A stretch of DNA of 64,000 nt from Epithemia pelagica (taxonomy: Eukaryota; Protista; Bacillariophyta): positions 496,001 through 560,000 of the forward strand of contig OX337228.1 in NCBI GenBank assembly GCA_946965045.2. The letters run 5' to 3'. How positions within the stretch are numbered: position 1 is the first letter of the stretch; each line of letters begins with the position of its first letter. Position numbers and translations under genes: made by a program. A model generated the notes under the pieces. It saw only the letters and a list, made by a program, of their open reading frames with translations. It had not been told where the DNA came from and did no database searches. Positions 1-64,000 of this stretch are shown piece after piece.

Positions 1-2078
1 TCGCGGCCAATAATGATATCATAACGACAATTGGGGGCATCAAAGATGTCGGCCCAAAGGGGGTATGAAATGTGTTTGGTCCGAGAAAACTCGGGGAGAA
101 CCAAATCTTCGAGAAGAATCTCGGAGACGTGGTCGCGCGTACCCATGGTGGTATTGACAGACCGATTGGTTACACGTGGATGCATGCCGGGCTGAAGACA
201 GCGCGCGTGCAGGATCGTCTTGTCGGCGCCTGAATTGAGCAGGGCACGCAACGGGACGGTGTTCTCGACTCCACCAATGGACCGAGCCATCAAAATGGTG
301 AGGGGAACGGACGGAGGCTCAGAGGGAGCGACCGAAAGGGGACTAGAGAAACTAGGAGCGTCAGAGACAGAACTAGATAAGTAGACATCTTCATAGTGAT
401 CTAGGTTAGATAAAAAATCATTATTGGGATCAACGATGTCAGCGATGACAGCATCCGTAGGATTTGGGCATTCCTTAAGACATGGGGAAGCGTTGGTATT
501 CGGCGTTGCCTCCAGGGGAGGACAAGTCGTAGATGTGGGCGATATCCATGTTACGCCCGTAGATCTTGAACAATTGTTCGCGGACCTCGAGGATTGGGGC
601 CTGAGGATGGCATTCTCGGCCGGCATAGCCTCTGGAGGGCCAGTCTGGATGTGACATTGCTGAGCAAAAAGAACATCAAGGTGATGAGAGACATCCGGAG
701 AGGATGAAGCAAAAAAGGAAGAAGAACACATACCGGGGACCGTTCGATCGGCATTGCGGAGACTCGACCAATCACGAGAATCGGCTAGAGGACGTTGACG
801 AGCACGATAAGCCGCGTCTTGCACAGAAGGCAACGGCTCAGCCAACGACGGATCAATCGGTGGATTGTCGTCTGTGTTGGTGCCTTCAGAGGCATGCTGG
901 TCGGAGCCAGATCCAGAACGACGGGGAACAGCGCCCCAACTGGAACCAGTAGGGCGAGATTCTCCAGATGAGGGAGTTCCCTGGCCACGAGAGCCTTGAC
1001 CATTACGGCCTTGTTTCTGAGAACCATTGTTGGGCTGAGACCCAGTAGGGGTGCGAAGACCAGACCTGGTACGGGCAAGAGAGGCGTTGAAATGCTCTTG
1101 GTTAAAATTGGAGGACTGCGGGTTGTAGATGCAGTTGGCCCAAGTATGATTGGCGTGCGAAGAAATCGTGTCCTTGTAAGGACAGGCATCGCCGTCATTG
1201 ACTGGACGATCACCGGACGTTTGGCGTTCACCATTGGAGTGGCGATTGCCGCCGCGTAGACCGCCACGACCACCATTAGAGGAGCGGAAACGCTTGGAGG
1301 AAGAACCACGAGAAGTGGAATCATTGCGAGGATTGCGGGACTTGGCCTGGGACTGTGTATTGGCAGCCATCTTTTCTTGAGAGGCCCGTTGATAGCCACG
1401 CATTGCTTGAAGGAGGTCGGTGACATTGAAATGGTTCACCAGATCTGCAACCAAGGGATTGGCCGTCTTGAACTCGTTGCGCCAAGCAACCGGGGAGCCA
1501 AGATAGAAGGCTTGCTTCAGCTCATCGTCGGTGAGAGCCTGAACAGCGTTGTCGTTAGACAAATAACGGAGACCGTTCAAAAACTTTTTGAGGGTGTGAT
1601 AATGAATATCAACGGTCATGTCAGGTGGCTTGCGAGGACCGCAAAGGAGGTGTGACCGGAAGGCATTGACTTAGGAAACAGTCAACTTGGGTTCGAAGAT
1701 CGTAGCAATCAACTGTTTAAAACACGCTTCATCAAGGTTAGCGCCATCAGGCAGGGCCTGAAATGCAACATGGAACTTGTCCGCAACGAGACTTGTGGTA
1801 ACACGAGGAAAGTAGGTGCAACAGGCAGCAAAGGGCTCTGGATGACCGGAGATCTTGACCTTGTCAACAAAATGGAGGACCCAAAGGAAGAGATTCGAGG
1901 GCTCTTCATCCACGCCATCTCGAAATGGCATGAGACGGACATAGTACTTGTCATCGTTGTCGTCTTTCATCTTGAGGGTGGAAAGAGCAGAGGAAGAATC
2001 TGAAGCCGAGGCTTGATCAAAGCGCTTTTGGAAGCGTTGAACATCCGCAATGGAGACGAGGGAAGATCCTGTGCTCAT
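1..2078 (-). pseudogene. gag: Gypsy gag-protease, disrupted by a GAA->TAA nonsense codon at 1671-1673
   Basis: ORF 1671..2114 equals the N-terminus of ORF 10916..12082. The frame continues past the stop through CPYKDTISSHANHTWANC into the LLDSGA protease region. Confidence 0.85.
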
Positions 2079-2205
2079 GATGAGACTGCAAAGAAAGGGA
2101 AGAAAAGGAATCAAAGGATGATGAGATCAACGATGATCGGTCAAAGAAAGGTAAGTGGTTATGGTGAAAGAGTGCTGGGGGAAGTTTTGGAGCTTCTGAT
2201 CAGAG

Positions 2206-2421
2206 TGCCATACCCATGTAAAATAGCACGGTATAAAAATTGTGATCTTTAGGAATTAGGAGGAATTAGGGGGAATGAGGAATCCACAGTGCCACGTGCG
2301 ACGAGAAATGACTGGAGGAGGAACAGCCAGATGGTGGGAGATTCATGTCGCAGTGTCAAGAACGCGAACCGGGAATGGAACGTGACGACACGTATGGCGG
2401 GATCCATATAGGGGTACCGCA
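2206..2421 (-). repeat. Gypsy 5' LTR (216 bp, TG...CA)
   Basis: Near-identical to 10609-10824 and 15573-15788; terminal inverted repeat TGCGGTACCC / GGGTATGGCA. Confidence 0.95.
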
Positions 2422-2474
2422 GGTAGTAGGTACTACAAGATGTTTCCGATAATTTTTGATAGGAGTAGAATCCG

Positions 2475-2569
2475 TCGCACAAGTTATACTATATGGTACA
2501 GTCGTCTCGATAAGGAGTACAGCTTCTTGTGTCTTGTGGTTGATTCACTTAACACACCGCAGACAAGAC
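2475..2569 (+). repeat. Terminal ~95 bp of the TCGCA...TGCGA LTR-like repeat family
   Basis: Matches the start of the 633-bp insert at 48104; inverted copy at 10461-10555; partial copies at 7302-7362 and 47694-47754. Confidence 0.8.
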
Positions 2570-2572
2570 TCA

Positions 2573-4171
2573 GGTTCGGTCTTATGGGAGCGTGATACCA
2601 TCTACCATCTCATATCATAATTTTTGCGCGCGTGTCCTGACATGGCAGCGTGATAAGATGATGAAGATGAATATCATGCGCAAATTTTTGACGCATGTGA
2701 TATTCATCCTTATCATCTTATCACGCTGGAGAATATCTTCCAGCTACCCCCAAGCTGAGGGTGAGTCATTAGTCGCACATGAGTCGAAGTACTACGTGCA
2801 TTCGTATACTCACCCCCTTGGCGCGAGGTCCTTTTTTGGCGATTTCTCGATTCTGATTTCTGATACAAACCTCATTGCACCTCAACACAGTCACTACGGC
2901 CACCAACGAGTGAGATTCATTTCACCACCCATCCTTGTTTCCAAGCTGATCCAAAGGTTACACCCAAGTCCGATACCCCTAACAACACCTTCTAGGTCAT
3001 CTACTTGGCCAACACAAGGCATTTGAGTTTGTATGGACACGTCCCATTCTACTATAGCTCCTCGGAATGGAAGTAGGATTTTCGTCTAATATAGCCTTAT
3101 ATTGCCCACGACGGCCGCGCTCTCATACGCGAGCAAGTGCGGAGCTAAACAAGCTAGTGCGGAGCAAAAAAAACAGTCCTGGGAAAAAAGTGTGACAGTT
3201 AATTAGGGGGGGGACTCGGAGGTTATAGAAGCAAGCGACATCCCCTCCTGGTCGTGGGGGCACTTGTCGGGGCTATTGACTCCTCGGCGGGCAATAGCTC
3301 CTCGTCGTGGACCGCCAAATCCGCTGACGCGGATTTAGAAGGCGGTCCACTTCTCGGAGCTATTGCCCTTCTCGGAGTCAATAGCCCCTCCTCGTGCCTC
3401 CCCACTCCGCGGAGCGGATGTAGAATTACTACTACACTCGACACAAACCGCATCCAATCGAAAAACATGTCTGTCTACCCCAAAAACTTTTTCTGACTGG
3501 CATGGCAAGAAAGCCCGTCCGTGGCAACTCCAAGCCTGTGAAGGTGTGCCTTGCATCCCTTCAACCATCCTTCTCGTTCGGTCAATTAATATGAATCAAT
3601 ACTAAACGAATTTATTTTTTATTTCAATGATTGCTTGTATGCTATTGCTCGGTCCAGTTTGTCTCCTACTGCTGTTCCATCGTTGTTTCCATTTGTCAAC
3701 CCTAACGTGCCTCCATCATCTTCCATTGCTTCCAATCTCTGAAAAAGCCTGTATCGGATGTCAAAGTCAAAGATTGAGGGGACACCGACGATGACGACAC
3801 AAGAGTCAATGGAGGATTGAATTTCAACAAGTCGCCGGTACTTTGCATGATAGAGGTGGATGTCATCGAATTTGTACAACGAGGCCTCCCTCTGTGATGT
3901 TCTTCACTGGCTGGGGAATTGACGAGTTCTTGTGCTTGCTGGTTTCTTGTGTTGCTCGGCAGCGACAGGAGGAGGGGATTGCTGTTGTGGTGGTCCTCGG
4001 GGATCAGTATGAAGAGGAGTGTTGGGAGAAGGGGCAAGGGTTGGAATGGTATACAAGGATGCACTAGGTGGATTGTTCGCATTTGATTGTTCGGTTCCCT
4101 GGTTGCCCATAGCACCACGATTGTTGGCCGTCTCAGTGGGATTGGCTAGTGGTTGCTGTCTTGCAACAGAA
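2573..4171 (-). mobile_element. Partial inverted copy of the 3-kb long-armed non-autonomous element (right arm plus part of the interior)
   Basis: Reverse complement of 9251-10457, plus a 374-bp insertion at 3055-3428. Confidence 0.85.
3055..3428 (-). mobile_element. 374-bp insertion of unknown class carrying a 152-nt rod hairpin with 5x5 internal loops
   Basis: Absent from the two homologous loci (~10000 and ~51045); flanked by the direct repeat CTACTA (3049-3054, 3429-3434); hairpin at 3254-3405. Confidence 0.8.
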
Positions 4172-4384
4172 ACCCATCATGCTCATAAATTCAAGACAGC
4201 ACTGTCTCGTCTGAGGAGACAGCCAGATTGACGTGGCAGCTTTGAATATACAAATCAGGAGAGAAGATGTTTGATGTTTGGCTTAGGTGGCCACGTTCAT
4301 GCCAAGTCAAAGGAAACAAAGCAGAGTCGATGTTGTCACTTTTCAAGGCAAACTACTTGTAGCCAGATAACATTTTTTCTTGCA

Positions 4385-5602
4385 ATGGACGATTGGATTA
4401 TTGATGCCGTGTTTGAAGAAGAGCTTGAGCTTGTTCTTGTCATCCATTTATTCAATCAAAGAAAACGTCTCCGACTCATGAAATGGCAACACCGTCGTCT
4501 CGATTGGGATGAATATGTTGCGATGCTTCTCCACACAAATGAGTTTGAGAACACTTTGCACATGAGTTATGAAGCATTCTCCATTCTAGTAGATTTGATA
4601 CGTCCTGGCATTTCCATCGATCCGATGCTCTCCAGCGCCGGCAGTGGCGGCAATGATCCAATCTATCCGGAAATGGTTGCATCAATCGGTCTACGTTGGT
4701 TTGGTGGAGAACTAGAGAAAAGTTTGAAGCATATCCATGGGGTATCGAGAGATACAGTCCGTCGCATGATCAACCTGTTTCTCAAAGCAGTAAAGGAATG
4801 TGAGCATCTTGCAATCCAACTGCCTACCACCGAGGAAGGCTTGAAGGAACTTGCCGATGGTTTTGGAGAAGTGAGTGAATCTCAAGGCCTCATGTATGGG
4901 TGTGTTGGAGCCATTGATGGGTGGCTCTGTACCCATGAACGCCCGAGGTTTGAAGAAAATCAGGCTGACTATTTCTCTGGCCATTACCATCGATATGGAT
5001 CAAACGTACAAGCGGTATGTGATTCGAAACTCAAATTTATATACGTTGCGTACGCTGCTCCTGGGAAAACAAACGACATCAACGCGTTTAGAATGTGCAC
5101 TGGTCTCCACGAGTGGATGCATGCGCTCACTCAAGAAAGAAAGTATTACCTTGTTGGCGACAACGCATATGAACTTTCTGACCAATTGTTGATTCCGTTC
5201 TCAGGCGCCAACATTTCAAGACAAAACTCAGACTTCAATTTCTTTTTGTCGCAAATGAGGATACGAATTGAAATGGCGTTTGGGAGATTGACAACGAAAT
5301 GGCGAATCTTCAGACGAGACTTCCAGTACGATGTAACAAAAATACGTGACACGGTAATGGTAGCATGCCAACTGCACAACTTTGTAATTGCGCATGGAGA
5401 TTCCATAGAGCAAAATGAAAATACAGAAGATTTTATTGAAGCCCTAGAACAAGCAAGAGATGGGCTCGGGTATTATGAAACTACGCAAGAAACAAGTGCA
5501 GTCGAGGTGGGCCATTCTGCAAGGCAAGAGTGGTTGTCGCAACAAATTCAACTCGAGGGTATTGGCCGTCCAACAGCCAACACCCTATTCATCAATCATT
5601 GA
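4385..5602 (+). CDS. PIF/Harbinger (HARBI1-like, DDE_Tnp_4 type) transposase, intact ORF
   Basis: Motifs GAIDG, NVQAVCD, PGKTND, LVGDNAY, FN..LSQMRIRIEMAFGRLTTKWRI, CQLHNF. Likely start MDDWII at 4385 (track ORF starts 4271). Confidence 0.92.
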   Translation: MDDWIIDAVFEEELELVLVIHLFNQRKRLRLMKWQHRRLDWDEYVAMLLHTNEFENTLHMSYEAFSILVDLIRPGISIDPMLSSAGSGGNDPIYPEMVASIGLRWFGGELEKSLKHIHGVSRDTVRRMINLFLKAVKECEHLAIQLPTTEEGLKELADGFGEVSESQGLMYGCVGAIDGWLCTHERPRFEENQADYFSGHYHRYGSNVQAVCDSKLKFIYVAYAAPGKTNDINAFRMCTGLHEWMHALTQERKYYLVGDNAYELSDQLLIPFSGANISRQNSDFNFFLSQMRIRIEMAFGRLTTKWRIFRRDFQYDVTKIRDTVMVACQLHNFVIAHGDSIEQNENTEDFIEALEQARDGLGYYETTQETSAVEVGHSARQEWLSQQIQLEGIGRPTANTLFINH

Positions 5603-5642
5603 ATAGTAGTAATGGTAGTACCACTGTAGTATCATTTTCCTC

Positions 5643-7005
5643 TTACTCCTCATTGTCCTTTGATGCATCCTCCATTGTTTTCATGACAGCTTTGTATCGC
5701 CTATCGATCACATGGAACTCACGTTCGGCCTCGAGGAACGCTTCACCAAACTCGTACCGCTGTGAATCAGAGGCAATAGTGCTTGTACTTTGTTGCGACA
5801 AAGGAATCTGTGGCTGAAATCCATCCAACTGTCCTCGCATTCGGTCTAGGACTCCATCATAGAGGTGCTTCTCTCCATCAATCTTTTTTGTTGCCTTGAG
5901 GTTTGCTGTAGCCGTCTTCATTTCATTTTTCTTTACGGTATGGAGTGGGGTCAATCGTTCAAGTTCAGCCGTCATAGCATTGGAGGCTTGAGCCTTTACA
6001 GCCGAGGCTTGATGTGCCACTAGCTTCTCTTTCAAAGCATTACTTGCTTTGATGGCTTCGACCAATTGTTTGTTAGACTCGTGGAGTTGCTTCTGTTTCT
6101 TGTAAGAGCGTTGGTTCTTTCCATCCAATGGGTTGGTCGACTGAGAGAAAACACTTGGATCCCGAAAGAAACAAACAAAGGACAAGGTCAGAAAGGTTTG
6201 CTTCTTCGACAAAGTTGTGAAAATACATCAAATAATACTTTGATTGAACAAAATGAATGAATGATTTCTGACTTTCTTGGTCTGTGGGAGGAGAGATCTC
6301 TTCATTATCTTCGTCGACATCTGAGTATGCATCACCATGGTTCCCAGAGCGTTTGTAGTTATAGAACGACGTAGTGTAGAGACGCCGCAGTTCGGCGACT
6401 GCCTTCTTTGCTTTCTCTTTGTCAAATCTTCCACGAAGGAGTCCTGGATTGACTGAGCTTTGATTGGGGATTCCTCCCCCATATTTATTTGCTTTCAATT
6501 CACTGTTATTGGCTTCATTGTATAGTTTGGCTATTTCTTCATGAAGAACGTCTGCAGGCAAGCGTCGGTCATCAATCTCACGACGAGTGGCTGTCGAACA
6601 CAGATTTGGGAGCAGTGGCTTGATTCTATCATGGGAAAGAACATTGACAAGACGGAAATAGTTGGTATACACGACTGTGCTTGTTGTTGGTATAGACTGA
6701 GTTGTCACCCTGTAGATTTTGGTCGTCCCAAAAATCACATCATCGTAGGTGATGGCCTCAACAATGTGCTTCCATTCTTCAATGGAAGAGGGTTTCCAGT
6801 CATGAAATGCAGGTTTGAAGTCAGGTAGACGATGGAAATTTGAGTTTGGAGCGACGCGTGGATCATTTTCTTCTACAAGCTGGGCTTTCCCGGCTACATC
6901 ACCACTAGCAACACCTCTGGAAACACCACCACCTGCATCAGATTGAGTTTGTTGTTGAGAGGCTTGGCTGTACTGTGTGACAATAGGGACAGAAGAGGTG
7001 CTCAT
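5643..7005 (-). pseudogene. Harbinger partner (putative DNA-binding) ORF, copy 1, disrupted
   Basis: Compared with the intact 45763..47397 copy: 276-bp in-frame deletion at ~6696 (TAG microhomology) and a 4-bp frameshift near 6170. Confidence 0.85.
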
Positions 7006-7235
7006 GATGATGGTCGAACCCAACAAAAACAAACACTCTGCTTTTTGTTGCTCCGAGTAGCATTGGCAGCAAAACGTTGCCCTCACAGCCCTTGCATGCT
7101 CGCAGTGACTTGCACGCAATTTTTGCGAGCGCCCGCGCTAAATTTTTAGATTTGGAGTCCCCCCTCGCACTCGCACCTGCCCCCGCACCAAAAAGTAGCC
7201 TGACAAGTTACCGTCTTAGCGGTTTTTTTGCTTCC

Positions 7236-7426
7236 GAATCGCGTTTTGGTGAGCATGAGCACCAGAATCGCGCTTTTGCTCGTCGATAGAATGGGCCCTG
7301 AGTCTTGTCTGCGGTGTGTTAAGTGAATCAACCTCAAGAAGTTGTACTCCTCATCGAGACGAATCGCGTTTTGGTGAGCATGGGCACCAAAATCATGCTT
7401 TTGCGCGTCGATAGAGTGGGCCCTGA
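7236..7426 (+). repeat. 125-bp-period duplication of the Harbinger end/flank junction (TIR end + TGA + LTR-like fragment)
   Basis: GAATCGCG...GGGCCC-TGA occurs at 7236-7301 and 7361-7426; the same arrangement is at 47628-47818. Confidence 0.85.
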
Positions 7427-10400
7427 GGTTCGGTCTTATCGGAGCGTGATATCATCTCATATCATAAGTTTTGCACGCTGGAAGATTACCCCCAAGCTGA
7501 GGGTGAGTATTTAGTCGCATATAAGTCGTACCTGAAGGTACTTCCTGTTACTCACCAGGGTTTGGAAGTCACGTTACCAGGCATACGAACTTGACTTTTA
7601 CAGCTAAAGTCTCTAATAAAATGTACTCTGACTTAACTTGTACTTTCAGAGTCGCTATCTAACAACTAGGAACTTGACTTCAACTTTACAGTTTTCCAAA
7701 TTCTTTCCCGCACCCCCCATCGACTTGACTTTACGTGTAAACTCAACCTGCATGGAATCCTGAACTCAACTTTGACTTTCATCCAAAGTCAAAGTCTCTG
7801 TCTCGCGAAAGCAACTTGACTTTAGGCTCTTTGACTTTACAGACTTTGACTTTAAGTCTCAGACTTTACGACATAAAGTCTCTATAACACACAACCACCA
7901 TGGGTATTTGTTGTTTAGACTTTAGACGTGAGACAGAAGTGCACACTTGCAACACTGCCCAATAGTCAGCAGTCAGCAATGCCCAGTGCCCAGTAAAGAA
8001 CCGAAGCACCTCCATCCTCCACCACTCTCCAATTGCCGTGGACCATGAACCATCGACACTCGACACCCTATAGACCCCATCTTTCAGTATGCAGTTCTTG
8101 CAATATAATCATCTCCCTAGAACACACTCCATTCTCTTTCTTTGCGCTAATGAAGACACAAGTCAATGTTACCATCAATGACTACAAAGCCAGACTTGAT
8201 TCCATCTCTGACACCATTTTCCTAGTGGGTTATAGGGTTACTAGCACTGTCATTTAACTTGTGTGGGTAAAGTCAGCGAGTACTACTACTGTGACTTGAC
8301 TTGTGTGGATAAAGTTGGAAGTGGTATGATAGGAACTTGACTTTGGGCGTTAAAGTCAGTGTTCTGTATGCTATGACTTTACTTTACTTGGTGGGGGGCG
8401 TGAAGTCGAGGCGATGCGGAGGGCTGACTTGACTTTGTGCGTAAAGTCAGTGCTACGAAGTTGAATGACTTGACTTTGGATAGTCCTAAAGTCTTAAAGT
8501 TGGTGTTAAAGTCTTAAAGTTTGGTGTTGTCCAAAGTCAGACTTCCAAACCCTGTTACTCACCCCCTTGGCGCGAGGCCCAAGCTCTCGATTCTGATACA
8601 AATTTCACATTACCTCCCTTCATTCATCACGGTAGTGGAGGTGCGGTGGTCTGTAACACTCCGAATGTCGACTTCTTCTTCACACAAACGACACCGTAGT
8701 TCCCAAAAGGATGTCAGGAAAGCCTTTGCGGCTCATCGCATTTTCGAAAGGTCCACGGCGTCCGATAGAGACGGTATAGAGAGAAAAGAGAATCGCCAAA
8801 AGCCATCCGACCTCTACATTGCCGAATGACTCCTCCTCTCCTTTCCCTAAACCTTCTTCCAAAAGAGGTGATGCGACCTCCTCCAATTCCCCATACAGGA
8901 CCCCTTTGGTGAACAACCCCCCGTATCAAGCTGCCGGCACCACGGGAAGACCGGAACCGTCCATCTTTTTGGACGCTGCTGCTGCCACCTCTCTGCCGAC
9001 CATCCCTTCGGTGCATAGCAACTCCACAAGACCTCAGATTCGTGTTACCTCCCATCCTTCTTTTCCCCACGCGGCTCCCGCCAGTCTTTCCTCTGCTACC
9101 GAAGCAGCTCCCATCAATTCTTCCTCGAATCCACAGCCTGGACAGACAAGGCTCTCTTCGACATTCTTTGAAACAGACGTGAATCCTTCGGTCAAGTGGA
9201 GTTTGGCACTCAATCTTCTCCTCCAAAGGCAATGCACGTCCTACCATCATCTTCTGTTGCAAAACAGCAACCACTAGCCAATCCCACTGAGACGGCCAAC
9301 AATCGTGGTGCTATGGGCAACCAGGGAACCGAACAATCAAATGCGAACAATCCACCTAGTGCATCCTTGTATACCATTCCAACCCTTGCCCCTTCTCCCA
9401 ACACTCCTCTTCATACTGATCCCCGAGGACCACCACAACAGCAATCCCCTCCTCCTGTCGCTGCCGAGCAACACAAGAAACCAGCAAGCACAAGAACTCG
9501 TCAATTCCCCAGCCAGTGAAGAAGATCACAGACTCGTTGTACAAATTCGATGACATCCACCTCTATCATGCAAAGTACCGGCGACTTGTCGAAATTCAAT
9601 CCTCCATTGACTCTTGTGTCGTCATCGTCGGTGTCCCCTCAATCTTGACTTTGACATCCGATACATGCTTTTTCAGAGATTGGAAGCAATGGAAGATGAT
9701 GGAGGCACGTTAGGGTTGACAAATGCAAACGACGATGGAACAGCAGTAGGAGACAAACTGGACCGAGCAATAAATTATTTGGAAGCATACAAGCAATCAT
9801 TGAAATAAAAAATAATTTCGTTTAGTATTGATTCATATTAATTGACCGAACGAGAAGGATGGTTGAAGGGATGCAAGGCACACCTTCACAGGCTTGGAGT
9901 TGCCACGGGCGGGCTTTCTTGCCATGCCAGTCAGAAAAAGTTTTCGGGGTAGACAGACATGTTATTCGATTGGATGCGGTTTGTGTCGAGTGTAGTAGAA
10001 TGGGACGTGTCCATACGAACTCAAATGCCTTGTGTTTGCCAAGTAGATGACCTAGAAGGTGTTGTTAGGGGTATCGGACTTGGGTGTAACCTTTGGATCA
10101 GCTTGGAAACAAGGATGGGTGGTGAAATGAACCTCACTCGTTGGTGGCCGTGGTGACTGTGTTGAGGTGCAATGAGGTTTGTATCAGAAATCAGAATCGA
10201 GAAATCGCCAAAAAGGACCTCGCGCCAAGGGGGTGAGTATACGAATGCACGTAGTGCTTCGACTCATGTGCGACTAATAACTCACCCTCAGCTTGGGGGT
10301 AGCTGGAAGATATTCTCCAGCAATGAATATCACATGCGTCAAAAATTTGCGCATGATATTCATCTTCATCATCTCATCACGCTGCCAATTCAGGACACGC

Positions 10401-10457
10401 GCGCAAAAATTATGATATGAGATGGTAGATGGTATCACGCTCCCATAAGACCGAACC
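7427..10457. mobile_element. 3-kb non-autonomous DNA element with long inverted arms and 3-bp TSD TGA (PIF/Harbinger-type by TSD and GG terminus)
   Basis: TIR GGTTCGGTCTTAT(C/G)GGAGCGTGATA(T/C)CATCT at both ends; TGA at 7424-7426 and 7458-equivalent right TSD at 10458-10460; arm similarity extends inward to ~8601 and ~10176. Confidence 0.8.
7556..8554. mobile_element. hAT-type MITE (999 bp)
   Basis: Perfect 15-bp TIR CAGGGTTTGGAAGTC; 8-bp TSD TTACTCAC (7548-7555, 8555-8562); dense GACTT/AAGTC subterminal motifs; no ORF. Confidence 0.9.
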
Positions 10458-10460
10458 TGA

Positions 10461-10555
10461 GTCTTGTCTGCGGTGTGTTAAGTGAATCAACCACAAGACA
10501 CGAGAAGCTGTACTACGTATCGAGACGACTCTACCATAAAGTATAACTTGTGCGA
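10461..10555 (-). repeat. Terminal fragment of the TCGCA...TGCGA LTR-like family
   Basis: Reverse complement of 48104-~48193; ends ...ACTTGTGCGA at 10555. Confidence 0.8.
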
Positions 10556-10608
10556 CGGATTCTACTCCTATCAAAAATTATCGGAAACATCTTGTAGTAC
10601 CTACTTAC

Positions 10609-10824
10609 TGCGGTACCCCTATATGGATCCCGCCATACGTGTCGTCACGTTCCATTCCCGGTTCGCGTTCTTGACACTGCGACATGAATCTCCCACCATC
10701 TGGCTGTTCCTCCTCCAGTCATTTCTCGTCGCACGTGGCACTGCGGATTCCTCATTCCCCCTAATTCCTCCGAATTCCTAAAGATCACAATTTTTATACC
10801 ATGCTATTTTACATGGGTATGGCA
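10609..10824 (+). repeat. Gypsy 5' LTR
   Basis: TG...CA, direct repeat of 15573-15788. Confidence 0.95.
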
Positions 10825-10951
10825 CTCTGATCAGAAGTTCAAAAACTTCCCCCAGCACTCTTTCACCATAACCACTTACCGTTCTTTGACCGATCCTCGT
10901 TGATCTCATCATCCTTTGATTCCTTTTCTTCCCTTTCTTTGCAGTCTCATC

Positions 10952-13900
10952 ATGAGCACAGGATCTTCCCTCGTCTCAATTGCGGATGTTCAACGCTTCC
11001 AAAAGCGCTTTGATCAAGCCTCGGCTTCAGATTCTTCCTCTGCTCTTTCCACCCTCAAGATGAAAGACGACAACGATGACAAGTACTATGTCCGTCTCAT
11101 ACCATTTCGAGATGGCGTGGATGAAGAGCCCTCGAATCTCTTCCTTTGGGTCCTCCATTTTGTTGACAAGGTCAAGATCTCCGGTCATCCAGAGCCCTTT
11201 GCTGCCTGTTGCACCTACTTTCCTCGTGTTGTTACCACAAGTCTCATTGCGGACAAGTTCCATGTTGCATTTCAGGCCCTGCCTGATGGCGCTGACCTTG
11301 ATGAAGCGTGTTTTAAACAGTTGATTGCTACAATCTTCGAACCCAAGTTGACTGTTTCCGAAGTCAACGCCTTCCGGGCACACCTCCTTTGCGGTCCTCG
11401 CAAGCCACCTGACATGACCGTTGATATTCATTATCACACCCTCCAAAAGATTTCGAACGGTCTCCGTTATTTGTCTAACGACAACGCTGTTCAGGCTCTC
11501 ACCGACGATGAGCTGAAGCAAGCCTTCTATCTTGGCTCCCCGGTTGCTTGGCGCAACGACTTCAAGACGGCCAATCCCTTGGTTGCAGATCTGGTGAATC
11601 ATTTCAATGTCACCGACCTCCTTCAAGCAATGCGTGGCTATCAACGGGCCTCTCAAGAAAAGATGGCTGCCAATACACAGTCCCAGGCCAAGTCCCGCAA
11701 TCCTCGCGATGATTCCACTTCTCGTGGTTCTTCCTCCAAGCATTTCCGCTCCTCTAATGGTGGTCGTGGCGGTCTCCGCGGCGGCAATCGCCACACCAAT
11801 GGTGAACGCCAAGCGTCCGGTGATCGTCCAGTCAATGACGGCGATGCCTGTCCTTACAGGGACACAATTTTCTCCGCAATGCCGATCGAACGGACCCCGG
11901 TATGTGTTCTTCTTCCTTTTTTGCTTCATCCTCTCCGGATGTCTCTCATCATCTTGATGTTCTTTTTGCTCAGCAATGTCACATCCAGACTGGCCCTCCA
12001 CAGGCTATGCTGGCCGAGAATGCCATCCTCAGGCCCCAATCCTCGAGGTCCGCCAACAATTGTTCAAGATCTACGGGCGTAACATGGATATCGCCCACAT
12101 CTACCACTTGTCCTCCCCTGGAGGCAACGCCGAATACCAACGCTTCCCCATGTCTTAAGGAATGCCCAAATCCTACGGATGCTGTCATCGCTGACATCGT
12201 TGATCCCAATAATGGTTTTTTATCTAACCTAGATCACTATGAAGATGTCTACTCATCTAGTTCTGTCTCTGACGCTCCTAGTTTCTCTAGTCCCCTTTCG
12301 GTCGCTCCCTCTGAGCCTCCGTCCGTTCCCCTCACCATTTTGATGGCTCGGTCCATTGGTGGAGTCGAGAACACCGTCCCGTTGCGTGCCCTGCTCGATT
12401 CAGGCGCCGACAAGACGATCCTGCACGCGCGTTGTCTTCAGCCCGGCATGCATCCACGTGTAACCAATCGGTCTGTCAATACCACCATGGGTACGCGCGA
12501 CCACGTCTCCGAGATTCTTCTCGGAGATTTGGTTCTCCCCGAGTTTTCTCGGACCAAACACATTTCATACCCCCTTTGGGCCGACATCTTTGATGCCCCC
12601 AATTGTCGTTGCGATATCATTATTGGCCGCGATCTCTTGCGTCGCTTGGGCATTGTGCTCAATTTCAACACTGGTCTCACAACTTGGGACTCAGTCGATG
12701 TCGCTATGCGCCATCGCGATTCATTCGCTACCGACCAGACATTGATGTCTCATTTCATCGACATCTTTGCCGACAATCCCATTATTGGTGATCAATTCCT
12801 CTTGGATTCCAACTACGTTCCTACGGATCTACAAGAGTTGATCAATAAACAAGACCATCTTACCGATGACCAAAAGCAAGATCTTCTTGCCATTTGGCAA
12901 GACTGTGGCAAGATTTTTGATGGTGAGCTCCGTGAATACCCGGATCGAACGCTCCATCTACATCTCAAGCCTGATGCCCAGCCTGTCCATCATCGCCATT
13001 TCTCGGTCCCTCGAAACATACACGATACCTTTACAAAGGAGCTGTGGCGCTTCGTCGACATCGGCATCCTTGAGCGCGTCGGTTCCACCGAATGGGCTGC
13101 TCCTCACTTTGCCATTCCTAAAAAGGATGGCCGCATCCGAATGATTTCGGACTTTCGTTCTTTGAACGCCCAACTCTACCGTCGGGTCTACCCCTTTCCT
13201 CTTATCGAGGATATGCTTCGTAAACGGAAAGGCTACAAATATTTTACCAAGTTGGACATCTCCATGTGTTTTTACACATTCCGCCTCGATGAGGAATCGA
13301 GCAATCTTTGCGTCATTACTACGCCTTTTGGCAAATTCCCTTACCGTCGTCTGCCGATGGGTGTCAAACAATCTCCTGACTTTTGTCAAGAGATAATGGA
13401 AGACGTCCTCAGTGACTTCAGCGACCATGTCGAAGTCTATATCGACGACATTGGCATCTTCTCCAATTCTTGGGAAGAACATGTGGACATCCTGTCCAAA
13501 GTTCTCCAACTTCTTCAAGAAAAGAACTTCTCCATTAACCCTTCCAAGTGTGAATGGGCCGTTAAAGAAACGGAATGGCTCGGCCATTGGCTTACACCCA
13601 CTGGGATCAAACCCTGGAAAAAGAAAATCTCTGCGTTTGGTCCCCGCAATGTCAACGTGCTTTCGAACAAGCCAAGTCCATGCTCGCACATGATGCCTTT
13701 CTTCGGTATCCCGACCATAACCTTTCCTTCCATGTCTATGTGGACGCCTTTGATTACCAGCTTGGCGCTGTAATCATGCAACAAGACGTTCCCGTCGCAT
13801 ATTACTCTCGCAAGTTGAACCCTGCTCAACGCAACTACACTACTATGGAAAAGAAGTTGCTCTCAATTGTCGAAACCCTGAAAGAGTTCCGCTCCATGCT

Positions 13901-15493
13901 TCTCGGCTGTGCCAAACTGCACGTCCATACGGACCATAAGAATCTTACCTATGCTACCCTCAACTTGCGCGGGTCCTCCGTTGGCGGTTGTTCCTCGAGG
14001 AGTACAATCCGATTTTTCATTACGTCCCTGGCCAGGACAATGTCATCGCCGACGCCTTGTCGCATCTCCCTCTCTCTAAAGAGGAGGAGAAGAGTGTCTC
14101 TCCGTCGTCGACCTCCTCTACGGATGCCTCGCCGCATCCATGATCGCTCTATGATCATAGCGGACAACACTCAGTGTTGCAAGTGCCTCATGGCCCTAAT
14201 GATGACCCCCGCTCTCATCACTCGCGTGATCCCGACGCTTTCAAATCTCCCATCTTCATGGATGAGGATTTGATCGATGTCTACCTCAATCATCCTCCCA
14301 TTACGGCAAATCAACCCTTGCCTGTCGACTACGCGACGATTCATCACCGTCAACAGAACGATGCCACTCTTGTGGCCAAGTTGACCGAACAACCCCAGAG
14401 ATTTCATCTCCAGCCTTTTCCTACGGAAAATCCGCAATACAACTTGATTTGTTATCGTCAGAATTCTAATGCCGCATGGCGTATTCGCATCCCAGACAGC
14501 CTCTTGGCCCACACCGTTAATTGGTATCACCTATCCCTCATTCACTTGGGGTCTACATGTCTTCATGAGACGATTTCTATACACATGAGTCATCCTGACT
14601 TGGGCCTGTATTGTGAACAAGCCGGGTCGAGTTGTGCTACCTGCCAACGCTCTAAAGTCATACATCGCCATTACGGTGAACTCCCTCCTTGCAAGGTCCG
14701 AGGCAATCCATGGGCTGACATCTCTGTCGACCTCATTGGACCGTGGAACGTCACCGTTCATGGGCAGAAATTAACATTTCAAGCCTTGACTATTATTGAC
14801 AATGTCACTAATTTCTGCGAGCTCATTCGCATCCATGATAAGACGGCACGTCATGTGGGTCTTCAATTGGAAAACGCGTGGCTCTCACACTATCCTCGTC
14901 CCGTTCGTTGCCTTTTTGATCAAGGCGGTGAATTTATTGGACATGCGTTCTCGCAAGTTCTTCGCAATCATGGCATCAAGCCAGTACCATTGACGGCCAA
15001 GAATCCTCAATCAAATGCTCTTTGCGAGCAGTTACATCTGACTGTTGGAAACACTCATCGTGTGATCACCAACTATGAACCACCACAAGATGCGCAGAAT
15101 GCTGCACTTGCTGTGGATACTGCTCTGTAGACCGCTGCGTATTCCACTCGCACTGCCATTCATGGCGCCTTGAAATATTCTCCCGGCAGCCTTGCGTTCC
15201 ATCGCGACATGCTGTTCGACATCCCTATTATCGCGGACATGGAAACAGTCCGTCTGAAACGACAACAGATTGTCGATGAACGCGCTCGTCTCGCAAATCG
15301 CTCTCGTGTCTTTCATGACTACGCGGTCAACGATCGTGTGTTGCTTCGCGCCACGAATCCAGACAAGCTTGAGCTCCGCACAAGCCCTAATCCCTTTCGG
15401 ATTACACAAGTCCATTCCAATGGCACTGTGACTATCCAACGTGGTCCCCACGTCACTACATTCGTCGTCTTGTTCCATTTCGTGAATAAATAA
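10952..15493 (+). pseudogene. pol: Gypsy gag-pol with a ~400-bp gag deletion and several frameshifts/stops
   Basis: PR RALLDSGA; RT YIDDIG and LDISMCFY; RNase [14 protein letters not shown] and HTDHKNL; IN H..L.H.G...C.TCQ, DLIGP, DQGGEF; split over ORFs 10916, 11902, 13575, 14174, 15170. Confidence 0.93.
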
Positions 15494-15558
15494 TGGGTTT
15501 TAATGCTGGCCTCCAAGCTTTCCCATTTTTGTCCCGCTCGAACTCCCTAGGTTGGACC

Positions 15559-15572
15559 AGGGAGAGGTAGAG
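15559..15572 (+). other. Polypurine tract of the Gypsy element
   Basis: AGGGAGAGGTAGAG directly before the 3' LTR. Confidence 0.85.
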
Positions 15573-15788
15573 TGCGGTACCCCTATATGGATCCCGCCAT
15601 ACGTGTCGTCACGTTCCATTCCCGGTTCGCGTTCTTGACACTGCGACATGAATCTCCCACCATCTGGCTGTTCCTCCTCCAGTCATTTCTCGTCGCACGT
15701 GGCACTGTGGATTCCTCATTCCCCCTAATTCCTCCGAATTCCCAAAGATCACAATTTTTGTACCGTGCTATTTTACATGGGTATGGCA
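15573..15788 (+). repeat. Gypsy 3' LTR
   Basis: TG...CA, followed by CTACC, which matches the 5' flank of the inverted copy. Confidence 0.95.
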
Positions 15789-15991
15789 CTACCTACTCCT
15801 AATCATTATGTTCTCGAAAATTCAAGTGTTTGCTGCATGACAATACTACCTATTGAAATAACATGTGAATCCTTTTAGTATAACTAAAATCGAATATCAG
15901 GGGGGAGTTGATTCAGGCTATCTACCTAGATGATTTGCATGTACTTTTATGTTGCACTGAGAGAGGGTCGAGCGATCACGACTCTCATCCA

Positions 15992-18757
15992 TCAATGACC
16001 GTTATTGAGCTTGACCATCTTGCAGCTGCGTGAGCCAAAGTCAGGTACAGCCATGTACGATCCAACCTCGGAGCGGGGGAGTCCAATGATACCCGCTCGT
16101 TCCCCCGCACGCACATTGATTGGTTCGTATTCGTCACCGGAATCGGAATCGTAGCCCACAATGAATGGGACATAGCGACCCGATAATCCGTGTCGTTGTC
16201 CTTGACTCGAAACGTACATGGCTCCATCCCATCCCAGATCTATGAGTTCGTCCATGCTGTGGTAGCTGGCAATATGGCGAAATTTGCCAGTGGTTGGCTC
16301 TCGGGGCAGCTTACTACCTTCTTTCACATAGGGGGATTCGGCGTAGTCTCCGTCCTTGGATGGTAGGTAGGGAGTATATTTACCCGGCTTGATCAAACGC
16401 GCGACTGCTTTTCGCTTCTTGCTGTACTTGAGATGCATGAATGCTTGCAAAGGATATTGCATGGATCTACCAGAGCGCATGCTATGATATGTTCCTTCCA
16501 ACGGATTTCGTCGAACCTCACCACGACGAGGGGGTTCGGTGCTGCTGTCCACAAAGAACGAGAAACGATCCTTGGGCAAAGAACCAAAGAATTCCTTCAT
16601 GATCCCGGCGGTACGTTCGACCATATCCCCACCCCCATCTCCATCAGGTTGATCCAATGTTGCAAGAAACATACCGACGAAATGGGAGAGTCCTTGCATT
16701 GTAAAATTCAAATCGGACGCCAAAAAGCCTCCTGGTTTCATTTTGCGACCTCCCATGGTCCTTCCCATGCGTACCTCGTCTGGTGCTCCTCGCAATGCTT
16801 GTGAGATAATCCTGTTCCAACCCTTTACAAGCCGTATCTATGATCCCACCCATGAACGAAAAAAGAAGTGAGACTACGATTGCCACAAATTCAAACGCAT
16901 TGAGAATACGAGGGAGGAAAAACCAAACATACCATGCCTTCTCCAAGTACATGGAGAAACTCTAGTAAAATACCGCTCACAACTGGGAAATTGATGGGGA
17001 GTACGTAATCTTCATCCTCATCCATGCTATCTCGCAACGTGTTGATCTGGACTATAATTTGTTCGGTGGAGGCCAGATTTTTTCGTTCTTCTTTGGACGT
17101 TTTGTGGGGAACCGAGTACGCCACGACGTCGTCTTCACCGTCTAGAGTATCGTCTGGCGTCCAATCGCGCAACACAAGTCGACAGTACGACGAACAAAAG
17201 TCTTCCGGATTGATTTCTTCCAGTGTCCCGGCTTGATTTCTTCCAGTGTCCTGTAAACCAATGAAAGTACCGTTGGTTTCTGTGAGTGTTTTACAATACT
17301 ATGTACACATGTCACTCAAGAAAGCACAGAAAAGTGGAAAAAGGGAAAACGCAGCATATCTCATCATCATCATACCTGAGACCTTGGTCCGGCAATCGGC
17401 TATTCATTTGTGCACGTCGTTGCAGAGAGGCAGCAAAAGGCTCCTGCTCGTCACCACCCAATACGGAAGAGGCCTGCTGGGATGCCTGTGTCGAGCTCAT
17501 ACCCCAGGCCATCCAAAACTGTTTGGAAAAGGAACCCTTTTCTACAAGGGCACGTCCTGCTACCCAGATTGCCTTGGTCTTGGAAAAGACCTGGTCGAGA
17601 TTCTCCAGAAAGGGTACTTTTAGTTCATCCATCTGTGATGGAGACAGTTGGGATTTCATTGCATGATACAAGTGGAGGGTCATTCGAAGTTGTCCCAAGG
17701 AATCAATGGTAGCGGACCCAAGAGCGATGGAGCACATGTAGGTTCCATACAGCAGGTACTCTCCACCCACTACCGGGTTCCAAAAGGCCAGTCGCTCCGT
17801 TTCGGAAGGATCCAAAAAGGCTAGTCGAGCATCGTAGTTTGTGGCAGACACTGGCTGGGCAAAATGAACTACATTGCCAAACAGTTGTACATTGGCATAA
17901 AAGGTGGGCGCATTCTGTGTTCCAGGTGACGATGATGAGGATGATTTGGAAGGATCTTCCTGTATCCGCTGCAACTGCGAAAAGAGTTTGTTGTAGGATT
18001 GTTTGGTGTACGAGGCCAACCGTGCCAAATCTCCATTGCCTTGAATGACCAAAATGGCGGTGAGCATGGCATGCAGACCAAACGTGAGAGCGACTGGAAC
18101 GGGCGCTGTGCAGTCCTGGCCACGGGTTCGGACCTGTTGATGCAGCATGTGGAGGACTGGGAGGAGTTGTGGGACCTCCGGCAATTGGTGCCAGGGAGCG
18201 GCCCACGCAATGGCAATCACTTCGGGTAGAATTTTTCCCGCCAAGGTTTCGTCCAAATCTCCCCGAATGCCCGTGGCCGGACGACGGAGTTCGTCAAATT
18301 CAATGCCCCAAAAGCCCGGTCTCCCAATGAGCTTTTGGTTGGGTTCCACAATATCCAGCACCATTTGCACAATTTTCTGCGTATTCAAAATACACCGGTC
18401 TTGACCGATATGGGGACTGGGTCCGAACCAGGAATGGGGTGGAGACGCACCGGCTTGTTGTAAATCCCGAATGAGCAAGGTATTGTTGCCGACTTCAAAG
18501 GCCAACATGTTTTCATAGGCCATGGCTTGAAACACGACACGGGCAATTCGTTGCACAGCGGCATGTGGCAAACCCGTTTGTCGCACAAAGCGTTGGACCT
18601 TTCCCGAAATTCGGTCGGCACCTCGATTGTGGAAGGCACATTCCACAATTTCGGCCACAAAGTTCAAGACCGGCGCATGATGAGTATCTTTTGTATTATT
18701 GGTGGTGGTTTTGTTCTGTGTTTGCGGTTGTGGTTGTTCTTGTTCCAAGGCTGCCAC
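15992..18757 (-). pseudogene. 5'-truncated duplicate of the DUF6604-like gene (3' part)
   Basis: 15920-18757 is a direct copy of 54945-57750; 23-bp tandem duplication at 17205-17250 frameshifts exon 2; TGG->TAG near 16810; N-terminal part absent. Confidence 0.85.
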
Positions 18758-18885
18758 CGAAATGTACCTGGTGACTCTCAGGATGCGTAGAACCAAGTTG
18801 GGACTTTGAAGTAAGGAACTGAGTGATACGACACGCAACCAGTGAGAATCCACTACTTTTTCAGCCTGAACGTTTTATCATGGTT

Positions 18886-19356
18886 CTACAGCAAGTTTGG
18901 TGATACCCACTCTAAAATATATGCATTTGGATGGGTTTTATTTTGTTTTGGGTTTGTTTGGTACCCCCCTCCTTTGTTGTTCCGTTGGGCCGCTTCGGCC
19001 AAGTACAAGTGAGCACATCGTTGGACGGACATTTTCTTGGGAGACGATGGCCGTGTTGTTGTCAGTACCGCCTCCTTTGTAGGATCGTTTGTTTGTGTCG
19101 TGTAGTGCATTGTCATTCGCAAGGATGCGTTGGTATCGTTGATTGTTGTACGTTTGGAGGATTCGTCGCGGTAGCATTGTGTTTGGAATGAAAGTGTGCG
19201 CACCAGCAATTGCAGCGCCAGGAATGTCCCTTGGGTTGTTAGAGACAGCATGGACAACACGGTTGGACTTGGGAGGGTCCATGGGTGTTGTTCCATCCAC
19301 AACAGCCAGATGGGCCTCGTGGTGTTTGCGTTGTGGTTGTTCTGAGTTTGTGTCAA
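18886..19356 (-). other. Possible remnant N-terminus of a membrane/secreted protein abutting the truncated DUF6604 copy
   Basis: 156-aa ORF with a hydrophobic stretch and a T-rich linker, like neighbouring type II membrane genes; no family motif recognised. Confidence 0.3.
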
Positions 19357-19373
19357 AATTGGGAGCAGCCGAC

Positions 19374-19451
19374 GCGCCTTGGGGGTGAGTAAGGGAATAC
19401 AGGCGCAGCGTATTCGATCACGCGGGACTCACTCACCCCTGCTTGGGGGTA
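19374..19451 (-). mobile_element. Mini-MITE-like inverted-repeat module (GGGTGAGT...ACTCACCC)
   Basis: Reverse strand reads TACCCCCAAGCAGGGGTGAGT-~40 nt-ACTCACCCCCAAGGCGC, as in the arms of the 3-kb element (2746-2825). Confidence 0.6.
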
Positions 19452-21039
19452 AGGTTTTGTCGAGGGAAAGGGTAATCGTTTGCGCCGGGAGGGAGGACGT
19501 TGCGCGTCAGAGCCTGTCGACCTCTTATACTCGCGTCACAAAAAATAACGCCAACCCCTACGTTTGGCCAAGACCAAAAGGGCGACAAGTCCTGGTCCCG
19601 GAGAGATGAACGATGGTCTTTTCCCCAACCAGAATCCCGAGCCCCCCAACCATTCTTCCCTAGAAGTATTGATGGCCACAGCGACCATCCAGTACTAGTC
19701 TACGTATATTTACGTATGTAGAGAAATGTACCAACTACGTATGTAGGGCATGGAATTTGGAATCTTGCTTCTACTGAGGACTTCCAGTATAGGAAGACTA
19801 TGGCTTAGTTGCGAAAACTACCCGTCGTCACAAAGGAGATTTCAAGTTTTTGAGTGAAACAAAGTACTCCATTGGCTTGGGCTTGGTTCGACTTGGCAAA
19901 GGACCAGTATTCCGATGATGGCTATACAATAAAACCAACATGGCAAAGGTTGTGGATACAGTGAAAGGTCTACTGTTCATTTCAGCCTCTGGTTTCCGTA
20001 CTTTCGAGCCAGAATGTCTACAATAGCTACTGCTCACATTCCGACACAATGGTGGAATCGTGGGATGACTCATGTGTTTAAGAAGTCAATTATCTTTGAC
20101 TCCAAACCACTGGGACCAAATCCATCATTTTAACCTCCCACTTTTCCATTCCGTGGTGGCAATCCACATACTTGCACCCGACTGGAAACAAGAGTGTTTC
20201 TGGTAGCTAATGTACGAGAGGTATCAACCTTCTCTGCCTACTCCCAGTGTAATGTATAGCTATAGTGACTGCCTTGTTCATGTATTGCTATTTCCATCGG
20301 TTGCCAGTAGATGAATCCTCATCAATCAACCTGGCTAGCTTAAACCCTACATGGAAGCAAAGAGTCCGGCTAACCGTAGAACAGTTCTAAATTGGACTGC
20401 ACTGTTGTATCATTTGACACTTACCCCATACCCTATACATCTCCATGGTTGGTTGTTGATCCACGGGTGGCATGGGTGGTGCTGGCAAGGGATCCTGCCG
20501 GACGTGCCTCTTTCCTGGGGCATCCTCAAAGTCGACCTACATGGTATGGGCTCTGCTTTTTCATCCTTTCCCTTTTCTGTTCTACAAAATGTAGTAACAA
20601 CCACAAGAGAGACAGTCCGTATCATCTACGGCAAGTTACTCTATTGCCAGAAACCTTTTGTATCTACTTCTATTGCATTGCTCTAGCTAGTAGGTACTCG
20701 TAGACACTACTAGATATGGTTAGTATGATTCCATTGCCGTATCTGGTCTGTACGTAGCTAACCTACCAGAAATTCTGATGGCCATTCGGCCAACTAACTT
20801 TGAAGACGCGGATCATTGTCAATTACTACGGAGCTACCGGCGTCGAGACTATTTCTAGTCATCGCAAAATTGTCGGCCAAATGGCCATCAGAAGGCGCGA
20901 TTTTACCGCGACTTGGCCAACAAAACCGAGGTAATGGACATCCCCAGAACCAGAAAGCAATCGTTTTGTTGTCGAATTCATCCTTGTTGTTTTTATCATC
21001 CTACAAATCGTCACAAGAACGATCCAATCCTTCTGTACA

Positions 21040-22731
21040 ATGCATCCAACAACACCAACAAGGACGATATGGAGCCGGTTCCTGGAACTAATACTAGGAT
21101 CTAGACAAGGACGACAAAGACAACGACGACGAACAGTGGTGGCATGGATCTTGATTGTCTGTCTGGTCTTTTTGAATTTGCTCCACCAAGAATTACAAAC
21201 GGCGCCGACGTTTTCCGTCGATAATATGCAGTAAATCAACACTACCAACACCACATCAACACCAACCACAACTCGTAACAAAGACATGGAGGAGGAGCAT
21301 ATCACAGCTCCACATGAATTCCTCCAGCAATAAGCACCGCCACCAGAATTGGGAACACCAGGCGATCCTCCCTGTCGAGTGGCTGTGGAAAACAAAATGG
21401 ATTATCATTACGAAGTCATCGAAAGTACCATTTTGAAATATCCCATTCCCTGGCATCGTCTCAATTGCAGTACGTCGACCGTTATTGTCTTTGATGTCGC
21501 CTTGGCCGAAAACCATTACTTTTACCTCGGCGCAACCGAAACAGGCACCAGTTTGTCCAAGTCCAGTTATGTGCGATATTTCAATACAGTCTTGTCGGGG
21601 ACGATTCGACGTCGATCCGATGGCACACTGGCACAATTTGGTCGCGTGGTCCAGTATTCCCACTATTACCGACATCCCGAACAGTACAATTATCATGCCT
21701 TTATTGGGGTGAGTTGCGATTCGTACAAGTTTCAACCGTGGTTGCAAAATCGACCCCGACGACATTACTGTGTCTTGCATGGAACCTGTCCCTCCTGTAC
21801 CCCGCAACAACTGCAAACGGGTCAAGTGTGTTGGGTCACACCCTTGATGCACCCCGCCTGTCATTTCCTCCCCTCCGATTTGCCCCAATTTGATGCCAAC
21901 AATCACAATGCCATTGTCGTCGGCAACACAACAACCCCAAATACGACAACAACAGCAACCGCCAGTCTTGCTCGTTCTTCGTCTCCCTTTTCTCCATCTG
22001 GACCATCACCATCACAATCCTCGAGGAACCAGACGACGAATAGGACCATTACCCTGTGTCCCAGTGGAACCAAGAGGCAAACCGCCTTGATTCAGGCCTT
22101 GAACGACTTGGTGCAACAAGAAGAACAAGACTCCAAGAACCACCACAACAACACCAACAACAGCCACCCTCCACCAATCCTGCGGTTTCGCGTCTTGTTG
22201 CATGCCCGTCAGAGTGCGGGGTCGGCTCATCGTCGATGGGCGGACGAGTATGGCCAACAACAAGAGTCGTTGCCGTGGATTCGACACCGTGTCACGATTG
22301 TGCCCGAACAAGGTGACTTTGTCGAGTTTCAACGCCGGATTGCCACCCAGTGTCACGTGTTGCTTCCCTTGGTCGACCCCAGTTCCACGCCCCAATACTT
22401 TCATGACGCGGACGACGACGGCCCCCACCAAACCAAATTAACGGGCTTTGTCAGTCAAGCCGTCGCCTATCGCCTACCAATGGTTGCCCATGTCGACTTG
22501 AAACGCATTTATCAAGACTATTGGACGGCACCCGTCATTACATATGGTACACCCAGCAGGACAAAAACGACGACAACTCGCCCATTCGTGGCCTCCAATC
22601 ATACCACCACAACCATAACCACGGATTCCGCCGAGAACCGTCGTTCCCCAGCACCATCACCCTCCCCTTCCTTGACGGACGCCTTGCGACAGGCGATGCG
22701 ACTGTGGCAACAAGAAGAGAATCCTGTTTGA
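21040..22731 (+). pseudogene. Type II membrane protein, possible glycosyltransferase-like, with two in-frame TAA codons
   Basis: Basic tail plus TM helix (RRRTVVAWILIVCLVFLNLL), T-rich stem and 460-aa lumenal domain in one frame; stops at 21232-21234 and 21331-21333. The GT assignment is tentative. Confidence 0.6.
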
Positions 22732-22986
22732 AGAAGATTGCAACTCGGCTTCCAACCACTACTACGAATCATTGGGTCGTAAAATCAACTGGAGTGTACG
22801 GAGTGACCATATCACATCAGTCCATTCCCCCCACAAAAACAGAGGAGGAAGAAAAGAGGTCTTGCCTTGTTTCGTTGGAACCAGTGGAATCGATTCTGTA
22901 TCGCACGTTTTGCGTAGAGAAGACGACGGAGCATTTTGTATCTTGTGCGGTGGTTTTTGTGTTGGAACGGTCGACGCGCTCGCCGC

Positions 22987-23022
22987 ACCAAGACCAAGCG
23001 GTCGCCTGTGGGTAGTCTTGGT
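22987..23022. promoter_or_regulatory. 8-bp dyad ACCAAGAC-N20-GTCTTGGT upstream of the GT10-like 5' fragment
   Basis: The paralogous dyad ACCAGGAC-N20-GTCCTGGT (25065-25077 + 31380-31402) shows a compensatory change; a third, imperfect copy is at 19567-19596. Confidence 0.45.
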
Positions 23023-23238
23023 CCCGGATACTAGAGTCATTCTCGCTCTCTTTTCCCAACCAAAAAACGAGAACTCTCTTTGTGCATAGATCGCGATTAG
23101 ATCGATTGTTCTCTCTCTTGGTGTGTTGGAACCAACCGAGTGCGTTGCCACTCCACCACCACGTATCAAGAAGGAGACTGCGTTCCCAGACAGTCAGAAA
23201 GAGAGAGAAAAAGAGAGAGGGGTGGTACCATCATTATC

Positions 23239-23652
23239 ATGCCATGGCGAGAACGGAGTGCTGGTGCTGCCAGTCGACGACAGCAAGGGACCGTTTCGAC
23301 TGGCTTGCGGCAACCGCAACAACAACCAAAGTCTCGTCGCCGTCCTCCTCCTCCTCCTTCGAGTCGGTCGTTGCGGCTTGTCGTTGTGTGGATTGGACTC
23401 GTTGTTGTATGCCTGTTGTGGCACCGACTGGTTCACTTTTGGCATGTGCTCTTGGACGAACGACAACAAGACGAACAAGCACTTTATGACAGTTTTGTTC
23501 CGTTGCCACGACAACCACCATCAACATTCACCGCCACCACAAGAAGCAGCATTCCAGCAACCGCACCATCAATATCAGCACCAGCACCAAGGGAATCCTT
23601 GGGCGAACTATACCATTACAGTGCACGTAATGAAAAGTCGATTCATGGGTAG
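23239..23652 (+). pseudogene. 5' fragment duplicate of the GT10-like gene (tail, TM helix, start of stem)
   Basis: MPWRERSAGA...RLVVVWIGLVVVCLLWHRLV matches 31639 onward; homology stops at ~23600. Confidence 0.85.
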
Positions 23653-23748
23653 ATGCGACCTAAGGAACAAGCACACAAAAGTCAAGTAAGTGGATCAAAC
23701 AATGATACTATAGAAGTATTCATCCTTTGACGCATATACCGAGTTGGT

Positions 23749-24878
23749 TTACATTTCCTTCAAACATGGACGGACGCCATTTGTACCCAACAACAAATCG
23801 CGAAACACGGCCGAGTTCTTGTCCATCAACGACAGTCTCTCACAGAAGAAGTTTCCTCCCAAACCAGATATACAAACAATACCAGTCGAAAGAGCAACCA
23901 TGGTGTGCCAGATACGTGGGACAGTCATTTCTGGAACCATTTTCCACACTTTGTTGCGTTTTGTGTCCATTATTTCAACAGACCGTAAACGGGGCCAACC
24001 TCCTGATACAACCAAGCATGATCCAACTCGATCCACAGCATGCGACCAGCGAGGCTCACTCAAAGCCAAGTCCTCATGTATCTTCCATGACAAAGACGCT
24101 GACAATACAGATGTTGCGTTGTTCCTTGTCCCTTCACGCGAATTTCTCCATTTCAAGTCTCGACTGATTTCAAGCCTTCTGCTTGTAACTCATGAGATAG
24201 ACCACCAACAACATAAATACACGGACCAATCACAGTCATTCCAAAATCATGACGAGGCACGTTCAGGGGTGGGCCTGGAAAGATATATGGTGAACTTTCT
24301 TGCATAGAGTCAATTATTTCGACGGATGCCAAAGCTTCCAAATCCACACCCCATCCACCAGCCACAACAATATACCTGTTGTGAATCGAGGCAGTGCAAC
24401 AGCAGACTCTCGCTTCCAACAATCGATATGTCAGTGTCGCCCATGGGTTCTCCTTGTAACATTTCTTGGGTGAGAGAAGACCAATGATATCAATCCGTTC
24501 AATGGTGTTCAGAAGGGAACGGCGGTCATTTCGTCCACCAATAGCGTACAAGTTGCCATTGCAGACTACCGTAGCGAGGGATTTTCTCGTTTCATTCATA
24601 GCTGGCCCCTCAATCCACTTTCTGCAGCTAGTAGATTGTTCAGCAGCATTCCAAAGGAGGAGCACTGAATTGTTGGCAATCTTTTCTTGCTTCGTTTTGC
24701 CTCCTATGACCACAACGATTTGTTCCTTGTTGTTGTGTGGAGGATGCACAACAACAGAGGCATGCCCATACCGCTCAATGGGAGGCCAGTCTTGGTCATT
24801 TCTGGTCCACAGTGCTTGTTGTTCTGGATCGCTGCCCCATACGAGGCCAGACAAGCGAGCTTGTTGTCTCACATCCAT
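23749..24878 (-). pseudogene. Kelch-repeat protein with a 1-bp frameshift near 24155 (pseudogene or sequence error)
   Basis: Repeated R.GH/GG...W kelch blades in ORF 24153..24878, continued in ORF 23749..24156 (PRWSHAVDRVGSCLVVSGG). Confidence 0.85.
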
Positions 24879-25077
24879 TTTGTATTCCTAGCTGCAATCA
24901 AGACGAAACAGTGGTTCTCGTGGTGCCTCTATCGACAAGTTCGCTTCAAAGTCTGATCGATGCTTTCGCGCTGGTTTGTGTTAGAGGGGTTGGGAAAGAA
25001 AGTAGGTAGTTTTGTGGTGACAAACAATCTGCTGGAACTGGAACGGTTGACGCGCTCGCGCCACACCAGGACCAAAC

Positions 25078-25199
25078 CAAGAAATGGTCGCGGTATTGTC
25101 GCGAGAATGGGCGAGATTTTAGCGAGACATAGTCCTCTAGGTTAGAGGCTCCTAATAGTCACTCTTTTGATTTTGAGACACTATCATGACCGTAATTTG
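25078..25199 (+). repeat. Copia-1 5' LTR (CAAG...TTTG)
   Basis: Identical to 31254-31375. Confidence 0.95.
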
Positions 25200-25221
25200 G
25201 TTTATCAGACCCAAGACTCTG
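25200..25221 (+). other. Putative primer binding site
   Basis: GTTTATCAGACCCAAGACTCTG directly after the LTR, identical in Copia-2 (36580-36601). Confidence 0.75.
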
Positions 25222-25621
25222 GTTCGAAAGGAAAAGCTATGGCACAATGGGCCTGGGAAGGTCGTGAAATATCTGGATCAAAGTTGATCCGCCCATAAGA
25301 GACACAAATGGTCTCATACTAGTCTCGAGAATTATCCAACCTGCAACGGGGAATGGACCGGACTAGTATAGAGGTGCGGTCTGCGTATGCGCGCACCTTG
25401 GGCAATGGCGGACGCGCCACTCTTTGCCGTTGAAAAGAAAAGCCTGCCATGCGACCAAGCGTTTATGACACATATGTGACGCTGGACGATGATGAATGCA
25501 GCTGTGCACGCTTTCTACCTTTTGGATTGCCAGTGTGAGATCGGGAAATGAGTGAGGCATCACACTTCCGAATACTTGAAAGTCTGAAAGAGTCCGAAAG
25601 AGAGAAGAAAGATCGAGCACC

Positions 25622-27118
25622 ATGGCTATGCCTGCACCTCCAGCTCCTCCAACTGCACAAGAATTGCTTGATGAGTTGAATGGTTACTTGCAGAATACGT
25701 TATTGATTGGACAGCAGAATGTAAGAGATGCCTTGAATGCTCAGGGCTTGATCTCAGTTAGCGATTTCGAAGGCCTTACAGAGGAGGACATCGCTGAAAT
25801 CTGCTCTAATGCAAGGAAGCCAGGTGGGACAATCAACAATCCTGCTTATGACGTGGCAAATCCAGTGGCCGGTGTACCTGCAACGATTACCAATCCAGGC
25901 GTCTTAGTTGGCCATGTAATCGAGAAAAGACTTAAGATGTTACGCTACTATGTGCATCATCTAAAGAAGATCTCGAGGAAGTTTGACCCGGCAGCTGCAC
26001 ATGCTTCTTTGCAGAAGTTACAAGACCTATATCGTTTCAAAACAAGCGAGGAGGAGTATGACAACGATATCGAGCTCCCTGAACGCTTGACCTCGGTTGA
26101 TAACATCCGGACTGTGTTAGAGGATCTCGACGATTATTTCGAAAGGAAGAGAGGATGCACAGGAATCCCTCTAGCCGCTTATACGAGGACGATCCAGGCA
26201 ATCCCTGAAGTTGATGTGGATCCAGGATTTGGCACCCCAAGCATTATCAGGGAACTGATCCGACGTGCGCCACATGCTGGCCCCACTGCTTTGACGGACA
26301 ACGAGGCAGTTTGGGATGCCGTTCGACATGTAACCCACGATGGGCCGGGTTGGGGTTGGGTCCAAGCCTTCAGTAGATCCAGGAATGGCCGCCAAGCGTA
26401 TTTGGCTCTCAGAAGCCACTACTTTGGCGACGCTTACCAAACAAGGTTGAGGGCTAAAGCAGATCAAATCCTCGAAACGAACTACTATGATGGTACCAAA
26501 AGAAACTTCACTTATGAAAGGTACATTGAGACTCTGCAGAGAGCATTTGCTGACTTGGAATCCACTGGAGAATTCGTCAGTCATGAAAGGAAAGTCCGTA
26601 TCTTAATGACAGGAGTGCACGATCCTAGATTGGAAAGTGCCAAGAACACAATATTGGCTACTCCGGATCTGCGTGTCACTTTCGAATCGGCATCCAACTA
26701 CCTTGCTGAAGTATTGGATAATAAGGTATCGTACAGTGCTACGACCCGTAAGGCACGAATTTCAGCGGTCCATGTTAACAAGAAGAAACAGAATGGCCAT
26801 GGCAACGGCAACAAAGGAAAGGGGAACGATGATTCTACAGAATTCAACCCCAACAAGTATTACCCTTTCCGCAAATGGATCAAGTTAACAAAAGAGCAAC
26901 AAGCTATGGTCCGGGCAGCACGAGACTCCCAGAACAGTAGTACCAAGAAAAGGACCGCCTCGGCTGTTAAGACAGGGAAAGGCAAGAAAAGAAAGAATGA
27001 AAGCAATTCCACCACGACGACTGAAGATTCTTCCTGCAGTGATTGTGAAGAAGAGAACAAAACCTCTGGAATCGGTGCAATCATAAGTCGTAGAAAGAAA
27101 GGAAAGGACCAAATCTGA
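25622..27118 (+). CDS. gag: Copia-1 Gag (498 aa)
   Basis: Long ORF after the 5' UTR, homologous to 37025..38557; basic C-terminus; no CCHC knuckle seen. Confidence 0.9.
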   Translation: MAMPAPPAPPTAQELLDELNGYLQNTLLIGQQNVRDALNAQGLISVSDFEGLTEEDIAEICSNARKPGGTINNPAYDVANPVAGVPATITNPGVLVGHVIEKRLKMLRYYVHHLKKISRKFDPAAAHASLQKLQDLYRFKTSEEEYDNDIELPERLTSVDNIRTVLEDLDDYFERKRGCTGIPLAAYTRTIQAIPEVDVDPGFGTPSIIRELIRRAPHAGPTALTDNEAVWDAVRHVTHDGPGWGWVQAFSRSRNGRQAYLALRSHYFGDAYQTRLRAKADQILETNYYDGTKRNFTYERYIETLQRAFADLESTGEFVSHERKVRILMTGVHDPRLESAKNTILATPDLRVTFESASNYLAEVLDNKVSYSATTRKARISAVHVNKKKQNGHGNGNKGKGNDDSTEFNPNKYYPFRKWIKLTKEQQAMVRAARDSQNSSTKKRTASAVKTGKGKKRKNESNSTTTTEDSSCSDCEEENKTSGIGAIISRRKKGKDQI

Positions 27119-30100
27119 CGGTCCATCAGCATGCTCTCCAAAGACCTGGAAGTAGCAACATCCACCTGTGAGCTCGTCAGTCATGCCGACACGTGTTGTC
27201 TTGGCAGTATCTGTTTAAAACTCTACGAGACGGACAAGGCAGAAGTGAGCGGCTTCACCAACACGCTCGGCAGTATCAAAGAAACCCCTATCATCACAGG
27301 GGTAGTTGCATACGATGATCCTGTTTCAGGAGAAACGTACCTTCTGTACTTTCACCAGTCATTGCATCTTCCCATGATGGACAAATGCCTTCTCAACCCT
27401 AATCAAATGAGGGATGCAGGCATCGTGGTGAATGATGTTCCTTTGAAGTACTTGAAAGAAGAAGAAAGAGAAGCAACTTCTCATTCAATTGTTGCTCCAA
27501 TAGACGGACAAAGCGAGAACCTCATTATTCCCTTCAATCTTGTGGGAGTCATGAGTAGTTTCACCGTAAGGAAACCAACATGGGACGAGATAAAAGAAGT
27601 CGATCCGTCCAATAGAATCCACATGACGAATGAAAACCCAGAATGGAGTCCGAATGACTCAACAGATGATGTTGATGAAAGTAAACTCCGGATTGACTTG
27701 GGTAGTAATTCGATCAGAAAGAAAGAACCAAGAAATTTACACCAACGAATGGCACGGATGGTCCGTGTGAATACAAGGACGATAGCTGACATCCGCCATC
27801 GTCGAAAGGGGACCATTGACCCCATAACTCTGTCAACAAGATGGGGAATAGGAATCCCAACAGCTGAAAAGACTTGTGCTGCGACGACTCAATTGGGGAT
27901 CCGTGACTTCTCAGAGTCAATTGGCAGCAGAAGGTTGAAACATACCTCGTATCAACTCAAGCACAGGAGGCTAAGAGCAGATGTTTACACCGACACTCTC
28001 TTTTCGGACATAAAGTCCCTCGGCCAGAATACCTGTGGGCAGATTTATGCCACCGAATTTGGCTGGGTACAATTTTACCCAATGCAAAAGAAGAAAGATG
28101 CTCATCGTACGTTGGAACAAGTCTTTAATGACTTTGGAGTTTTCAACAGTGTCATCCCCGACAATGCGCCGGAGTTGACCAGTGGTACGTTTCGGAAGAC
28201 CGCCCATAAGTTTGGTTGTCGCATAAGGCCCATAGAGGCATGGACACCAAATCAAAATTTAGCGGAGGCCAACATCAGAGAATTAAAGCGCATGTACAGG
28301 CGAGAAATGAGGAGAACAAATTGCCCTGGAGTTCTTTGGGACCATTGTCTCGAACTAATGGCACGGAGAAGGTCGCACACTGTGTTGACATCCAGTCCGT
28401 ATGATGAAGGCCCACCAATGAAGGTCCTGACTGGTGACACACCAGACATTTCGCATTTAGTGGAGCATCGATGGTATGACCCCGTTTGGTATTCGAATCC
28501 CGGATTCGAAGGCAGGAAACTGGGAAGATGGTTAGGCCCGAGCCACAGTGTAGGGCAAGCCATGAGTTCAAAAATACTCACCGCAAAAGGGAAGATCGTG
28601 CACAGAACATCTGTCTGGCCGTTGTCCATAGAAAAATCACATGATGAGACATTCGCAGCTCAGAAGGACCAGTTTGACGACTCCCTAAGAGAGGCACTGG
28701 GAGCACGAATGGAAGGTCTACCACCAGATGAAGACGACGACCCAGATGAATATGACACCACAACTCCGCATTATGAACCCTATGAAGACGACGAGCAAGG
28801 GGACGTTAGAAAGCCCGAGATGGATGAGCACAAGGTGGACTCATATGACAAGTTGATTTCTGCCAAGGTAATGCTTCCACTCGGTGATTCCCTGAGGGCC
28901 GGTCAAGTTAAAAGGAGAAAGCGGGATGCGAGTGGTAATTTGGTTGGTCGTGCATCCACGAATCCTTACCTCGATACCTCCATGTATGAGGTAGAATTCC
29001 AAGATGGGCATGTAGAGGCTTATGCAGCCAATATCATTGCCGAGAACATATACAAACAATTAGACGACGAGGGCAATCGTTATCGTCTCATTGATCAAAT
29101 AATTGATCATAAGAAAGATGCTCGTGCAATCCCCTTGTCGGACAGCACAATCACTTTAAATGGGCGCGAACACAAGAAAAGAACGACAAGAGGATGGTCG
29201 CTCTGTGTTCAATGGCGCGATGGCTCAACAAGTTGGGAACTCTTGAAGGACCTAAAGGAATCAAACCCTCTTGAGGTCGCAGAGTATGCGGTTGCCAATA
29301 TGATCGACAAAGAACCCGCTTTTGCATGGTGGGTCGGGTTCACATTGAAAAGAAGAGACCGACTCATTAAAGCTGCCAAAACAACAAGGTACATGAGAAA
29401 ATGGCAAAAGTATGGGATAGAAATCCCGAAGACGGTCGAGAGAGCATTGCAAATCGATAAGGAGACAGGTACTGACTTTTGGGCGAAAGCACTCCGTCTC
29501 GAAATGTCGAAGATAGTACCAGCAGTGAAGATCTTGGACGAGGGAGTCCCACATCCCGTGGGGCATCAGATCATTCCGTGTCACATCGTTTTTGATGTTA
29601 AAATGGACTTCACCAGGAAGGCCAGGTTCGTCGCAGGAGGCCATAAGACTCAGGAACCTGAGACCCCAACTTATGCGAGCGTTGTGTCAAGGGAAAGCGT
29701 CAGAATTGGCTTCCTCTTAGCCGCTCTGAATGGTATTGACGTGATTGCTGCAGACATCGCTGGAGCTTACTTGAATGCTCCATGCCATGAAAGGATTTGC
29801 ATGAAATGTGGATTGGAGTTTGGCAAAGAATTTGAAGGCCGTTTTGCCATCATTACCAAAGCATTATATGGCTTAAAAACGAGCGCATTCGCCTGGAGAG
29901 AACACCTGTCCACAACGTTGCAGGAGTCACTTGGGTTTCAAGCCTGTAGGGCAGACCCCGACGTCTACATGCGTCCGTCAACAAAATCGGATGGTACAAA
30001 GTATTATGAACTGGTATTCATATACATTGATGATGTACTCGTGATTTCGAACCAAGGGAAAGAGATCTTGAACATGTTGGATCAGCATTATTTGCTGAAA

Positions 30101-31102
30101 CCTGATTCGGTCGGCCCTCCTAAATTATATCTCGGCAACCAGGTGGAGACGTTTGACATCGACAACGATAGTTCGAAGCGTTGTTGGGCTTTAAGCTCCA
30201 GGAGATACGCCAAAGAAGCGATCAGGAATGTTCAAACATGGATGGATGGTCGAGGGATGCAACTCAAGACGAGGACATCCGGCGTCTTACCTTCTAATTA
30301 TCGTCCAGAATTGGACACGAGTTCCTACTGTGACCCTGATTGGATGAACTTCTATCAGCAACAGATCGGTGTTTTAAGATGGTTAGTTGAGCTCGGCCGT
30401 ATAGACATCACGGCGGAAGTATCAATGCTGGCAGCGTTCTTGGCTGCACCAAGAGAAGGTCATGTGCACGCTATGCTACATATATTCGCGTACATCAATA
30501 CACACGATCGGTCAAGGTTGGTACTGGACCCAGAGTACATCACTCATGGGGAAGAACCTTCAGCGGATTGGACAGGGTTTTATCCAGACTCTAAAGAGGA
30601 GATTCCCCCTGATGCACCAGAACCGCTCGGCAAGGCAGTACAAATGACCGCTTTCGTCGATTCAGATCATGCTGGCGATTTAGTCACAAGGAGATCAAGA
30701 ACAGGAGTGTTGATCTTCTTGAACAGAGCTCCCATCAATTGGTACAGTAAAAAGCAGACGAGCGTAGAAACATCTACATTTGGGTCTGAGTTCATGGCCT
30801 TGAAAGTTGGTGTGGAGATGATTAAAGGACTCCGATACAAATTAAGGATGATGGGTGTCCCATTGGAGGGGCATACCCATATCAGAGTCGACAACATGTC
30901 AGTTGTCCAGAACAGTTCAAGGCCCGAGTCAGTACTGCGAAAGAAGTCCAATGCGATAGCATATCATTTTGTTCGTGAGAATGTGGCGAATGGTACTTGT
31001 CGTATTGCTTATGAACCTTCTCGTACTAACCTTGCAGATCTTTTAACCAAGATTCAGACAGGAACGGAAAGGACTCGTTTGGCATCAATGATATTGTTCT
31101 AA
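27119..31102 (+). CDS. pol: Copia-1 Pol (PR-IN-RT-RNase H), in frame with gag after TGA
   Basis: SHADT protease, YTDT/PDNA/AEANI integrase core, KARFVAGG/DIAGAYL/LYGLK/YIDD RT, DSDHAG/ETSTFGSE/NLADLLTK RNase H. Confidence 0.95.
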   Translation, partial: RSISMLSKDLEVATSTCELVSHADTCCLGSICLKLYETDKAEVSGFTNTLGSIKETPIITGVVAYDDPVSGETYLLYFHQSLHLPMMDKCLLNPNQMRDAGIVVNDVPLKYLKEEEREATSHSIVAPIDGQSENLIIPFNLVGVMSSFTVRKPTWDEIKEVDPSNRIHMTNENPEWSPNDSTDDVDESKLRIDLGSNSIRKKEPRNLHQRMARMVRVNTRTIADIRHRRKGTIDPITLSTRWGIGIPTAEKTCAATTQLGIRDFSESIGSRRLKHTSYQLKHRRLRADVYTDTLFSDIKSLGQNTCGQIYATEFGWVQFYPMQKKKDAHRTLEQVFNDFGVFNSVIPDNAPELTSGTFRKTAHKFGCRIRPIEAWTPNQNLAEANIRELKRMYRREMRRTNCPGVLWDHCLELMARRRSHTVLTSSPYDEGPPMKVLTGDTPDISHLVEHRWYDPVWYSNPGFEGRKLGRWLGPSHSVGQAMSSKILTAKGKIVHRTSVWPLSIEKSHDETFAAQKDQFDDSLREALGARMEGLPPDEDDDPDEYDTTTPHYEPYEDDEQGDVRKPEMDEHKVDSYDKLISAKVMLPLGDSLRAGQVKRRKRDASGNLVGRASTNPYLDTSMYEVEFQDGHVEAYAANIIAENIYKQLDDEGNRYRLIDQIIDHKKDARAIPLSDSTITLNGREHKKRTTRGWSLCVQWRDGSTSWELLKDLKESNPLEVAEYAVANMIDKEPAFAWWVGFTLKRRDRLIKAAKTTRYMRKWQKYGIEIPKTVERALQIDKETGTDFWAKALRLEMSKIVPAVKILDEGVPHPVGHQIIPCHIVFDVKMDFTRKARFVAGGHKTQEPETPTYASVVSRESVRIGFLLAALNGIDVIAADIAGAYLNAPCHERICMKCGLEFGKEFEGRFAIITKALYGLKTSAFAWREHLSTTLQESLGFQACRADPDVYMRPSTKSDGTKYYELVFIYIDDVLVISNQGKEILNMLDQHYLLKPDSVGPPKLYLGNQVETFDIDNDSSKRCWALSSRRYAKEAIRNVQTWMDGRGMQLKTRTSGVLPSNYRPELDTSSYCDPDWMNFYQQQIGVLRWLVELGRIDITAEVSMLAAFLAAPREGHVHAMLHIFAYINTHDRSRLVLDPEYITHGEEPSADWTGFYPDSKEEIPPDAPEPLGKAVQMTAFVDSDHAGDLVTRRSRTGVLIFLNRAPINWYSKKQTSVETSTFGSEFMALKVGVEMIKGLRYKLRMMGVPLEGHTHIRVDNMSVVQNSSRPESVLRKKSNAIAYHFVRENVANGTCRIAYEPSRTNLADLLTKIQTGTERTRLASMILF

Positions 31103-31253
31103 GTGCGTTTCCCGCCGACGTGTCGGGTCGGGTTTGGGTACGTCCTGCACTCATTGTGAATGGGCTTTAAGCAGGTTATGAAGGAATGGAATGGTGAAAT
31201 TGGGTATAGAGACACGATTACCCTAGCAAATAGCCAGTAAATCGCGAGGGGAC

Positions 31254-31375
31254 CAAGAAATGGTCGCGGTATTGTCGCGAGAATGGGCGAGATTTTAGCG
31301 AGACATAGTCCTCTAGGTTAGAGGCTCCTAATAGTCACTCTTTTGATTTTGAGACACTATCATGACCGTAATTTG
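31254..31375 (+). repeat. Copia-1 3' LTR
   Basis: Preceded by the PPT, followed by TSD AAAC. Confidence 0.95.
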
Positions 31376-31638
31376 AAACGGTCGAGCGTGGGTAGTCCTG
31401 GTCCCGTTGACTCGGGTCATTCTCGTTTCCCCAACAAAACCACAGACCCCATTTTCTCCATCACATCATCTCCTCTTCCAATACGCATATCTAGATTAGA
31501 TCGATTGTTCTCTCTCTCTCTCCTTTTGTGTTGGAACCAACCGAGTGTGTTGCCACTCCATCAACACGATTCAAGAAGGAGACTGTGCTCCCAGAAAGTC
31601 CGAAAGAGAGAGAAAAAGAGAGAGGGGTTACCATCAGC

Positions 31639-33770
31639 ATGCCATGGCGAGAACGGAGTGCTGGTGCTGGCGCTGCCAGTCGACGACAACAAGGGACCGT
31701 TTCGAATCAGTTGCGGCAACCGCAATTGCAACCACAGTCTCGTCCTCTTCCTCGTCCTCCTTCTAGTCGGTCGTTGCGGCTGGTCGTGTTGGTCGGAGTC
31801 TTTGTATGCCTGTTGCTGCACCGATTGGTTCAATTCTGGCATATCTTGGACGAACGAGAACAAGACGAACAAGCACTTGAGGACAGTTTGTTTTCGTTGC
31901 CACGACAATCACCACCAGCAACAAAAGCAACAGCAACAGTAACCACCACACCAAGAAGCAGCATTCCACCAACCACACGACCAGCACCAGCACCAAGAGG
32001 AGAATCCCCTGCTTTGGCACAACAAGACCATGACTTTACCACCACCATTCTTCAGAGTGACATGAACGACACGAACCACCACACGTTGGCGGCCAAAGTG
32101 ACTGCTACTGCCTCGTTGTCCTCCTTTTCCTCGACCGAGAGAACGACATTCGAATCGCCGCAGACGGCTCCTTCTGCTGCTGCTCCTGCTCCTCCCAGTC
32201 GTTCGGTTCAGCTTCCGGACGATTCTGACGACACGGTGTGTCTGTGGACCTCCACGCACCCAACAAGGACGACCAACACCACCAACAACAATACCAGAAA
32301 CAACAGCACTCTCACCACAATAACGACGACAACATGGCCCTCCCCGTACATGACTCGACTCTATACCTGTGGTTATGACAAGACACGATTGTTGCGACTC
32401 GTGTTTCCCGAGGAATTTGCCACCATTCCCATTGATACCTCCTTCGCATTCCCCCCTCCTTTTGGACCCGCTTGGCGGCGGCCACCACCACCAATACCAC
32501 CACCAGTTCTAAAAATGAAACCGAAGCGGACGTGCACACGTGGTTGCGAGGCTTGGCCGTCCCTCATGCGACGGTGCACGATGTCTTGGTTCTGGGGAGC
32601 AATGGGTATTGTTTTCACAGTGGTCGAGGTGGTCGCGCCTTTGGAACGGCTCGGTTCGACCAGCTCTTTCCCGGCACGATTGTGCACTGGAATGGCGAAT
32701 CCTATGGCGTCCGCGGCCTCGAACAACATGTCCACCAGTGGCAGGACCAGCAGCTGCAACGACAGCAACGACGACAAGAACAACACCAAGGAGAATTACT
32801 ACCGCAAGAACCGCACGGACGGTCACTCAACAACGACGACAACAACACTCGCTCTCTACCAGAATCATCATCTCAGTCCAGTCCTCCCGTACCTGCTGCT
32901 GCTTCATCTTTTGAGTTTCGTCGCAGTTTGCATGTCGGATACCTGGCCGATTCTCCCTGGAGTGTGCAAATCACCTTTGCCGCACAAACCGTCGTGGAAG
33001 CTCCGGCACGGATGCAAGAATGGTTGTGGAATCCGGCCCTGAAACCACGAACCACGGGACAAGCCTTTTTGATTTATACCCATGGCAATTGTGTCCCCTA
33101 CCGGGAACAAGCCCTGCTGGATATTGCCGAGGCCGTCCAACAACCCGTCGACTATGGAGGACTGTGTCGAGGTACGGAACACCACTATGCATCGTGGTTG
33201 CAAAAACAAGAACGACACCAACAACAGTACCACCAACAACAACCACCACAAGACCGTATCGCCGCACCTGTTTCTCCACCGCGACATTCGAAACACGAGT
33301 ACGACACCTTGGCTCAAACCTGGGTCCAACCGGCCCAGTATCCACCCAAAAAAGACGCGGGTCGATGGATGACCAAATATCAATCCTATCGCAATTATCG
33401 CTTTTGTCTCGTGTTGGAAAATACGGCACAAGACGGCTACATTACCGAAAAGCTACTCTTGGCCTTTTGGGGTGGGTGTATTCCCATTTATTATGGCACC
33501 CCACACGTGTTGGACATGTTTAATCCACGAGCCTTGATTTTTTACAATATAAGCAATCCCCAACCGGCCTTGGATCGGATTGTCGCCTTGGAACGCAATA
33601 CGACGGCCTATCGTCACGTGGCACGGCATGAACCCATTTTGGCATCACCCAAGGCCTGGTCCCAGTACTTTGACTTGACGGGACCCCAATCCATTTTGAA
33701 GCAACGGATTCGACACCGCATGACCTGTCTCTTGGCCAGTCTCTTGGAACAAGAACAAGAAGAGACTTGA
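31639..33770 (+). pseudogene. GT10 alpha-1,3/4-fucosyltransferase-like type II membrane protein, one frameshift near 32465
   Basis: TM helix and stem in ORF 31528..33042; catalytic part in ORF 32472..33770 with YRFCLVLEN...GYITEKLLLAFWGGCIPIYYG (GT10 motif). Confidence 0.85.
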
Positions 33771-34551
33771 CCGTATAACCAACAATCACCGCCGATCCGT
33801 AATACTGTCTCTCAGCTACTTTTGCGCCCCTGTGTGTGGAATGGTGGATGCATCGATACTCTAAAAGAGAGAGAGAGTCTCTTCATTGTATACATAGGTT
33901 GACTGAGGGAAATACCCCAACCACAATCTGATGCTGTTGTTCCAAAATGCAGCACACACACGCGCACTTGTATTGTGAAGGAACAAAGGTCTTCTCCTCT
34001 TGCGTACAATCATCTCGGAGTAGTGCGCCCGATGCAAACGCTCCCGACATGGCACCAATCAGGTGGATCTCTTGTTTTTTTTTCATTCATCGTGGGCAAT
34101 TCTGATTGATGTTGGATCTCCACGTGGCTGTTTTTCATTGGCGCTTGAGTGGCTTTTAGAACGGTCGTCAATGACAAGACGATGCGAACTTCGAACTTCC
34201 TTTCCCTGAAAACCTCAAAGCACATCCCATCGCGAAACTATGTTATGGCAATTATGGACCTAATATGGGCTTGGTTACTTGTTCCATAGGTTTCTTTGGT
34301 ACGCATGAATCCAATATTCATGACTAACACCGTAAAAGAGGCAGGGGATTGTCCTCCACAAGAAAAAAGGTTTGCTCTGTAGTAGTGGTATTATATGAAA
34401 CTCTGCGTAAGTACGAACATAAGACTTGTATAGGTTGGATTGGATTGAGGCCACGGGTTCTTTCTTGGCAAGTTTCAACTATGTATGTGGAGTGTACTAC
34501 CTAGAGCATTTAGAATCATGTCGGAAGTCTTGAGACGGGCTGTCGGTCTTA

Positions 34552-36234
34552 TCAGCACTCCTGTTCATTTTTATACATCTCCTCGTTGAGAAAGGCCATC
34601 TTCGGCGCCGTCATATCTAACGTGTCTGTGCTCTCGCACGAAACTTCCGCAGTACCAAATGAGATCGGAACATGAAATAGTTTGCCCTGGCTTCGCGTAC
34701 CTGTGCCGGTAGCAGCAGAGTAAGTCTGATTGTACCCTTCGTGGGTGTTGCGAAAACCTGTGCCGCTAGGTGAAACAAACCAAACTGCAATAGATAAGAA
34801 AGGGACTACCGTGTGGACCCTGCCAGCGAAATCCTGCCAAAAAGTGATCTGATCAAAATCATGCTGCTTCCCGACTGTGTACTGGATGCACACCAAAACA
34901 TTCTGATAGACGAAGGCGGCATCGATATTCGCAAAATTAGACGTAGCAGGGATCCAATACCTCTGTTTGCGATCAAGATTCTTGATACCTTCTGCGGCAT
35001 CACCGGCACTTCTGATCCAGTCTTCAATGAGTGGCGTATTCTTTCTTTTGAACCATAGATGCAAGATTTCCTCAAAGAACCAGCCTCTCGCCGATTGAAG
35101 GCCACAAACGGTCGCTAAGTTATAGGACGACACAAAGTCACCAACGTCGAGCCGAGCCCTTAGTCGTGAAATCGCGTACTGAGAGTCAACGATCAACAAA
35201 CTGGTTCCCTTTCCATCATAATCGATGAAACGTGTACGAAGCCTGTCACTATGGTCCATGGACGCGTGACTATCCGTCCTCGTGGTAGCCAGATGGATTT
35301 TTTCTTGCGCGAAGCTTGTCAGCAAGTCATCGAACCACTCTGTTATACGTACTTTCCCATCTTTCTGTGTACCCATAAGAGCAAGACGAATCCTACCACC
35401 TGAATAAGAGTATATTTCTTGGGCTTGAGCTACTGTCTGCCCCATCTTAGTCAGAACGAAGCAAATAGTGTCTTCCTTCCACCCTGTCAGTATGCTGACA
35501 ATAGTGGTCATGATCTCCGCTTGACTAACGGTGGGAAAGCCACCCGAAGTGCAAAAGAACCGATAGGATGTGTTCAGCAAATCCATTTTTTCAGAATGTA
35601 GGGGGCCATCAACGAAGGCAATGTAATCGGACGTCTTGAGCACCTTCGTATAGCCACGCACGGTTTTCCATAATTCAAAGTTCGACTGGAAGTCGGCCTT
35701 ATCGATTGTGTCGCAAAACACAAGCCTGATTGTAGACGGTTGCTCGCCAGGTTCCATGATGTACAGCGCAATGTAATCGCTCTCTTTCACTTTTCGAATG
35801 AAGCTGATCTTCTTCGTCGAATGCTCTGGAAGCAATTGAAACCGTAGCGCAACCAGGAAAAGCAGAACAGACTTGCCAATACCAGCCGATCCAGTCAAAA
35901 TCCGCTTGTTCTCCTGTGGAGTTTTTTTGGTCAATAAATTGCTAAACATTGTCTGCATTTCGGAACGAACAAATACTCGCCTTGGCATCAAGAAGTTTTC
36001 CCCCAAACCACGCCGAAGCTTGTCGAGACACGATAATTCGAGGAAACCGTCCTCATTCGCATTCAAGATCAGCTGACCGTCCGTGTTCGTTGTAAACAGA
36101 GTGGAAACATCGATTTCGCACTTAGCGAAAGACTCTCCTCCTGCGTCAAAAATTTCCTGGAGTCCTTGAGAGAGCGCTACGTTCCCTGTCCTGGTGTCGT
36201 CGACATCCATTTCTGTCGCCTCCTCTTCTGCCAT
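34552..36234 (-). CDS. Crinkler-like protein: P-loop NTPase + C-terminal restriction-endonuclease-fold domain
   Basis: Walker A GSAGIGKS, FVDG, TSGG, GGRIR; C-terminal FEEILH...P..SNFANIDA...IQYTV..H typical of CR-REase domains. Confidence 0.8.
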   Translation of the reverse strand: MAEEEATEMDVDDTRTGNVALSQGLQEIFDAGGESFAKCEIDVSTLFTTNTDGQLILNANEDGFLELSCLDKLRRGLGENFLMPRRVFVRSEMQTMFSNLLTKKTPQENKRILTGSAGIGKSVLLFLVALRFQLLPEHSTKKISFIRKVKESDYIALYIMEPGEQPSTIRLVFCDTIDKADFQSNFELWKTVRGYTKVLKTSDYIAFVDGPLHSEKMDLLNTSYRFFCTSGGFPTVSQAEIMTTIVSILTGWKEDTICFVLTKMGQTVAQAQEIYSYSGGRIRLALMGTQKDGKVRITEWFDDLLTSFAQEKIHLATTRTDSHASMDHSDRLRTRFIDYDGKGTSLLIVDSQYAISRLRARLDVGDFVSSYNLATVCGLQSARGWFFEEILHLWFKRKNTPLIEDWIRSAGDAAEGIKNLDRKQRYWIPATSNFANIDAAFVYQNVLVCIQYTVGKQHDFDQITFWQDFAGRVHTVVPFLSIAVWFVSPSGTGFRNTHEGYNQTYSAATGTGTRSQGKLFHVPISFGTAEVSCESTDTLDMTAPKMAFLNEEMYKNEQEC

Positions 36235-37024
36235 ATTGTCTTGTGCTTCCTAAATGACCACAGCTGTCGCTTAAGGGGTAAGAAGGGTTGCTTTGGGTAG
36301 AGCAAAAACCAAACACACCAACACCATTGTCGTGGGAGGAGGAAAAGAATAAGTACTGCATGTGCCGTGCGTGATCGCCGGCCGACACGCCGGGCCTGTA
36401 AAGAAAGGAGGTTGAGGAGGGCCCATTCGATATCGTCGCGCGCAAAAGCGCGATTTTGGTGCTCACGAGAAATGGTCGCGGTTATGGGCGAGAATTTAGC
36501 GAAGGATAGGCCCTCTAGGATAGAGGAATGTAATAGTCACTCTTTTAAAGATATGACCCAACATCATGACCGAATTTTGGTTTATCAGACCCAAGACTCT
36601 GATTCTAATGGAGAAGCTATGGCACAATGGGCCTGAGAAGGTCGAGAAATATCTAGATCGGACGACAAGGTCCATTATGATCTGCCCATGGAAGATATAA
36701 GAAAATCTTCTACTAGTCTTAGAATATGTTCAACCTGCAACGGGGAGTGAACAAGACTAGTTCAGAAGTGTGGTCTGCATATGCGCACACTTCGGGCAAT
36801 GGCGGACGCGCCAGTCTTTGCCGTTGAAAAGACAAGCCTGCCATGCGACCATGCGTTTTCACCTATGTGACGCTGGCCGATAAAGAATGCAGCTGTGCAC
36901 GCTTTCTACCTTTAGGATCGCCAGTCGATGAATCACTGGACAGTCGGAAGAAATGAAGTAAAACACACTTCCGAATACGTTAAAGTCTGAAAGAGTCCAA
37001 CGAAGATACTAACAAGAAGAAACC

Positions 37025-38557
37025 ATGGCTGAACCTGCTCCTCCTGGCCCTCCTGTCGCTGACCCCGACGCTCCTCCGGCGCCTCCTACAGCTGCGCAAC
37101 TACTTACGCAGTTTAACACCTACTTCGAGAATGTATTGTTGATTTCCGACCAAGGAGTCCGCGACGCTTTGAATGGACAAGGATTAGTGTCTATTAGCGA
37201 TTTTGAAGGTCTCACGGAAGAAGACATCGCTGAAATCTGTAACAACGCTCGGAAGCCAGGGGGAACGATACCTAACCCTGCTTATGATGCCGCTGCACCT
37301 GTTGCTGGCGTACCCCAGACAATTACGAATCCAGGTGTCCTCGTCGGCCATGTCATTGAGAAGCGTTTGAAGATGGTTCGCTACTATGTTCACCACCTCA
37401 AGAAAATCTCTAGGGATTTTGATCCAGGAGCAAATCACGCAAACTTACAAGGCTTACAAGATTTGTATCGCTTCAAGACCAGTGAAGACGAATATGACAA
37501 CGACATCGAACTCCCCAAACGCCTTACTGCGGTGGAGAATATTCGAGTCGTCCTTGAGGACTTAGATGATTATCTCGAGCGCAAACGTGGTTGTACCGGA
37601 ATCCCTTTAGCCGCGTACACCCGTACGATGCAAACGATTCCCCCAACAAATATGGACGCTGGCTATGGACGCCCAAGCATTTCGGCAGAATTGATACGTC
37701 GTGCTCCCCACAGCGGACCCACTGCCCTCACTGACAATGAGGCAGTTTGGGATGCAATCTGTCACGTAACCCATGATGGACCAGGCTGGGGATGGGTACA
37801 GGCCTTCAGTCGTACAAGGAATGGTAGGCAAGCATACTTGGCCTTAAAGACTCACTATTTCGGAGATGCCTACCAAACAAGACTCCGTGCAAAAGCTGAT
37901 CAGGCGTTGGAAACCAACTACTACGACGGAACAAAACGTCATTATACTTATGAGAAGTATATTGAGTCCTTACAAAGGGCTTTTACCGATCTCGAAAGTA
38001 CAGGAGAATTTGTCAGTAACAAGCGGAAAGTTCGAGTCCTCATGACTGGAATTCACGATCCTAGATTGGAGAGCGCTAAGAATACTATCTTGGCCACTCC
38101 GGAACTAAGAGCCTCTTTCGAGACTGCTTCGAATTATATGGCTGAGGTCCTTGATAACAAGGTTTCTTATAGCGCAACGACAAGAAAGGCAAGAATCTCC
38201 GCTGTGCAAACGAACAATAGGAAGAACAACGGGGGGACGCCAAATAACAAGAACAAGAAAAAGACCATCCACGACAACGAGGCGTTCAATCCCAACCGGT
38301 ATTTCCCGCTCAGACAATGGATAAAGCTCTCTAAAGAGCAACAAGAAATGGTACGAAGCGTCAGAGACGCGCAGAATAGTAGCACCAAGAAGAGAACTGC
38401 ATCTGCTATCCGTTCTGGAAGAAAGAAACAGAAGACAGAAAATGGTTCGACCACAACGACAGAAGACTCTCTCAGTAGCGATGGGGAGAATGAAGAAAAG
38501 GAAGCAGGTATTGGAGCAATCATGAGTCAGAGGAAGAAGGGCAAGAACAAGGTCTGA
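37025..38557 (+). CDS. gag: Copia-2 Gag (510 aa)
   Basis: Homologous throughout to Copia-1 Gag. Confidence 0.9.
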   Translation: MAEPAPPGPPVADPDAPPAPPTAAQLLTQFNTYFENVLLISDQGVRDALNGQGLVSISDFEGLTEEDIAEICNNARKPGGTIPNPAYDAAAPVAGVPQTITNPGVLVGHVIEKRLKMVRYYVHHLKKISRDFDPGANHANLQGLQDLYRFKTSEDEYDNDIELPKRLTAVENIRVVLEDLDDYLERKRGCTGIPLAAYTRTMQTIPPTNMDAGYGRPSISAELIRRAPHSGPTALTDNEAVWDAICHVTHDGPGWGWVQAFSRTRNGRQAYLALKTHYFGDAYQTRLRAKADQALETNYYDGTKRHYTYEKYIESLQRAFTDLESTGEFVSNKRKVRVLMTGIHDPRLESAKNTILATPELRASFETASNYMAEVLDNKVSYSATTRKARISAVQTNNRKNNGGTPNNKNKKKTIHDNEAFNPNRYFPLRQWIKLSKEQQEMVRSVRDAQNSSTKKRTASAIRSGRKKQKTENGSTTTTEDSLSSDGENEEKEAGIGAIMSQRKKGKNKV

Positions 38558-41500
38558 CGATCAGTCAGTACATTAGCCAGTGAAGTTACGGCCAAAGTCG
38601 CCACATGCGAATTGGACAGTCATGCCGACACATGCTGTTTAGGAAACGTTTGCCTTGTTCTTTACGAGACAGACAAGGCAGAGGTCAGTGGCTTCACAAA
38701 CACTCTCGGTAGCATCAAAGAAACACCGATTGTAACAGGTGTTGTCGCATACGAAGATCAAGCAACTGGTGAAACGTACCTCTTATACTTCCACCAATCT
38801 TTGCATCTCCCGATGATGAACCAAATGAGGGAAGCAGGACTTACAGTCAATGACGTGCCGTTAAAATACTTGCCGGCAGATGAAAGAAAAGCAACTTCCC
38901 ATTCGATCGTCGCCCCATTGAGTGATAGTAATGAGAAACTTGTCATCCCCTTTGATTTGATTGGAGTGATGAGTAGCTTCACCGTAAGGAAACCAACATG
39001 GGACAAAATACGCGACATCGATCCAATGAACAGAATCCAAATGACGAACCAATCCCCAGAATGGAGTCCGAATGACTCAACTGAAGACGTTGATGAAAGT
39101 AAACTCCGAGTTGATTTGGGTAATGATTCGATCAGGGAAAAGGAACCAAGAACTTTACACCAAAGAATGGCCCGAATGGTGCGTGTAAATACAAGAGCGA
39201 TAGCCGATATACGGCATCGAAGAAAGGGGACGATTGATCCCATAACGCTGTCATCAAGATGGGGGATAGGGATCCCGACAGCCGAGAAGACATGTGCTGC
39301 GACAACACAACTGGGAGTGAGAGATTTCTCTGACTCAGTTGGCAGCAAAAGGTTGAAGCATACCGCTTACCAACTCAAGCACCGAAGGTTAAGAGCAGAT
39401 GTGTATACAGACACTCTGTTTTCTGACACCAAGTCTTTGGCCCAAAACACTTGTGGGCAGATATACGCGACAGACTTCGGCTGGGTTCAATTCTACCCAA
39501 TGATGAGGAAGAAGGATGCACACGCCACGTTGGAAAGGGCGTTCAATGATTTTGGCATCTTCAATAACGTAATTCCGGATAATGCACCGGAACTAACCAG
39601 TGGGCAATTCAGGAAAACTGCCCATAAGTTCGGTTGCCGAATTCGGCCCATAGAGGCTTGGACACCGAACCAAAACTTGGCAGAAGCGAATATTCGAGAA
39701 TTAAAACGAATGTACCGCCGAGAGATGAAGAGAACTAACTGCCCCGCGGTCCTTTGGGACCATTGTTTGGAGCTGATGGCTAAGAGATGGTCCCATACAG
39801 TTCTGACATCAAGTCCTCTAATGGAAGGCCCTCCTATGAAGATCCTAACTGGAGATACACCGGATATTTCGCACTTAGTCGAGCACCGTTGGTACGATCC
39901 GGTTTGGTATTCTAATCCAAGGTTTGAAGGAAGAAAATTGGGGCGGTGGCTAGGACCGAGTGACAGTGTTGGCCAAGCCATGAGCAGTAAGATACTCACG
40001 GCCAAAGGAAAGATCGTTCACAGAACCTCTGTTTGGCCTCTGTCAGTGGAGAAATCTCACGATGAGACTTTCACCGCATAGAAGGAGCAGTTCAACGACT
40101 CGCTCAGAGAAGCATGAGGAAACAGAGCAGATGGATTACCTCCAGGGGACGAAGACGAGCCGGACGAATACAATACGGCGACTCCCCATTATGAGGCCTA
40201 TGAAGACGACGAACAAGGAGACGTGCGTAAACCCGACATGGATGAGCACAAGGTTGACTCGCATGATAAGCTTATCTCTGCAAAGGTAATGCTTCCTCTG
40301 GGAGATTCTTTAAGATCAGGCCAAGTCAAACGACGCAAAAGAGATTCCGAAGGTAACTTGGTTGGGCGTGCATCCTCTAATCCGTTCCTCGACACCTCCA
40401 TGTATGAGGTAGAGTTTCAAGACGGACATGTGGAATCTTATGCAGCCAACTTGATAGCGGAAAATATCTACGAGCAATTAGACGATGAAGGAAACAAATA
40501 TTGTCTCATCGATCAAATCATAGATCACAAGAAAGATGCATCGGCGATTCCCTTATCCAAGGGCACTATAATGCTAAATGGAAGGGAACACAAGAAACGT
40601 ACGACGAGAGGATGGTCATTCTGTGTGCAGTGGCGTGACGGTACAACCAGCTGGGAGTACCTAAAGGATTTGAAAGAATCAAACCCTCTGGAAGTAGCAG
40701 AATACGCAGTGGCAAACTTGCTCGATAAAGAGCCAGCTTTCGCATGGTGGGTCAATTTTGCTCTAAAGCGACGGGATCGATTGATTAAGGCAGCCAAGAC
40801 AACGCGATATATGCGAAAATGGCAGAAGTATGGGATCGAAATCCCTAAGACAGTCGAACGGGCGTTGGAAATCGATAAGGAGACAGGAACTGATTTCTGG
40901 GCTAAAGCCCTCCGTCTGGAAAAGTCGAAAATTTTCCCGGCCGTCAAGATACTAGATGAAGGTGCTCAACACCCAGTTGGGCATCAGATGATTCCATACC
41001 ACATCGTTTTCGATGTGAAAATGGATTTCACAAGGAAAGCACGCTTCGTGGCAGGTGGCCATAAGACTCAAGAACCAGAGACCCCAACGTACGCTAGCGT
41101 GGTATCAAGGGAAAGCGTCAGAATTGGGTTTCTCTTAGCTGCTTTGAATGATATCGAAGTAATTGCCGCCAATATTGCTGGTGCTTACCTTAATGCGCCG
41201 TGCCATGAGAAGATCTGTTTCAAGTGCGGATTGGAATTTGGAAAGGAATATGAAGGTCGGTTCGCAATAATCACCAAAGCCCTTTATGGCCTCAAGACTA
41301 GTGCCTTTGCTTGGCAAGAGCACCTATCAACTACCTTACAAGAGTCCCTCGGGTTTAGCCCTTGCCGGGCCGACCCAGATGTTTATCTAAGAGCAGCGAC
41401 GAAACTGGATGGCACAAGGTACTACAAGATGGTCTTCATTTATATAGACGATGTGCTCGTACAATCAAACCAAGGGAAAGAGATTCTTAACATGCTTGAC

Positions 41501-42521
41501 CAGCATTATCTGCTAAAGCTGGATTCCATTGGACCACCGAAATTGTATCTTGGAAACCAAGTCGAGACCTTCGACATTGACGGGGATACTTCAAAGCGGT
41601 GCTGGGCTTTAAGCTCAAGACGGTATGCCAAGGAAGCCATCAGGAATGTTCAAAATTGGATGGAGTCAAGAGGAATGCAATTCAAAACGAGAACAGCAGG
41701 TGTTCTTCCAGCAAACTATCGTCCAGAGCTTGACACGAGTGCTTATTGTGATCATGATTGGATGAATTTCTTTCAGCAACAAATGGGAGTGTTGAGATGC
41801 TTAGTCGAGTTTGGCCGTATTGACATTACGGCTGAAGTATCGATGTTAGCGGCATTTTTGGCTGGACCAAGGGAAGGACACGTACATGCGATGCTGCATA
41901 TTTTCGCGTATATTAATACGCATGATCGTTCGAGGTTGGTCCTTGACCCCAGTTACATTACACATGGGGAAGAACCAAACGCAGACTGGAATTCTTTTTA
42001 CCCCGATGCAAAGGAGGAGATTCCACCAGACTGCCCAGAACCACTGGGTAAATCTGTGCAAATGACAGCATTTGTCGATTCTGACCATGCTGGCGATTTA
42101 GTGACGAGGAGATCAAGAACAGGTATATTGATCTTCTTAAACAGGGCGCCTGTAAATTGGTACAGTAAGAAGCAGACCAGTGTGGAGACATCCACTTTTG
42201 GGTCTGAGTTCATGGCCCTTAAAGTCGGCATTGAGATGATCAAAGGTTTAAGGTACAAGTTGAGGATGATGGGTGTTCCCCTAGAAGGGCATACACATGT
42301 TCGAGTGGACAACATGTCTGTGGTGCAGAATAGTTCAAAACCATCTTCGACACTGCGAAAAAAAATCGAATGCAATTGCGTATCATTTCGTCCGTGAGAA
42401 CGTTGCTAACGGAACATGTCGCATTGCTTACGAACCATCACGTACTAACCTTGCCGACCTTTTGACAAAGATCCAATCAGGAAGTGAGAGGACAAGGTTG
42501 GCCTCTTTGATCCTATATTAG
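38558..42521 (+). pseudogene. pol: Copia-2 Pol with nonsense and frameshift lesions
   Basis: TAG 40079-40081, TGA 40115-40117, +1 A in the run at 42358-42365, 21-nt deletion near 38818, RT motif DIAG changed to NIAG. Confidence 0.92.
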
Positions 42522-43873
42522 TGCGTTTCCCACTGTAATGATTACAGGGTCGGGTACGTCCTGTACTTGTTATGGAGCAAGCTTTAAACAGATTGAGTAG
42601 GAATGAGATATACTTGGACACGATTACCCTATCAAATGGCCAGTGAATCGCGAGGGGACCGAGAAATGGTCGCGGTTATGGGCGAGAATTTAGCGAAGGA
42701 TAGGCCCTCTAGGATAGAGGAATGTAATAGTCACTCTTTTAAAGATATGACCCAACATCATGACCGAATTTTGCTCATGCTCACCAAAATTTCTTCCAAA
42801 TCGCGTCGCGCTTTTACAGTCCATTCTATCGATCCGCGATTTTGCGATTTGCGCATTGGGCGCTCAACATGACTATGTGCGACCGGGCTCATAAATTAAA
42901 GATAGCAAAAGTAGCTTTTGCTCCAGTTACCTCCATCTCTAGCTCCACGGCCTCTTCATGAGACCTTCCCAGGGCAATATAAAAGTAAGAAATATACGGC
43001 AAAGGCCGTAACAGGGCTTTTATCATTGTCTTCTTTGATGCCCATTGTCAAGTGAAGTTTCTCTCGTCCGTCGCCAAAAATTGTAGCAATAGTGTGGAGG
43101 CGCGCATGTCAATCTATATGTTCCCCATGGTATTCATCAGTTTGTATACTCCGAATGAGCCGGCCATCCCCCTGTAGCTTTGTACCAGAGTCTACGGCAA
43201 AACTTTATGCGACTGATTTTGGACGAAAAAAACGATCCACTAAAAGTTTCAGGAGGGAGTACTCTACTAGGTGGTTGATATACGATCGTCCCATATCGTA
43301 GGATATGCAAATGACGGGACAGTTCCGGGTACCAGCACAGATAGAACATCCGATATCGTTTCTCTAAGCATCCAGCAAGGGTCGAACCATGCCAAGCCAA
43401 GGGAGGAAAGTGTTGAGGTTGTTGTTGTCCTAGCTCATGGCCCTCATTATTTTCAACGAGGACAAACGACTCGAGATTGAGAGTTGAGAGCTCGATTGCC
43501 ATCCGTCATGTTGTCATCCGCCATATGATAGATCACATCTCGTGCGAGTGGCATCAAGTCGAAGCGTCACTTACCACCACAATACCACGAGCACCTCTTT
43601 GCATATCGTTGATTGTTGAAGTAGTGGCGTAGGAGGAAGCCGAACAGAGGATTCGCATGGCCGCCGAAGAGGTTGTGGGTTGAGGCACCTCTTAACAAAA
43701 GACGAATATGATGAGTGGCGTGCAGCATCCGCAAGGGAACAGACCCAAAATTTACAATGACCTACAATGACCGACACATTTGCTTCCGAATCGCAGATGC
43801 TCACGGTGAGCAAATCGCATTTGGTGAGCGCTTACCCTCTAACTTATCATCGGAACATTGATGCGGGTGAAGG

Positions 43874-43906
43874 TGCGAGTGCGGGGGCTTACCCCCCGCA
43901 CTCGCA
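43874..43906. repeat. Perfect 14-bp hairpin in the Harbinger left subterminal region
   Basis: TGCGAGTGCGGGGG-CTTAC-CCCCCGCACTCGCA. Confidence 0.85.
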
Positions 43907-44505
43907 TCAACGTTCTTACTAGAAACTTAACAGTTATCCGTAGTTTTGTCATGCGAGTGTGCTTCAACGGATAGAATGACAGACGATTGTCGGATCCACA
44001 AATCCACAATCCACACACTCCATATACGACGGCAACGACGACAGCTCTACGATCTACGAAGAAGAAAGACAATCTTACGATAGCACAACTACGGATAATG
44101 TATCGAGGCGACGGACGTGATAAAAAAATGTTTTTGCTAGTATTCACAAAATTGCATTCGTGCTAATGGGATCGGGGTTCATTCATTTTTTCGTTTGACG
44201 ACATTTCACAGGTGATGACGAATGTGCTGATGATCCGCATTGTCATTCCGTCCTGCGATTGTATATGCTAATGTAGTAGAAACATAAAAACTACCCATCA
44301 TGCTCATAAATTCAAGACAGCACTGTCTCGTCTGAGGAGACAGCCAGATTGACGTGGCAGCTTTGAATATACAAATCTGGAGAGAAGATGTTTGATGTTT
44401 GGCTTAGGTGGCCACGTTCATGCCAAGTCAAAGGAAACAAAGCAGAGTCGATGTTGTCACTTTTCAAGGCAAACTACTTGTAGCCAGATAACATTTTTTC
44501 TTGCA

Positions 44506-45567
44506 ATGGACGATTGGATTATTGATGCCGTGTTTGAAGAAGAGCTTGAGCTTGTTCTTGTCATCCATTTATTCAATCAAAGAAAACGTCTCCGACTCAT
44601 GAAATGGCAACACCGTCGTCTCGATTGGGATGAATATGTTGCGATGCTTCTCCACACAAATGAGTTTGAGAACACTTTGCACATGAGTTATGAAGCATTC
44701 TCCATTCTAGTAGATTTGATACGTCCTGGCATTTCCATCGATCCGATGCTCTCCAGCGCCGGCAGTGGCGGCAATGATCCAATCTATCCGGAAATGGTTG
44801 CATCAATCGGTCTACGTTGGTTTGGTGGAGAACTAGAGAAAAGTTTGAAGCATATCCATGGGGTATCGAGAGATACAGTCCGTCGCATGATCAACCTGTT
44901 TCTCAAAGCAGTAAAGGAATGTGAGCATCTTGCAATCCAACTGCCTACCACCGAGGAAGGTTTGAAGGAACTTGCCGATGGTTTTGGAGAAGTGAGTGAA
45001 TCTCAAGGCCTCATGTATGGGTGTGTTGGAGCCATTGATGGGTGGCTCTGTACCCATGAACGCCCGAGGTTTGAAGAAAATCAGGCTGACTATTTCTCTG
45101 GCCATTACCATCGATATGGATCAAACGTACAAGCGGTATGTGATTCGAAACTCAAATTTATATACGTTGCGTACGCTGCTCCTGGGAAAACAAACGACTT
45201 CAACGCGTTTAGAATGTGCACTGGTCTCCACGAGTGGATGCATGCGCTCACTCAAGAAAGAAAGTATTACCTTGTTGGCGACAACGCATATGAACTTTCT
45301 GACCAATTGTTGATTCCGTTCTCAGGCGCCAACATTTCAAGACAAAACTCAGACTTCAATTTCTTTTTGTCGCAAATGAGGATACGAATTGAAATGGCGT
45401 TTGGGAGATTGACAACGAAATGGCGAATCTTCAGACGAGACTTCCAGTACGATGTAACAAAAATACGTGACACGGTAATGGTAGCATGCCAACTGCACAA
45501 CTTTGTAATTGCGCATGGAGATTCCATAGAGCAAAATGAAAATCAGAAGATTTTATTGAAGCCCTAG
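44506..45567 (+). CDS. PIF/Harbinger transposase, copy 2; C-terminal tail lost by a 1-bp deletion near 45543
   Basis: Matches copy 1 (one I/F difference seen) through the DDE core and CQLHNF; frame shifts after IEQNEN. Confidence 0.88.
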   Translation: MDDWIIDAVFEEELELVLVIHLFNQRKRLRLMKWQHRRLDWDEYVAMLLHTNEFENTLHMSYEAFSILVDLIRPGISIDPMLSSAGSGGNDPIYPEMVASIGLRWFGGELEKSLKHIHGVSRDTVRRMINLFLKAVKECEHLAIQLPTTEEGLKELADGFGEVSESQGLMYGCVGAIDGWLCTHERPRFEENQADYFSGHYHRYGSNVQAVCDSKLKFIYVAYAAPGKTNDFNAFRMCTGLHEWMHALTQERKYYLVGDNAYELSDQLLIPFSGANISRQNSDFNFFLSQMRIRIEMAFGRLTTKWRIFRRDFQYDVTKIRDTVMVACQLHNFVIAHGDSIEQNENQKILLKP

Positions 45568-45762
45568 AACAAGCAAGAGATGGGCTCGGGTATTATGAAA
45601 CTACGCAAGAAACAAGTGCAGTCGAGGTGGGCCATTCTGCAAGGCAAGAGTGGTTGTCGCAACAAATTCAACTCGAGGGTATTGGCCGTCCAACAGCCAA
45701 CACCCTATTCATCAATCATTGAATAGTAGTAATGGTAGTACCACTGTAGTATCATTTTCCTC

Positions 45763-47397
45763 TTACTCCTCATTGTCCTTTGATGCATCCTCCATTGTTT
45801 TCATGACGACTTTGTATCGCCTATCGATCACATGGAACTCACGTTTGGCCTCGAGGAACGCTTCACCAAACTCGTACCGCTGTGAATCAGAGGCAATAGT
45901 GCTTGTACTTTGTTGCGACAAAGGAATCTGTGGCTGAAATCCATCCAACTGTCCTCGCATTTGGTCTAGGACTCCATCATAGAGGTGCTTCTCTCCATCA
46001 ACCTTTTTTGTTGCCTTGAGGTTTGCTTTAGCCGTCTTCATTTCATTTTTCTTTACGGTATGGAGTGGGGTCAATTGTTCAAGTTCAGCCATCATAGCAT
46101 TGGAGGCTTGAGTCTTTACAGCCAAGGCTTGATGTGCCACTAGCTTCTCTTTCAAAGCATTACTTGCTTTGATGGCTTCGACCAATTGTTTGTTAGACTC
46201 GTGGAGTTGCTTCTGTTTCTTGTAAGAGCGTTGTTTCTTTCCATCCGATGGGTTGGTCGACTGAGAGAAAACACTTGGATCCCGAAACAAACGAAGGACA
46301 AGGTCAGAAAGGTTTGCTTCTTCGACAAAGTTGTGAAAATACATCAAATAATACTTTGATCGAACAAAATGAATGAATGATTTCTGACTTTCTTGGTCTG
46401 TGGGAGGAGAGATCTCTTCATTATCTTCGTCGACATCTGAGTATGCATCACCATGGTTCCCAGAGCGTTTGTAGTTATAGAAAGACGTAGTGTAGAGACG
46501 CCGCAGTTCCGCGACTGCCTTCTTTGCTTTCTCTTTGTCAAATCTTCCACGAAGGAGTCCTGGATTGACTGAGGTTTGATTGGGGATTCCTCTCCCATAT
46601 TTATTTGCTTTCAATTCACTGTTATTGGCTTCATTGTATAGTTTGGCTATTTCTTCATGAAGAACGTCTGCAGGCAAGCGTCGGTCATCAATCTCACGAC
46701 GAGTGGCTGTCGAACACAGATTTGGGAGCAGTGGCTTGATTCTATCATGGGAAAGAACATTGACAAGACGGAAATAGTTGGTATACACGACTGTGCTTGT
46801 TGTTGGTATAGTAGTGTTTGACTGCGGAGGAGCACTATTGGCTGTACCAGAACCAGACATACGAGCAGCTGCAATATTTTGTGCAAAAACTTCTTCGTTG
46901 CTTTTCTTCCGCCGTGCATCCAAAATTTTGTCGACGAGCTCTTCGCAGACATCTTGTTTCTTCTTCTGGCGAAGGTTGCGAATGCCAAAGTGGGTGCCCA
47001 CTGTACGGATTTGCTCGTATGTCAAGTTTTTTACCAGGTATCCCCGAATGTGATGAATACGGGAGAGAGGAACCTGTCCTTGGTTAGACTGAGTTGTCAC
47101 CCTGTAGATTTTGGTCGTCCCAAAAATCACATCATCGTAGGTGATGGCCTCAACAATGTGCTTCCATTCTTCAATGGAAGAGGGTTTCCAGTCATGAAAT
47201 GCAGGTTTGAAGTCAGGTAGACGATAGAAATTTGAGTTTGGAGCGACGCGTGGATCATTTTCTTCTACAAGCTGGGCTTTCCCGGCTACATCACCACTAG
47301 CAACACCTCTGGAAACACCACCACCTACATCAGATTGAGTTTGTTGTTGAGAGGCTTGGCTGTACTGTGTGACAATAGGGACAGAAGAGGTGCTCAT
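45763..47397 (-). CDS. Harbinger partner protein (putative DNA-binding), intact
   Basis: 582-aa track ORF convergent with the transposase inside the TIRs; LRRLYTTSFYNYKRSGNH Myb/SANT-trihelix-like segment; likely start MSTSS at 47397. Confidence 0.8.
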   Translation of the reverse strand: MSTSSVPIVTQYSQASQQQTQSDVGGGVSRGVASGDVAGKAQLVEENDPRVAPNSNFYRLPDFKPAFHDWKPSSIEEWKHIVEAITYDDVIFGTTKIYRVTTQSNQGQVPLSRIHHIRGYLVKNLTYEQIRTVGTHFGIRNLRQKKKQDVCEELVDKILDARRKKSNEEVFAQNIAAARMSGSGTANSAPPQSNTTIPTTSTVVYTNYFRLVNVLSHDRIKPLLPNLCSTATRREIDDRRLPADVLHEEIAKLYNEANNSELKANKYGRGIPNQTSVNPGLLRGRFDKEKAKKAVAELRRLYTTSFYNYKRSGNHGDAYSDVDEDNEEISPPTDQESQKSFIHFVRSKYYLMYFHNFVEEANLSDLVLRLFRDPSVFSQSTNPSDGKKQRSYKKQKQLHESNKQLVEAIKASNALKEKLVAHQALAVKTQASNAMMAELEQLTPLHTVKKNEMKTAKANLKATKKVDGEKHLYDGVLDQMRGQLDGFQPQIPLSQQSTSTIASDSQRYEFGEAFLEAKREFHVIDRRYKVVMKTMEDASKDNEE

Positions 47398-47947
47398 GAT
47401 GATGGTCGAACCCAACAAAAACAAACACTCTGCTTTTTGTTGCTCCGAGTAGCATTGGCAGCAAAACGTTGCCCTCACAGCCCTTGCATGCCCGCAGTGA
47501 CTTGCAAGCAATTTTTGCGAGCGCCCGCGCTAAATTTTTAGATTTGGAGTCCCCCCTCGCACTCGCACCTGCCCCCGCACCAAAAAGTAGCCTGATAAGT
47601 TACCGTCTTAGCAGTTTTTTTGCTTCCGAATCGCGTTTTGGTGAGCATGAGCACCAGAATCGCGCTTTTGCTCGTCGATAGAATGGGCCCTGAGTCTTGT
47701 CTGCGGTGTGTTAAGTGAATCAACCTCAAGAAGTTGTACTCCTTATCGAGACGAATCGCGTTTTGGTGAGCATGTGCACCAAAATCATGCTTTTGCGCGT
47801 CGATAGAGTGGGCCCTGAGGTTCGGTCTTATCGGAGCGTGATATCATCTCATATCATAAGTTTTGCACGCTGGAAGATTACCCCCAAGCTGAGGGTGAGT
47901 ATTTAGTCGCATATAAGTCGTACCTAAAGGTACTTCCTGTTACTCAC

Positions 47948-49599
47948 CAGGGTTTGGAAGTCACGTTACCAGGCATACGAACTTGACTTTTACAGCTAAA
48001 GTCTATAATAAAATGTACTCTGACTTAACTTGTACTTTCAAAGTCGCTATCTAACAACTAGGAACTTGACTTCAACTTTACAGTCTTCCAAAGTCTTTCC
48101 CGCTCGCACAAGTTATAGGTATCCGATCGAGTCGTCTCGATAAGGAGTACACCTTCTTGTGGTTGATTCACTTAACACACCGTAGACAAGACTCGAACTA
48201 TCATAACTAGTTCTCTAGGTATGCTATAGAAGACGAGATTGGCGCCATTGACCATGACGGGACTACCAACATTGGCTTACATGTGAGAATCAAAGATACA
48301 TGTGAGAACCTGTGGTCATTGGGAAATGGACAATCATCCAAGGATACGTACAGGATACGTAGACACGGTACATTAGAGATATGACCCAGTAGATCCTCGT
48401 AGCCTTAGTACATTTGGGAAGAAATGCACGTAGGATCTCTGTACCCAGTACTGGGGATAATAACCTAATGTGGCAGCAAAGACAGCCATGGGGAAAGACA
48501 TACAAATCTAGAATAAAGCTCACAATCTAAAATCTCACCATTCATCACATCTCTTTGTGTCCTACCTACTCTCCTAGTAGTTGTTGGCCTTTTCCTTGAC
48601 CCGTGGGGAACTGGCTACGTAGTTGGTGACTCCTGATTGTCCTCTTTGCTCTCTGTCTGCTGAGGCTTTGGTACAGCCTCTAAAACCTAACACTCACCAC
48701 ATTCCTGTTTGGGCAGACGCCCTTTAACCTTTGCGACCCGCACCCCCCATCGACTTGACTTTACGTGTAAACTCAACCTGCATGGAATCCTGAACTTGAC
48801 TTTGACTTTCATCCAAAGTCAAAGTCTCTGTCTCGCGAAAGCAACTTGACTTTAGGCTCTTTGACTTTACAGACTTTGACTTTAAGTCTCAGACTTTACG
48901 ACATAAAGTCTCTATAACACACAACCACCATGGGTATTTGTTGTTTAGACTTTAGACGTGAGACAGTAGTGCACACTTGCAACACTGCCCAATAGTCAGC
49001 AGTCAGCGTTGCCCAGTGCCCAGTAAAGAACCGAAGCACCTCCATCCTCCATCACTCTCCAATTGCCGTGGACCATGAACCATCGACACTCGACACCCTA
49101 TAGACCCCATCTTTCAGTATGCAGTTCTTGCAATATAATCATCTCCCTAGAACACACTCCATTCTCTTTCTTTGCGCTAATGAAGACACAAGTCGATGTT
49201 ACCATCAATGACTACAAAGCCAGACTTGATTCCATCTCTGACACCATTTTCCTAGTGGGTTATAGGGTTACTAGCACTGTCATTTAACTTGTGTGGGTAA
49301 AGTCAGCGAGTACTACTACTGTGACTTGACTTGTGTGGATAAAGTCGGAAGTGGTATGATATGAACTTGACTTTGGGCGTTAAAGTCAGTGTTCTGTATG
49401 CTATGACTTGACTTGCTATGACTTGACTTTACTTGGTGGGGGGCGTGAAGTCGAGGCGATGCGGAGGGCTGACTTGACTTTGTGCGTAAAGTCAGTGCTA
49501 CGAAGTTGAATGACTTGACTTTGGATAGTCCTAAAGTCTTAAAGTTGGTGTTAAAGTCTTAAAGTTTGGTGTTGTCCAAAGTCAGACTTCCAAACCCTG
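47948..49599. mobile_element. hAT-type MITE, copy 2, containing a 633-bp insert
   Basis: Same 15-bp TIR and TTACTCAC TSD (47940-47947, 49600-49607). Confidence 0.9.
48104..48736 (+). mobile_element. Solo-LTR-like insert (633 bp) with TCGCA...TGCGA ends
   Basis: 5-bp TSD CCCGC (48099-48103, 48737-48741); empty site in the first MITE copy (~7710); terminal IR TCGCACAAGTT / TCGCAAAGGTT. Confidence 0.75.
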
Positions 49600-51253
49600 T
49601 TACTCACCCCCTTGGCGCGAGGCCCAAGCTCTCGATTCTGATACAAATTTCACATTACCTCCCTTCATTCATCACGGTAGTGGAGGTGCAGTGGTCTGTA
49701 ACACTCCGAATGTCGACTTCTTCTTCACACAAACGGCACCGTAGTTCCCAAAAGGATGTCAGGAAAGCCTTTGCGGCTCATCGCATTTTCGAAAGGTCCA
49801 CGGCGTCCGATAGAGACGGTATAGAGAGAATAGAGAATCGCCAAAAGCCATCCGACCTCTACATTGCCGAATGACTCCTCCTCTCTTTTCCCTCTACCTT
49901 CTTCCAACAGAGGTGATGCGACCCTTTCCAATTCCCCATACAGGACCCCTTTGGTGAACAACCCCCCGTATCAAGCTGCCGGCACCACGGGAAGACCGGA
50001 ACCGTCCATCTTTTTGGACGCTGCTGCTGCCACCTCTCTGCCGACCATCCCTTCGGTGCATAGCAACTCCACAAGACCTCAGATTCGTGTTACCTCCCAT
50101 CCTTCTTTTCCCCACGCGGCTCCCGCCAGTCTTTCCTCTGCTACCGAAGCAGCTCCCATCAATTCTTCCTCCAATCCACAGCCTGGACAGACAAGGCTCT
50201 CTTCGACATTCTTTGAAACAGACGTGGATCCTTCGGTCATGTGGAGTTTGGCACTCAATCTTCTCCTCCAAAGGCAATGCACATCCTACCATCATCTTCT
50301 GTTGCAAAACAGCAACCACTAGCCAATCCCACTGAGACGGCCAACAATCGTTGTGCTATGGGCAACCAGGGAACCGAACAATCAAATGCGAACAATCCAC
50401 CTAGTGCATCCTTGTATACCATTCCAACCCTTGCCCCTTCTCCCAACACTCTTCTTCATACTGATCCCCGAGGACCACCACAACAGCAATCCCCTCGTCC
50501 TGTCGCTGCCGAGCAACACAAGAAACCAGCAAGCACAAGAACTCCTCAATTCCCCAGCCAGTGAAGAAGATCACAGACTCGTTGTACAAATTCGATGGCA
50601 TCCACCTCTATCATGCAAAGTACCGGCGACTTGTCGAAATTCAATCCTCCATTGACTCTTGTGTCGTCATCGTCGGTGTCCCCTCAATCTTTGACTTTGA
50701 CATCCGATACAAGCTTTTTCAGAGATTGGAAGCAACGGAAGATGATGGAGGCACATTTGGGTTGACAAATGGAAACGACGATGGAACAGTAGGGAGACAA
50801 ACTGGACCGAGCAATAAATTATTTGGAAGCATACAAGCAATCATTGAAAAAAAAAATTCGTTTAGTATTGATTCATATTAATTGACCAAACGAGAAGGAT
50901 GGTTGGAGGGATGCAAGGTGACGATGGAGCACACCTTCACAGGCTTGGAGTTGCCACGGACGGGCTTTCTTGCCATGCCAGTCAGAAAAAGTCTTCGGGG
51001 TAGACAGACATGTTTTTCGATTGGATGCGGTTTGTGTCGAGTGTAGTAGAATGGGACGTGAGATGACCCAGAAGGTGTTGTTAGGGGTATCGGACTTGGG
51101 TGTAACCTTTGGATCAGCTCGGAAACCAGGATGGGTGGTGTAATGAACCTCACTCATTGGTGGCCGTGGTGACTGTGTTGAGGTGCAATGAGGTTTGTAT
51201 CAGAATCGAGAAATCGCCAAAAAAGGACCTCGCGCCAAGGGGGTGAGTATTAA

Positions 51254-51427
51254 TAATTCCCGGTGTCGAGTCCTTTCAAGGAGGGACCGCCCGGCGCGAA
51301 GGGTAGAATGACGAGGAGGGCAATGGTCGCGGAGGGCGCATGTCCGACAAGACAATTGCCCGTCGAGTCATTCTCCCGACAAGCCGGGCGCGCCCGACGC
51401 GAAAGGACGGCCAGACACAGGGAATTA
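51254..51427 (+). other. 174-nt rod hairpin with four 5x5 internal loops (structured element of unknown class)
   Basis: Stems TAATTCCC/GGGAATTA, GTCCTTTC/GAAAGGAC, CGCCCGGC/GCCGGGCG, AGAATGAC/GTCATTCT, GGGCAAT/ATTGCCC; homologous to the minus strand of 3254-3405. Confidence 0.75.
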
Positions 51428-51476
51428 GTAAACTTACTCCCTATCAGGCTGTGTAGTTAGTGAGACTTCCTGGAAG

Positions 51477-51516
51477 AAGTGTCACACAAGTGTCACGCAA
51501 GTGTCATACAAGTGTG
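51477..51516 (+). repeat. 11-bp tandem repeat (AAGTGTCA(C/T)(A/G)C x ~3.5)
   Basis: aagtgtcacac aagtgtcacgc aagtgtcatac aagtgtg. Confidence 0.85.
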
Positions 51517-51610
51517 TTGGTTCTCGAGGAGGGCAAACACAATCTTCAATCTTCATCAACGCCATGCAGATACATTCCATCGGATTGTTCGCAACTTCTT
51601 GGATAGCAAC

Positions 51611-52705
51611 ATGACTGCTCAAGAGGAAGAGATCAGCGAAAAGGAAGAAGAACCAAAGATTGATGAGATTGCCTATCCCTTTATGGGCAAGAAAGCGTTA
51701 TTTTCAGGACTTCGATCTGGCGTATTTGATGCCATTCATGACGCAGTTGCTGCTAATGAGAGCGACAGCTCGAAACGACCGGAGGTATCTTTTGAAAGTA
51801 TAGAGAAGCGGTGTAGCGTGAAGGGAGAACGCTTATGTACGTTGCTCTCAGCGTGTGTGGCCCTATCACTTGTTCGTCGCCGATATACAACGGATGGCCT
51901 GGAGATGTTTTCGCTTCCCAAAGCATCGGCTCATCAACTGGTTCGTTCATCCAAGCGATACTGGGGTGATTATATCTCCGGACAGGTGGACGCACAATTC
52001 TACAGCCGCATGGCAGATTTACATGATACATTAGAATCAGGGAGTACCTCATCGCATGGGTATGACGCGTGGTTTGAATCCGATCCAGAAGCGGCGGAAC
52101 GATACACAAAAGCACAACACAATGGATCATTGGCCACGGCATATGCACTCCATAAGCGACTGCCAGAACTGGCCCAGGAGCGCAGCTCACTGCGCATGTT
52201 GGATGTGGGTGGGGAATCGGGTGCCTTTTCCATTGCCAGTTGCCCAAAGCATTGTGAATCGAGAACCCGACATTCCGGTGCGAGAACGAGTATCGACGTT
52301 GGCTCTTTCGGCGTCGGCTCCTGGAGACTGGGAAGGAGTGGTTGAACCTGAATCCTTTGACGTCGTATTGATGAGCTTTGTCAGTGGGTCTATTCCTCAC
52401 CAAGCTCTCGAAGGATTATATAGAAATGCTTTTCGAGCCCTCAAGCCCGGTGGATTGGCAGTCCTTCATGACTTCTTCGTCGACAATAGCGGCCGTGGTC
52501 CACAAAATGCTGCGCTCTGGCCTTGGCACATGTAACAGTCAATCCGGAAGGCATGGGACTTCGACCGAATCGTATCATCAAGCTTCTATGTGGCAACGAT
52601 GAGCATTGTGGAGCCGGATTTATTGCACCGAAAGTCCTCGATTTGGTCCCAGAGACAACCCAAGTGATTGTGGCTACCAAACCGGAAAAACAAAATCCTG
52701 CATAG
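51611..52705 (+). pseudogene. Class I SAM-dependent O-methyltransferase (COMT/ASMT-like) with two frame breaks
   Basis: N-terminal dimerisation-like region, LDVGGESG (motif I), FDVVLMS, ALKPGGLAVLHDF; split over ORFs 51479, 52056, 52523. Confidence 0.85.
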
Positions 52706-53760
52706 AACGCGACTGGGAAGAGTTGGACCAGTGGGAATCCGGGGCAAGAAAAGAGGCGACGACCAATGTCATCGAATCTTCAAGATGGGAAAGCACTAAT
52801 CGGCTACGGTTACGACCCCTCACAGTCACAGGCCAAATTTTCTTGAAAAGACACCAGATGGAGTACCGAATCGAAAGGACTTGTCGTTCAACTCGTCGCG
52901 GAAGTGGTGTGGCATTTCTCTCCTTGAAATGTTCTCAGCATTATCGGCCAATTGCTACCGAGCGGGCAAGATCCCTTTGATTGGCCATTCTATCCCATCC
53001 AAAGGCATTGTCCGGCCTCGTCCGACTTGCACTGTTCCAGCAGACAACCATAGTCTGTCCACTGGACAATCTCACAACACGGGACACGCCAGACATTGAT
53101 TCGGCATCGTCGCCCGTCCAGAAACGTCCGATTGTCGACTATGTAGTATTGAAATTGAAAGAAGAATCGCCATCACATCCAATCACTAGCCACTTTCAAC
53201 AACAAGAAACCAGAAGAAACTGAGGACTGGATACATCTGCATCGGATGTCGCGGTTTCTTCAACTTTGCGTTGAGAAACCAACGAGGCGTCTTTCAATCG
53301 GATCTTTCCCGAGCGTCTCTTCTATCGAGTGATCCGACCGTTGCGGGTCAAAACTGACGACGTCTCCGTGCTCGAGATGGTTTGTTGACCCGGAAATGGA
53401 AACACGGCAATCAGACGGGTGGTTTTGAAGCATCAACATTGCGAGAATCTTGACAACCGCAAACAAGGAAGTGTCCGTGAGAAGACAAAGACAATGCTTC
53501 TGTTGCCGCTGATGATGGTTGTGGTGGTGGTGCTGTTGCTGGTTTGAGTGAAGAAGGAGTGGATGGCGGCAGTCGAAGATCGCGTGGTCGCTCTCCTCCT
53601 TCAGCCTTGCGGCAAACGTTGAGTCACACAGCGTCGTTGTTGACGAGCGGCGACAACGACTACGACGGGACGAAAAATGGCTATGCCAAAGGCTGTGCCC
53701 AACGTACGAATGCAACAATCATCTCCACGGAACCAAACGAGGCAAATCGGAAACAAGCGC

Positions 53761-53761
53761 C

Positions 53762-53791
<30 letters not shown>
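53761..53791 (+). repeat. (CAA)n microsatellite in a CAA-rich low-complexity tract
   Basis: About ten consecutive CAA units. Confidence 0.9.
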
Positions 53792-53792
<1 letters not shown>

Positions 53793-53988
53793 TACTCAAC
53801 AATCCATTCCTCGTTCCGGCCGAACGAAACAACAACAACAACACACTCAACAATTGGCAACTAGACGTAACAACAGCCCCTAAAGCAACAATCCACTCCT
53901 AGTTTCGGCCGAACAAGAACAACACCCAACGCAACCCAAACGCAACAATCAAACGCTGACAACAAGAGATGAAGATAGAGGAAAGATC

Positions 53989-54114
53989 GACCCATGGACT
54001 AACCTATGCGGCAATCGACCTCTTTGACGAGCAGCGACAACCACAATGACGAACAAACAGACCCATGGACCAACCAACGCAGCAATCAACCTCTTTGACG
54101 AGCAGCGACAACCA
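53989..54114 (+). repeat. ~71-bp-period tandem duplication
   Basis: GACCCATGGAC...CCTCTTTGACGAGCAGCGACAACCA at 53989 and 54060. Confidence 0.85.
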
Positions 54115-55016
54115 GAACAAGCAACGACAAGGAGGAGCAACAAGATCACGACAAATGACTCTACGAGTACGACGAAGCACAATAAGCTACTCGTCTAAAC
54201 TTCCTACTGCGAAAGCGAGCAGCGCACATGGAAACCAGCATGGCTTGCAAGCAGCTGGATCCTCTACCACGACAACCTCGACCGACGAGCCACCCACAGC
54301 AGCAGCACCATATCCATTTTTGCATACATTTCCTGCAGCAGGCTTGGCCGAGGCTGGGTCACAGGCGGTAACGGAACCGTTGGATTTGATAAGCATTCGC
54401 CATCAAATTGCTCCACCAGGTGGAGAAGAGACGTGGGATAGGATTTAGTCGACCTATGGCTACGTATCAAAGGGTCTGGAAGGCTCGCTACTGCAGCCAG
54501 AATGAAAATAAATTATGAACGAAAGCAAAATGGAGAAAGAAAGCAACAATCAACTACGGTCAACTAGACAGAATAGGACGCGAATTCTCCCTCTCTCAAA
54601 CGCATGTGGCCATAAGTACCATCAACATCAGCAAACCAGTCTCATGATGATCGTCAAAAGTGTGACCGTCTCCATTCCAGCTGCTGTTCCATCCTCATTG
54701 TCGGTTGGTGAACAACAAGACGGGTTTGTGAATGAAGGTCTCTTACTTAAAAAACCGTTGAAAACAGACAAATACAGCGGAATGTCTGCTTAGTGATAAG
54801 AGTTTCATGCTCATTTCAGGCCCGCAAGCATCCACCAGAAATATAGACCTATATCCGCTAGTAATCATGTAGAGAAAGCTACTCCTACTATACCCACTGG
54901 CTCCTGAATACTGAACTCAGCCGTCATACCGCCTTGGCGGTTCAATCTACCTAGATGATTTGCATGTACTTTTATGTTGCACTGAGAGAGGGGTGAGCGA
55001 TCACGACTCTCATCCA

Positions 55017-58000
55017 TCAATGACCGCTATTGAGCTTGACCATCTTGCAGCTGCGTGAGCCAAAGTCAGGTACAGCCATGTACGATCCAACCTCGGAACG
55101 GGGGAGTCCAATGATACCCGCTCGTTCCCCCGCACGCACATTGATTGGTTCGTATTCGTCACCGGAATCGGAATCGTAGCCCACAATGAATGGGACATAG
55201 CGACCCGATAATCCGTGTCTTTGTCCTTGACTCGAAACGTACATGGCTCCATCCCATCCCAGATCCATGAGTTCGTCCATGCTGTAGCTGGCAATATGGC
55301 GAAATTTGCCAGTGGTTGGCTCTCGGGGCAGCTTACTACCTTCTTCCACATAGGGGGATTCGGCGTAGTCTCCGTCCTCGGATGGTAGGTAGGGAGTATA
55401 TTTACCCGGCTTGATCAAACGCGCGACTGCTTTTCGCTTCTTGCTGTACTTGAGATGCATGAATGCTTGCAAAGGATATTGCATGGATCTACCAGAGCGC
55501 ATGCTATGATATGTTCCTTCCAACGGATTTCGTCGAACCTCACCACGACGAGGGGGTTCGGTGCTGCTGTCCACAAAGAACGAGAAACGATCCTTGGGCA
55601 AAGAACCAAAGAATTCCTTCATGATCCCGGCGATACGTTCGACCATATCCCCACCCCCATCTCCATCAGGTTGATCCAATGTTGCAAGAAACATACCGAC
55701 GAAATGGGAGAGTCCTTGCATTGTAAAATTCAAATCGGACGCCAAAAAGCCTCCTGGTTTCATTTTGCGACCTCCCATGGTCCTTCCCATGCGTACCTCG
55801 TCTGGTGCTTCTTGCAATGCTTGTGAGATAATCCTGTTCCAACCCTTTACAAGCCGTATCCATGATCCCACCCATGAACGAAAAAAGAAGTGAGACTACG
55901 ATTGCCACGAATTCAAACGCATTGAGAATACGAGGGAGGAAAAACCAAACATACCATGCCTTCTCCAAGTACATGGAGAAACTCTAGTAAAATACCGCTC
56001 ACAACTGGGAAATTGATGGGGAGTACGTAATCTTCATCCTCATCCATGCTATCTCGCAACGTGTTGATCTGGACTATAATTTGTTCGGTGGAGGCCAGAT
56101 TTTTTCGTTCTTCTTTGGACGTTTTGTGGGAAACCGAGTACGCCACGACGTCGTCTTCACCGTCTAGAGTATCGTCTGGCGTCCAATCGCGCAACACAAG
56201 TCGACGGTACGACGAACAAAAGTCTTCCGGCTTGATTTCTTCCAGTGTCCTGTAAACCAATGAAAGTACCGTTGGTTTCTGTGAGTGTTTTACAATACTA
56301 TGTACACATGTCACTCAAGAAAGCACCGAAAAGTGGAAAAAGGGAAAACGCAGCATATCTCATCATCATCATACCTGAGACCTTGGTCCGGCAATCGGCT
56401 ATTCATTTGTGCACGTCGTTGCAGAGAGGCAGCAAAAGGCTCCTGCTCGTCACCACCCAATACGGAAGAGGCCTGCTGGGATGCCTGTGTCGAGCTCATA
56501 CCCCAGGCCATCCAAAACTGTTTGGAAAAGGAACCCTTTTCTAGGGCACGTCCTGCTACCCAGATTGCCTTGGTCTTGGAAAAGACCTGGTCGAGATTCT
56601 CCAGAAAGGGTATTTTTAGTTCATCCATCTGTGATGAAGACAGTTGGGATTTCATTGCATGATACAAGTGGAGGGTCATTCGAAGTTGTCCCAAGGAATC
56701 AATGGTAGCGGACCCAAGAGCGATGGAGCACATGTAGGTTCCATACAGCAGGTACTCTCCACCCACTACCGGGTTCCAAAAGGCCAGTCGCTCCGTTTCG
56801 GAAGGATCCAAAAAGGCTAGTCGAGCATCGTAGTTTGTGGCAGACACTGGCTGGGCAAAATGAACTACATTGCCAAACAGTTGTACATTGGCATAAAAGG
56901 TGGGCGCATTCTGTGTTCCAGGTGACGATGATGAGGATGATTTGGAAGGATCTTCCTGTATCCGCTGCAACTGCGAAAAGAGTTTGTTGTAGGATTGTTT
57001 GGTGTACGAGGCCAACCGTGCCAAATCTCCATTGCCTTGAATGACCAAAATGGCGGTGAGCATGGCATGCAGACCAAACGTGAGAGCGACTGGAACGGGC
57101 GCTGTGCAGTCCTGGCCACGGGTTCGGACCTGTTGATGCAGCATGTGGAGGACTGGGAGGAGTTGTGGGACCTCCGGCAATTGGTGCCAGGGAGCGGCCC
57201 ACGCAATGGCAATCAATTCGGGTAGAATTTTTCCCGCCAAGGTTTCGTCCAAATCTCCCCGAATGCCCGTGGCCGGACGGCGGAGTTCGTCAAATTCAAT
57301 GCCCCAAAAGCCGGGTCTCCCAATGAGCTTTTTGTTTGGTTCCACAATATCCAGGACCATTTGCACAATTTTTTGTGTATTCAAAATACACCGGTCTTGA
57401 CCAATATGGGGACTGGGTCCAAACCAGGAATGGGGTGGAGACGCACCGGCTTGTTGCAAATCCTGAATGAGCAAGGTATTGTTGCCGACTTCAAAGGCCA
57501 ACATGTTTTCATAGGCCATGGCTTGAAACACGACACGGGCAATTCGCTGCACAGCGGCATGTGGCAAACCCGTTTGTCGCACAAAACGTTGGACCTTTCC
57601 CGAAACTCGGTCGGCACCTCGATTGTGAAAGGCACATTCCACAATTTCGGCCACAAAGTTCAAGACCCGCACATGATGAGTGTCTTTTGAATTGTTGGTG
57701 GTTTTGTTCTGTGTCTGCGGTTGTGGCTGTTCTTGTTCCAAGGCTGCCACAGAGTGGGAAAAAAAGACGAGAGCCAGAACGTGATAAAAGGTCGACAAAT
57801 GTGGATGATTGGTGGCCAGCAAATTTTCTTCGACGCGGACCGTTTCAATGGCAAAATTGGTCACGGCCGTAACGTCCATGAGCAAATACATTTCACTCTC
57901 CTTGTACGTAATATTGTCCTTGTCCTTGTTGTTGCTATGTCCTCGAAGCAAATCTTTCAACAACTGGTAATGTCCATCCACCAGGTCCATCATATATTCC

Positions 58001-58908
58001 ATCGTTCGCAACAAGGACATGGCTTGAAACTTGTCACTGCCCTGGATCAAGTGCTCCTCAATGTCCAAATCTTGCTCCGGCGGTTCGATTGGTGGGGTTG
58101 GCATGTTGCCCTTTCGAATGTCTTGTTCGAGTGTTTCGAGTTCCTCTTCGTCTTCTTCTTCTTCTGGTTGATCGTCATTTTCTTCCAAAAGAAGAGCCTG
58201 AAACCGACCACCAATTCCATCCAACTCGTTTTGGTTCTTGTCTTCTTCTTGCACTTGTCGTTGTCGGTGGGCAAGGGCGGCGCTTCGAGCCATGCGGCGT
58301 GCCACAGACAAGACGGATCGACAATGTTTCAAGATTCCAATCATGTATTCATGACCACGATCTCCTTGTGTGCCTGGATATCGTTCGGCCGTCAAGAGTT
58401 GTCGATACCGAATACTCGTGTCCAAATCGTCCAAAATGTCCTTGGGTGCCACCACAATGGTGGTGTTGTGGTAGTGTTGTGTGTGATTGTGGCTCGCCCT
58501 ATCATGGTTGTTCTTGTCGTTGTCGTTGTGGTGATTGGCGTCCACCGCCACCATTGAGTGGTGAATGGTTTGTTCCAACACCCAATCGGCACCCTTTCGT
58601 AAATCATTCACCGCTCGAAACCGCCTCCCCATGGGACCCAACTGTCGCTTCATCCACTCACAAAATCGAGTGGTTGCTTGTTTGTAACGGGGATAATAGC
58701 CTCCCACCACCACATTGGCAGTATCCTCCTTGTGAAACGATGGCAACTGGGTGGAACCAAGCGTTTGAAATGGATCCTTCTTGTTGTTGTTGTCATTGGC
58801 CGTTTGTCGCGTGGATGGTGGGTGTGCGTTGGTGGGTGCTGTTTGGTGATGCTTTTTCTTTTTGTTTGTTTTCTTGCTATTCTTTTTCTTGTTGTTGTAG
58901 GGTGGCAT
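55017..58908 (-). CDS. DUF6604-like protein, multi-exon (intron 56250-56374 and a second near 55890-56000)
   Basis: N-terminal RYKQATTRFCEWM...GHEYMIGIL resembles DUF6604. The GTATGA donor and TTTACAG acceptor join ORF 56311..58941 in frame to TLEEIKPEDF; a second GT-AG intron would join ORF 55017..55871. Confidence 0.75.
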
Positions 58909-58918
58909 TGTGTTTTCT

Positions 58919-58995
58919 CCCTCTCTCTCTCTCGTTCGCACGCGATCTCTCTCTCTCTCTCTCCTTATCTCGATCTCTTTCTCTCACGATCTCTC
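58919..58995 (+). repeat. (CT)n-rich tract upstream of the DUF6604-like gene
   Basis: Several CT dinucleotide runs. Confidence 0.8.
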
Positions 58996-59174
58996 TGGCT
59001 GTCTCTTCCCCAATCACAAAAGGAGAGTGTCTCTTTCTATTCTATCTTCGTTGCTGAGAGTTTGTGAGAGTATAGTTGGTCCTCTCTCTCCCATTTCTGA
59101 TCTCGGTTCGAGAAGTATACGTGAGAAGTGTGAGAACTTCGCGGCGCTGATCTTCTGCTCCCGTTGTTTGCCTG

Positions 59175-59958
59175 CGCTGAGGAGTATACCCATAACTCGC
59201 TTCGTCAGTTTTTCGTCAAGATTTCGCTACAATAAGCGACCTTGACAGAATGACAATAATGATGACGCTTTTGTCGTCTGATGTGGGGAGAACCCAACTA
59301 ATGTTGTTGTTGTCGTTGTTGTTGATAGTTCTAGAATGACGGCCGGATACTGTTTTGTTCTAGATGTCTAATGCAATTCCATGGAACGGCGCTTCTTTCT
59401 TTTGCGTCACATATATATGCTGGGAGTAGCTAGAACATCACTTCTCTACTCTCGGAGCTCTCTAGGAGTATAGGAGTAGCTAGTGGAGTATACTGAGGTT
59501 ACCTTGAAGGGGTCATTGAATTGACTCCCACGGGTTCACCCGGTGTCCAATGTTTCTATAGTCTACACTATCTTTTGCCTCTACAGAAACGCTGAGGCGT
59601 ATACCATGTTGCTTCGTCACGTTTTTCGTCAAACTTTCGTCACAAGAGACCTTGACACTATGACAATGATGATGATGCTTTATATGTTGTTGTTGTTGTA
59701 AGAGTTTCAGAGTGACGGTCGGATACTTTGCTCTAGATATAATACTCCTACTATTCCCAATGGAACACCGTTTCATTATGTTCCGTCATATATATATGCT
59801 GGGAGTAGCTATAACTAGAACATTTCTCTAGGAGTAATAGCTAGCATAGTAGATGTGGCCGTTTCATTCCCAATCTGATCTGGTTTCTGTGGTGGCCTTG
59901 AAAGGGTCTTTACGTTGACTCCCACGGGTTCACCCGGTGTCCTATGTTTCTATAGTGC
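59175..59958 (+). repeat. Diverged tandem duplication, period ~415 bp
   Basis: Shared blocks GCTGAGG.GTATACC, GACCTTGACA, ATATATATGCTGGGAGTAGCTA and TTGACTCCCACGGGTTCACCCGGTGTCC.ATGTTTCTATAGT occur in both units. Confidence 0.85.
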
Positions 59959-60286
59959 TAGGAAGAAACGGTTACGGTTCACATATGTGGTCCACATCGT
60001 CGTCTCGTTGGCGGAGGTGACGGCCAAGACGCGACTACGAAAATGTTCCGCTACGGGAACATGTTGTGAGTCTTCCAATACTTGTACAGTGGAATACCTC
60101 CTCAAAATAAGTTGATCCTATCGACATTATCAACTATTATAGAATAAGACGAAGAGAATGCTCAACTTCGCTCTCCTTCGCATTCTAGTGTTCCAGCACA
60201 CCACACAAGTGCTCTTCTCACGGGCCGAAACGAGCTACCTTGGTACCAGTTGTTGTTGTCCAATCATCGGACCAATACTACTAGAA

Positions 60287-62338
60287 TCACACCGAATCCA
60301 CGGGCGACTCCTGTTTCTCTTCCATCAAAATGGCCAACTGCTCCTCGACAATGACTTGCAACTTGTCCGGCACTGTGGTGTCCTCTTGATGCTTTTCGAG
60401 TGATCCCAAGCCACTCAGAAATAATTCGCCGTTGGAATCTACGAGCACGTTTCGCCAGCGATTGTAAATATTTTCATATCGAAAGCCTCGTTGGGCAAAT
60501 CGATACAATTCTTCTTCCAACCTTTGTGCGATGGAATCGCGATCCTGGACCTGCGTTCCATAGGGCATGACCAAACAAGGGCGTCCGGCCAGATCCACCA
60601 CAGTGACATGAGGAAAGCGATCCTGGTAGAGCTGTCTCCAACGGTCCGCCTCTGCGTTTGCCACATCTCGACGAATTTTTTCAATCGCCTCGTTTTCGGC
60701 CGCTTCTCTGGCCCGGATGGTGGAAAGATGGGAAGGATAAACGTGGTAACACTTCAACGCGCAAACGCGGCAACTGGAATTGCAGGCAAGAATGACCGCT
60801 GCCTGATTTCCAACTCCCAGTTCACCCAAAAGATAGAACGTCTGCGACAAAGGATCCGGAAAATCCTGGAGATTGGCAGTGAACGCTTTCTTCTTTCCCC
60901 CCGTCGTAGTGTACAAAGGTGTCTTGATCCAAGTGAACAAGTTCTTGTCCATCTTGCACACAACCCTATTTCCCAGACACTCACCATGGCCAATGCGTGG
61001 GATATCGGTAGCAAAGATGGGCCCAACTTTTTGGTAAGCCATTTCAATGGCTTGAAGAAGAAAGGGAAAGACATGTCCATTCTCAAACACCTCTGAGTAA
61101 TAAACAACTCGGTCCACCTCTTTTTCTTCGAAAGCCTCCTTCTCAGTATCATCGGCGTCTTGCTTGAAGTGTGAGACAGAAACGATCTGGCGAATTGGGC
61201 TAGCGGTCTGCTCTTGGCACTCTTCAGGAACTTGGTGCACTCTGTAAGGCGGCGCTTTGTTGGTAGAAAGTGTTTGCTTGACATTTTCCAAAATATCCGA
61301 ATGCGCAGTGTCATTCTCAAAGCTGTCCAATGATGCGAGAACCATCTTGTTGTACGTCATGACTGCTGCAAGGGGTTGCTGGATGCCTGTGCTTTTCATT
61401 GCCAGCAAGTAGGACCAGATCTGACCGCTCGTGCTCTCTGACGTAAAGACCTTATCGTTGCGGTTTCCATCCTGCACATCCGGACTCTTTACGAGAATGG
61501 CCATTACGATCTTTCCCTTGAGTCGAAGCACAACGACACTGTCCGGCTTGATCAAAAAGATGGAAGGCTCCGTGTCCGACCGAACGTCACGCAGGTTTAA
61601 ACAGCAGAGAGCATCTCCAATCATACTATCGCAAAACCGTTGAACCCCGCATTCGTTGTAGTAATCGAACCCAAATGGTTCGCCATAACGTTCGGCTCCC
61701 AAGATACTTGGAATCAGTGCCTCTTCGACTCGGACGGGAATGCGAACGTCCGCTGGATGCACATGGTGCCCCGTACGGACCACAATCTTGGCTTGTGGAA
61801 TTCTTAGATGCCCTTGGACTTGTTGTTGTTTACTCTTGTCAAAATAGTTGATTTTTCGAGACTTTCCCAAGACACTGGGTGTTACGGCCTCGTTCAAGTT
61901 CAGAGGAGGAAGCCAAAAGTTTTTCTTCGCATCAAGGTACGTTCCCTCAATAGACCATTGACGAAGGCCTCGGGCTAAATCGTTTTCTGCTTTCAGTTTC
62001 AAGTTTTCCTCCTCTTTCGCTTTCTGTTGCTCATCTTTTGCTGCATTTGCCGCTTTCAGTTGTGAGTGTAATCTTATTTTTGCCGCCAGCTCCGCTTTCA
62101 GTTGTGAGTGTAATCTTATTTTTGCTGCCATTTCTTCTTGACGGCGCAATAGAAATATTTTCTGATCTAGTTCCAGATCGTCAAGGAATTCACGAATCTC
62201 ACTAGTGAGCCACCCCCGTGTCTCTGCCTCGTCCCAGAGCTCTTGATAAAGTTTCTGTTTCTTTGCCATCTCCTCCTCCGCTTCGTCGTCGCTTGGGTTG
62301 TCTATTTGCTTGCGCTTGGCCCTACTTGTTTCGCTCAT
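60287..62338 (-). CDS. Crinkler-like protein: coiled coil + REase-fold domain + degenerate protein-kinase domain
   Basis: KPD...AILVKSP...GQIWSYL REase-like region; LGELGVG...CALKCY...LVMPYG...RWRNVL kinase-like C-terminus; 42-bp in-frame duplication at 62050-62130; likely start MSETS at 62338. Confidence 0.7.
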   Translation of the reverse strand: MSETSRAKRKQIDNPSDDEAEEEMAKKQKLYQELWDEAETRGWLTSEIREFLDDLELDQKIFLLRRQEEMAAKIRLHSQLKAELAAKIRLHSQLKAANAAKDEQQKAKEEENLKLKAENDLARGLRQWSIEGTYLDAKKNFWLPPLNLNEAVTPSVLGKSRKINYFDKSKQQQVQGHLRIPQAKIVVRTGHHVHPADVRIPVRVEEALIPSILGAERYGEPFGFDYYNECGVQRFCDSMIGDALCCLNLRDVRSDTEPSIFLIKPDSVVVLRLKGKIVMAILVKSPDVQDGNRNDKVFTSESTSGQIWSYLLAMKSTGIQQPLAAVMTYNKMVLASLDSFENDTAHSDILENVKQTLSTNKAPPYRVHQVPEECQEQTASPIRQIVSVSHFKQDADDTEKEAFEEKEVDRVVYYSEVFENGHVFPFLLQAIEMAYQKVGPIFATDIPRIGHGECLGNRVVCKMDKNLFTWIKTPLYTTTGGKKKAFTANLQDFPDPLSQTFYLLGELGVGNQAAVILACNSSCRVCALKCYHVYPSHLSTIRAREAAENEAIEKIRRDVANAEADRWRQLYQDRFPHVTVVDLAGRPCLVMPYGTQVQDRDSIAQRLEEELYRFAQRGFRYENIYNRWRNVLVDSNGELFLSGLGSLEKHQEDTTVPDKLQVIVEEQLAILMEEKQESPVDSV

Positions 62339-62500
62339 ATTGGCAGTAGTTTCGTGGTGTGCTGTTGTTCTTGTGCGAGGCTCAACCTCCAACCGGGTTG
62401 GGTTTGCGGCGGAGAAGAAACAGTTGATCCATGATTGCACCAAAACTCAGTTTTTTGTGTGTATGGCGGGGTGTTTGTTGTTTGTGGTATTTGCGTCTTT

Positions 62501-62609
62501 TAGCTCCCAGCGGGGGTGAGTAGAGGTCGCTTATGAGTCGAGTTCTCCATCCGAATGCATCGAAGATGCTGACCAACCTGCGACCTAGACTCACCCTTTC
62601 TGGGGAGTA
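62501..62609. mobile_element. 109-bp mini-MITE with ~30-bp imperfect TIRs, TA at both ends
   Basis: TAGCTCCCAGCGGGGGTGAGTAGAGGTCGC vs reverse complement TACTCCCCAGAAAGGGTGAGTCTAGGTCGC (22/30 by eye). Confidence 0.6.
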
Positions 62610-62805
62610 AACCAAATCCGGCCCGGCCCGCACGGATTGGTTTTGTTGAGCTGAAGGAATGGCCTTACATATGCATTACGCAAAAAATGACTATCCGACC
62701 AATTCCCTATAGTAGTCTTCCTACCGAATATAGTGTCTTTGTGGATCGCCGACCGGTTTGGTCTGTGGATCTCTTCAATGTCGGTTCTCTCTATTCTACT
62801 ACCTA

Positions 62806-64000
62806 TTAGAATGTTCCGTTTGCCGTAACGCCTTCCTTTTGTGTGGATACCACCAAAGGTTCTTGTCGAAAGTCGTTGATGAAATGAAACAATTCCGGAT
62901 TGTTCATGGCAAAGGGATTGGCCGTTTCATTCTTGTCCAAATAATAGGCTCGTGTTTGTCGAATGGCCTCCGTGGCAATCCGATTCACGCGGGGTTGTCG
63001 TGTGGTTTCGTAGAGTCGCAAGGCACGAGCCGTCCATCCATTGTCTTGAATGGCATGGGCCAATGCCACGGCATCTTCCATGGCCGTGGGCGTTCCCATG
63101 GCCATGTTGGGTGGCATGACGTGGGCGGCATCGCCGACCATTGTGACACGTCCCCGTCCCCACGGCTTTCCCGGGGATCGCATATAAATGCCATGTTCCA
63201 AAATCGAGGCGGTGGCTTGTTGGCAGTGCTGGCGTAAAAACTGCACAATCTCGGAATCAAAATCGTCAAAGGCGTCCAAGAATCGTTCCCACCGTTGATC
63301 GTTGCAAGTCGTTCCACCAGTTGCGGCACCGTCCTCCTCACCAATGTACCGTTGTCGATCCAACAGATGCAAGTTCTCGACCGGCCAGGCCGCTTGTCCC
63401 GAGACATAGATTCGATCCTCTTGCATGCGTTGGACGGACAAAATCTTGCCATGGGCGGACCACACATTCAATTCGCCCACGGTTTGTAAATAGGTCGGCA
63501 ACGACGAAGACGACGACGCCGATACTGGAGGGATGGGTACAAAAAAGCGCCAAATGCAAGATCCGGCAAATTCTGGTTCGTCATCCGCACGCGATGATGA
63601 AAACAAGAGGGATCGGACGCGAGACAAGTTGCCATCGGCTCCAATCACAGTTCGGGCGCGACAGCTTTGTCCATTGGTAAACTGCAAGACAATACTATCG
63701 TCGTCGTCGTCCTGCTCTGTGAGTTCCACCAACTCATGGTCCAGCTTCACATCCACTGGAAAACTATCCTGATCGTCGTCGTCTGTCGCCGACAAGCAGT
63801 GCAACAAGGACTGTTGCAAGTCAAACCACGAAAGGACTTTAGGAGCCGTGTCGGGATTGTCAAAGGGAATTTCTTGAATGACCTTTCCCGTCAGACCGTC
63901 GAATCGTCGCAGGATGCGCCGAGGGACGGCCGCTTGTTGGACAGCCGTACAAACCTTGGGGTCCAAGGCTTGAAGGGCTTGGAATCCCACCGTCATGAAT
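62806..64000 (-). CDS. FAD-dependent monooxygenase (FAD_binding_3; salicylate hydroxylase/zeaxanthin epoxidase superfamily), 5' end outside window
   Basis: VIGADGNLSRVR (DG motif), GRVTMVGDAAHVMPPNMAMG...AMEDA (GD motif), LRLYETTRQPR. Confidence 0.92.
   Translation of the reverse strand, partial: FMTVGFQALQALDPKVCTAVQQAAVPRRILRRFDGLTGKVIQEIPFDNPDTAPKVLSWFDLQQSLLHCLSATDDDDQDSFPVDVKLDHELVELTEQDDDDDSIVLQFTNGQSCRARTVIGADGNLSRVRSLLFSSSRADDEPEFAGSCIWRFFVPIPPVSASSSSSLPTYLQTVGELNVWSAHGKILSVQRMQEDRIYVSGQAAWPVENLHLLDRQRYIGEEDGAATGGTTCNDQRWERFLDAFDDFDSEIVQFLRQHCQQATASILEHGIYMRSPGKPWGRGRVTMVGDAAHVMPPNMAMGTPTAMEDAVALAHAIQDNGWTARALRLYETTRQPRVNRIATEAIRQTRAYYLDKNETANPFAMNNPELFHFINDFRQEPLVVSTQKEGVTANGTF

Follow-up and report, generated by a model that had tools for sequence, protein, structure and literature searches.

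The insert and its copies

The window (the whole stretch of DNA analysed, 64,000 nucleotides) carries at 3053-3428 a 376-nt insert, el1, which is read on the minus strand and is a non-coding member of a multi-copy family. Two empty sites without el1, GAGTGTAGTAGAATGGGAC at 9988-10006 and at 51039-51057, are paralogous to the el1 site, and each of them has one GTAG only. The flanks of el1 are 98% identical to those of the empty sites, so the insertion is recent. The features of the insert outside its hairpin, and of its target, are:

3053 to 3428, minus strand: non-autonomous element el1, minus-strand reading TAATTCTACATCC...GAGGAGCTATA
3429 to 3432, minus strand: target word GTAG (CTAC on the plus strand) on the 5' side of el1; the insertion point is directly 3' of the word
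3420 to 3423, minus strand: CTAC, complementary to the cut-site word; it is located at the rod hairpin's 5' foot, 5 nt past the junction (element position 6)
3191 to 3198, minus strand: CTGTCACA box downstream of the rod, common to the 5-kb relatives, with 3 to 4 repeats in the el2 family
3139 to 3165, minus strand: GCTCCGC box, two direct copies in the tail (3159-3165 and 3139-3145); a third copy is in the rod base (3409-3415)
3073 to 3076, minus strand: second CTAC, 20 nt before the 3'-terminal GTAG (element position 353)
3053 to 3086, minus strand: 3'-terminal stretch ...ATCCTACTTCCATTCCGAGGAGCTATA, homologous to the 3' end of the 5-kb elements
3049 to 3052, minus strand: 3'-terminal GTAG of el1, invariant, resembling the second half of a 4-bp duplication
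9995 to 9998, plus strand: empty target GTAG in a paralogous copy; the second empty target is at 51046-51049

The original prediction described a small non-autonomous mobile element of 374 bp at 3055-3428, with two empty sites. The insertion and its empty sites are real and only the extent has changed, to 3053-3428. Its mobile, non-autonomous nature is confirmed too: the element is small, non-coding, has two empty sites and is present in seven copies in different flanks. As predicted, there is no credible ORF (el1 ORFs are at most 81 aa) and no terminal inverted repeat, the ends being TAATTC... and ...CTATA. The T-runs expected downstream of the rod on the minus strand are a T8 and a T6, 64-88 nt downstream. 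The el1 tail folds no better than shuffles, i.e. it is not significantly structured.

Six further copies (L001-L004, L008 and L009) are 95-98% identical and each lies in different flanks; all come from one assembly, ERZ21939226, whose organism may be that of the window. In runs of organism A, the read-contig depth rises 10-60 fold exactly across the el1 span (109 contig pieces), and the homology of other copies in the read contigs begins at 3049 or 3048. An exact-pattern scan of JGI metagenome contigs with the el1 3' end gave no match, and no RNA run was found to contain el1 sequence. Pfam scans of 30 window ORFs did not find a recombinase in the window, only Harbinger, Ty3/gypsy and host genes. 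The PIF/Harbinger transposase (4271-5602) lies 0.9 kb from el1. The L001 copy is located beside a LINE ORF, an isolated case.

The rod hairpin and its loop modules

The hairpin of el1 is a long rod, in which perfect stems alternate with internal loops of one kind:

3238 to 3421, minus strand: rod hairpin, about 185 nt; perfect stems of 6 to 15 bp with four loop modules between them, and weaker pairing to 3226-3434
3406 to 3410, minus strand: module 0, 5' arm GCGGA, partner GACCA at 3249-3253; the N position has changed twice independently (L001, L004)
3389 to 3393, minus strand: module 1, 5' arm GAGGA, partner GACAA at 3264-3268; the central pair G-C is C-G in the 5-kb relatives (columns 51/179)
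3369 to 3373, minus strand: module 2, 5' arm GAGAA, partner GCCGA at 3284-3288
3351 to 3355, minus strand: module 3, 5' arm GAGAA, partner GACGA at 3302-3306
3317 to 3340, minus strand: rod tip with a TTCT bulge, an 8-bp stem and a GTCA cap, from the fold

The geometry in the original prediction is confirmed, with stems of 10, 15, 13, 10 and 8 bp, three 5x5 loops, the TTCT bulge and the GTCA cap, and so are the minus-strand loops GAGGA/GACAA, GAGAA/GCCGA and GAGAA/GACGA. A GCGGAGC mini-hairpin had also been placed next to the rod, at 3406-3418. This sequence does adjoin the rod, but it is not a separate hairpin; it makes up the 5' half of a further, fourth module, GCGGA/GACCA, and the rod therefore extends to 3238-3421. 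End-to-end pairing of el1, found in an MFE fold, was rejected: it competes with module 0, which is favoured by the two independent changes at the N position.

The modules follow the code C-GNGRA-G / C-GNCRA-G, i.e. two purine-purine 2x2 loops flanking one G-C pair. Since both arms have one code, C-GNSRA-G, the purine-purine pairs (mostly tandem G.A) are formed on the gene-sense strand only. In three families together, about 20 loop strands hold C-G-N-S-R-A-G with a paired centre, and within the window CGNSRAG is dense at two places only, the el1 rod and the rod of a second element, el2. As a minus-strand fold 3254-3418 reaches -121.6 kcal/mol (z -14.4), as a plus-strand fold -114.2 kcal/mol (z -11.9). 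By nearest-neighbour energies, the minus-strand el1 rod is more stable than the plus-strand one by 10.1 kcal/mol (RNA) or 6.4 kcal/mol (DNA); overall, the asymmetry is 10-16 kcal/mol with RNA models and a modest 4-6 kcal/mol with DNA models.

The original prediction did not recognise the insert as a known family. The window has no Rfam match at the gathering score. Relaxed to E<=1, the search brings up only generic hairpin models of miRNA precursors, with 44.8 bits against a threshold of 137 bits. A viroid- or retrozyme-like circular RNA was rejected, as no ribozyme family was matched in Rfam. Among the copies, one read-contig variant is without 3326-3384, so that the rod tip is deleted, and the L003 copy is arm-converted and duplicated, with one loop turned into a perfect complement.

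Large relatives and maintenance of the rod

Using the rod's spurious ORF as bait, we retrieved three elements of 4985-5077 nt (L005, L006 and L007) with a 5' end homologous to that of el1, a rod of five modules and a homologous 3' end. The search for an autonomous partner, proposed with the original prediction, has thus yielded 5-kb candidates with matching ends. The 5' ~270 nt of el1, rod included, are ~80% identical to L005-L007, and the last 34 nt (GTAG counted) are ~74% identical, the 3' homology spanning about 35-45 nt. The junction words are the same as in el1, and the CTAC words are conserved. In L005-L007 the motif strand of the rod is the coding strand, and the rod lies upstream of a recombinase-like gene, ORF2. 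Because the shared ends are only ~80% identical to el1, the 5-kb elements are possibly not its current mobiliser.

ORF2 codes for 253 aa and is 82% identical between copies that are ~80% identical in DNA. Its dN/dS is 0.10, and the gene is under purifying selection. The catalytic residues of tyrosine recombinases are R-H-R-Y. The ORF2 C-terminus contains the pattern of these enzymes, R-x-x-R, 23 residues, H, 9 residues and Y (AGRTARRTG...(23)...GRH...(9)...Y); the spacing of box II is canonical, but R replaces the first His of H-x-x-R. The ESM-Atlas feature neighbours of ORF2, at 0.93-0.97, are the 'Tyr recombinase domain', 'Integrase', PF00589, NDC10_II and DUF3504 clusters. Judged from these residues and neighbours, the product is a predicted tyrosine-recombinase-like enzyme. 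Profile and sequence searches with the partner ORFs gave no match in Pfam, PHROGs, NCBIfam or PDB sequences, and an AlphaFold model of ORF2 from 3 sequences was unusable (pLDDT 30). No RT, RNase H or other Pfam domain was found in any ORF of the 5-kb elements, no Rep/HUH domain or such neighbours for their conserved ORFs, and no terminal or long repeats by self-BLAST of L005.

The rods of the small and large elements can be compared over 73 pairs, and 99.2% of the cells in the alignment are paired. Eight stem pairs, including the central pair of one loop, are altered on both sides, compared with 0-1 in slid controls. Of nine stem transitions, eight give G.T on the motif strand, and five out of six loop changes are at free positions. 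The rod is maintained by compensatory change. It had been proposed to be a selected structure and not a decaying fold-back, and the eight compensatory pairs, the 99% pairing and the loop changes that obey the code agree with this. Against the selection reading, the two arms of a hairpin can undergo gene conversion, and the outcome can look like compensatory change.

The second element in the window, el2, has its rod on the other strand:

51251 to 51523, plus strand: el2; the rod (51254-51427) follows the loop code of el1 on the plus strand, and the tail has (AAGTGTCAYR)n at 51477-51520

The region 51254-51427 had been taken for a diverged homologue of the el1 rod. The loop code is the same (z -10.5), but there is no detectable sequence similarity to the el1 rod. 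As judged by sequence comparison, el2 is a different family that has a common architecture, not alignable sequence. It is known from two copies only, too few to define ends and junction words. An exact-pattern scan of JGI metagenome contigs with the el2 rod and a bait search with the el2 internal ORF gave no match. The second copy (L003, 19014-19279) is 93% identical and shows one compensatory pair (51256/51425).

Junctions, classification and proposed mechanism

In nine copies the arrangement is flank-GTNG, TAATTC...CTATA-GTAG, flank. The left-flank word is GTAG in six of the nine scorable copies, GTCG in two and GTTG in one, while the right, terminal word is GTAG in all ten copies (7 small and 3 large). 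Since el1 itself ends in GTAG, the insertion mimics a 4-bp duplication. The CTACTA that had been read as a TSD does not hold: only 4 of its 6 bases recur in other copies, and it consists of the constant GTAG word and two chance bases. The targets are loose palindromes, GTAG-N4-(CT)AC. After the right GTAG, A at +7 and C at +8 are found in 12 of 13 right flanks (9/10 loci and 3/3 loose ends); L009 is the locus off the pattern and is shifted by one base. An ungapped comparison of the target flanks with el1's own joint found no extended similarity (p 0.59), and the target signal is limited to GTAG and A/C at +7/+8.

The left junctions with TA(A/G)TTC keep the element spacer in 8/8 cases and the right junctions keep the target spacer in 13/13, and for all three targets with a word other than GTAG the variant is on the left only. 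This signature of one-strand exchange, read from all junctions, suggests a folded single-strand mechanism, although it is not proof of one. The rod comes within 5-8 nt of the junction.

The label 'unclassified' given to the insert in the original prediction can be replaced. Both ends of el1 are shared with 5-kb elements that encode a tyrosine-recombinase-like protein, and el1 should therefore be of the Crypton kind; it is probably a Crypton-type element, non-autonomous, whose hairpin end is under selection. In el1 and L005-L007 there is no RT and no TIR or LTR, the 4-bp terminal word is constant and the ends are common with a coding member. Published Cryptons are without TIRs, carry direct repeats of 4-6 bp at their termini and include non-autonomous members 353-755 bp long (PMC3212892). 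Like el1, they (CryptonS of stramenopiles; CryptonA-1N2_OL, 353 bp) have neither TIRs nor LTRs and a terminal direct repeat of 4-6 bp whose sequence does not vary within a family. The sole recognisable enzyme in an element of 3-5 kb comes from a tyrosine-recombinase-type gene, as is predicted for L005-L007, and there are short non-coding derivatives with shared ends, as el1 (PMC3212892). However, no structured end has been reported for them, the word 'hairpin' being absent from PMC3212892, and the rod is an end structure not previously described for Cryptons. Further differences are the terminal word, TATGG or CTGTAAG in CryptonS and GTAG in the el1 family, the palindromic GTAG-N4-CTAC target and the one-strand junction signature, which are new, and the 5-kb element protein, which has no Pfam integrase model match.

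Bacterial tyrosine recombinases act on folded single-strand substrates at the integron attC and the CTX-phage attP(+). At these sites one strand forms an imperfect hairpin, unpaired or mispaired bases mark the strand, and a single-strand exchange at a short word is followed by replication. To judge from the junction sequences, the el1 rod would resemble them in its one-strand hairpin, in mispaired bases that mark the strand and in the exchange of one strand. The bacterial sites are 60-140 nt long and have extrahelical bases, whereas the el1 rod has repeated tandem G.A modules. IS200/IS605 elements such as IS608 insert 3' of a fixed 4-5-nt word without duplication and carry a top-strand-only hairpin with a foot sequence that matches the cleavage word; el1 is similar in its fixed insertion word, one-strand hairpin and matching foot sequence. 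IS200/IS605 elements are prokaryotic, with an HUH Y1 transposase and small hairpins at both ends, in contrast to the single rod of 185-215 nt at one end and the integrase-like gene of the el1 family. Helitron2/Helentron elements are, like el1, eukaryotic, with a hairpin near the 5' end, asymmetric subterminal inverted repeats and compensatory stem changes (PMC3627910). Helitron2 differs in three features, none of them seen in the el1 family: it carries a gene for RepHel, its targets are T|T, and each of its ends has a hairpin of ~10-20 bp.

The large Crypton-type elements would supply the recombinase that moves el1 in trans. By analogy with integron attC sites, we tentatively propose that a diatom Crypton clade may move via a folded single strand, the G.A-zippered rod being a eukaryotic counterpart of the integron attC, an idea that could well be wrong. 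The rod would act in cis as an end signal, and it would be recognised on one strand, in the form of folded single-stranded DNA. Its G.A modules would show which strand is to be used and could provide seats for several recombinase subunits. Cleavage and joining, 3' of GTAG at either end, would involve the rod-bearing strand only, and at joining the target would be a small GTAG-N4-CTAC hairpin or palindrome. The second strand would be supplied by replication, as with integron attC sites.

To our knowledge, no class of eukaryotic DNA transposons is less well understood than the Cryptons, and we know of no cis-acting end structure or reaction intermediate for them. They are difficult to annotate because their ends are featureless. 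The el1 family supplies a large, sequence-coded and covarying terminal hairpin, a defined cut word, a palindromic target and abundant, recently active 376-nt passengers, i.e. a compact substrate for biochemical and genetic tests as well as a search signature for other stramenopile genomes. The module, two tandem purine-purine steps round one G-C pair, is a candidate for a new nucleic-acid motif of protein recognition or strand marking. If the folded single-strand route is true, it would be the first single-strand transposition pathway of a tyrosine recombinase in eukaryotes and the first mechanistic handle on Cryptons.

The rod could instead act as RNA, either in 5'-leader control of the recombinase gene or as a hairpin that escapes or feeds small-RNA silencing, el1 keeping it by descent only. 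This would fit the motif strand being the coding strand in L005-L007, the larger asymmetry with RNA parameters (10-16 kcal/mol) and the T-runs after the rod; the silencing variant is considered because the perfect stems are never longer than 15 bp. However, el1 has no gene and yet keeps the whole rod, with 95-98% identity among copies, and deletion derivatives of DNA transposons retain what they need in cis for movement. The closeness of the rod to the junction (5-8 nt), the complement of the cut-site word at its foot, and the lack of an Rfam family match or an RNA run with the sequence also speak against a role as RNA, which we find unlikely. It is quite improbable that the purine-purine modules are a safety device against cruciform extrusion and deletion of a long palindrome, the recombinase reading the short palindromic junction only. 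The palindrome is unstable, as seen from the tip-deleted variant and the arm-converted, duplicated L003 copy, and the targets themselves are short palindromes. But for such a device any mismatch would do, whereas the ~20 loop strands in three families hold one code and the centre pair is retained by a compensatory flip.

That the element inserts 3' of a fixed 4-nt word and makes no true duplication, that this word recurs at the element 3' end, that the hairpin is strand-specific and that the junctions have the one-strand signature would all suit an HUH/Rep peel-and-paste or rolling-circle element (IS200/IS605, Replitrons or Helitron2-like), in which the recombinase-like gene is misread or accessory. 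CTAC at the hairpin foot fits as well, as Barabas et al. are said to have described in 2008 such a complementary-word arrangement at the hairpin foot for the IS608 guide sequences. Still, we consider this very unlikely: a Rep/HUH domain was not found in the 5-kb elements, the feature neighbours are all integrase-type, and the hairpin is at one end only, the el1 tail folding like shuffles. Replitrons have not been detected in diatoms (PMC10288648), which counts against that variant. Nor do the ends obey the rules for Helitrons (5'-TC or T, CTRR-3', insertion at A|T or T|T): they are TAATTC and GTAG with flanks G|T...G|N, and there is no RepHel. It is hardly credible that el1 is a plain fold-back or MITE which a DDE transposase moves, making a TSD of 4-6 bp, and that its loops result from decay. 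In favour of this are its small size, its non-coding sequence, its several copies, the direct repeat at its flanks and the PIF/Harbinger transposase 0.9 kb away (4271-5602), but it has no TIRs, its hairpin is internal to one end, the loops obey a code and the stems covary. In addition, the flank word is constant across copies, with unequal left and right words in three of them, whereas Harbinger elements produce TWA duplications.

Two further candidates were rejected. An introner, considered for the GT..AG flanks, fails as no register removes exactly 380 nt with GT-AG ends. A SINE or LINE-dependent retroposon would be expected to begin with a pol III promoter or a tRNA-like part, to end in an A-rich tail or one of repeats, and to be flanked by duplications that vary; el1 has no tRNA-like part and its junction words are constant.

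Insertion into the window and the target site

The hairpin-bearing, non-coding insert el1 is absent (3055-3428) from two paralogous sites in the window, 9988-10006 and 51039-51057, both of which read GAGTGTAGTAGAATGGGAC and share 93-98% identity with the filled site in their flanks. The two empty homologous sites of the original prediction are thereby located, and since the insert is missing from near-identical paralogous sites, its insertion is younger than a recent segmental duplication. El1 lies in one arm of an inverted segmental duplication, longer than 4 kb and 97-99% identical (1-4171 / 9252-12632). Between the arms is a 5-kb segment in which an ORF (4271-5602) encodes a PIF/Harbinger DDE transposase, and a 6-kb segment with the Harbinger ORF (4172-10196) recurs in direct orientation 40 kb downstream (44293-51212). 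Both copies of the duplicated segment hold a 68-nt repeat, two in tandem 125 nt apart (7235-7427; 47627-47819), and the second copy only has an inverted one 370 nt away (48128-48194). The body of a Ty3/gypsy-type retrotransposon, with protease-RT, RNase H and integrase ORFs, occupies 10916-15130; its LTRs may include the short direct repeats found at 10609-10826 and 15573-15790.

In the runs of organism A, el1 is a dispersed repeat: over precisely the span 3048-3428 the summed contig depth is 10-60 fold higher, with 109 contig pieces placed. Pieces about 95% identical to el1 are also present in biofilm and marine-sediment metagenomes. None of the runs is catalogued as RNA. Full copies were sought by baiting with translations of spurious ORFs that cross the rod, and the encoding contigs were then retrieved. 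Six more copies, 95-98% identical and with unrelated flanks, were recovered in this way, all on long contigs of a single ENA assembly (ERZ21939226).

On the motif strand, i.e. the strand with the purine loops (minus for el1), the copies read flank-GTAG/TAATTCTACATCC...GAGGAGCTATA-GTAG/flank. The 3' GTAG never varies. At the 5' flank most copies also have GTAG, L004 has GTCG and L008 has GTTG, and L009 has a small deletion at the 5' junction. Because the GTAG word is constant at the junctions of other copies, the CTACTA proposed earlier as a target site duplication is not one; it consists of this constant 4-nt word and two further bases whose match in the window copy is fortuitous. The inserted DNA is 380 nt (3049-3428), set 3' of a target GTAG. 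A and C follow at +7 and +8 past the 3' GTAG in 12 of 13 flanks (three read from loose contig ends), and five of the right flanks have CTAC at +5 to +8; the target is therefore a loose palindrome, GTAG-N4-CTAC. The 5' end of el1, GTAG/TAATT-CTAC, is shaped like this palindrome. Insertion is site-specific, 3' of GTNG, and the ends are constant. In L001 (10004-10056) the el1 copy lies 51 nt past the stop codon of a 1331-aa LINE ORF with endonuclease and RT. Since the other copies lack a neighbour of this kind, this is probably a chance insertion at GTAG.

Anatomy of the rod

Folded as RNA, 3254-3418 reaches -121.6 kcal/mol (z -14.4) on the minus strand and -114.2 kcal/mol (z -11.9) on the plus strand. 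Stems, TTCT bulge and GTCA cap all agree with the rod described earlier, and each 5x5 loop is predicted to be two 2x2 loops flanking a single G-C pair. Every loop strand of the minus strand, on both arms, reads CGNSRAG, so that each loop end has a G facing an A, often as the classical tandem 5'-GA/5'-GA step. In 128 kb of both strands this 7-mer occurs at background frequency except at the two rods of the window, which have 8 and 7 copies within 200 nt. No Rfam family matches the rod.

The GCGGAGC described earlier as a mini-hairpin is present; in a longer fold it is not a separate hairpin and instead forms the 5' arm of an additional, fourth module (a 5x5 loop with the code on both arms):

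3406-3410 opposite 3249-3253, minus strand: fourth module, GCGGA opposite GACCA.

Beyond it the stem continues for 10 bp. With these additions the rod runs from 3421 to 3238 and begins 8 nt from the el1 end. In nearest-neighbour models the motif strand is the more stable one, by 10 kcal/mol as RNA and 6 as DNA; the opposite strand would bear pyrimidine-pyrimidine mismatches. The remaining 185-nt tail, with no significant structure, has a CTGTCACA box and two direct copies of GCTCCGC, a box that the rod base contains as well. In one contig variant (runs X1, X3) TC stands in place of 59 nt (3326-3384) that comprise the tip of the hairpin and some of one arm, a deletion of the type expected for palindromes.

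5-kb elements with a recombinase-like ORF

An exhaustive HMMER search with the rod-ORF bait and no length filter matched longer ORFs, 60-68% identical to the bait, on contigs L005, L006 and L007. Each contig has one element of 4985-5077 nt; those of L005 and L006 are 97% identical, and both share about 80% identity with that of L007, a contig on which a diatom pyrenoid-shell gene is also present. The elements start flank-GTAG/TAGTTCTACATCTGCTCCGCGGAGTG (GTCG in L006), carry a five-module rod of 215 nt with about 80% identity to that of el1, and end ...ATCCTACATCCCTCCCGAGGACCAATG-GTAG, homologous to the 3' end of el1. All three have the GTAG-N4-CTAC target.

The motif strand of each of the three elements has two conserved ORFs, of 556 and 253 aa; for the 253-aa ORF dN/dS is 0.10. 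Neither had a match in profile libraries or in a PDB sequence search, and AlphaFold gave no usable model from three sequences. The C-terminus of the recombinase-like ORF, AGRTARRTGISKVANSGVPQALADDFGRHKNSITNYKYQ, contains R-x-x-R, 23 residues, H, 9 residues and Y, the spacing of Cre, XerD and lambda Int but with Arg for the first His. By language-model features of two diverged copies, the nearest ESM-Atlas clusters (0.93-0.97) are "Tyr recombinase domain", "Integrase", a PF00589 cluster, NDC10_II and DUF3504, the last two being Crypton-derived families (PMC3212892). Given these recombinase-like features, and as no reverse transcriptase, TIR or LTR was found in the 5-kb elements, we interpret them as Crypton-type transposons. 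El1 is most likely their non-autonomous relative; short Crypton derivatives of 353-755 bp are already documented (PMC3212892). A hairpin is not mentioned in any of the Crypton papers searched.

About 1 kb of extreme low-complexity DNA lies downstream of the recombinase-like ORF (L005 13600-14700, L007 13200-14150). Several of its frames are open; one encodes poly-Asn/Gly-Arg-Pro-Pro-Tyr repeats and another poly-Thr. L005 (1-4181) and L002 (11284-15439) have in common a repeat longer than 4 kb with 93% identity, which adjoins unrelated el1 or Crypton copies. Its long ORF (2140 aa in L002) has no Pfam domain, and it is probably another mobile element.

Selection on the rod, a possible one-strand exchange and a second family

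Covariation was examined in an alignment of four el1 copies and the three large elements. The 73 pairs are 99.2% paired, and eight are altered on both sides, among them the central pair of module 1 (G-C to C-G), vs 0-1 when partners are slid by 1-3 columns. This supports the selected structure of the original prediction. Gene conversion between the arms could imitate compensation. However, it would erase the loops too, and the loop code is kept in all copies except L003. There (10148-10204, reverse strand) GAGGA, the 5' arm of module 1, has become TTGTC, the exact complement of GACAA, accompanied by a 23-nt duplication at the rod base, which looks like inter-arm conversion or a template switch. 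Within families, eight of nine stem transitions lead to G.T on the motif strand and A.C on the other (one-sided binomial p 0.02, small numbers), and five of six loop changes fall at N or R positions. The hairpin covaries and its mismatches favour one strand.

Wherever the junction word is intact, the spacer at the left junction is that of the element (TAATT/TAGTT/TATAT), and in every copy the spacer at the right junction is that of the target; all three non-GTAG target words show the variant on the left only. After double-strand exchange with staggered cuts and non-identical spacers, either arrangement would be expected following replication. The uniform pattern fits an exchange in which the motif strand alone would be transferred and the second strand would come from replication. 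We regard such a single-strand mechanism as possible, if somewhat doubtful. Integron integrases act on folded attC sites by single-strand exchange and replication, and XerCD does so on CTX phage; the junctions of el1 may be likened to both in their one-strand pattern. CTAC, the complement of the cut word, stands at the rod foot and again 20 nt before the 3' end, a placement that recalls IS608 guide sequences. No Replitrons are reported from diatoms (PMC10288648), and no paper in the searched literature links G.A-mismatch hairpins to transposon ends.

The rod at 51254-51427, predicted to be a diverged homologue, does have the same loop code on one strand; it lacks detectable sequence similarity to el1 and is a separate family, el2, of about 270 nt. 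A second copy in L003 is 93% identical, and el2 contributes one additional compensatory pair. It is built on the same plan as el1, with TAAT...TTC at the start, then a rod whose loops follow the code on one strand, then a tail. The tail has 3-4.5 copies of AAGTGTCAYR, related to the CTGTCACA box of el1 and the 5-kb elements, and the count of this 10-nt unit differs between the copies (about 3.5 at 51477-51520 in the window vs 4.5 at 19240-19290 in L003). In the window, el2 is located precisely at the point where homology in the duplicated segment stops.

Follow-up and report, generated by a model that had tools for sequence, protein, structure and literature searches.

E2, an insertion that begins at 51251 in the 64-kb window (the whole stretch of DNA that was analysed), is quite probably a resident copy of a non-autonomous DNA transposon whose left end is a fold-back of ~180 nt with G.A-bracketed 5x5 internal loops. 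A partner element in the same window, E1, is mobile, as established from three paralogs, one carrying the element and two with the site empty. The preliminary description had singled out the E2 hairpin as the best candidate for an undescribed structured-nucleic-acid element. The hairpin does appear to be undescribed, of one kind with that of E1 and covarying with it; however, it is the end module of mobile non-coding insertions rather than an independent element or gene. The same description had allowed that the family might turn out to be a known transposon subterminal repeat: in substance it is a transposon subterminal repeat, but not one already described.

The E2 rod and its loop code

The plus strand at 51240-51440 folds as a single hairpin with a DNA free energy of -55.1 kcal/mol, compared with -31.3 ± 3.3 kcal/mol for dinucleotide shuffles (z = -7.2), none of 200 shuffles being as good, which bears out the rod hairpin claimed at this place; the rod unit is 51251-51431. 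Using RNA parameters, the same segment reaches -117.9 (z = -11.6). The complementary strand folds more weakly (DNA, -49.8 versus -55.1; RNA, -98.6 versus -117.9), and the strand bias predicted from nearest-neighbour energies is modest. The rod begins at the first base of E2, TAATAATTCCC (51251-61) being paired with GGGAATTAGTA (51420-30). The four loops are those claimed earlier, AAGGA/GACGC, GCGAA/GACAA, GAGGA/GTCGA and GCGGA/GACAA. Coordinates are collected in Table 1.

Table 1. Features of E2, E1 and their surroundings (window positions, except for the relic at locus L092)
Feature	Position	Strand	Remarks
E2 rod hairpin unit, TAATAATTCCC...GGGAATTAGTAA	51251..51431	+	Defined by folds, loop table and left edge in copies A/B versus C
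E2 rod, short apex	51335-51344	+	
E2 5'-arm loop modules	51277..51334	+	CAAGGAG 51277, CGCGAAG 51295, CGAGGAG 51312, CGCGGAG 51328
E2 3'-arm loop modules	51345..51401	+	CGACAAG 51345, CGTCGAG 51361, CGACAAG 51377, CGACGCG 51395
GAGTAT, target-side left flank of E2	51245..51250	+	Also in uninterrupted paralogs, 10235-10240 and 2806-2811
Possible E2 tail, membership uncertain	51432..51540	+	11-bp repeat AAGTGTCACAC x3.5 (51477-51515), TTCTCGAGGAGGGCAA (51521-51536)
CAATCTT, 7-bp tandem repeat	51540..51555	+	2.3 copies here, one on the other haplotig; only nearby haplotig difference
O-methyltransferase gene, downstream of E2	51611..52535	+	Frame change near 52300, an intron or frameshift
E1, 380-nt element, TAATTC...GGAGCTATAGTAG	3049..3428	-	Rod 3405-3254; absent at paralogous sites 10001/10009 and 51052/51060
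Decayed E2-type relic	L092:10104-10262		Follows ..ATGTAT, starts CAATTCC; 84% identical over 51255-51411
Left arm of separate palindromic module (CCTCGCGCCAAGGGGGTGAGTAT)	51215..51250	+	E2 starts at the expected place of the loop
Palindromic module copies	2740-2816, 7490-7556, 10205-10325, 19360-19465, 47880-47948, 62495-62615	-, +, +, +, +, +	

All eight internal loops, four in E2 and four in the E1 hairpin (3254-3405, minus strand), have 5'-C[G N G R A]G-3' opposite 5'-C[G N C R A]G-3', i.e. the layout C-G, G.A, N.N, G-C, N.N, A.G, G-C. Both closing pairs and the middle G-C are present in 8/8 loops, position 1 is G.A in seven of the eight, and position 5 is A.G in every one. Purine-purine oppositions fill 26 of the 32 non-Watson-Crick cells and a pyrimidine-pyrimidine opposition only one (binomial P = 3.5e-8 versus one third). 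The loops are spaced 15-20 nt apart along the rods. The 7-mer CGNSRAG is dense, being found six times in 89 nt of E2 and nine times in ~150 nt of E1, on one element strand only, against a window background of ~1 per 900 nt per strand. The loop consensus proposed earlier is therefore a non-random code, although its count of seven has to be corrected to eight loops over two hairpins.

Sheared G.A-bracketed 'zipper' motifs of the d(GCGNNAGC) type have been described in DNA (survey, PMC6061790; mini-hairpins, PMC13037366). The rod loops resemble them in the succession of a C-G closing pair, G.A, an unpaired or stacked centre, A.G and a G-C closing pair. In the zippers, which were studied in short oligonucleotides (PMC6061790, PMC13037366), the centre consists of one or two bases, whereas the rod loops, in which the G.A geometry is predicted, have a centre of three positions, the middle one a conserved G-C, and recur every 16-20 nt along a natural 180-nt rod.

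Searches for relatives of the rod gave the following. The covariance models of Rfam 15 did not match it, the sole hit being a sub-threshold snoRNA outside the rod, and neither a palindrome scan nor nhmmer found further rods in the 64-kb window plus 120 kb of other DNA. In metagenome contigs, ATTGCCCGNCGAG..CCCGACAAG gave 21 hits, and AGGGCAAT..ATTGCCCGNCGAG gave 61 hits in prokaryote genomes and one in a viral contig; all were bacterial chance matches without the opposite arm.

E1 is mobile and enters in one orientation

Self-comparison revealed a repeated block with three copies in the window: A (minus strand, 4171 down to 1156), B (9252-11878) and C (50297-51250). At the site GTGTAGTAG^AATGGG (^ marks a junction here and below), B and C are uninterrupted and A carries TAATTC...GGAGCTATAGTAG (3428 down to 3049), which is E1. 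The empty site has a single TAGTAG. The E1 hairpin (3230-3440, minus strand) folds at -74.5 kcal/mol (z = -12.9). E1 lies in a large inverted duplication whose arms (1-4171 and 9252-12632), 96-98% identical, enclose a centre with a Harbinger element (4172-9251). Part of a Gypsy element belongs to the duplication, and E1 entered one arm after it had arisen.

Using the translated E1 hairpin, four ORF products were recovered from ENA assembly ERZ21939226, which also holds the window region. Their contigs contain three further full copies of E1, with 97-98% identity, and one that breaks off at the hairpin tip. The copies occupy unrelated contexts, e.g. behind a LINE ORF. The truncated copy (L090:10256-10368) stops exactly at the apical loop of the hairpin (..GCGTCAGCGGA^unrelated sequence), a break at the fold-back tip.

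The left flanks of the five copies are TAGTAG, ATGTAG, GGGTTG, ACGTAG and TGGTGG, with the consensus NNGTNG, and the right end is constant (..GCTATAGTAG) and is followed by unrelated sequence, TAGTAG being present on the right only. The element therefore enters in one orientation after GTNG, with no duplication and with its own GTAG at the right. The element's TAATT is kept at all five left junctions, and all right junctions continue as target sequence; there is no shared overlap, though target and element spacers differ. The two ends of E1 are also related to each other: its last 22 nt pair with its first 26 nt at -13.6 kcal/mol, compared with -6.3 ± 1.7 kcal/mol for shuffles (0/1000). As the right end is complementary to the left subterminal bases, joining the two creates a small palindrome, ..ATAGTAG^TAATT CTACAT.., next to the rod. 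Target sequence on the right side shows a tendency to look like the left end of E1 (at L089, AACTCTACAT versus AATTCTACAT, P = 0.003; combined P = 0.016), which is suggestive only.

These junctions bear on whether the rod is an ordinary DDE fold-back element or MITE, or else a chance or decaying palindrome. The long inverted repeat, the small size and the many copies would suit such an origin, and the window is full of DDE elements (Harbinger, 4271-5602; a 997-nt TIR element with a 10-bp duplication, 7557-8553). However, in place of the terminal inverted repeats and target duplication of MITEs and DDE fold-backs, E1 has five differing left flanks against a constant TAGTAG at the right, and its palindrome is subterminal at one end instead of terminal at both. 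Moreover, random decay of a perfect palindrome would not yield mismatches that are periodic, predominantly purine-purine and confined to one strand. We consider this origin very unlikely.

E1 and E2 are related families with a covarying hairpin

The global alignment of the E1 and E2 rods scores 44, compared with 21.7 ± 5.9 for dinucleotide shuffles (0/500). Within the alignable 33-column module (a loop, a stem, a loop and the first 7 bp of the next stem), in which pair changes were counted by script, 18 pairs are identical and three have changed on both sides and are still paired (C-G to A-T, T-A to G-C and T-A to A-T); there are no one-sided changes. A bulge accounts for the loss of one pair, and both arms of the stem are shortened by 3 bp. 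Two claims of the preliminary description are thereby upheld, namely that the 3' arm aligns with that of 3254-3405 (minus strand), for which the 18 identical pairs speak, and that the stem between the loops has changed in sequence and length while staying paired, as seen in the three compensatory pairs and the symmetric 3-bp shortening.

E2 is further like E1 in its start (here after GTAT), in its loop code and in the strand on which the code lies relative to the start, and the base of its rod takes the role of the right end (AGTAT^TAAT...AGTAA^). Both 5' ends do contain TA(A/G)TAATTC, as had been pointed out, but the first three bases in E1 are target DNA and vary among copies; the conserved element start is (T/C)AAT..TTC. 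Since nhmmer with either element alone misses the other, E1 and E2 are distinct families, and the overall similarity between their tails is not significant.

E2 is an old resident copy

Copies A, B and C of the repeated block are identical through ..CCAAGGGGGTGAGTAT (51250), after which C reads TAATAATTCCC.. and A and B read ACGAATG... E2 thus starts where the 97-99% paralogous block stops matching. The suggestion that it replaces the right arm of a 3-kb element holds only in this sense, i.e. that the paralogy with the copies ending at 10240 and 2806 stops exactly at 51250.

An exhaustive protein-profile search with the hairpin ORF found two more E2-type sequences, and exact and word peptide searches found no match for the E2 hairpin peptide or for the internal ORF of E1. 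The decayed relic at L092 lacks 12 nt of one arm, each of its changes breaks a pair, and the rod fold is lost (-33 versus -51 kcal/mol). From their flanks (Table 1), E2 and the relic therefore both start after GTAT, as E1 does after GTAG. The similarity between their tails is marginal (10/300). The relic lies directly upstream of a eukaryotic Topo VIB gene in the same sense, and the gene caller ran the ORF through the relic.

On the second haplotig, ctg1332l (L091), which is 99.4% identical over 12.6 kb, E2 is identical and there is no empty site. E2 is thus an old, fixed copy of a second subfamily, and as a resident copy it is probably immobile. The CAATCTT tandem repeat directly follows the TTCTCGAGGAGGGCAAACA box. 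A 512-nt segment of the window (54019-54530) is absent from the other haplotig (L091:12556), a difference that removes the start of a mitochondrial-carrier-like ORF, with no transposon ends evident.

Among the E1 copies, 10 variable sites fall in the hairpin and 12 in the tail. Because the E1 hairpin varies like the tail and the L092 relic has lost its fold, selection on the fold acts in the transposing lineage and does not maintain resident copies. The E2 copy therefore contributes cross-family covariation, a second target (GTAT) and evidence of the decay of resident copies.

The rod might instead be a functional RNA, either a small-RNA hairpin precursor or a structured 5' leader of the methyltransferase transcript, its presence in mobile elements being secondary. 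The plus strand does fold best as RNA, by the values given above, tandem G.A loops are common in RNA, and E2 and the L092 relic each lie just upstream of a gene in the same sense; for E2, the ATG of the O-methyltransferase is at 51611, 180 nt past the rod, in agreement with the ~180 bp first estimated. We regard a functional RNA as improbable nonetheless, given the lack of an Rfam match, the decay of resident copies without compensation and the unrelated contexts of the E1 copies.

Candidates for the right end of E2

Three positions were considered as the right end of E2. The first, 51431 (..TTAGTAA), pairs with the left end at -14.5 kcal/mol (0/1000 shuffles), and no other site up to 56000 does so. 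An end at 51431 gives direct repeats like those of E1 (AGTAT^...AGTAA^) and agrees with how far the homology to the L092 relic reaches. The second, 51458, has GCTGTGTAG, which is like GCTATAGTAG of E1, and does not pair with the left end. The third, at ~51540, follows from the 3.5 copies of AAGTGTCACAC and TTCTCGAGGAGGGCAA downstream, to which AACTGTCACAC and the end TTCCGAGGAGCTATAGTAG correspond in E1; it does not pair with the left end either (225/1000 shuffles). The 11-bp tandem repeat noticed earlier 3' of the rod is indeed present, at 51477-51515. In E1, the boxes AACTGTCACAC and TTCCGAGGAGCTAT stand in the same order as the boxes of 51432..51540, and these two E1-tail-like boxes past the rod speak for an element that is longer or has been truncated. 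Moreover, the last 12 nt of the TTCTCGAGGAGGGCAA box copy the hairpin at 51312-51323, and the terminal CGAGGAGCTAT of E1 copies the hairpin at 3304-3294. We give the end at 51431 close to an even chance and a longer element whose true right end has been lost a chance somewhat below even, leaving a small share to other outcomes.

Comparison with known systems and a possible mechanism

Cryptons have terminal direct repeats of 4-6 bp, taken as the crossover site, and neither terminal inverted repeats nor target duplications (Kojima and Jurka 2011, PMC3212892). Their non-autonomous derivatives are 350-750 bp long, and Cryptons are present in stramenopiles including a diatom (PMC3212892). E1 is similar in having no terminal inverted repeats or duplication, a short direct repeat at its termini and a size of a few hundred bp. 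Its five copies have ends of this type (GTNG^TAATTC...TAGTAG^), and E2 has them (AGTAT^...AGTAA^) only if it ends at 51431; E1 sites are seen both filled and empty, and the E2 site is filled and identical on both haplotigs. The papers on Cryptons and introners present such transposons as having no structural features. The elements described here differ in bearing, at one end, a rod of 180-200 nt whose loops follow a fixed code, and in the palindrome formed by the joined ends.

A second likeness is to the attC site of integrons, a folded single-strand substrate of a tyrosine recombinase (PMC2727003); it is bacterial and 60-140 nt long, with extrahelical bases and one central spacer. Both are imperfect palindromes conserved in structure and not in sequence, both have unpaired features on one strand, which in attC set the choice of strand, and the one-point joints of E1 are consistent with single-strand exchange. 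The rod differs from attC in its four regular 5x5 G.A-bracketed loops and in belonging to a eukaryote, and its use as a single strand would be by analogy.

These likenesses suggest how E1 and E2 may have moved. The element would pass through a joined-end form, which for E2 would read ..AGTAA followed by TAATAATTC.. and for E1 ..GTAG followed by TAATTC.., and a site-specific recombinase provided in trans would act at G^T. On the purine-loop strand, the rod may present a series of modules for recognition or strand selection, possibly as folded single-stranded DNA. By analogy, the enzyme is most likely a Crypton-type tyrosine recombinase. A more specific proposal, which we put forward tentatively, is that the rod of a eukaryotic tyrosine-recombinase transposon folds as single-stranded DNA into an attC-like recombination site, where one strand would be exchanged at G^T before replication, the loops marking the active strand and docking several recombinase subunits. 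If this is true, it would be the first structured, strand-specific Crypton end to be described and would parallel, in a eukaryote, the recombination of integrons and of CTX phage. Neither in the window nor in six 20-kb loci (L087-L092) was a recombinase or transposase gene found, and the assignment of the enzyme class therefore rests on analogy.

The junctions of E1 are as expected from exchange of one strand followed by replication, of the kind known from integron attC sites and CTX phage, and also from an HUH single-strand transposase. An HUH enzyme of the IS200/IS605, Helitron or Replitron kind would bind one strand of the hairpin and cut on the 3' side of GTAG or GTAT. It would account for orientation-specific insertion 3' of a 4-nt target with neither duplication nor terminal inverted repeats, for a subterminal imperfect hairpin with strand-specific mismatches and for the five left junctions that keep TAATT, a logic shared by IS608. 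In this member of IS200/IS605, each end has a short hairpin and the transposase is of the HUH type (PMC3201880, PMC5027513); like the present elements, it inserts 3' of a specific tetranucleotide without duplication and has subterminal imperfect hairpins used on the top strand only. In contrast, E1 and E2 have a single very long rod, at the left end only, their ends can pair mutually, and no Rep or HUH ORF was seen in the DNA examined. Nor are the ends those of Helitrons (5'-TC...CTRR-3', insertion between A and T, a short 3' hairpin), as they read TAATTC...GTAG after GTNG with the hairpin 5'. Replitrons have been reported as undetected in any diatom. In addition, the joined ends of E1 and some of its targets resemble small inverted-repeat core sites (GTAG-N4-5-CTAC) of the kind used by recombinases; the palindrome at the joined ends, with a hint of the same in the targets, points to a recombinase core site. 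An HUH enzyme is thus an unlikely agent, and a tyrosine recombinase remains our preferred one.

Eukaryotic tyrosine-recombinase DNA transposons are poorly understood and, being reputed to lack structural landmarks, are hard to annotate. A rod that is conserved and strand-asymmetric and follows a simple loop code would provide a landmark for such transposons and their gene-less passengers and a substrate for biochemistry, and would hint at the use of folded single-stranded DNA.

The breakpoint at E2 and a separate palindromic module

The paralogy between copies B and C ends at 10240/51250 and resumes only at 15920/54945. Between these breakpoints, B has 497 nt and a Gypsy element (LTRs, 10609-10826 and 15573-15790), whereas C has E2 and 3.4 kb that encode the methyltransferase plus a mitochondrial-carrier fragment. 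Compared with B, then, E2 does not amount to a simple insertion. A simple-insertion model was rejected as well, since the sequence after E2 does not match the continuation of the paralog (best local score 27). Also discarded was a 3.7-kb cargo element that would have E2 at its left end and extend to the second breakpoint at 54944, there being no right-end-like site up to 56000; the ORFs downstream of E2 toward 54944 are the methyltransferase and the mitochondrial-carrier fragment only, with no recombinase. E2 marks the exact break of a large duplicated block upstream of a host gene, which matters for the history of rearrangement in the region.

The bases preceding E2 belong to the left arm of a separate palindromic module of ~100 nt, CCTCGCGCCAAGGGGGTGAGTA - variable loop - ACTCACCC(T)CAGCTTGGGGGTA; as considered beside E2, its form is CCTCGCGCCAAGGGGGTGAGTA - loop - ACTCACCCTCAGCTTGGGGGTA. 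Recombination in the conserved left arm of this module would end the paralogy there, so a sharp breakpoint does not need E2 activity. The segment 51432-51460 was tried as the right arm of the module and rejected, as its likeness is not significant (60/500 shuffles). Positions 51240-51250 pair with 51431-51441 through seven Watson-Crick and two G.T pairs, and the target of E2 may therefore itself have been a small palindrome.

The word GGGGTGAGTA occurs 13 times against 2.5 expected. Both strands of the module contain GTGAGT, which resembles a 5' splice site; the module may therefore be a MITE or an introner-type repeat. The right arm of one copy contains a 997-nt element (7557-8553, with a copy near 47949-48945) that has 14-nt terminal inverted repeats, AGGGTTTGGAAGTC, and is flanked by a 10-bp direct repeat, GTTACTCACC.
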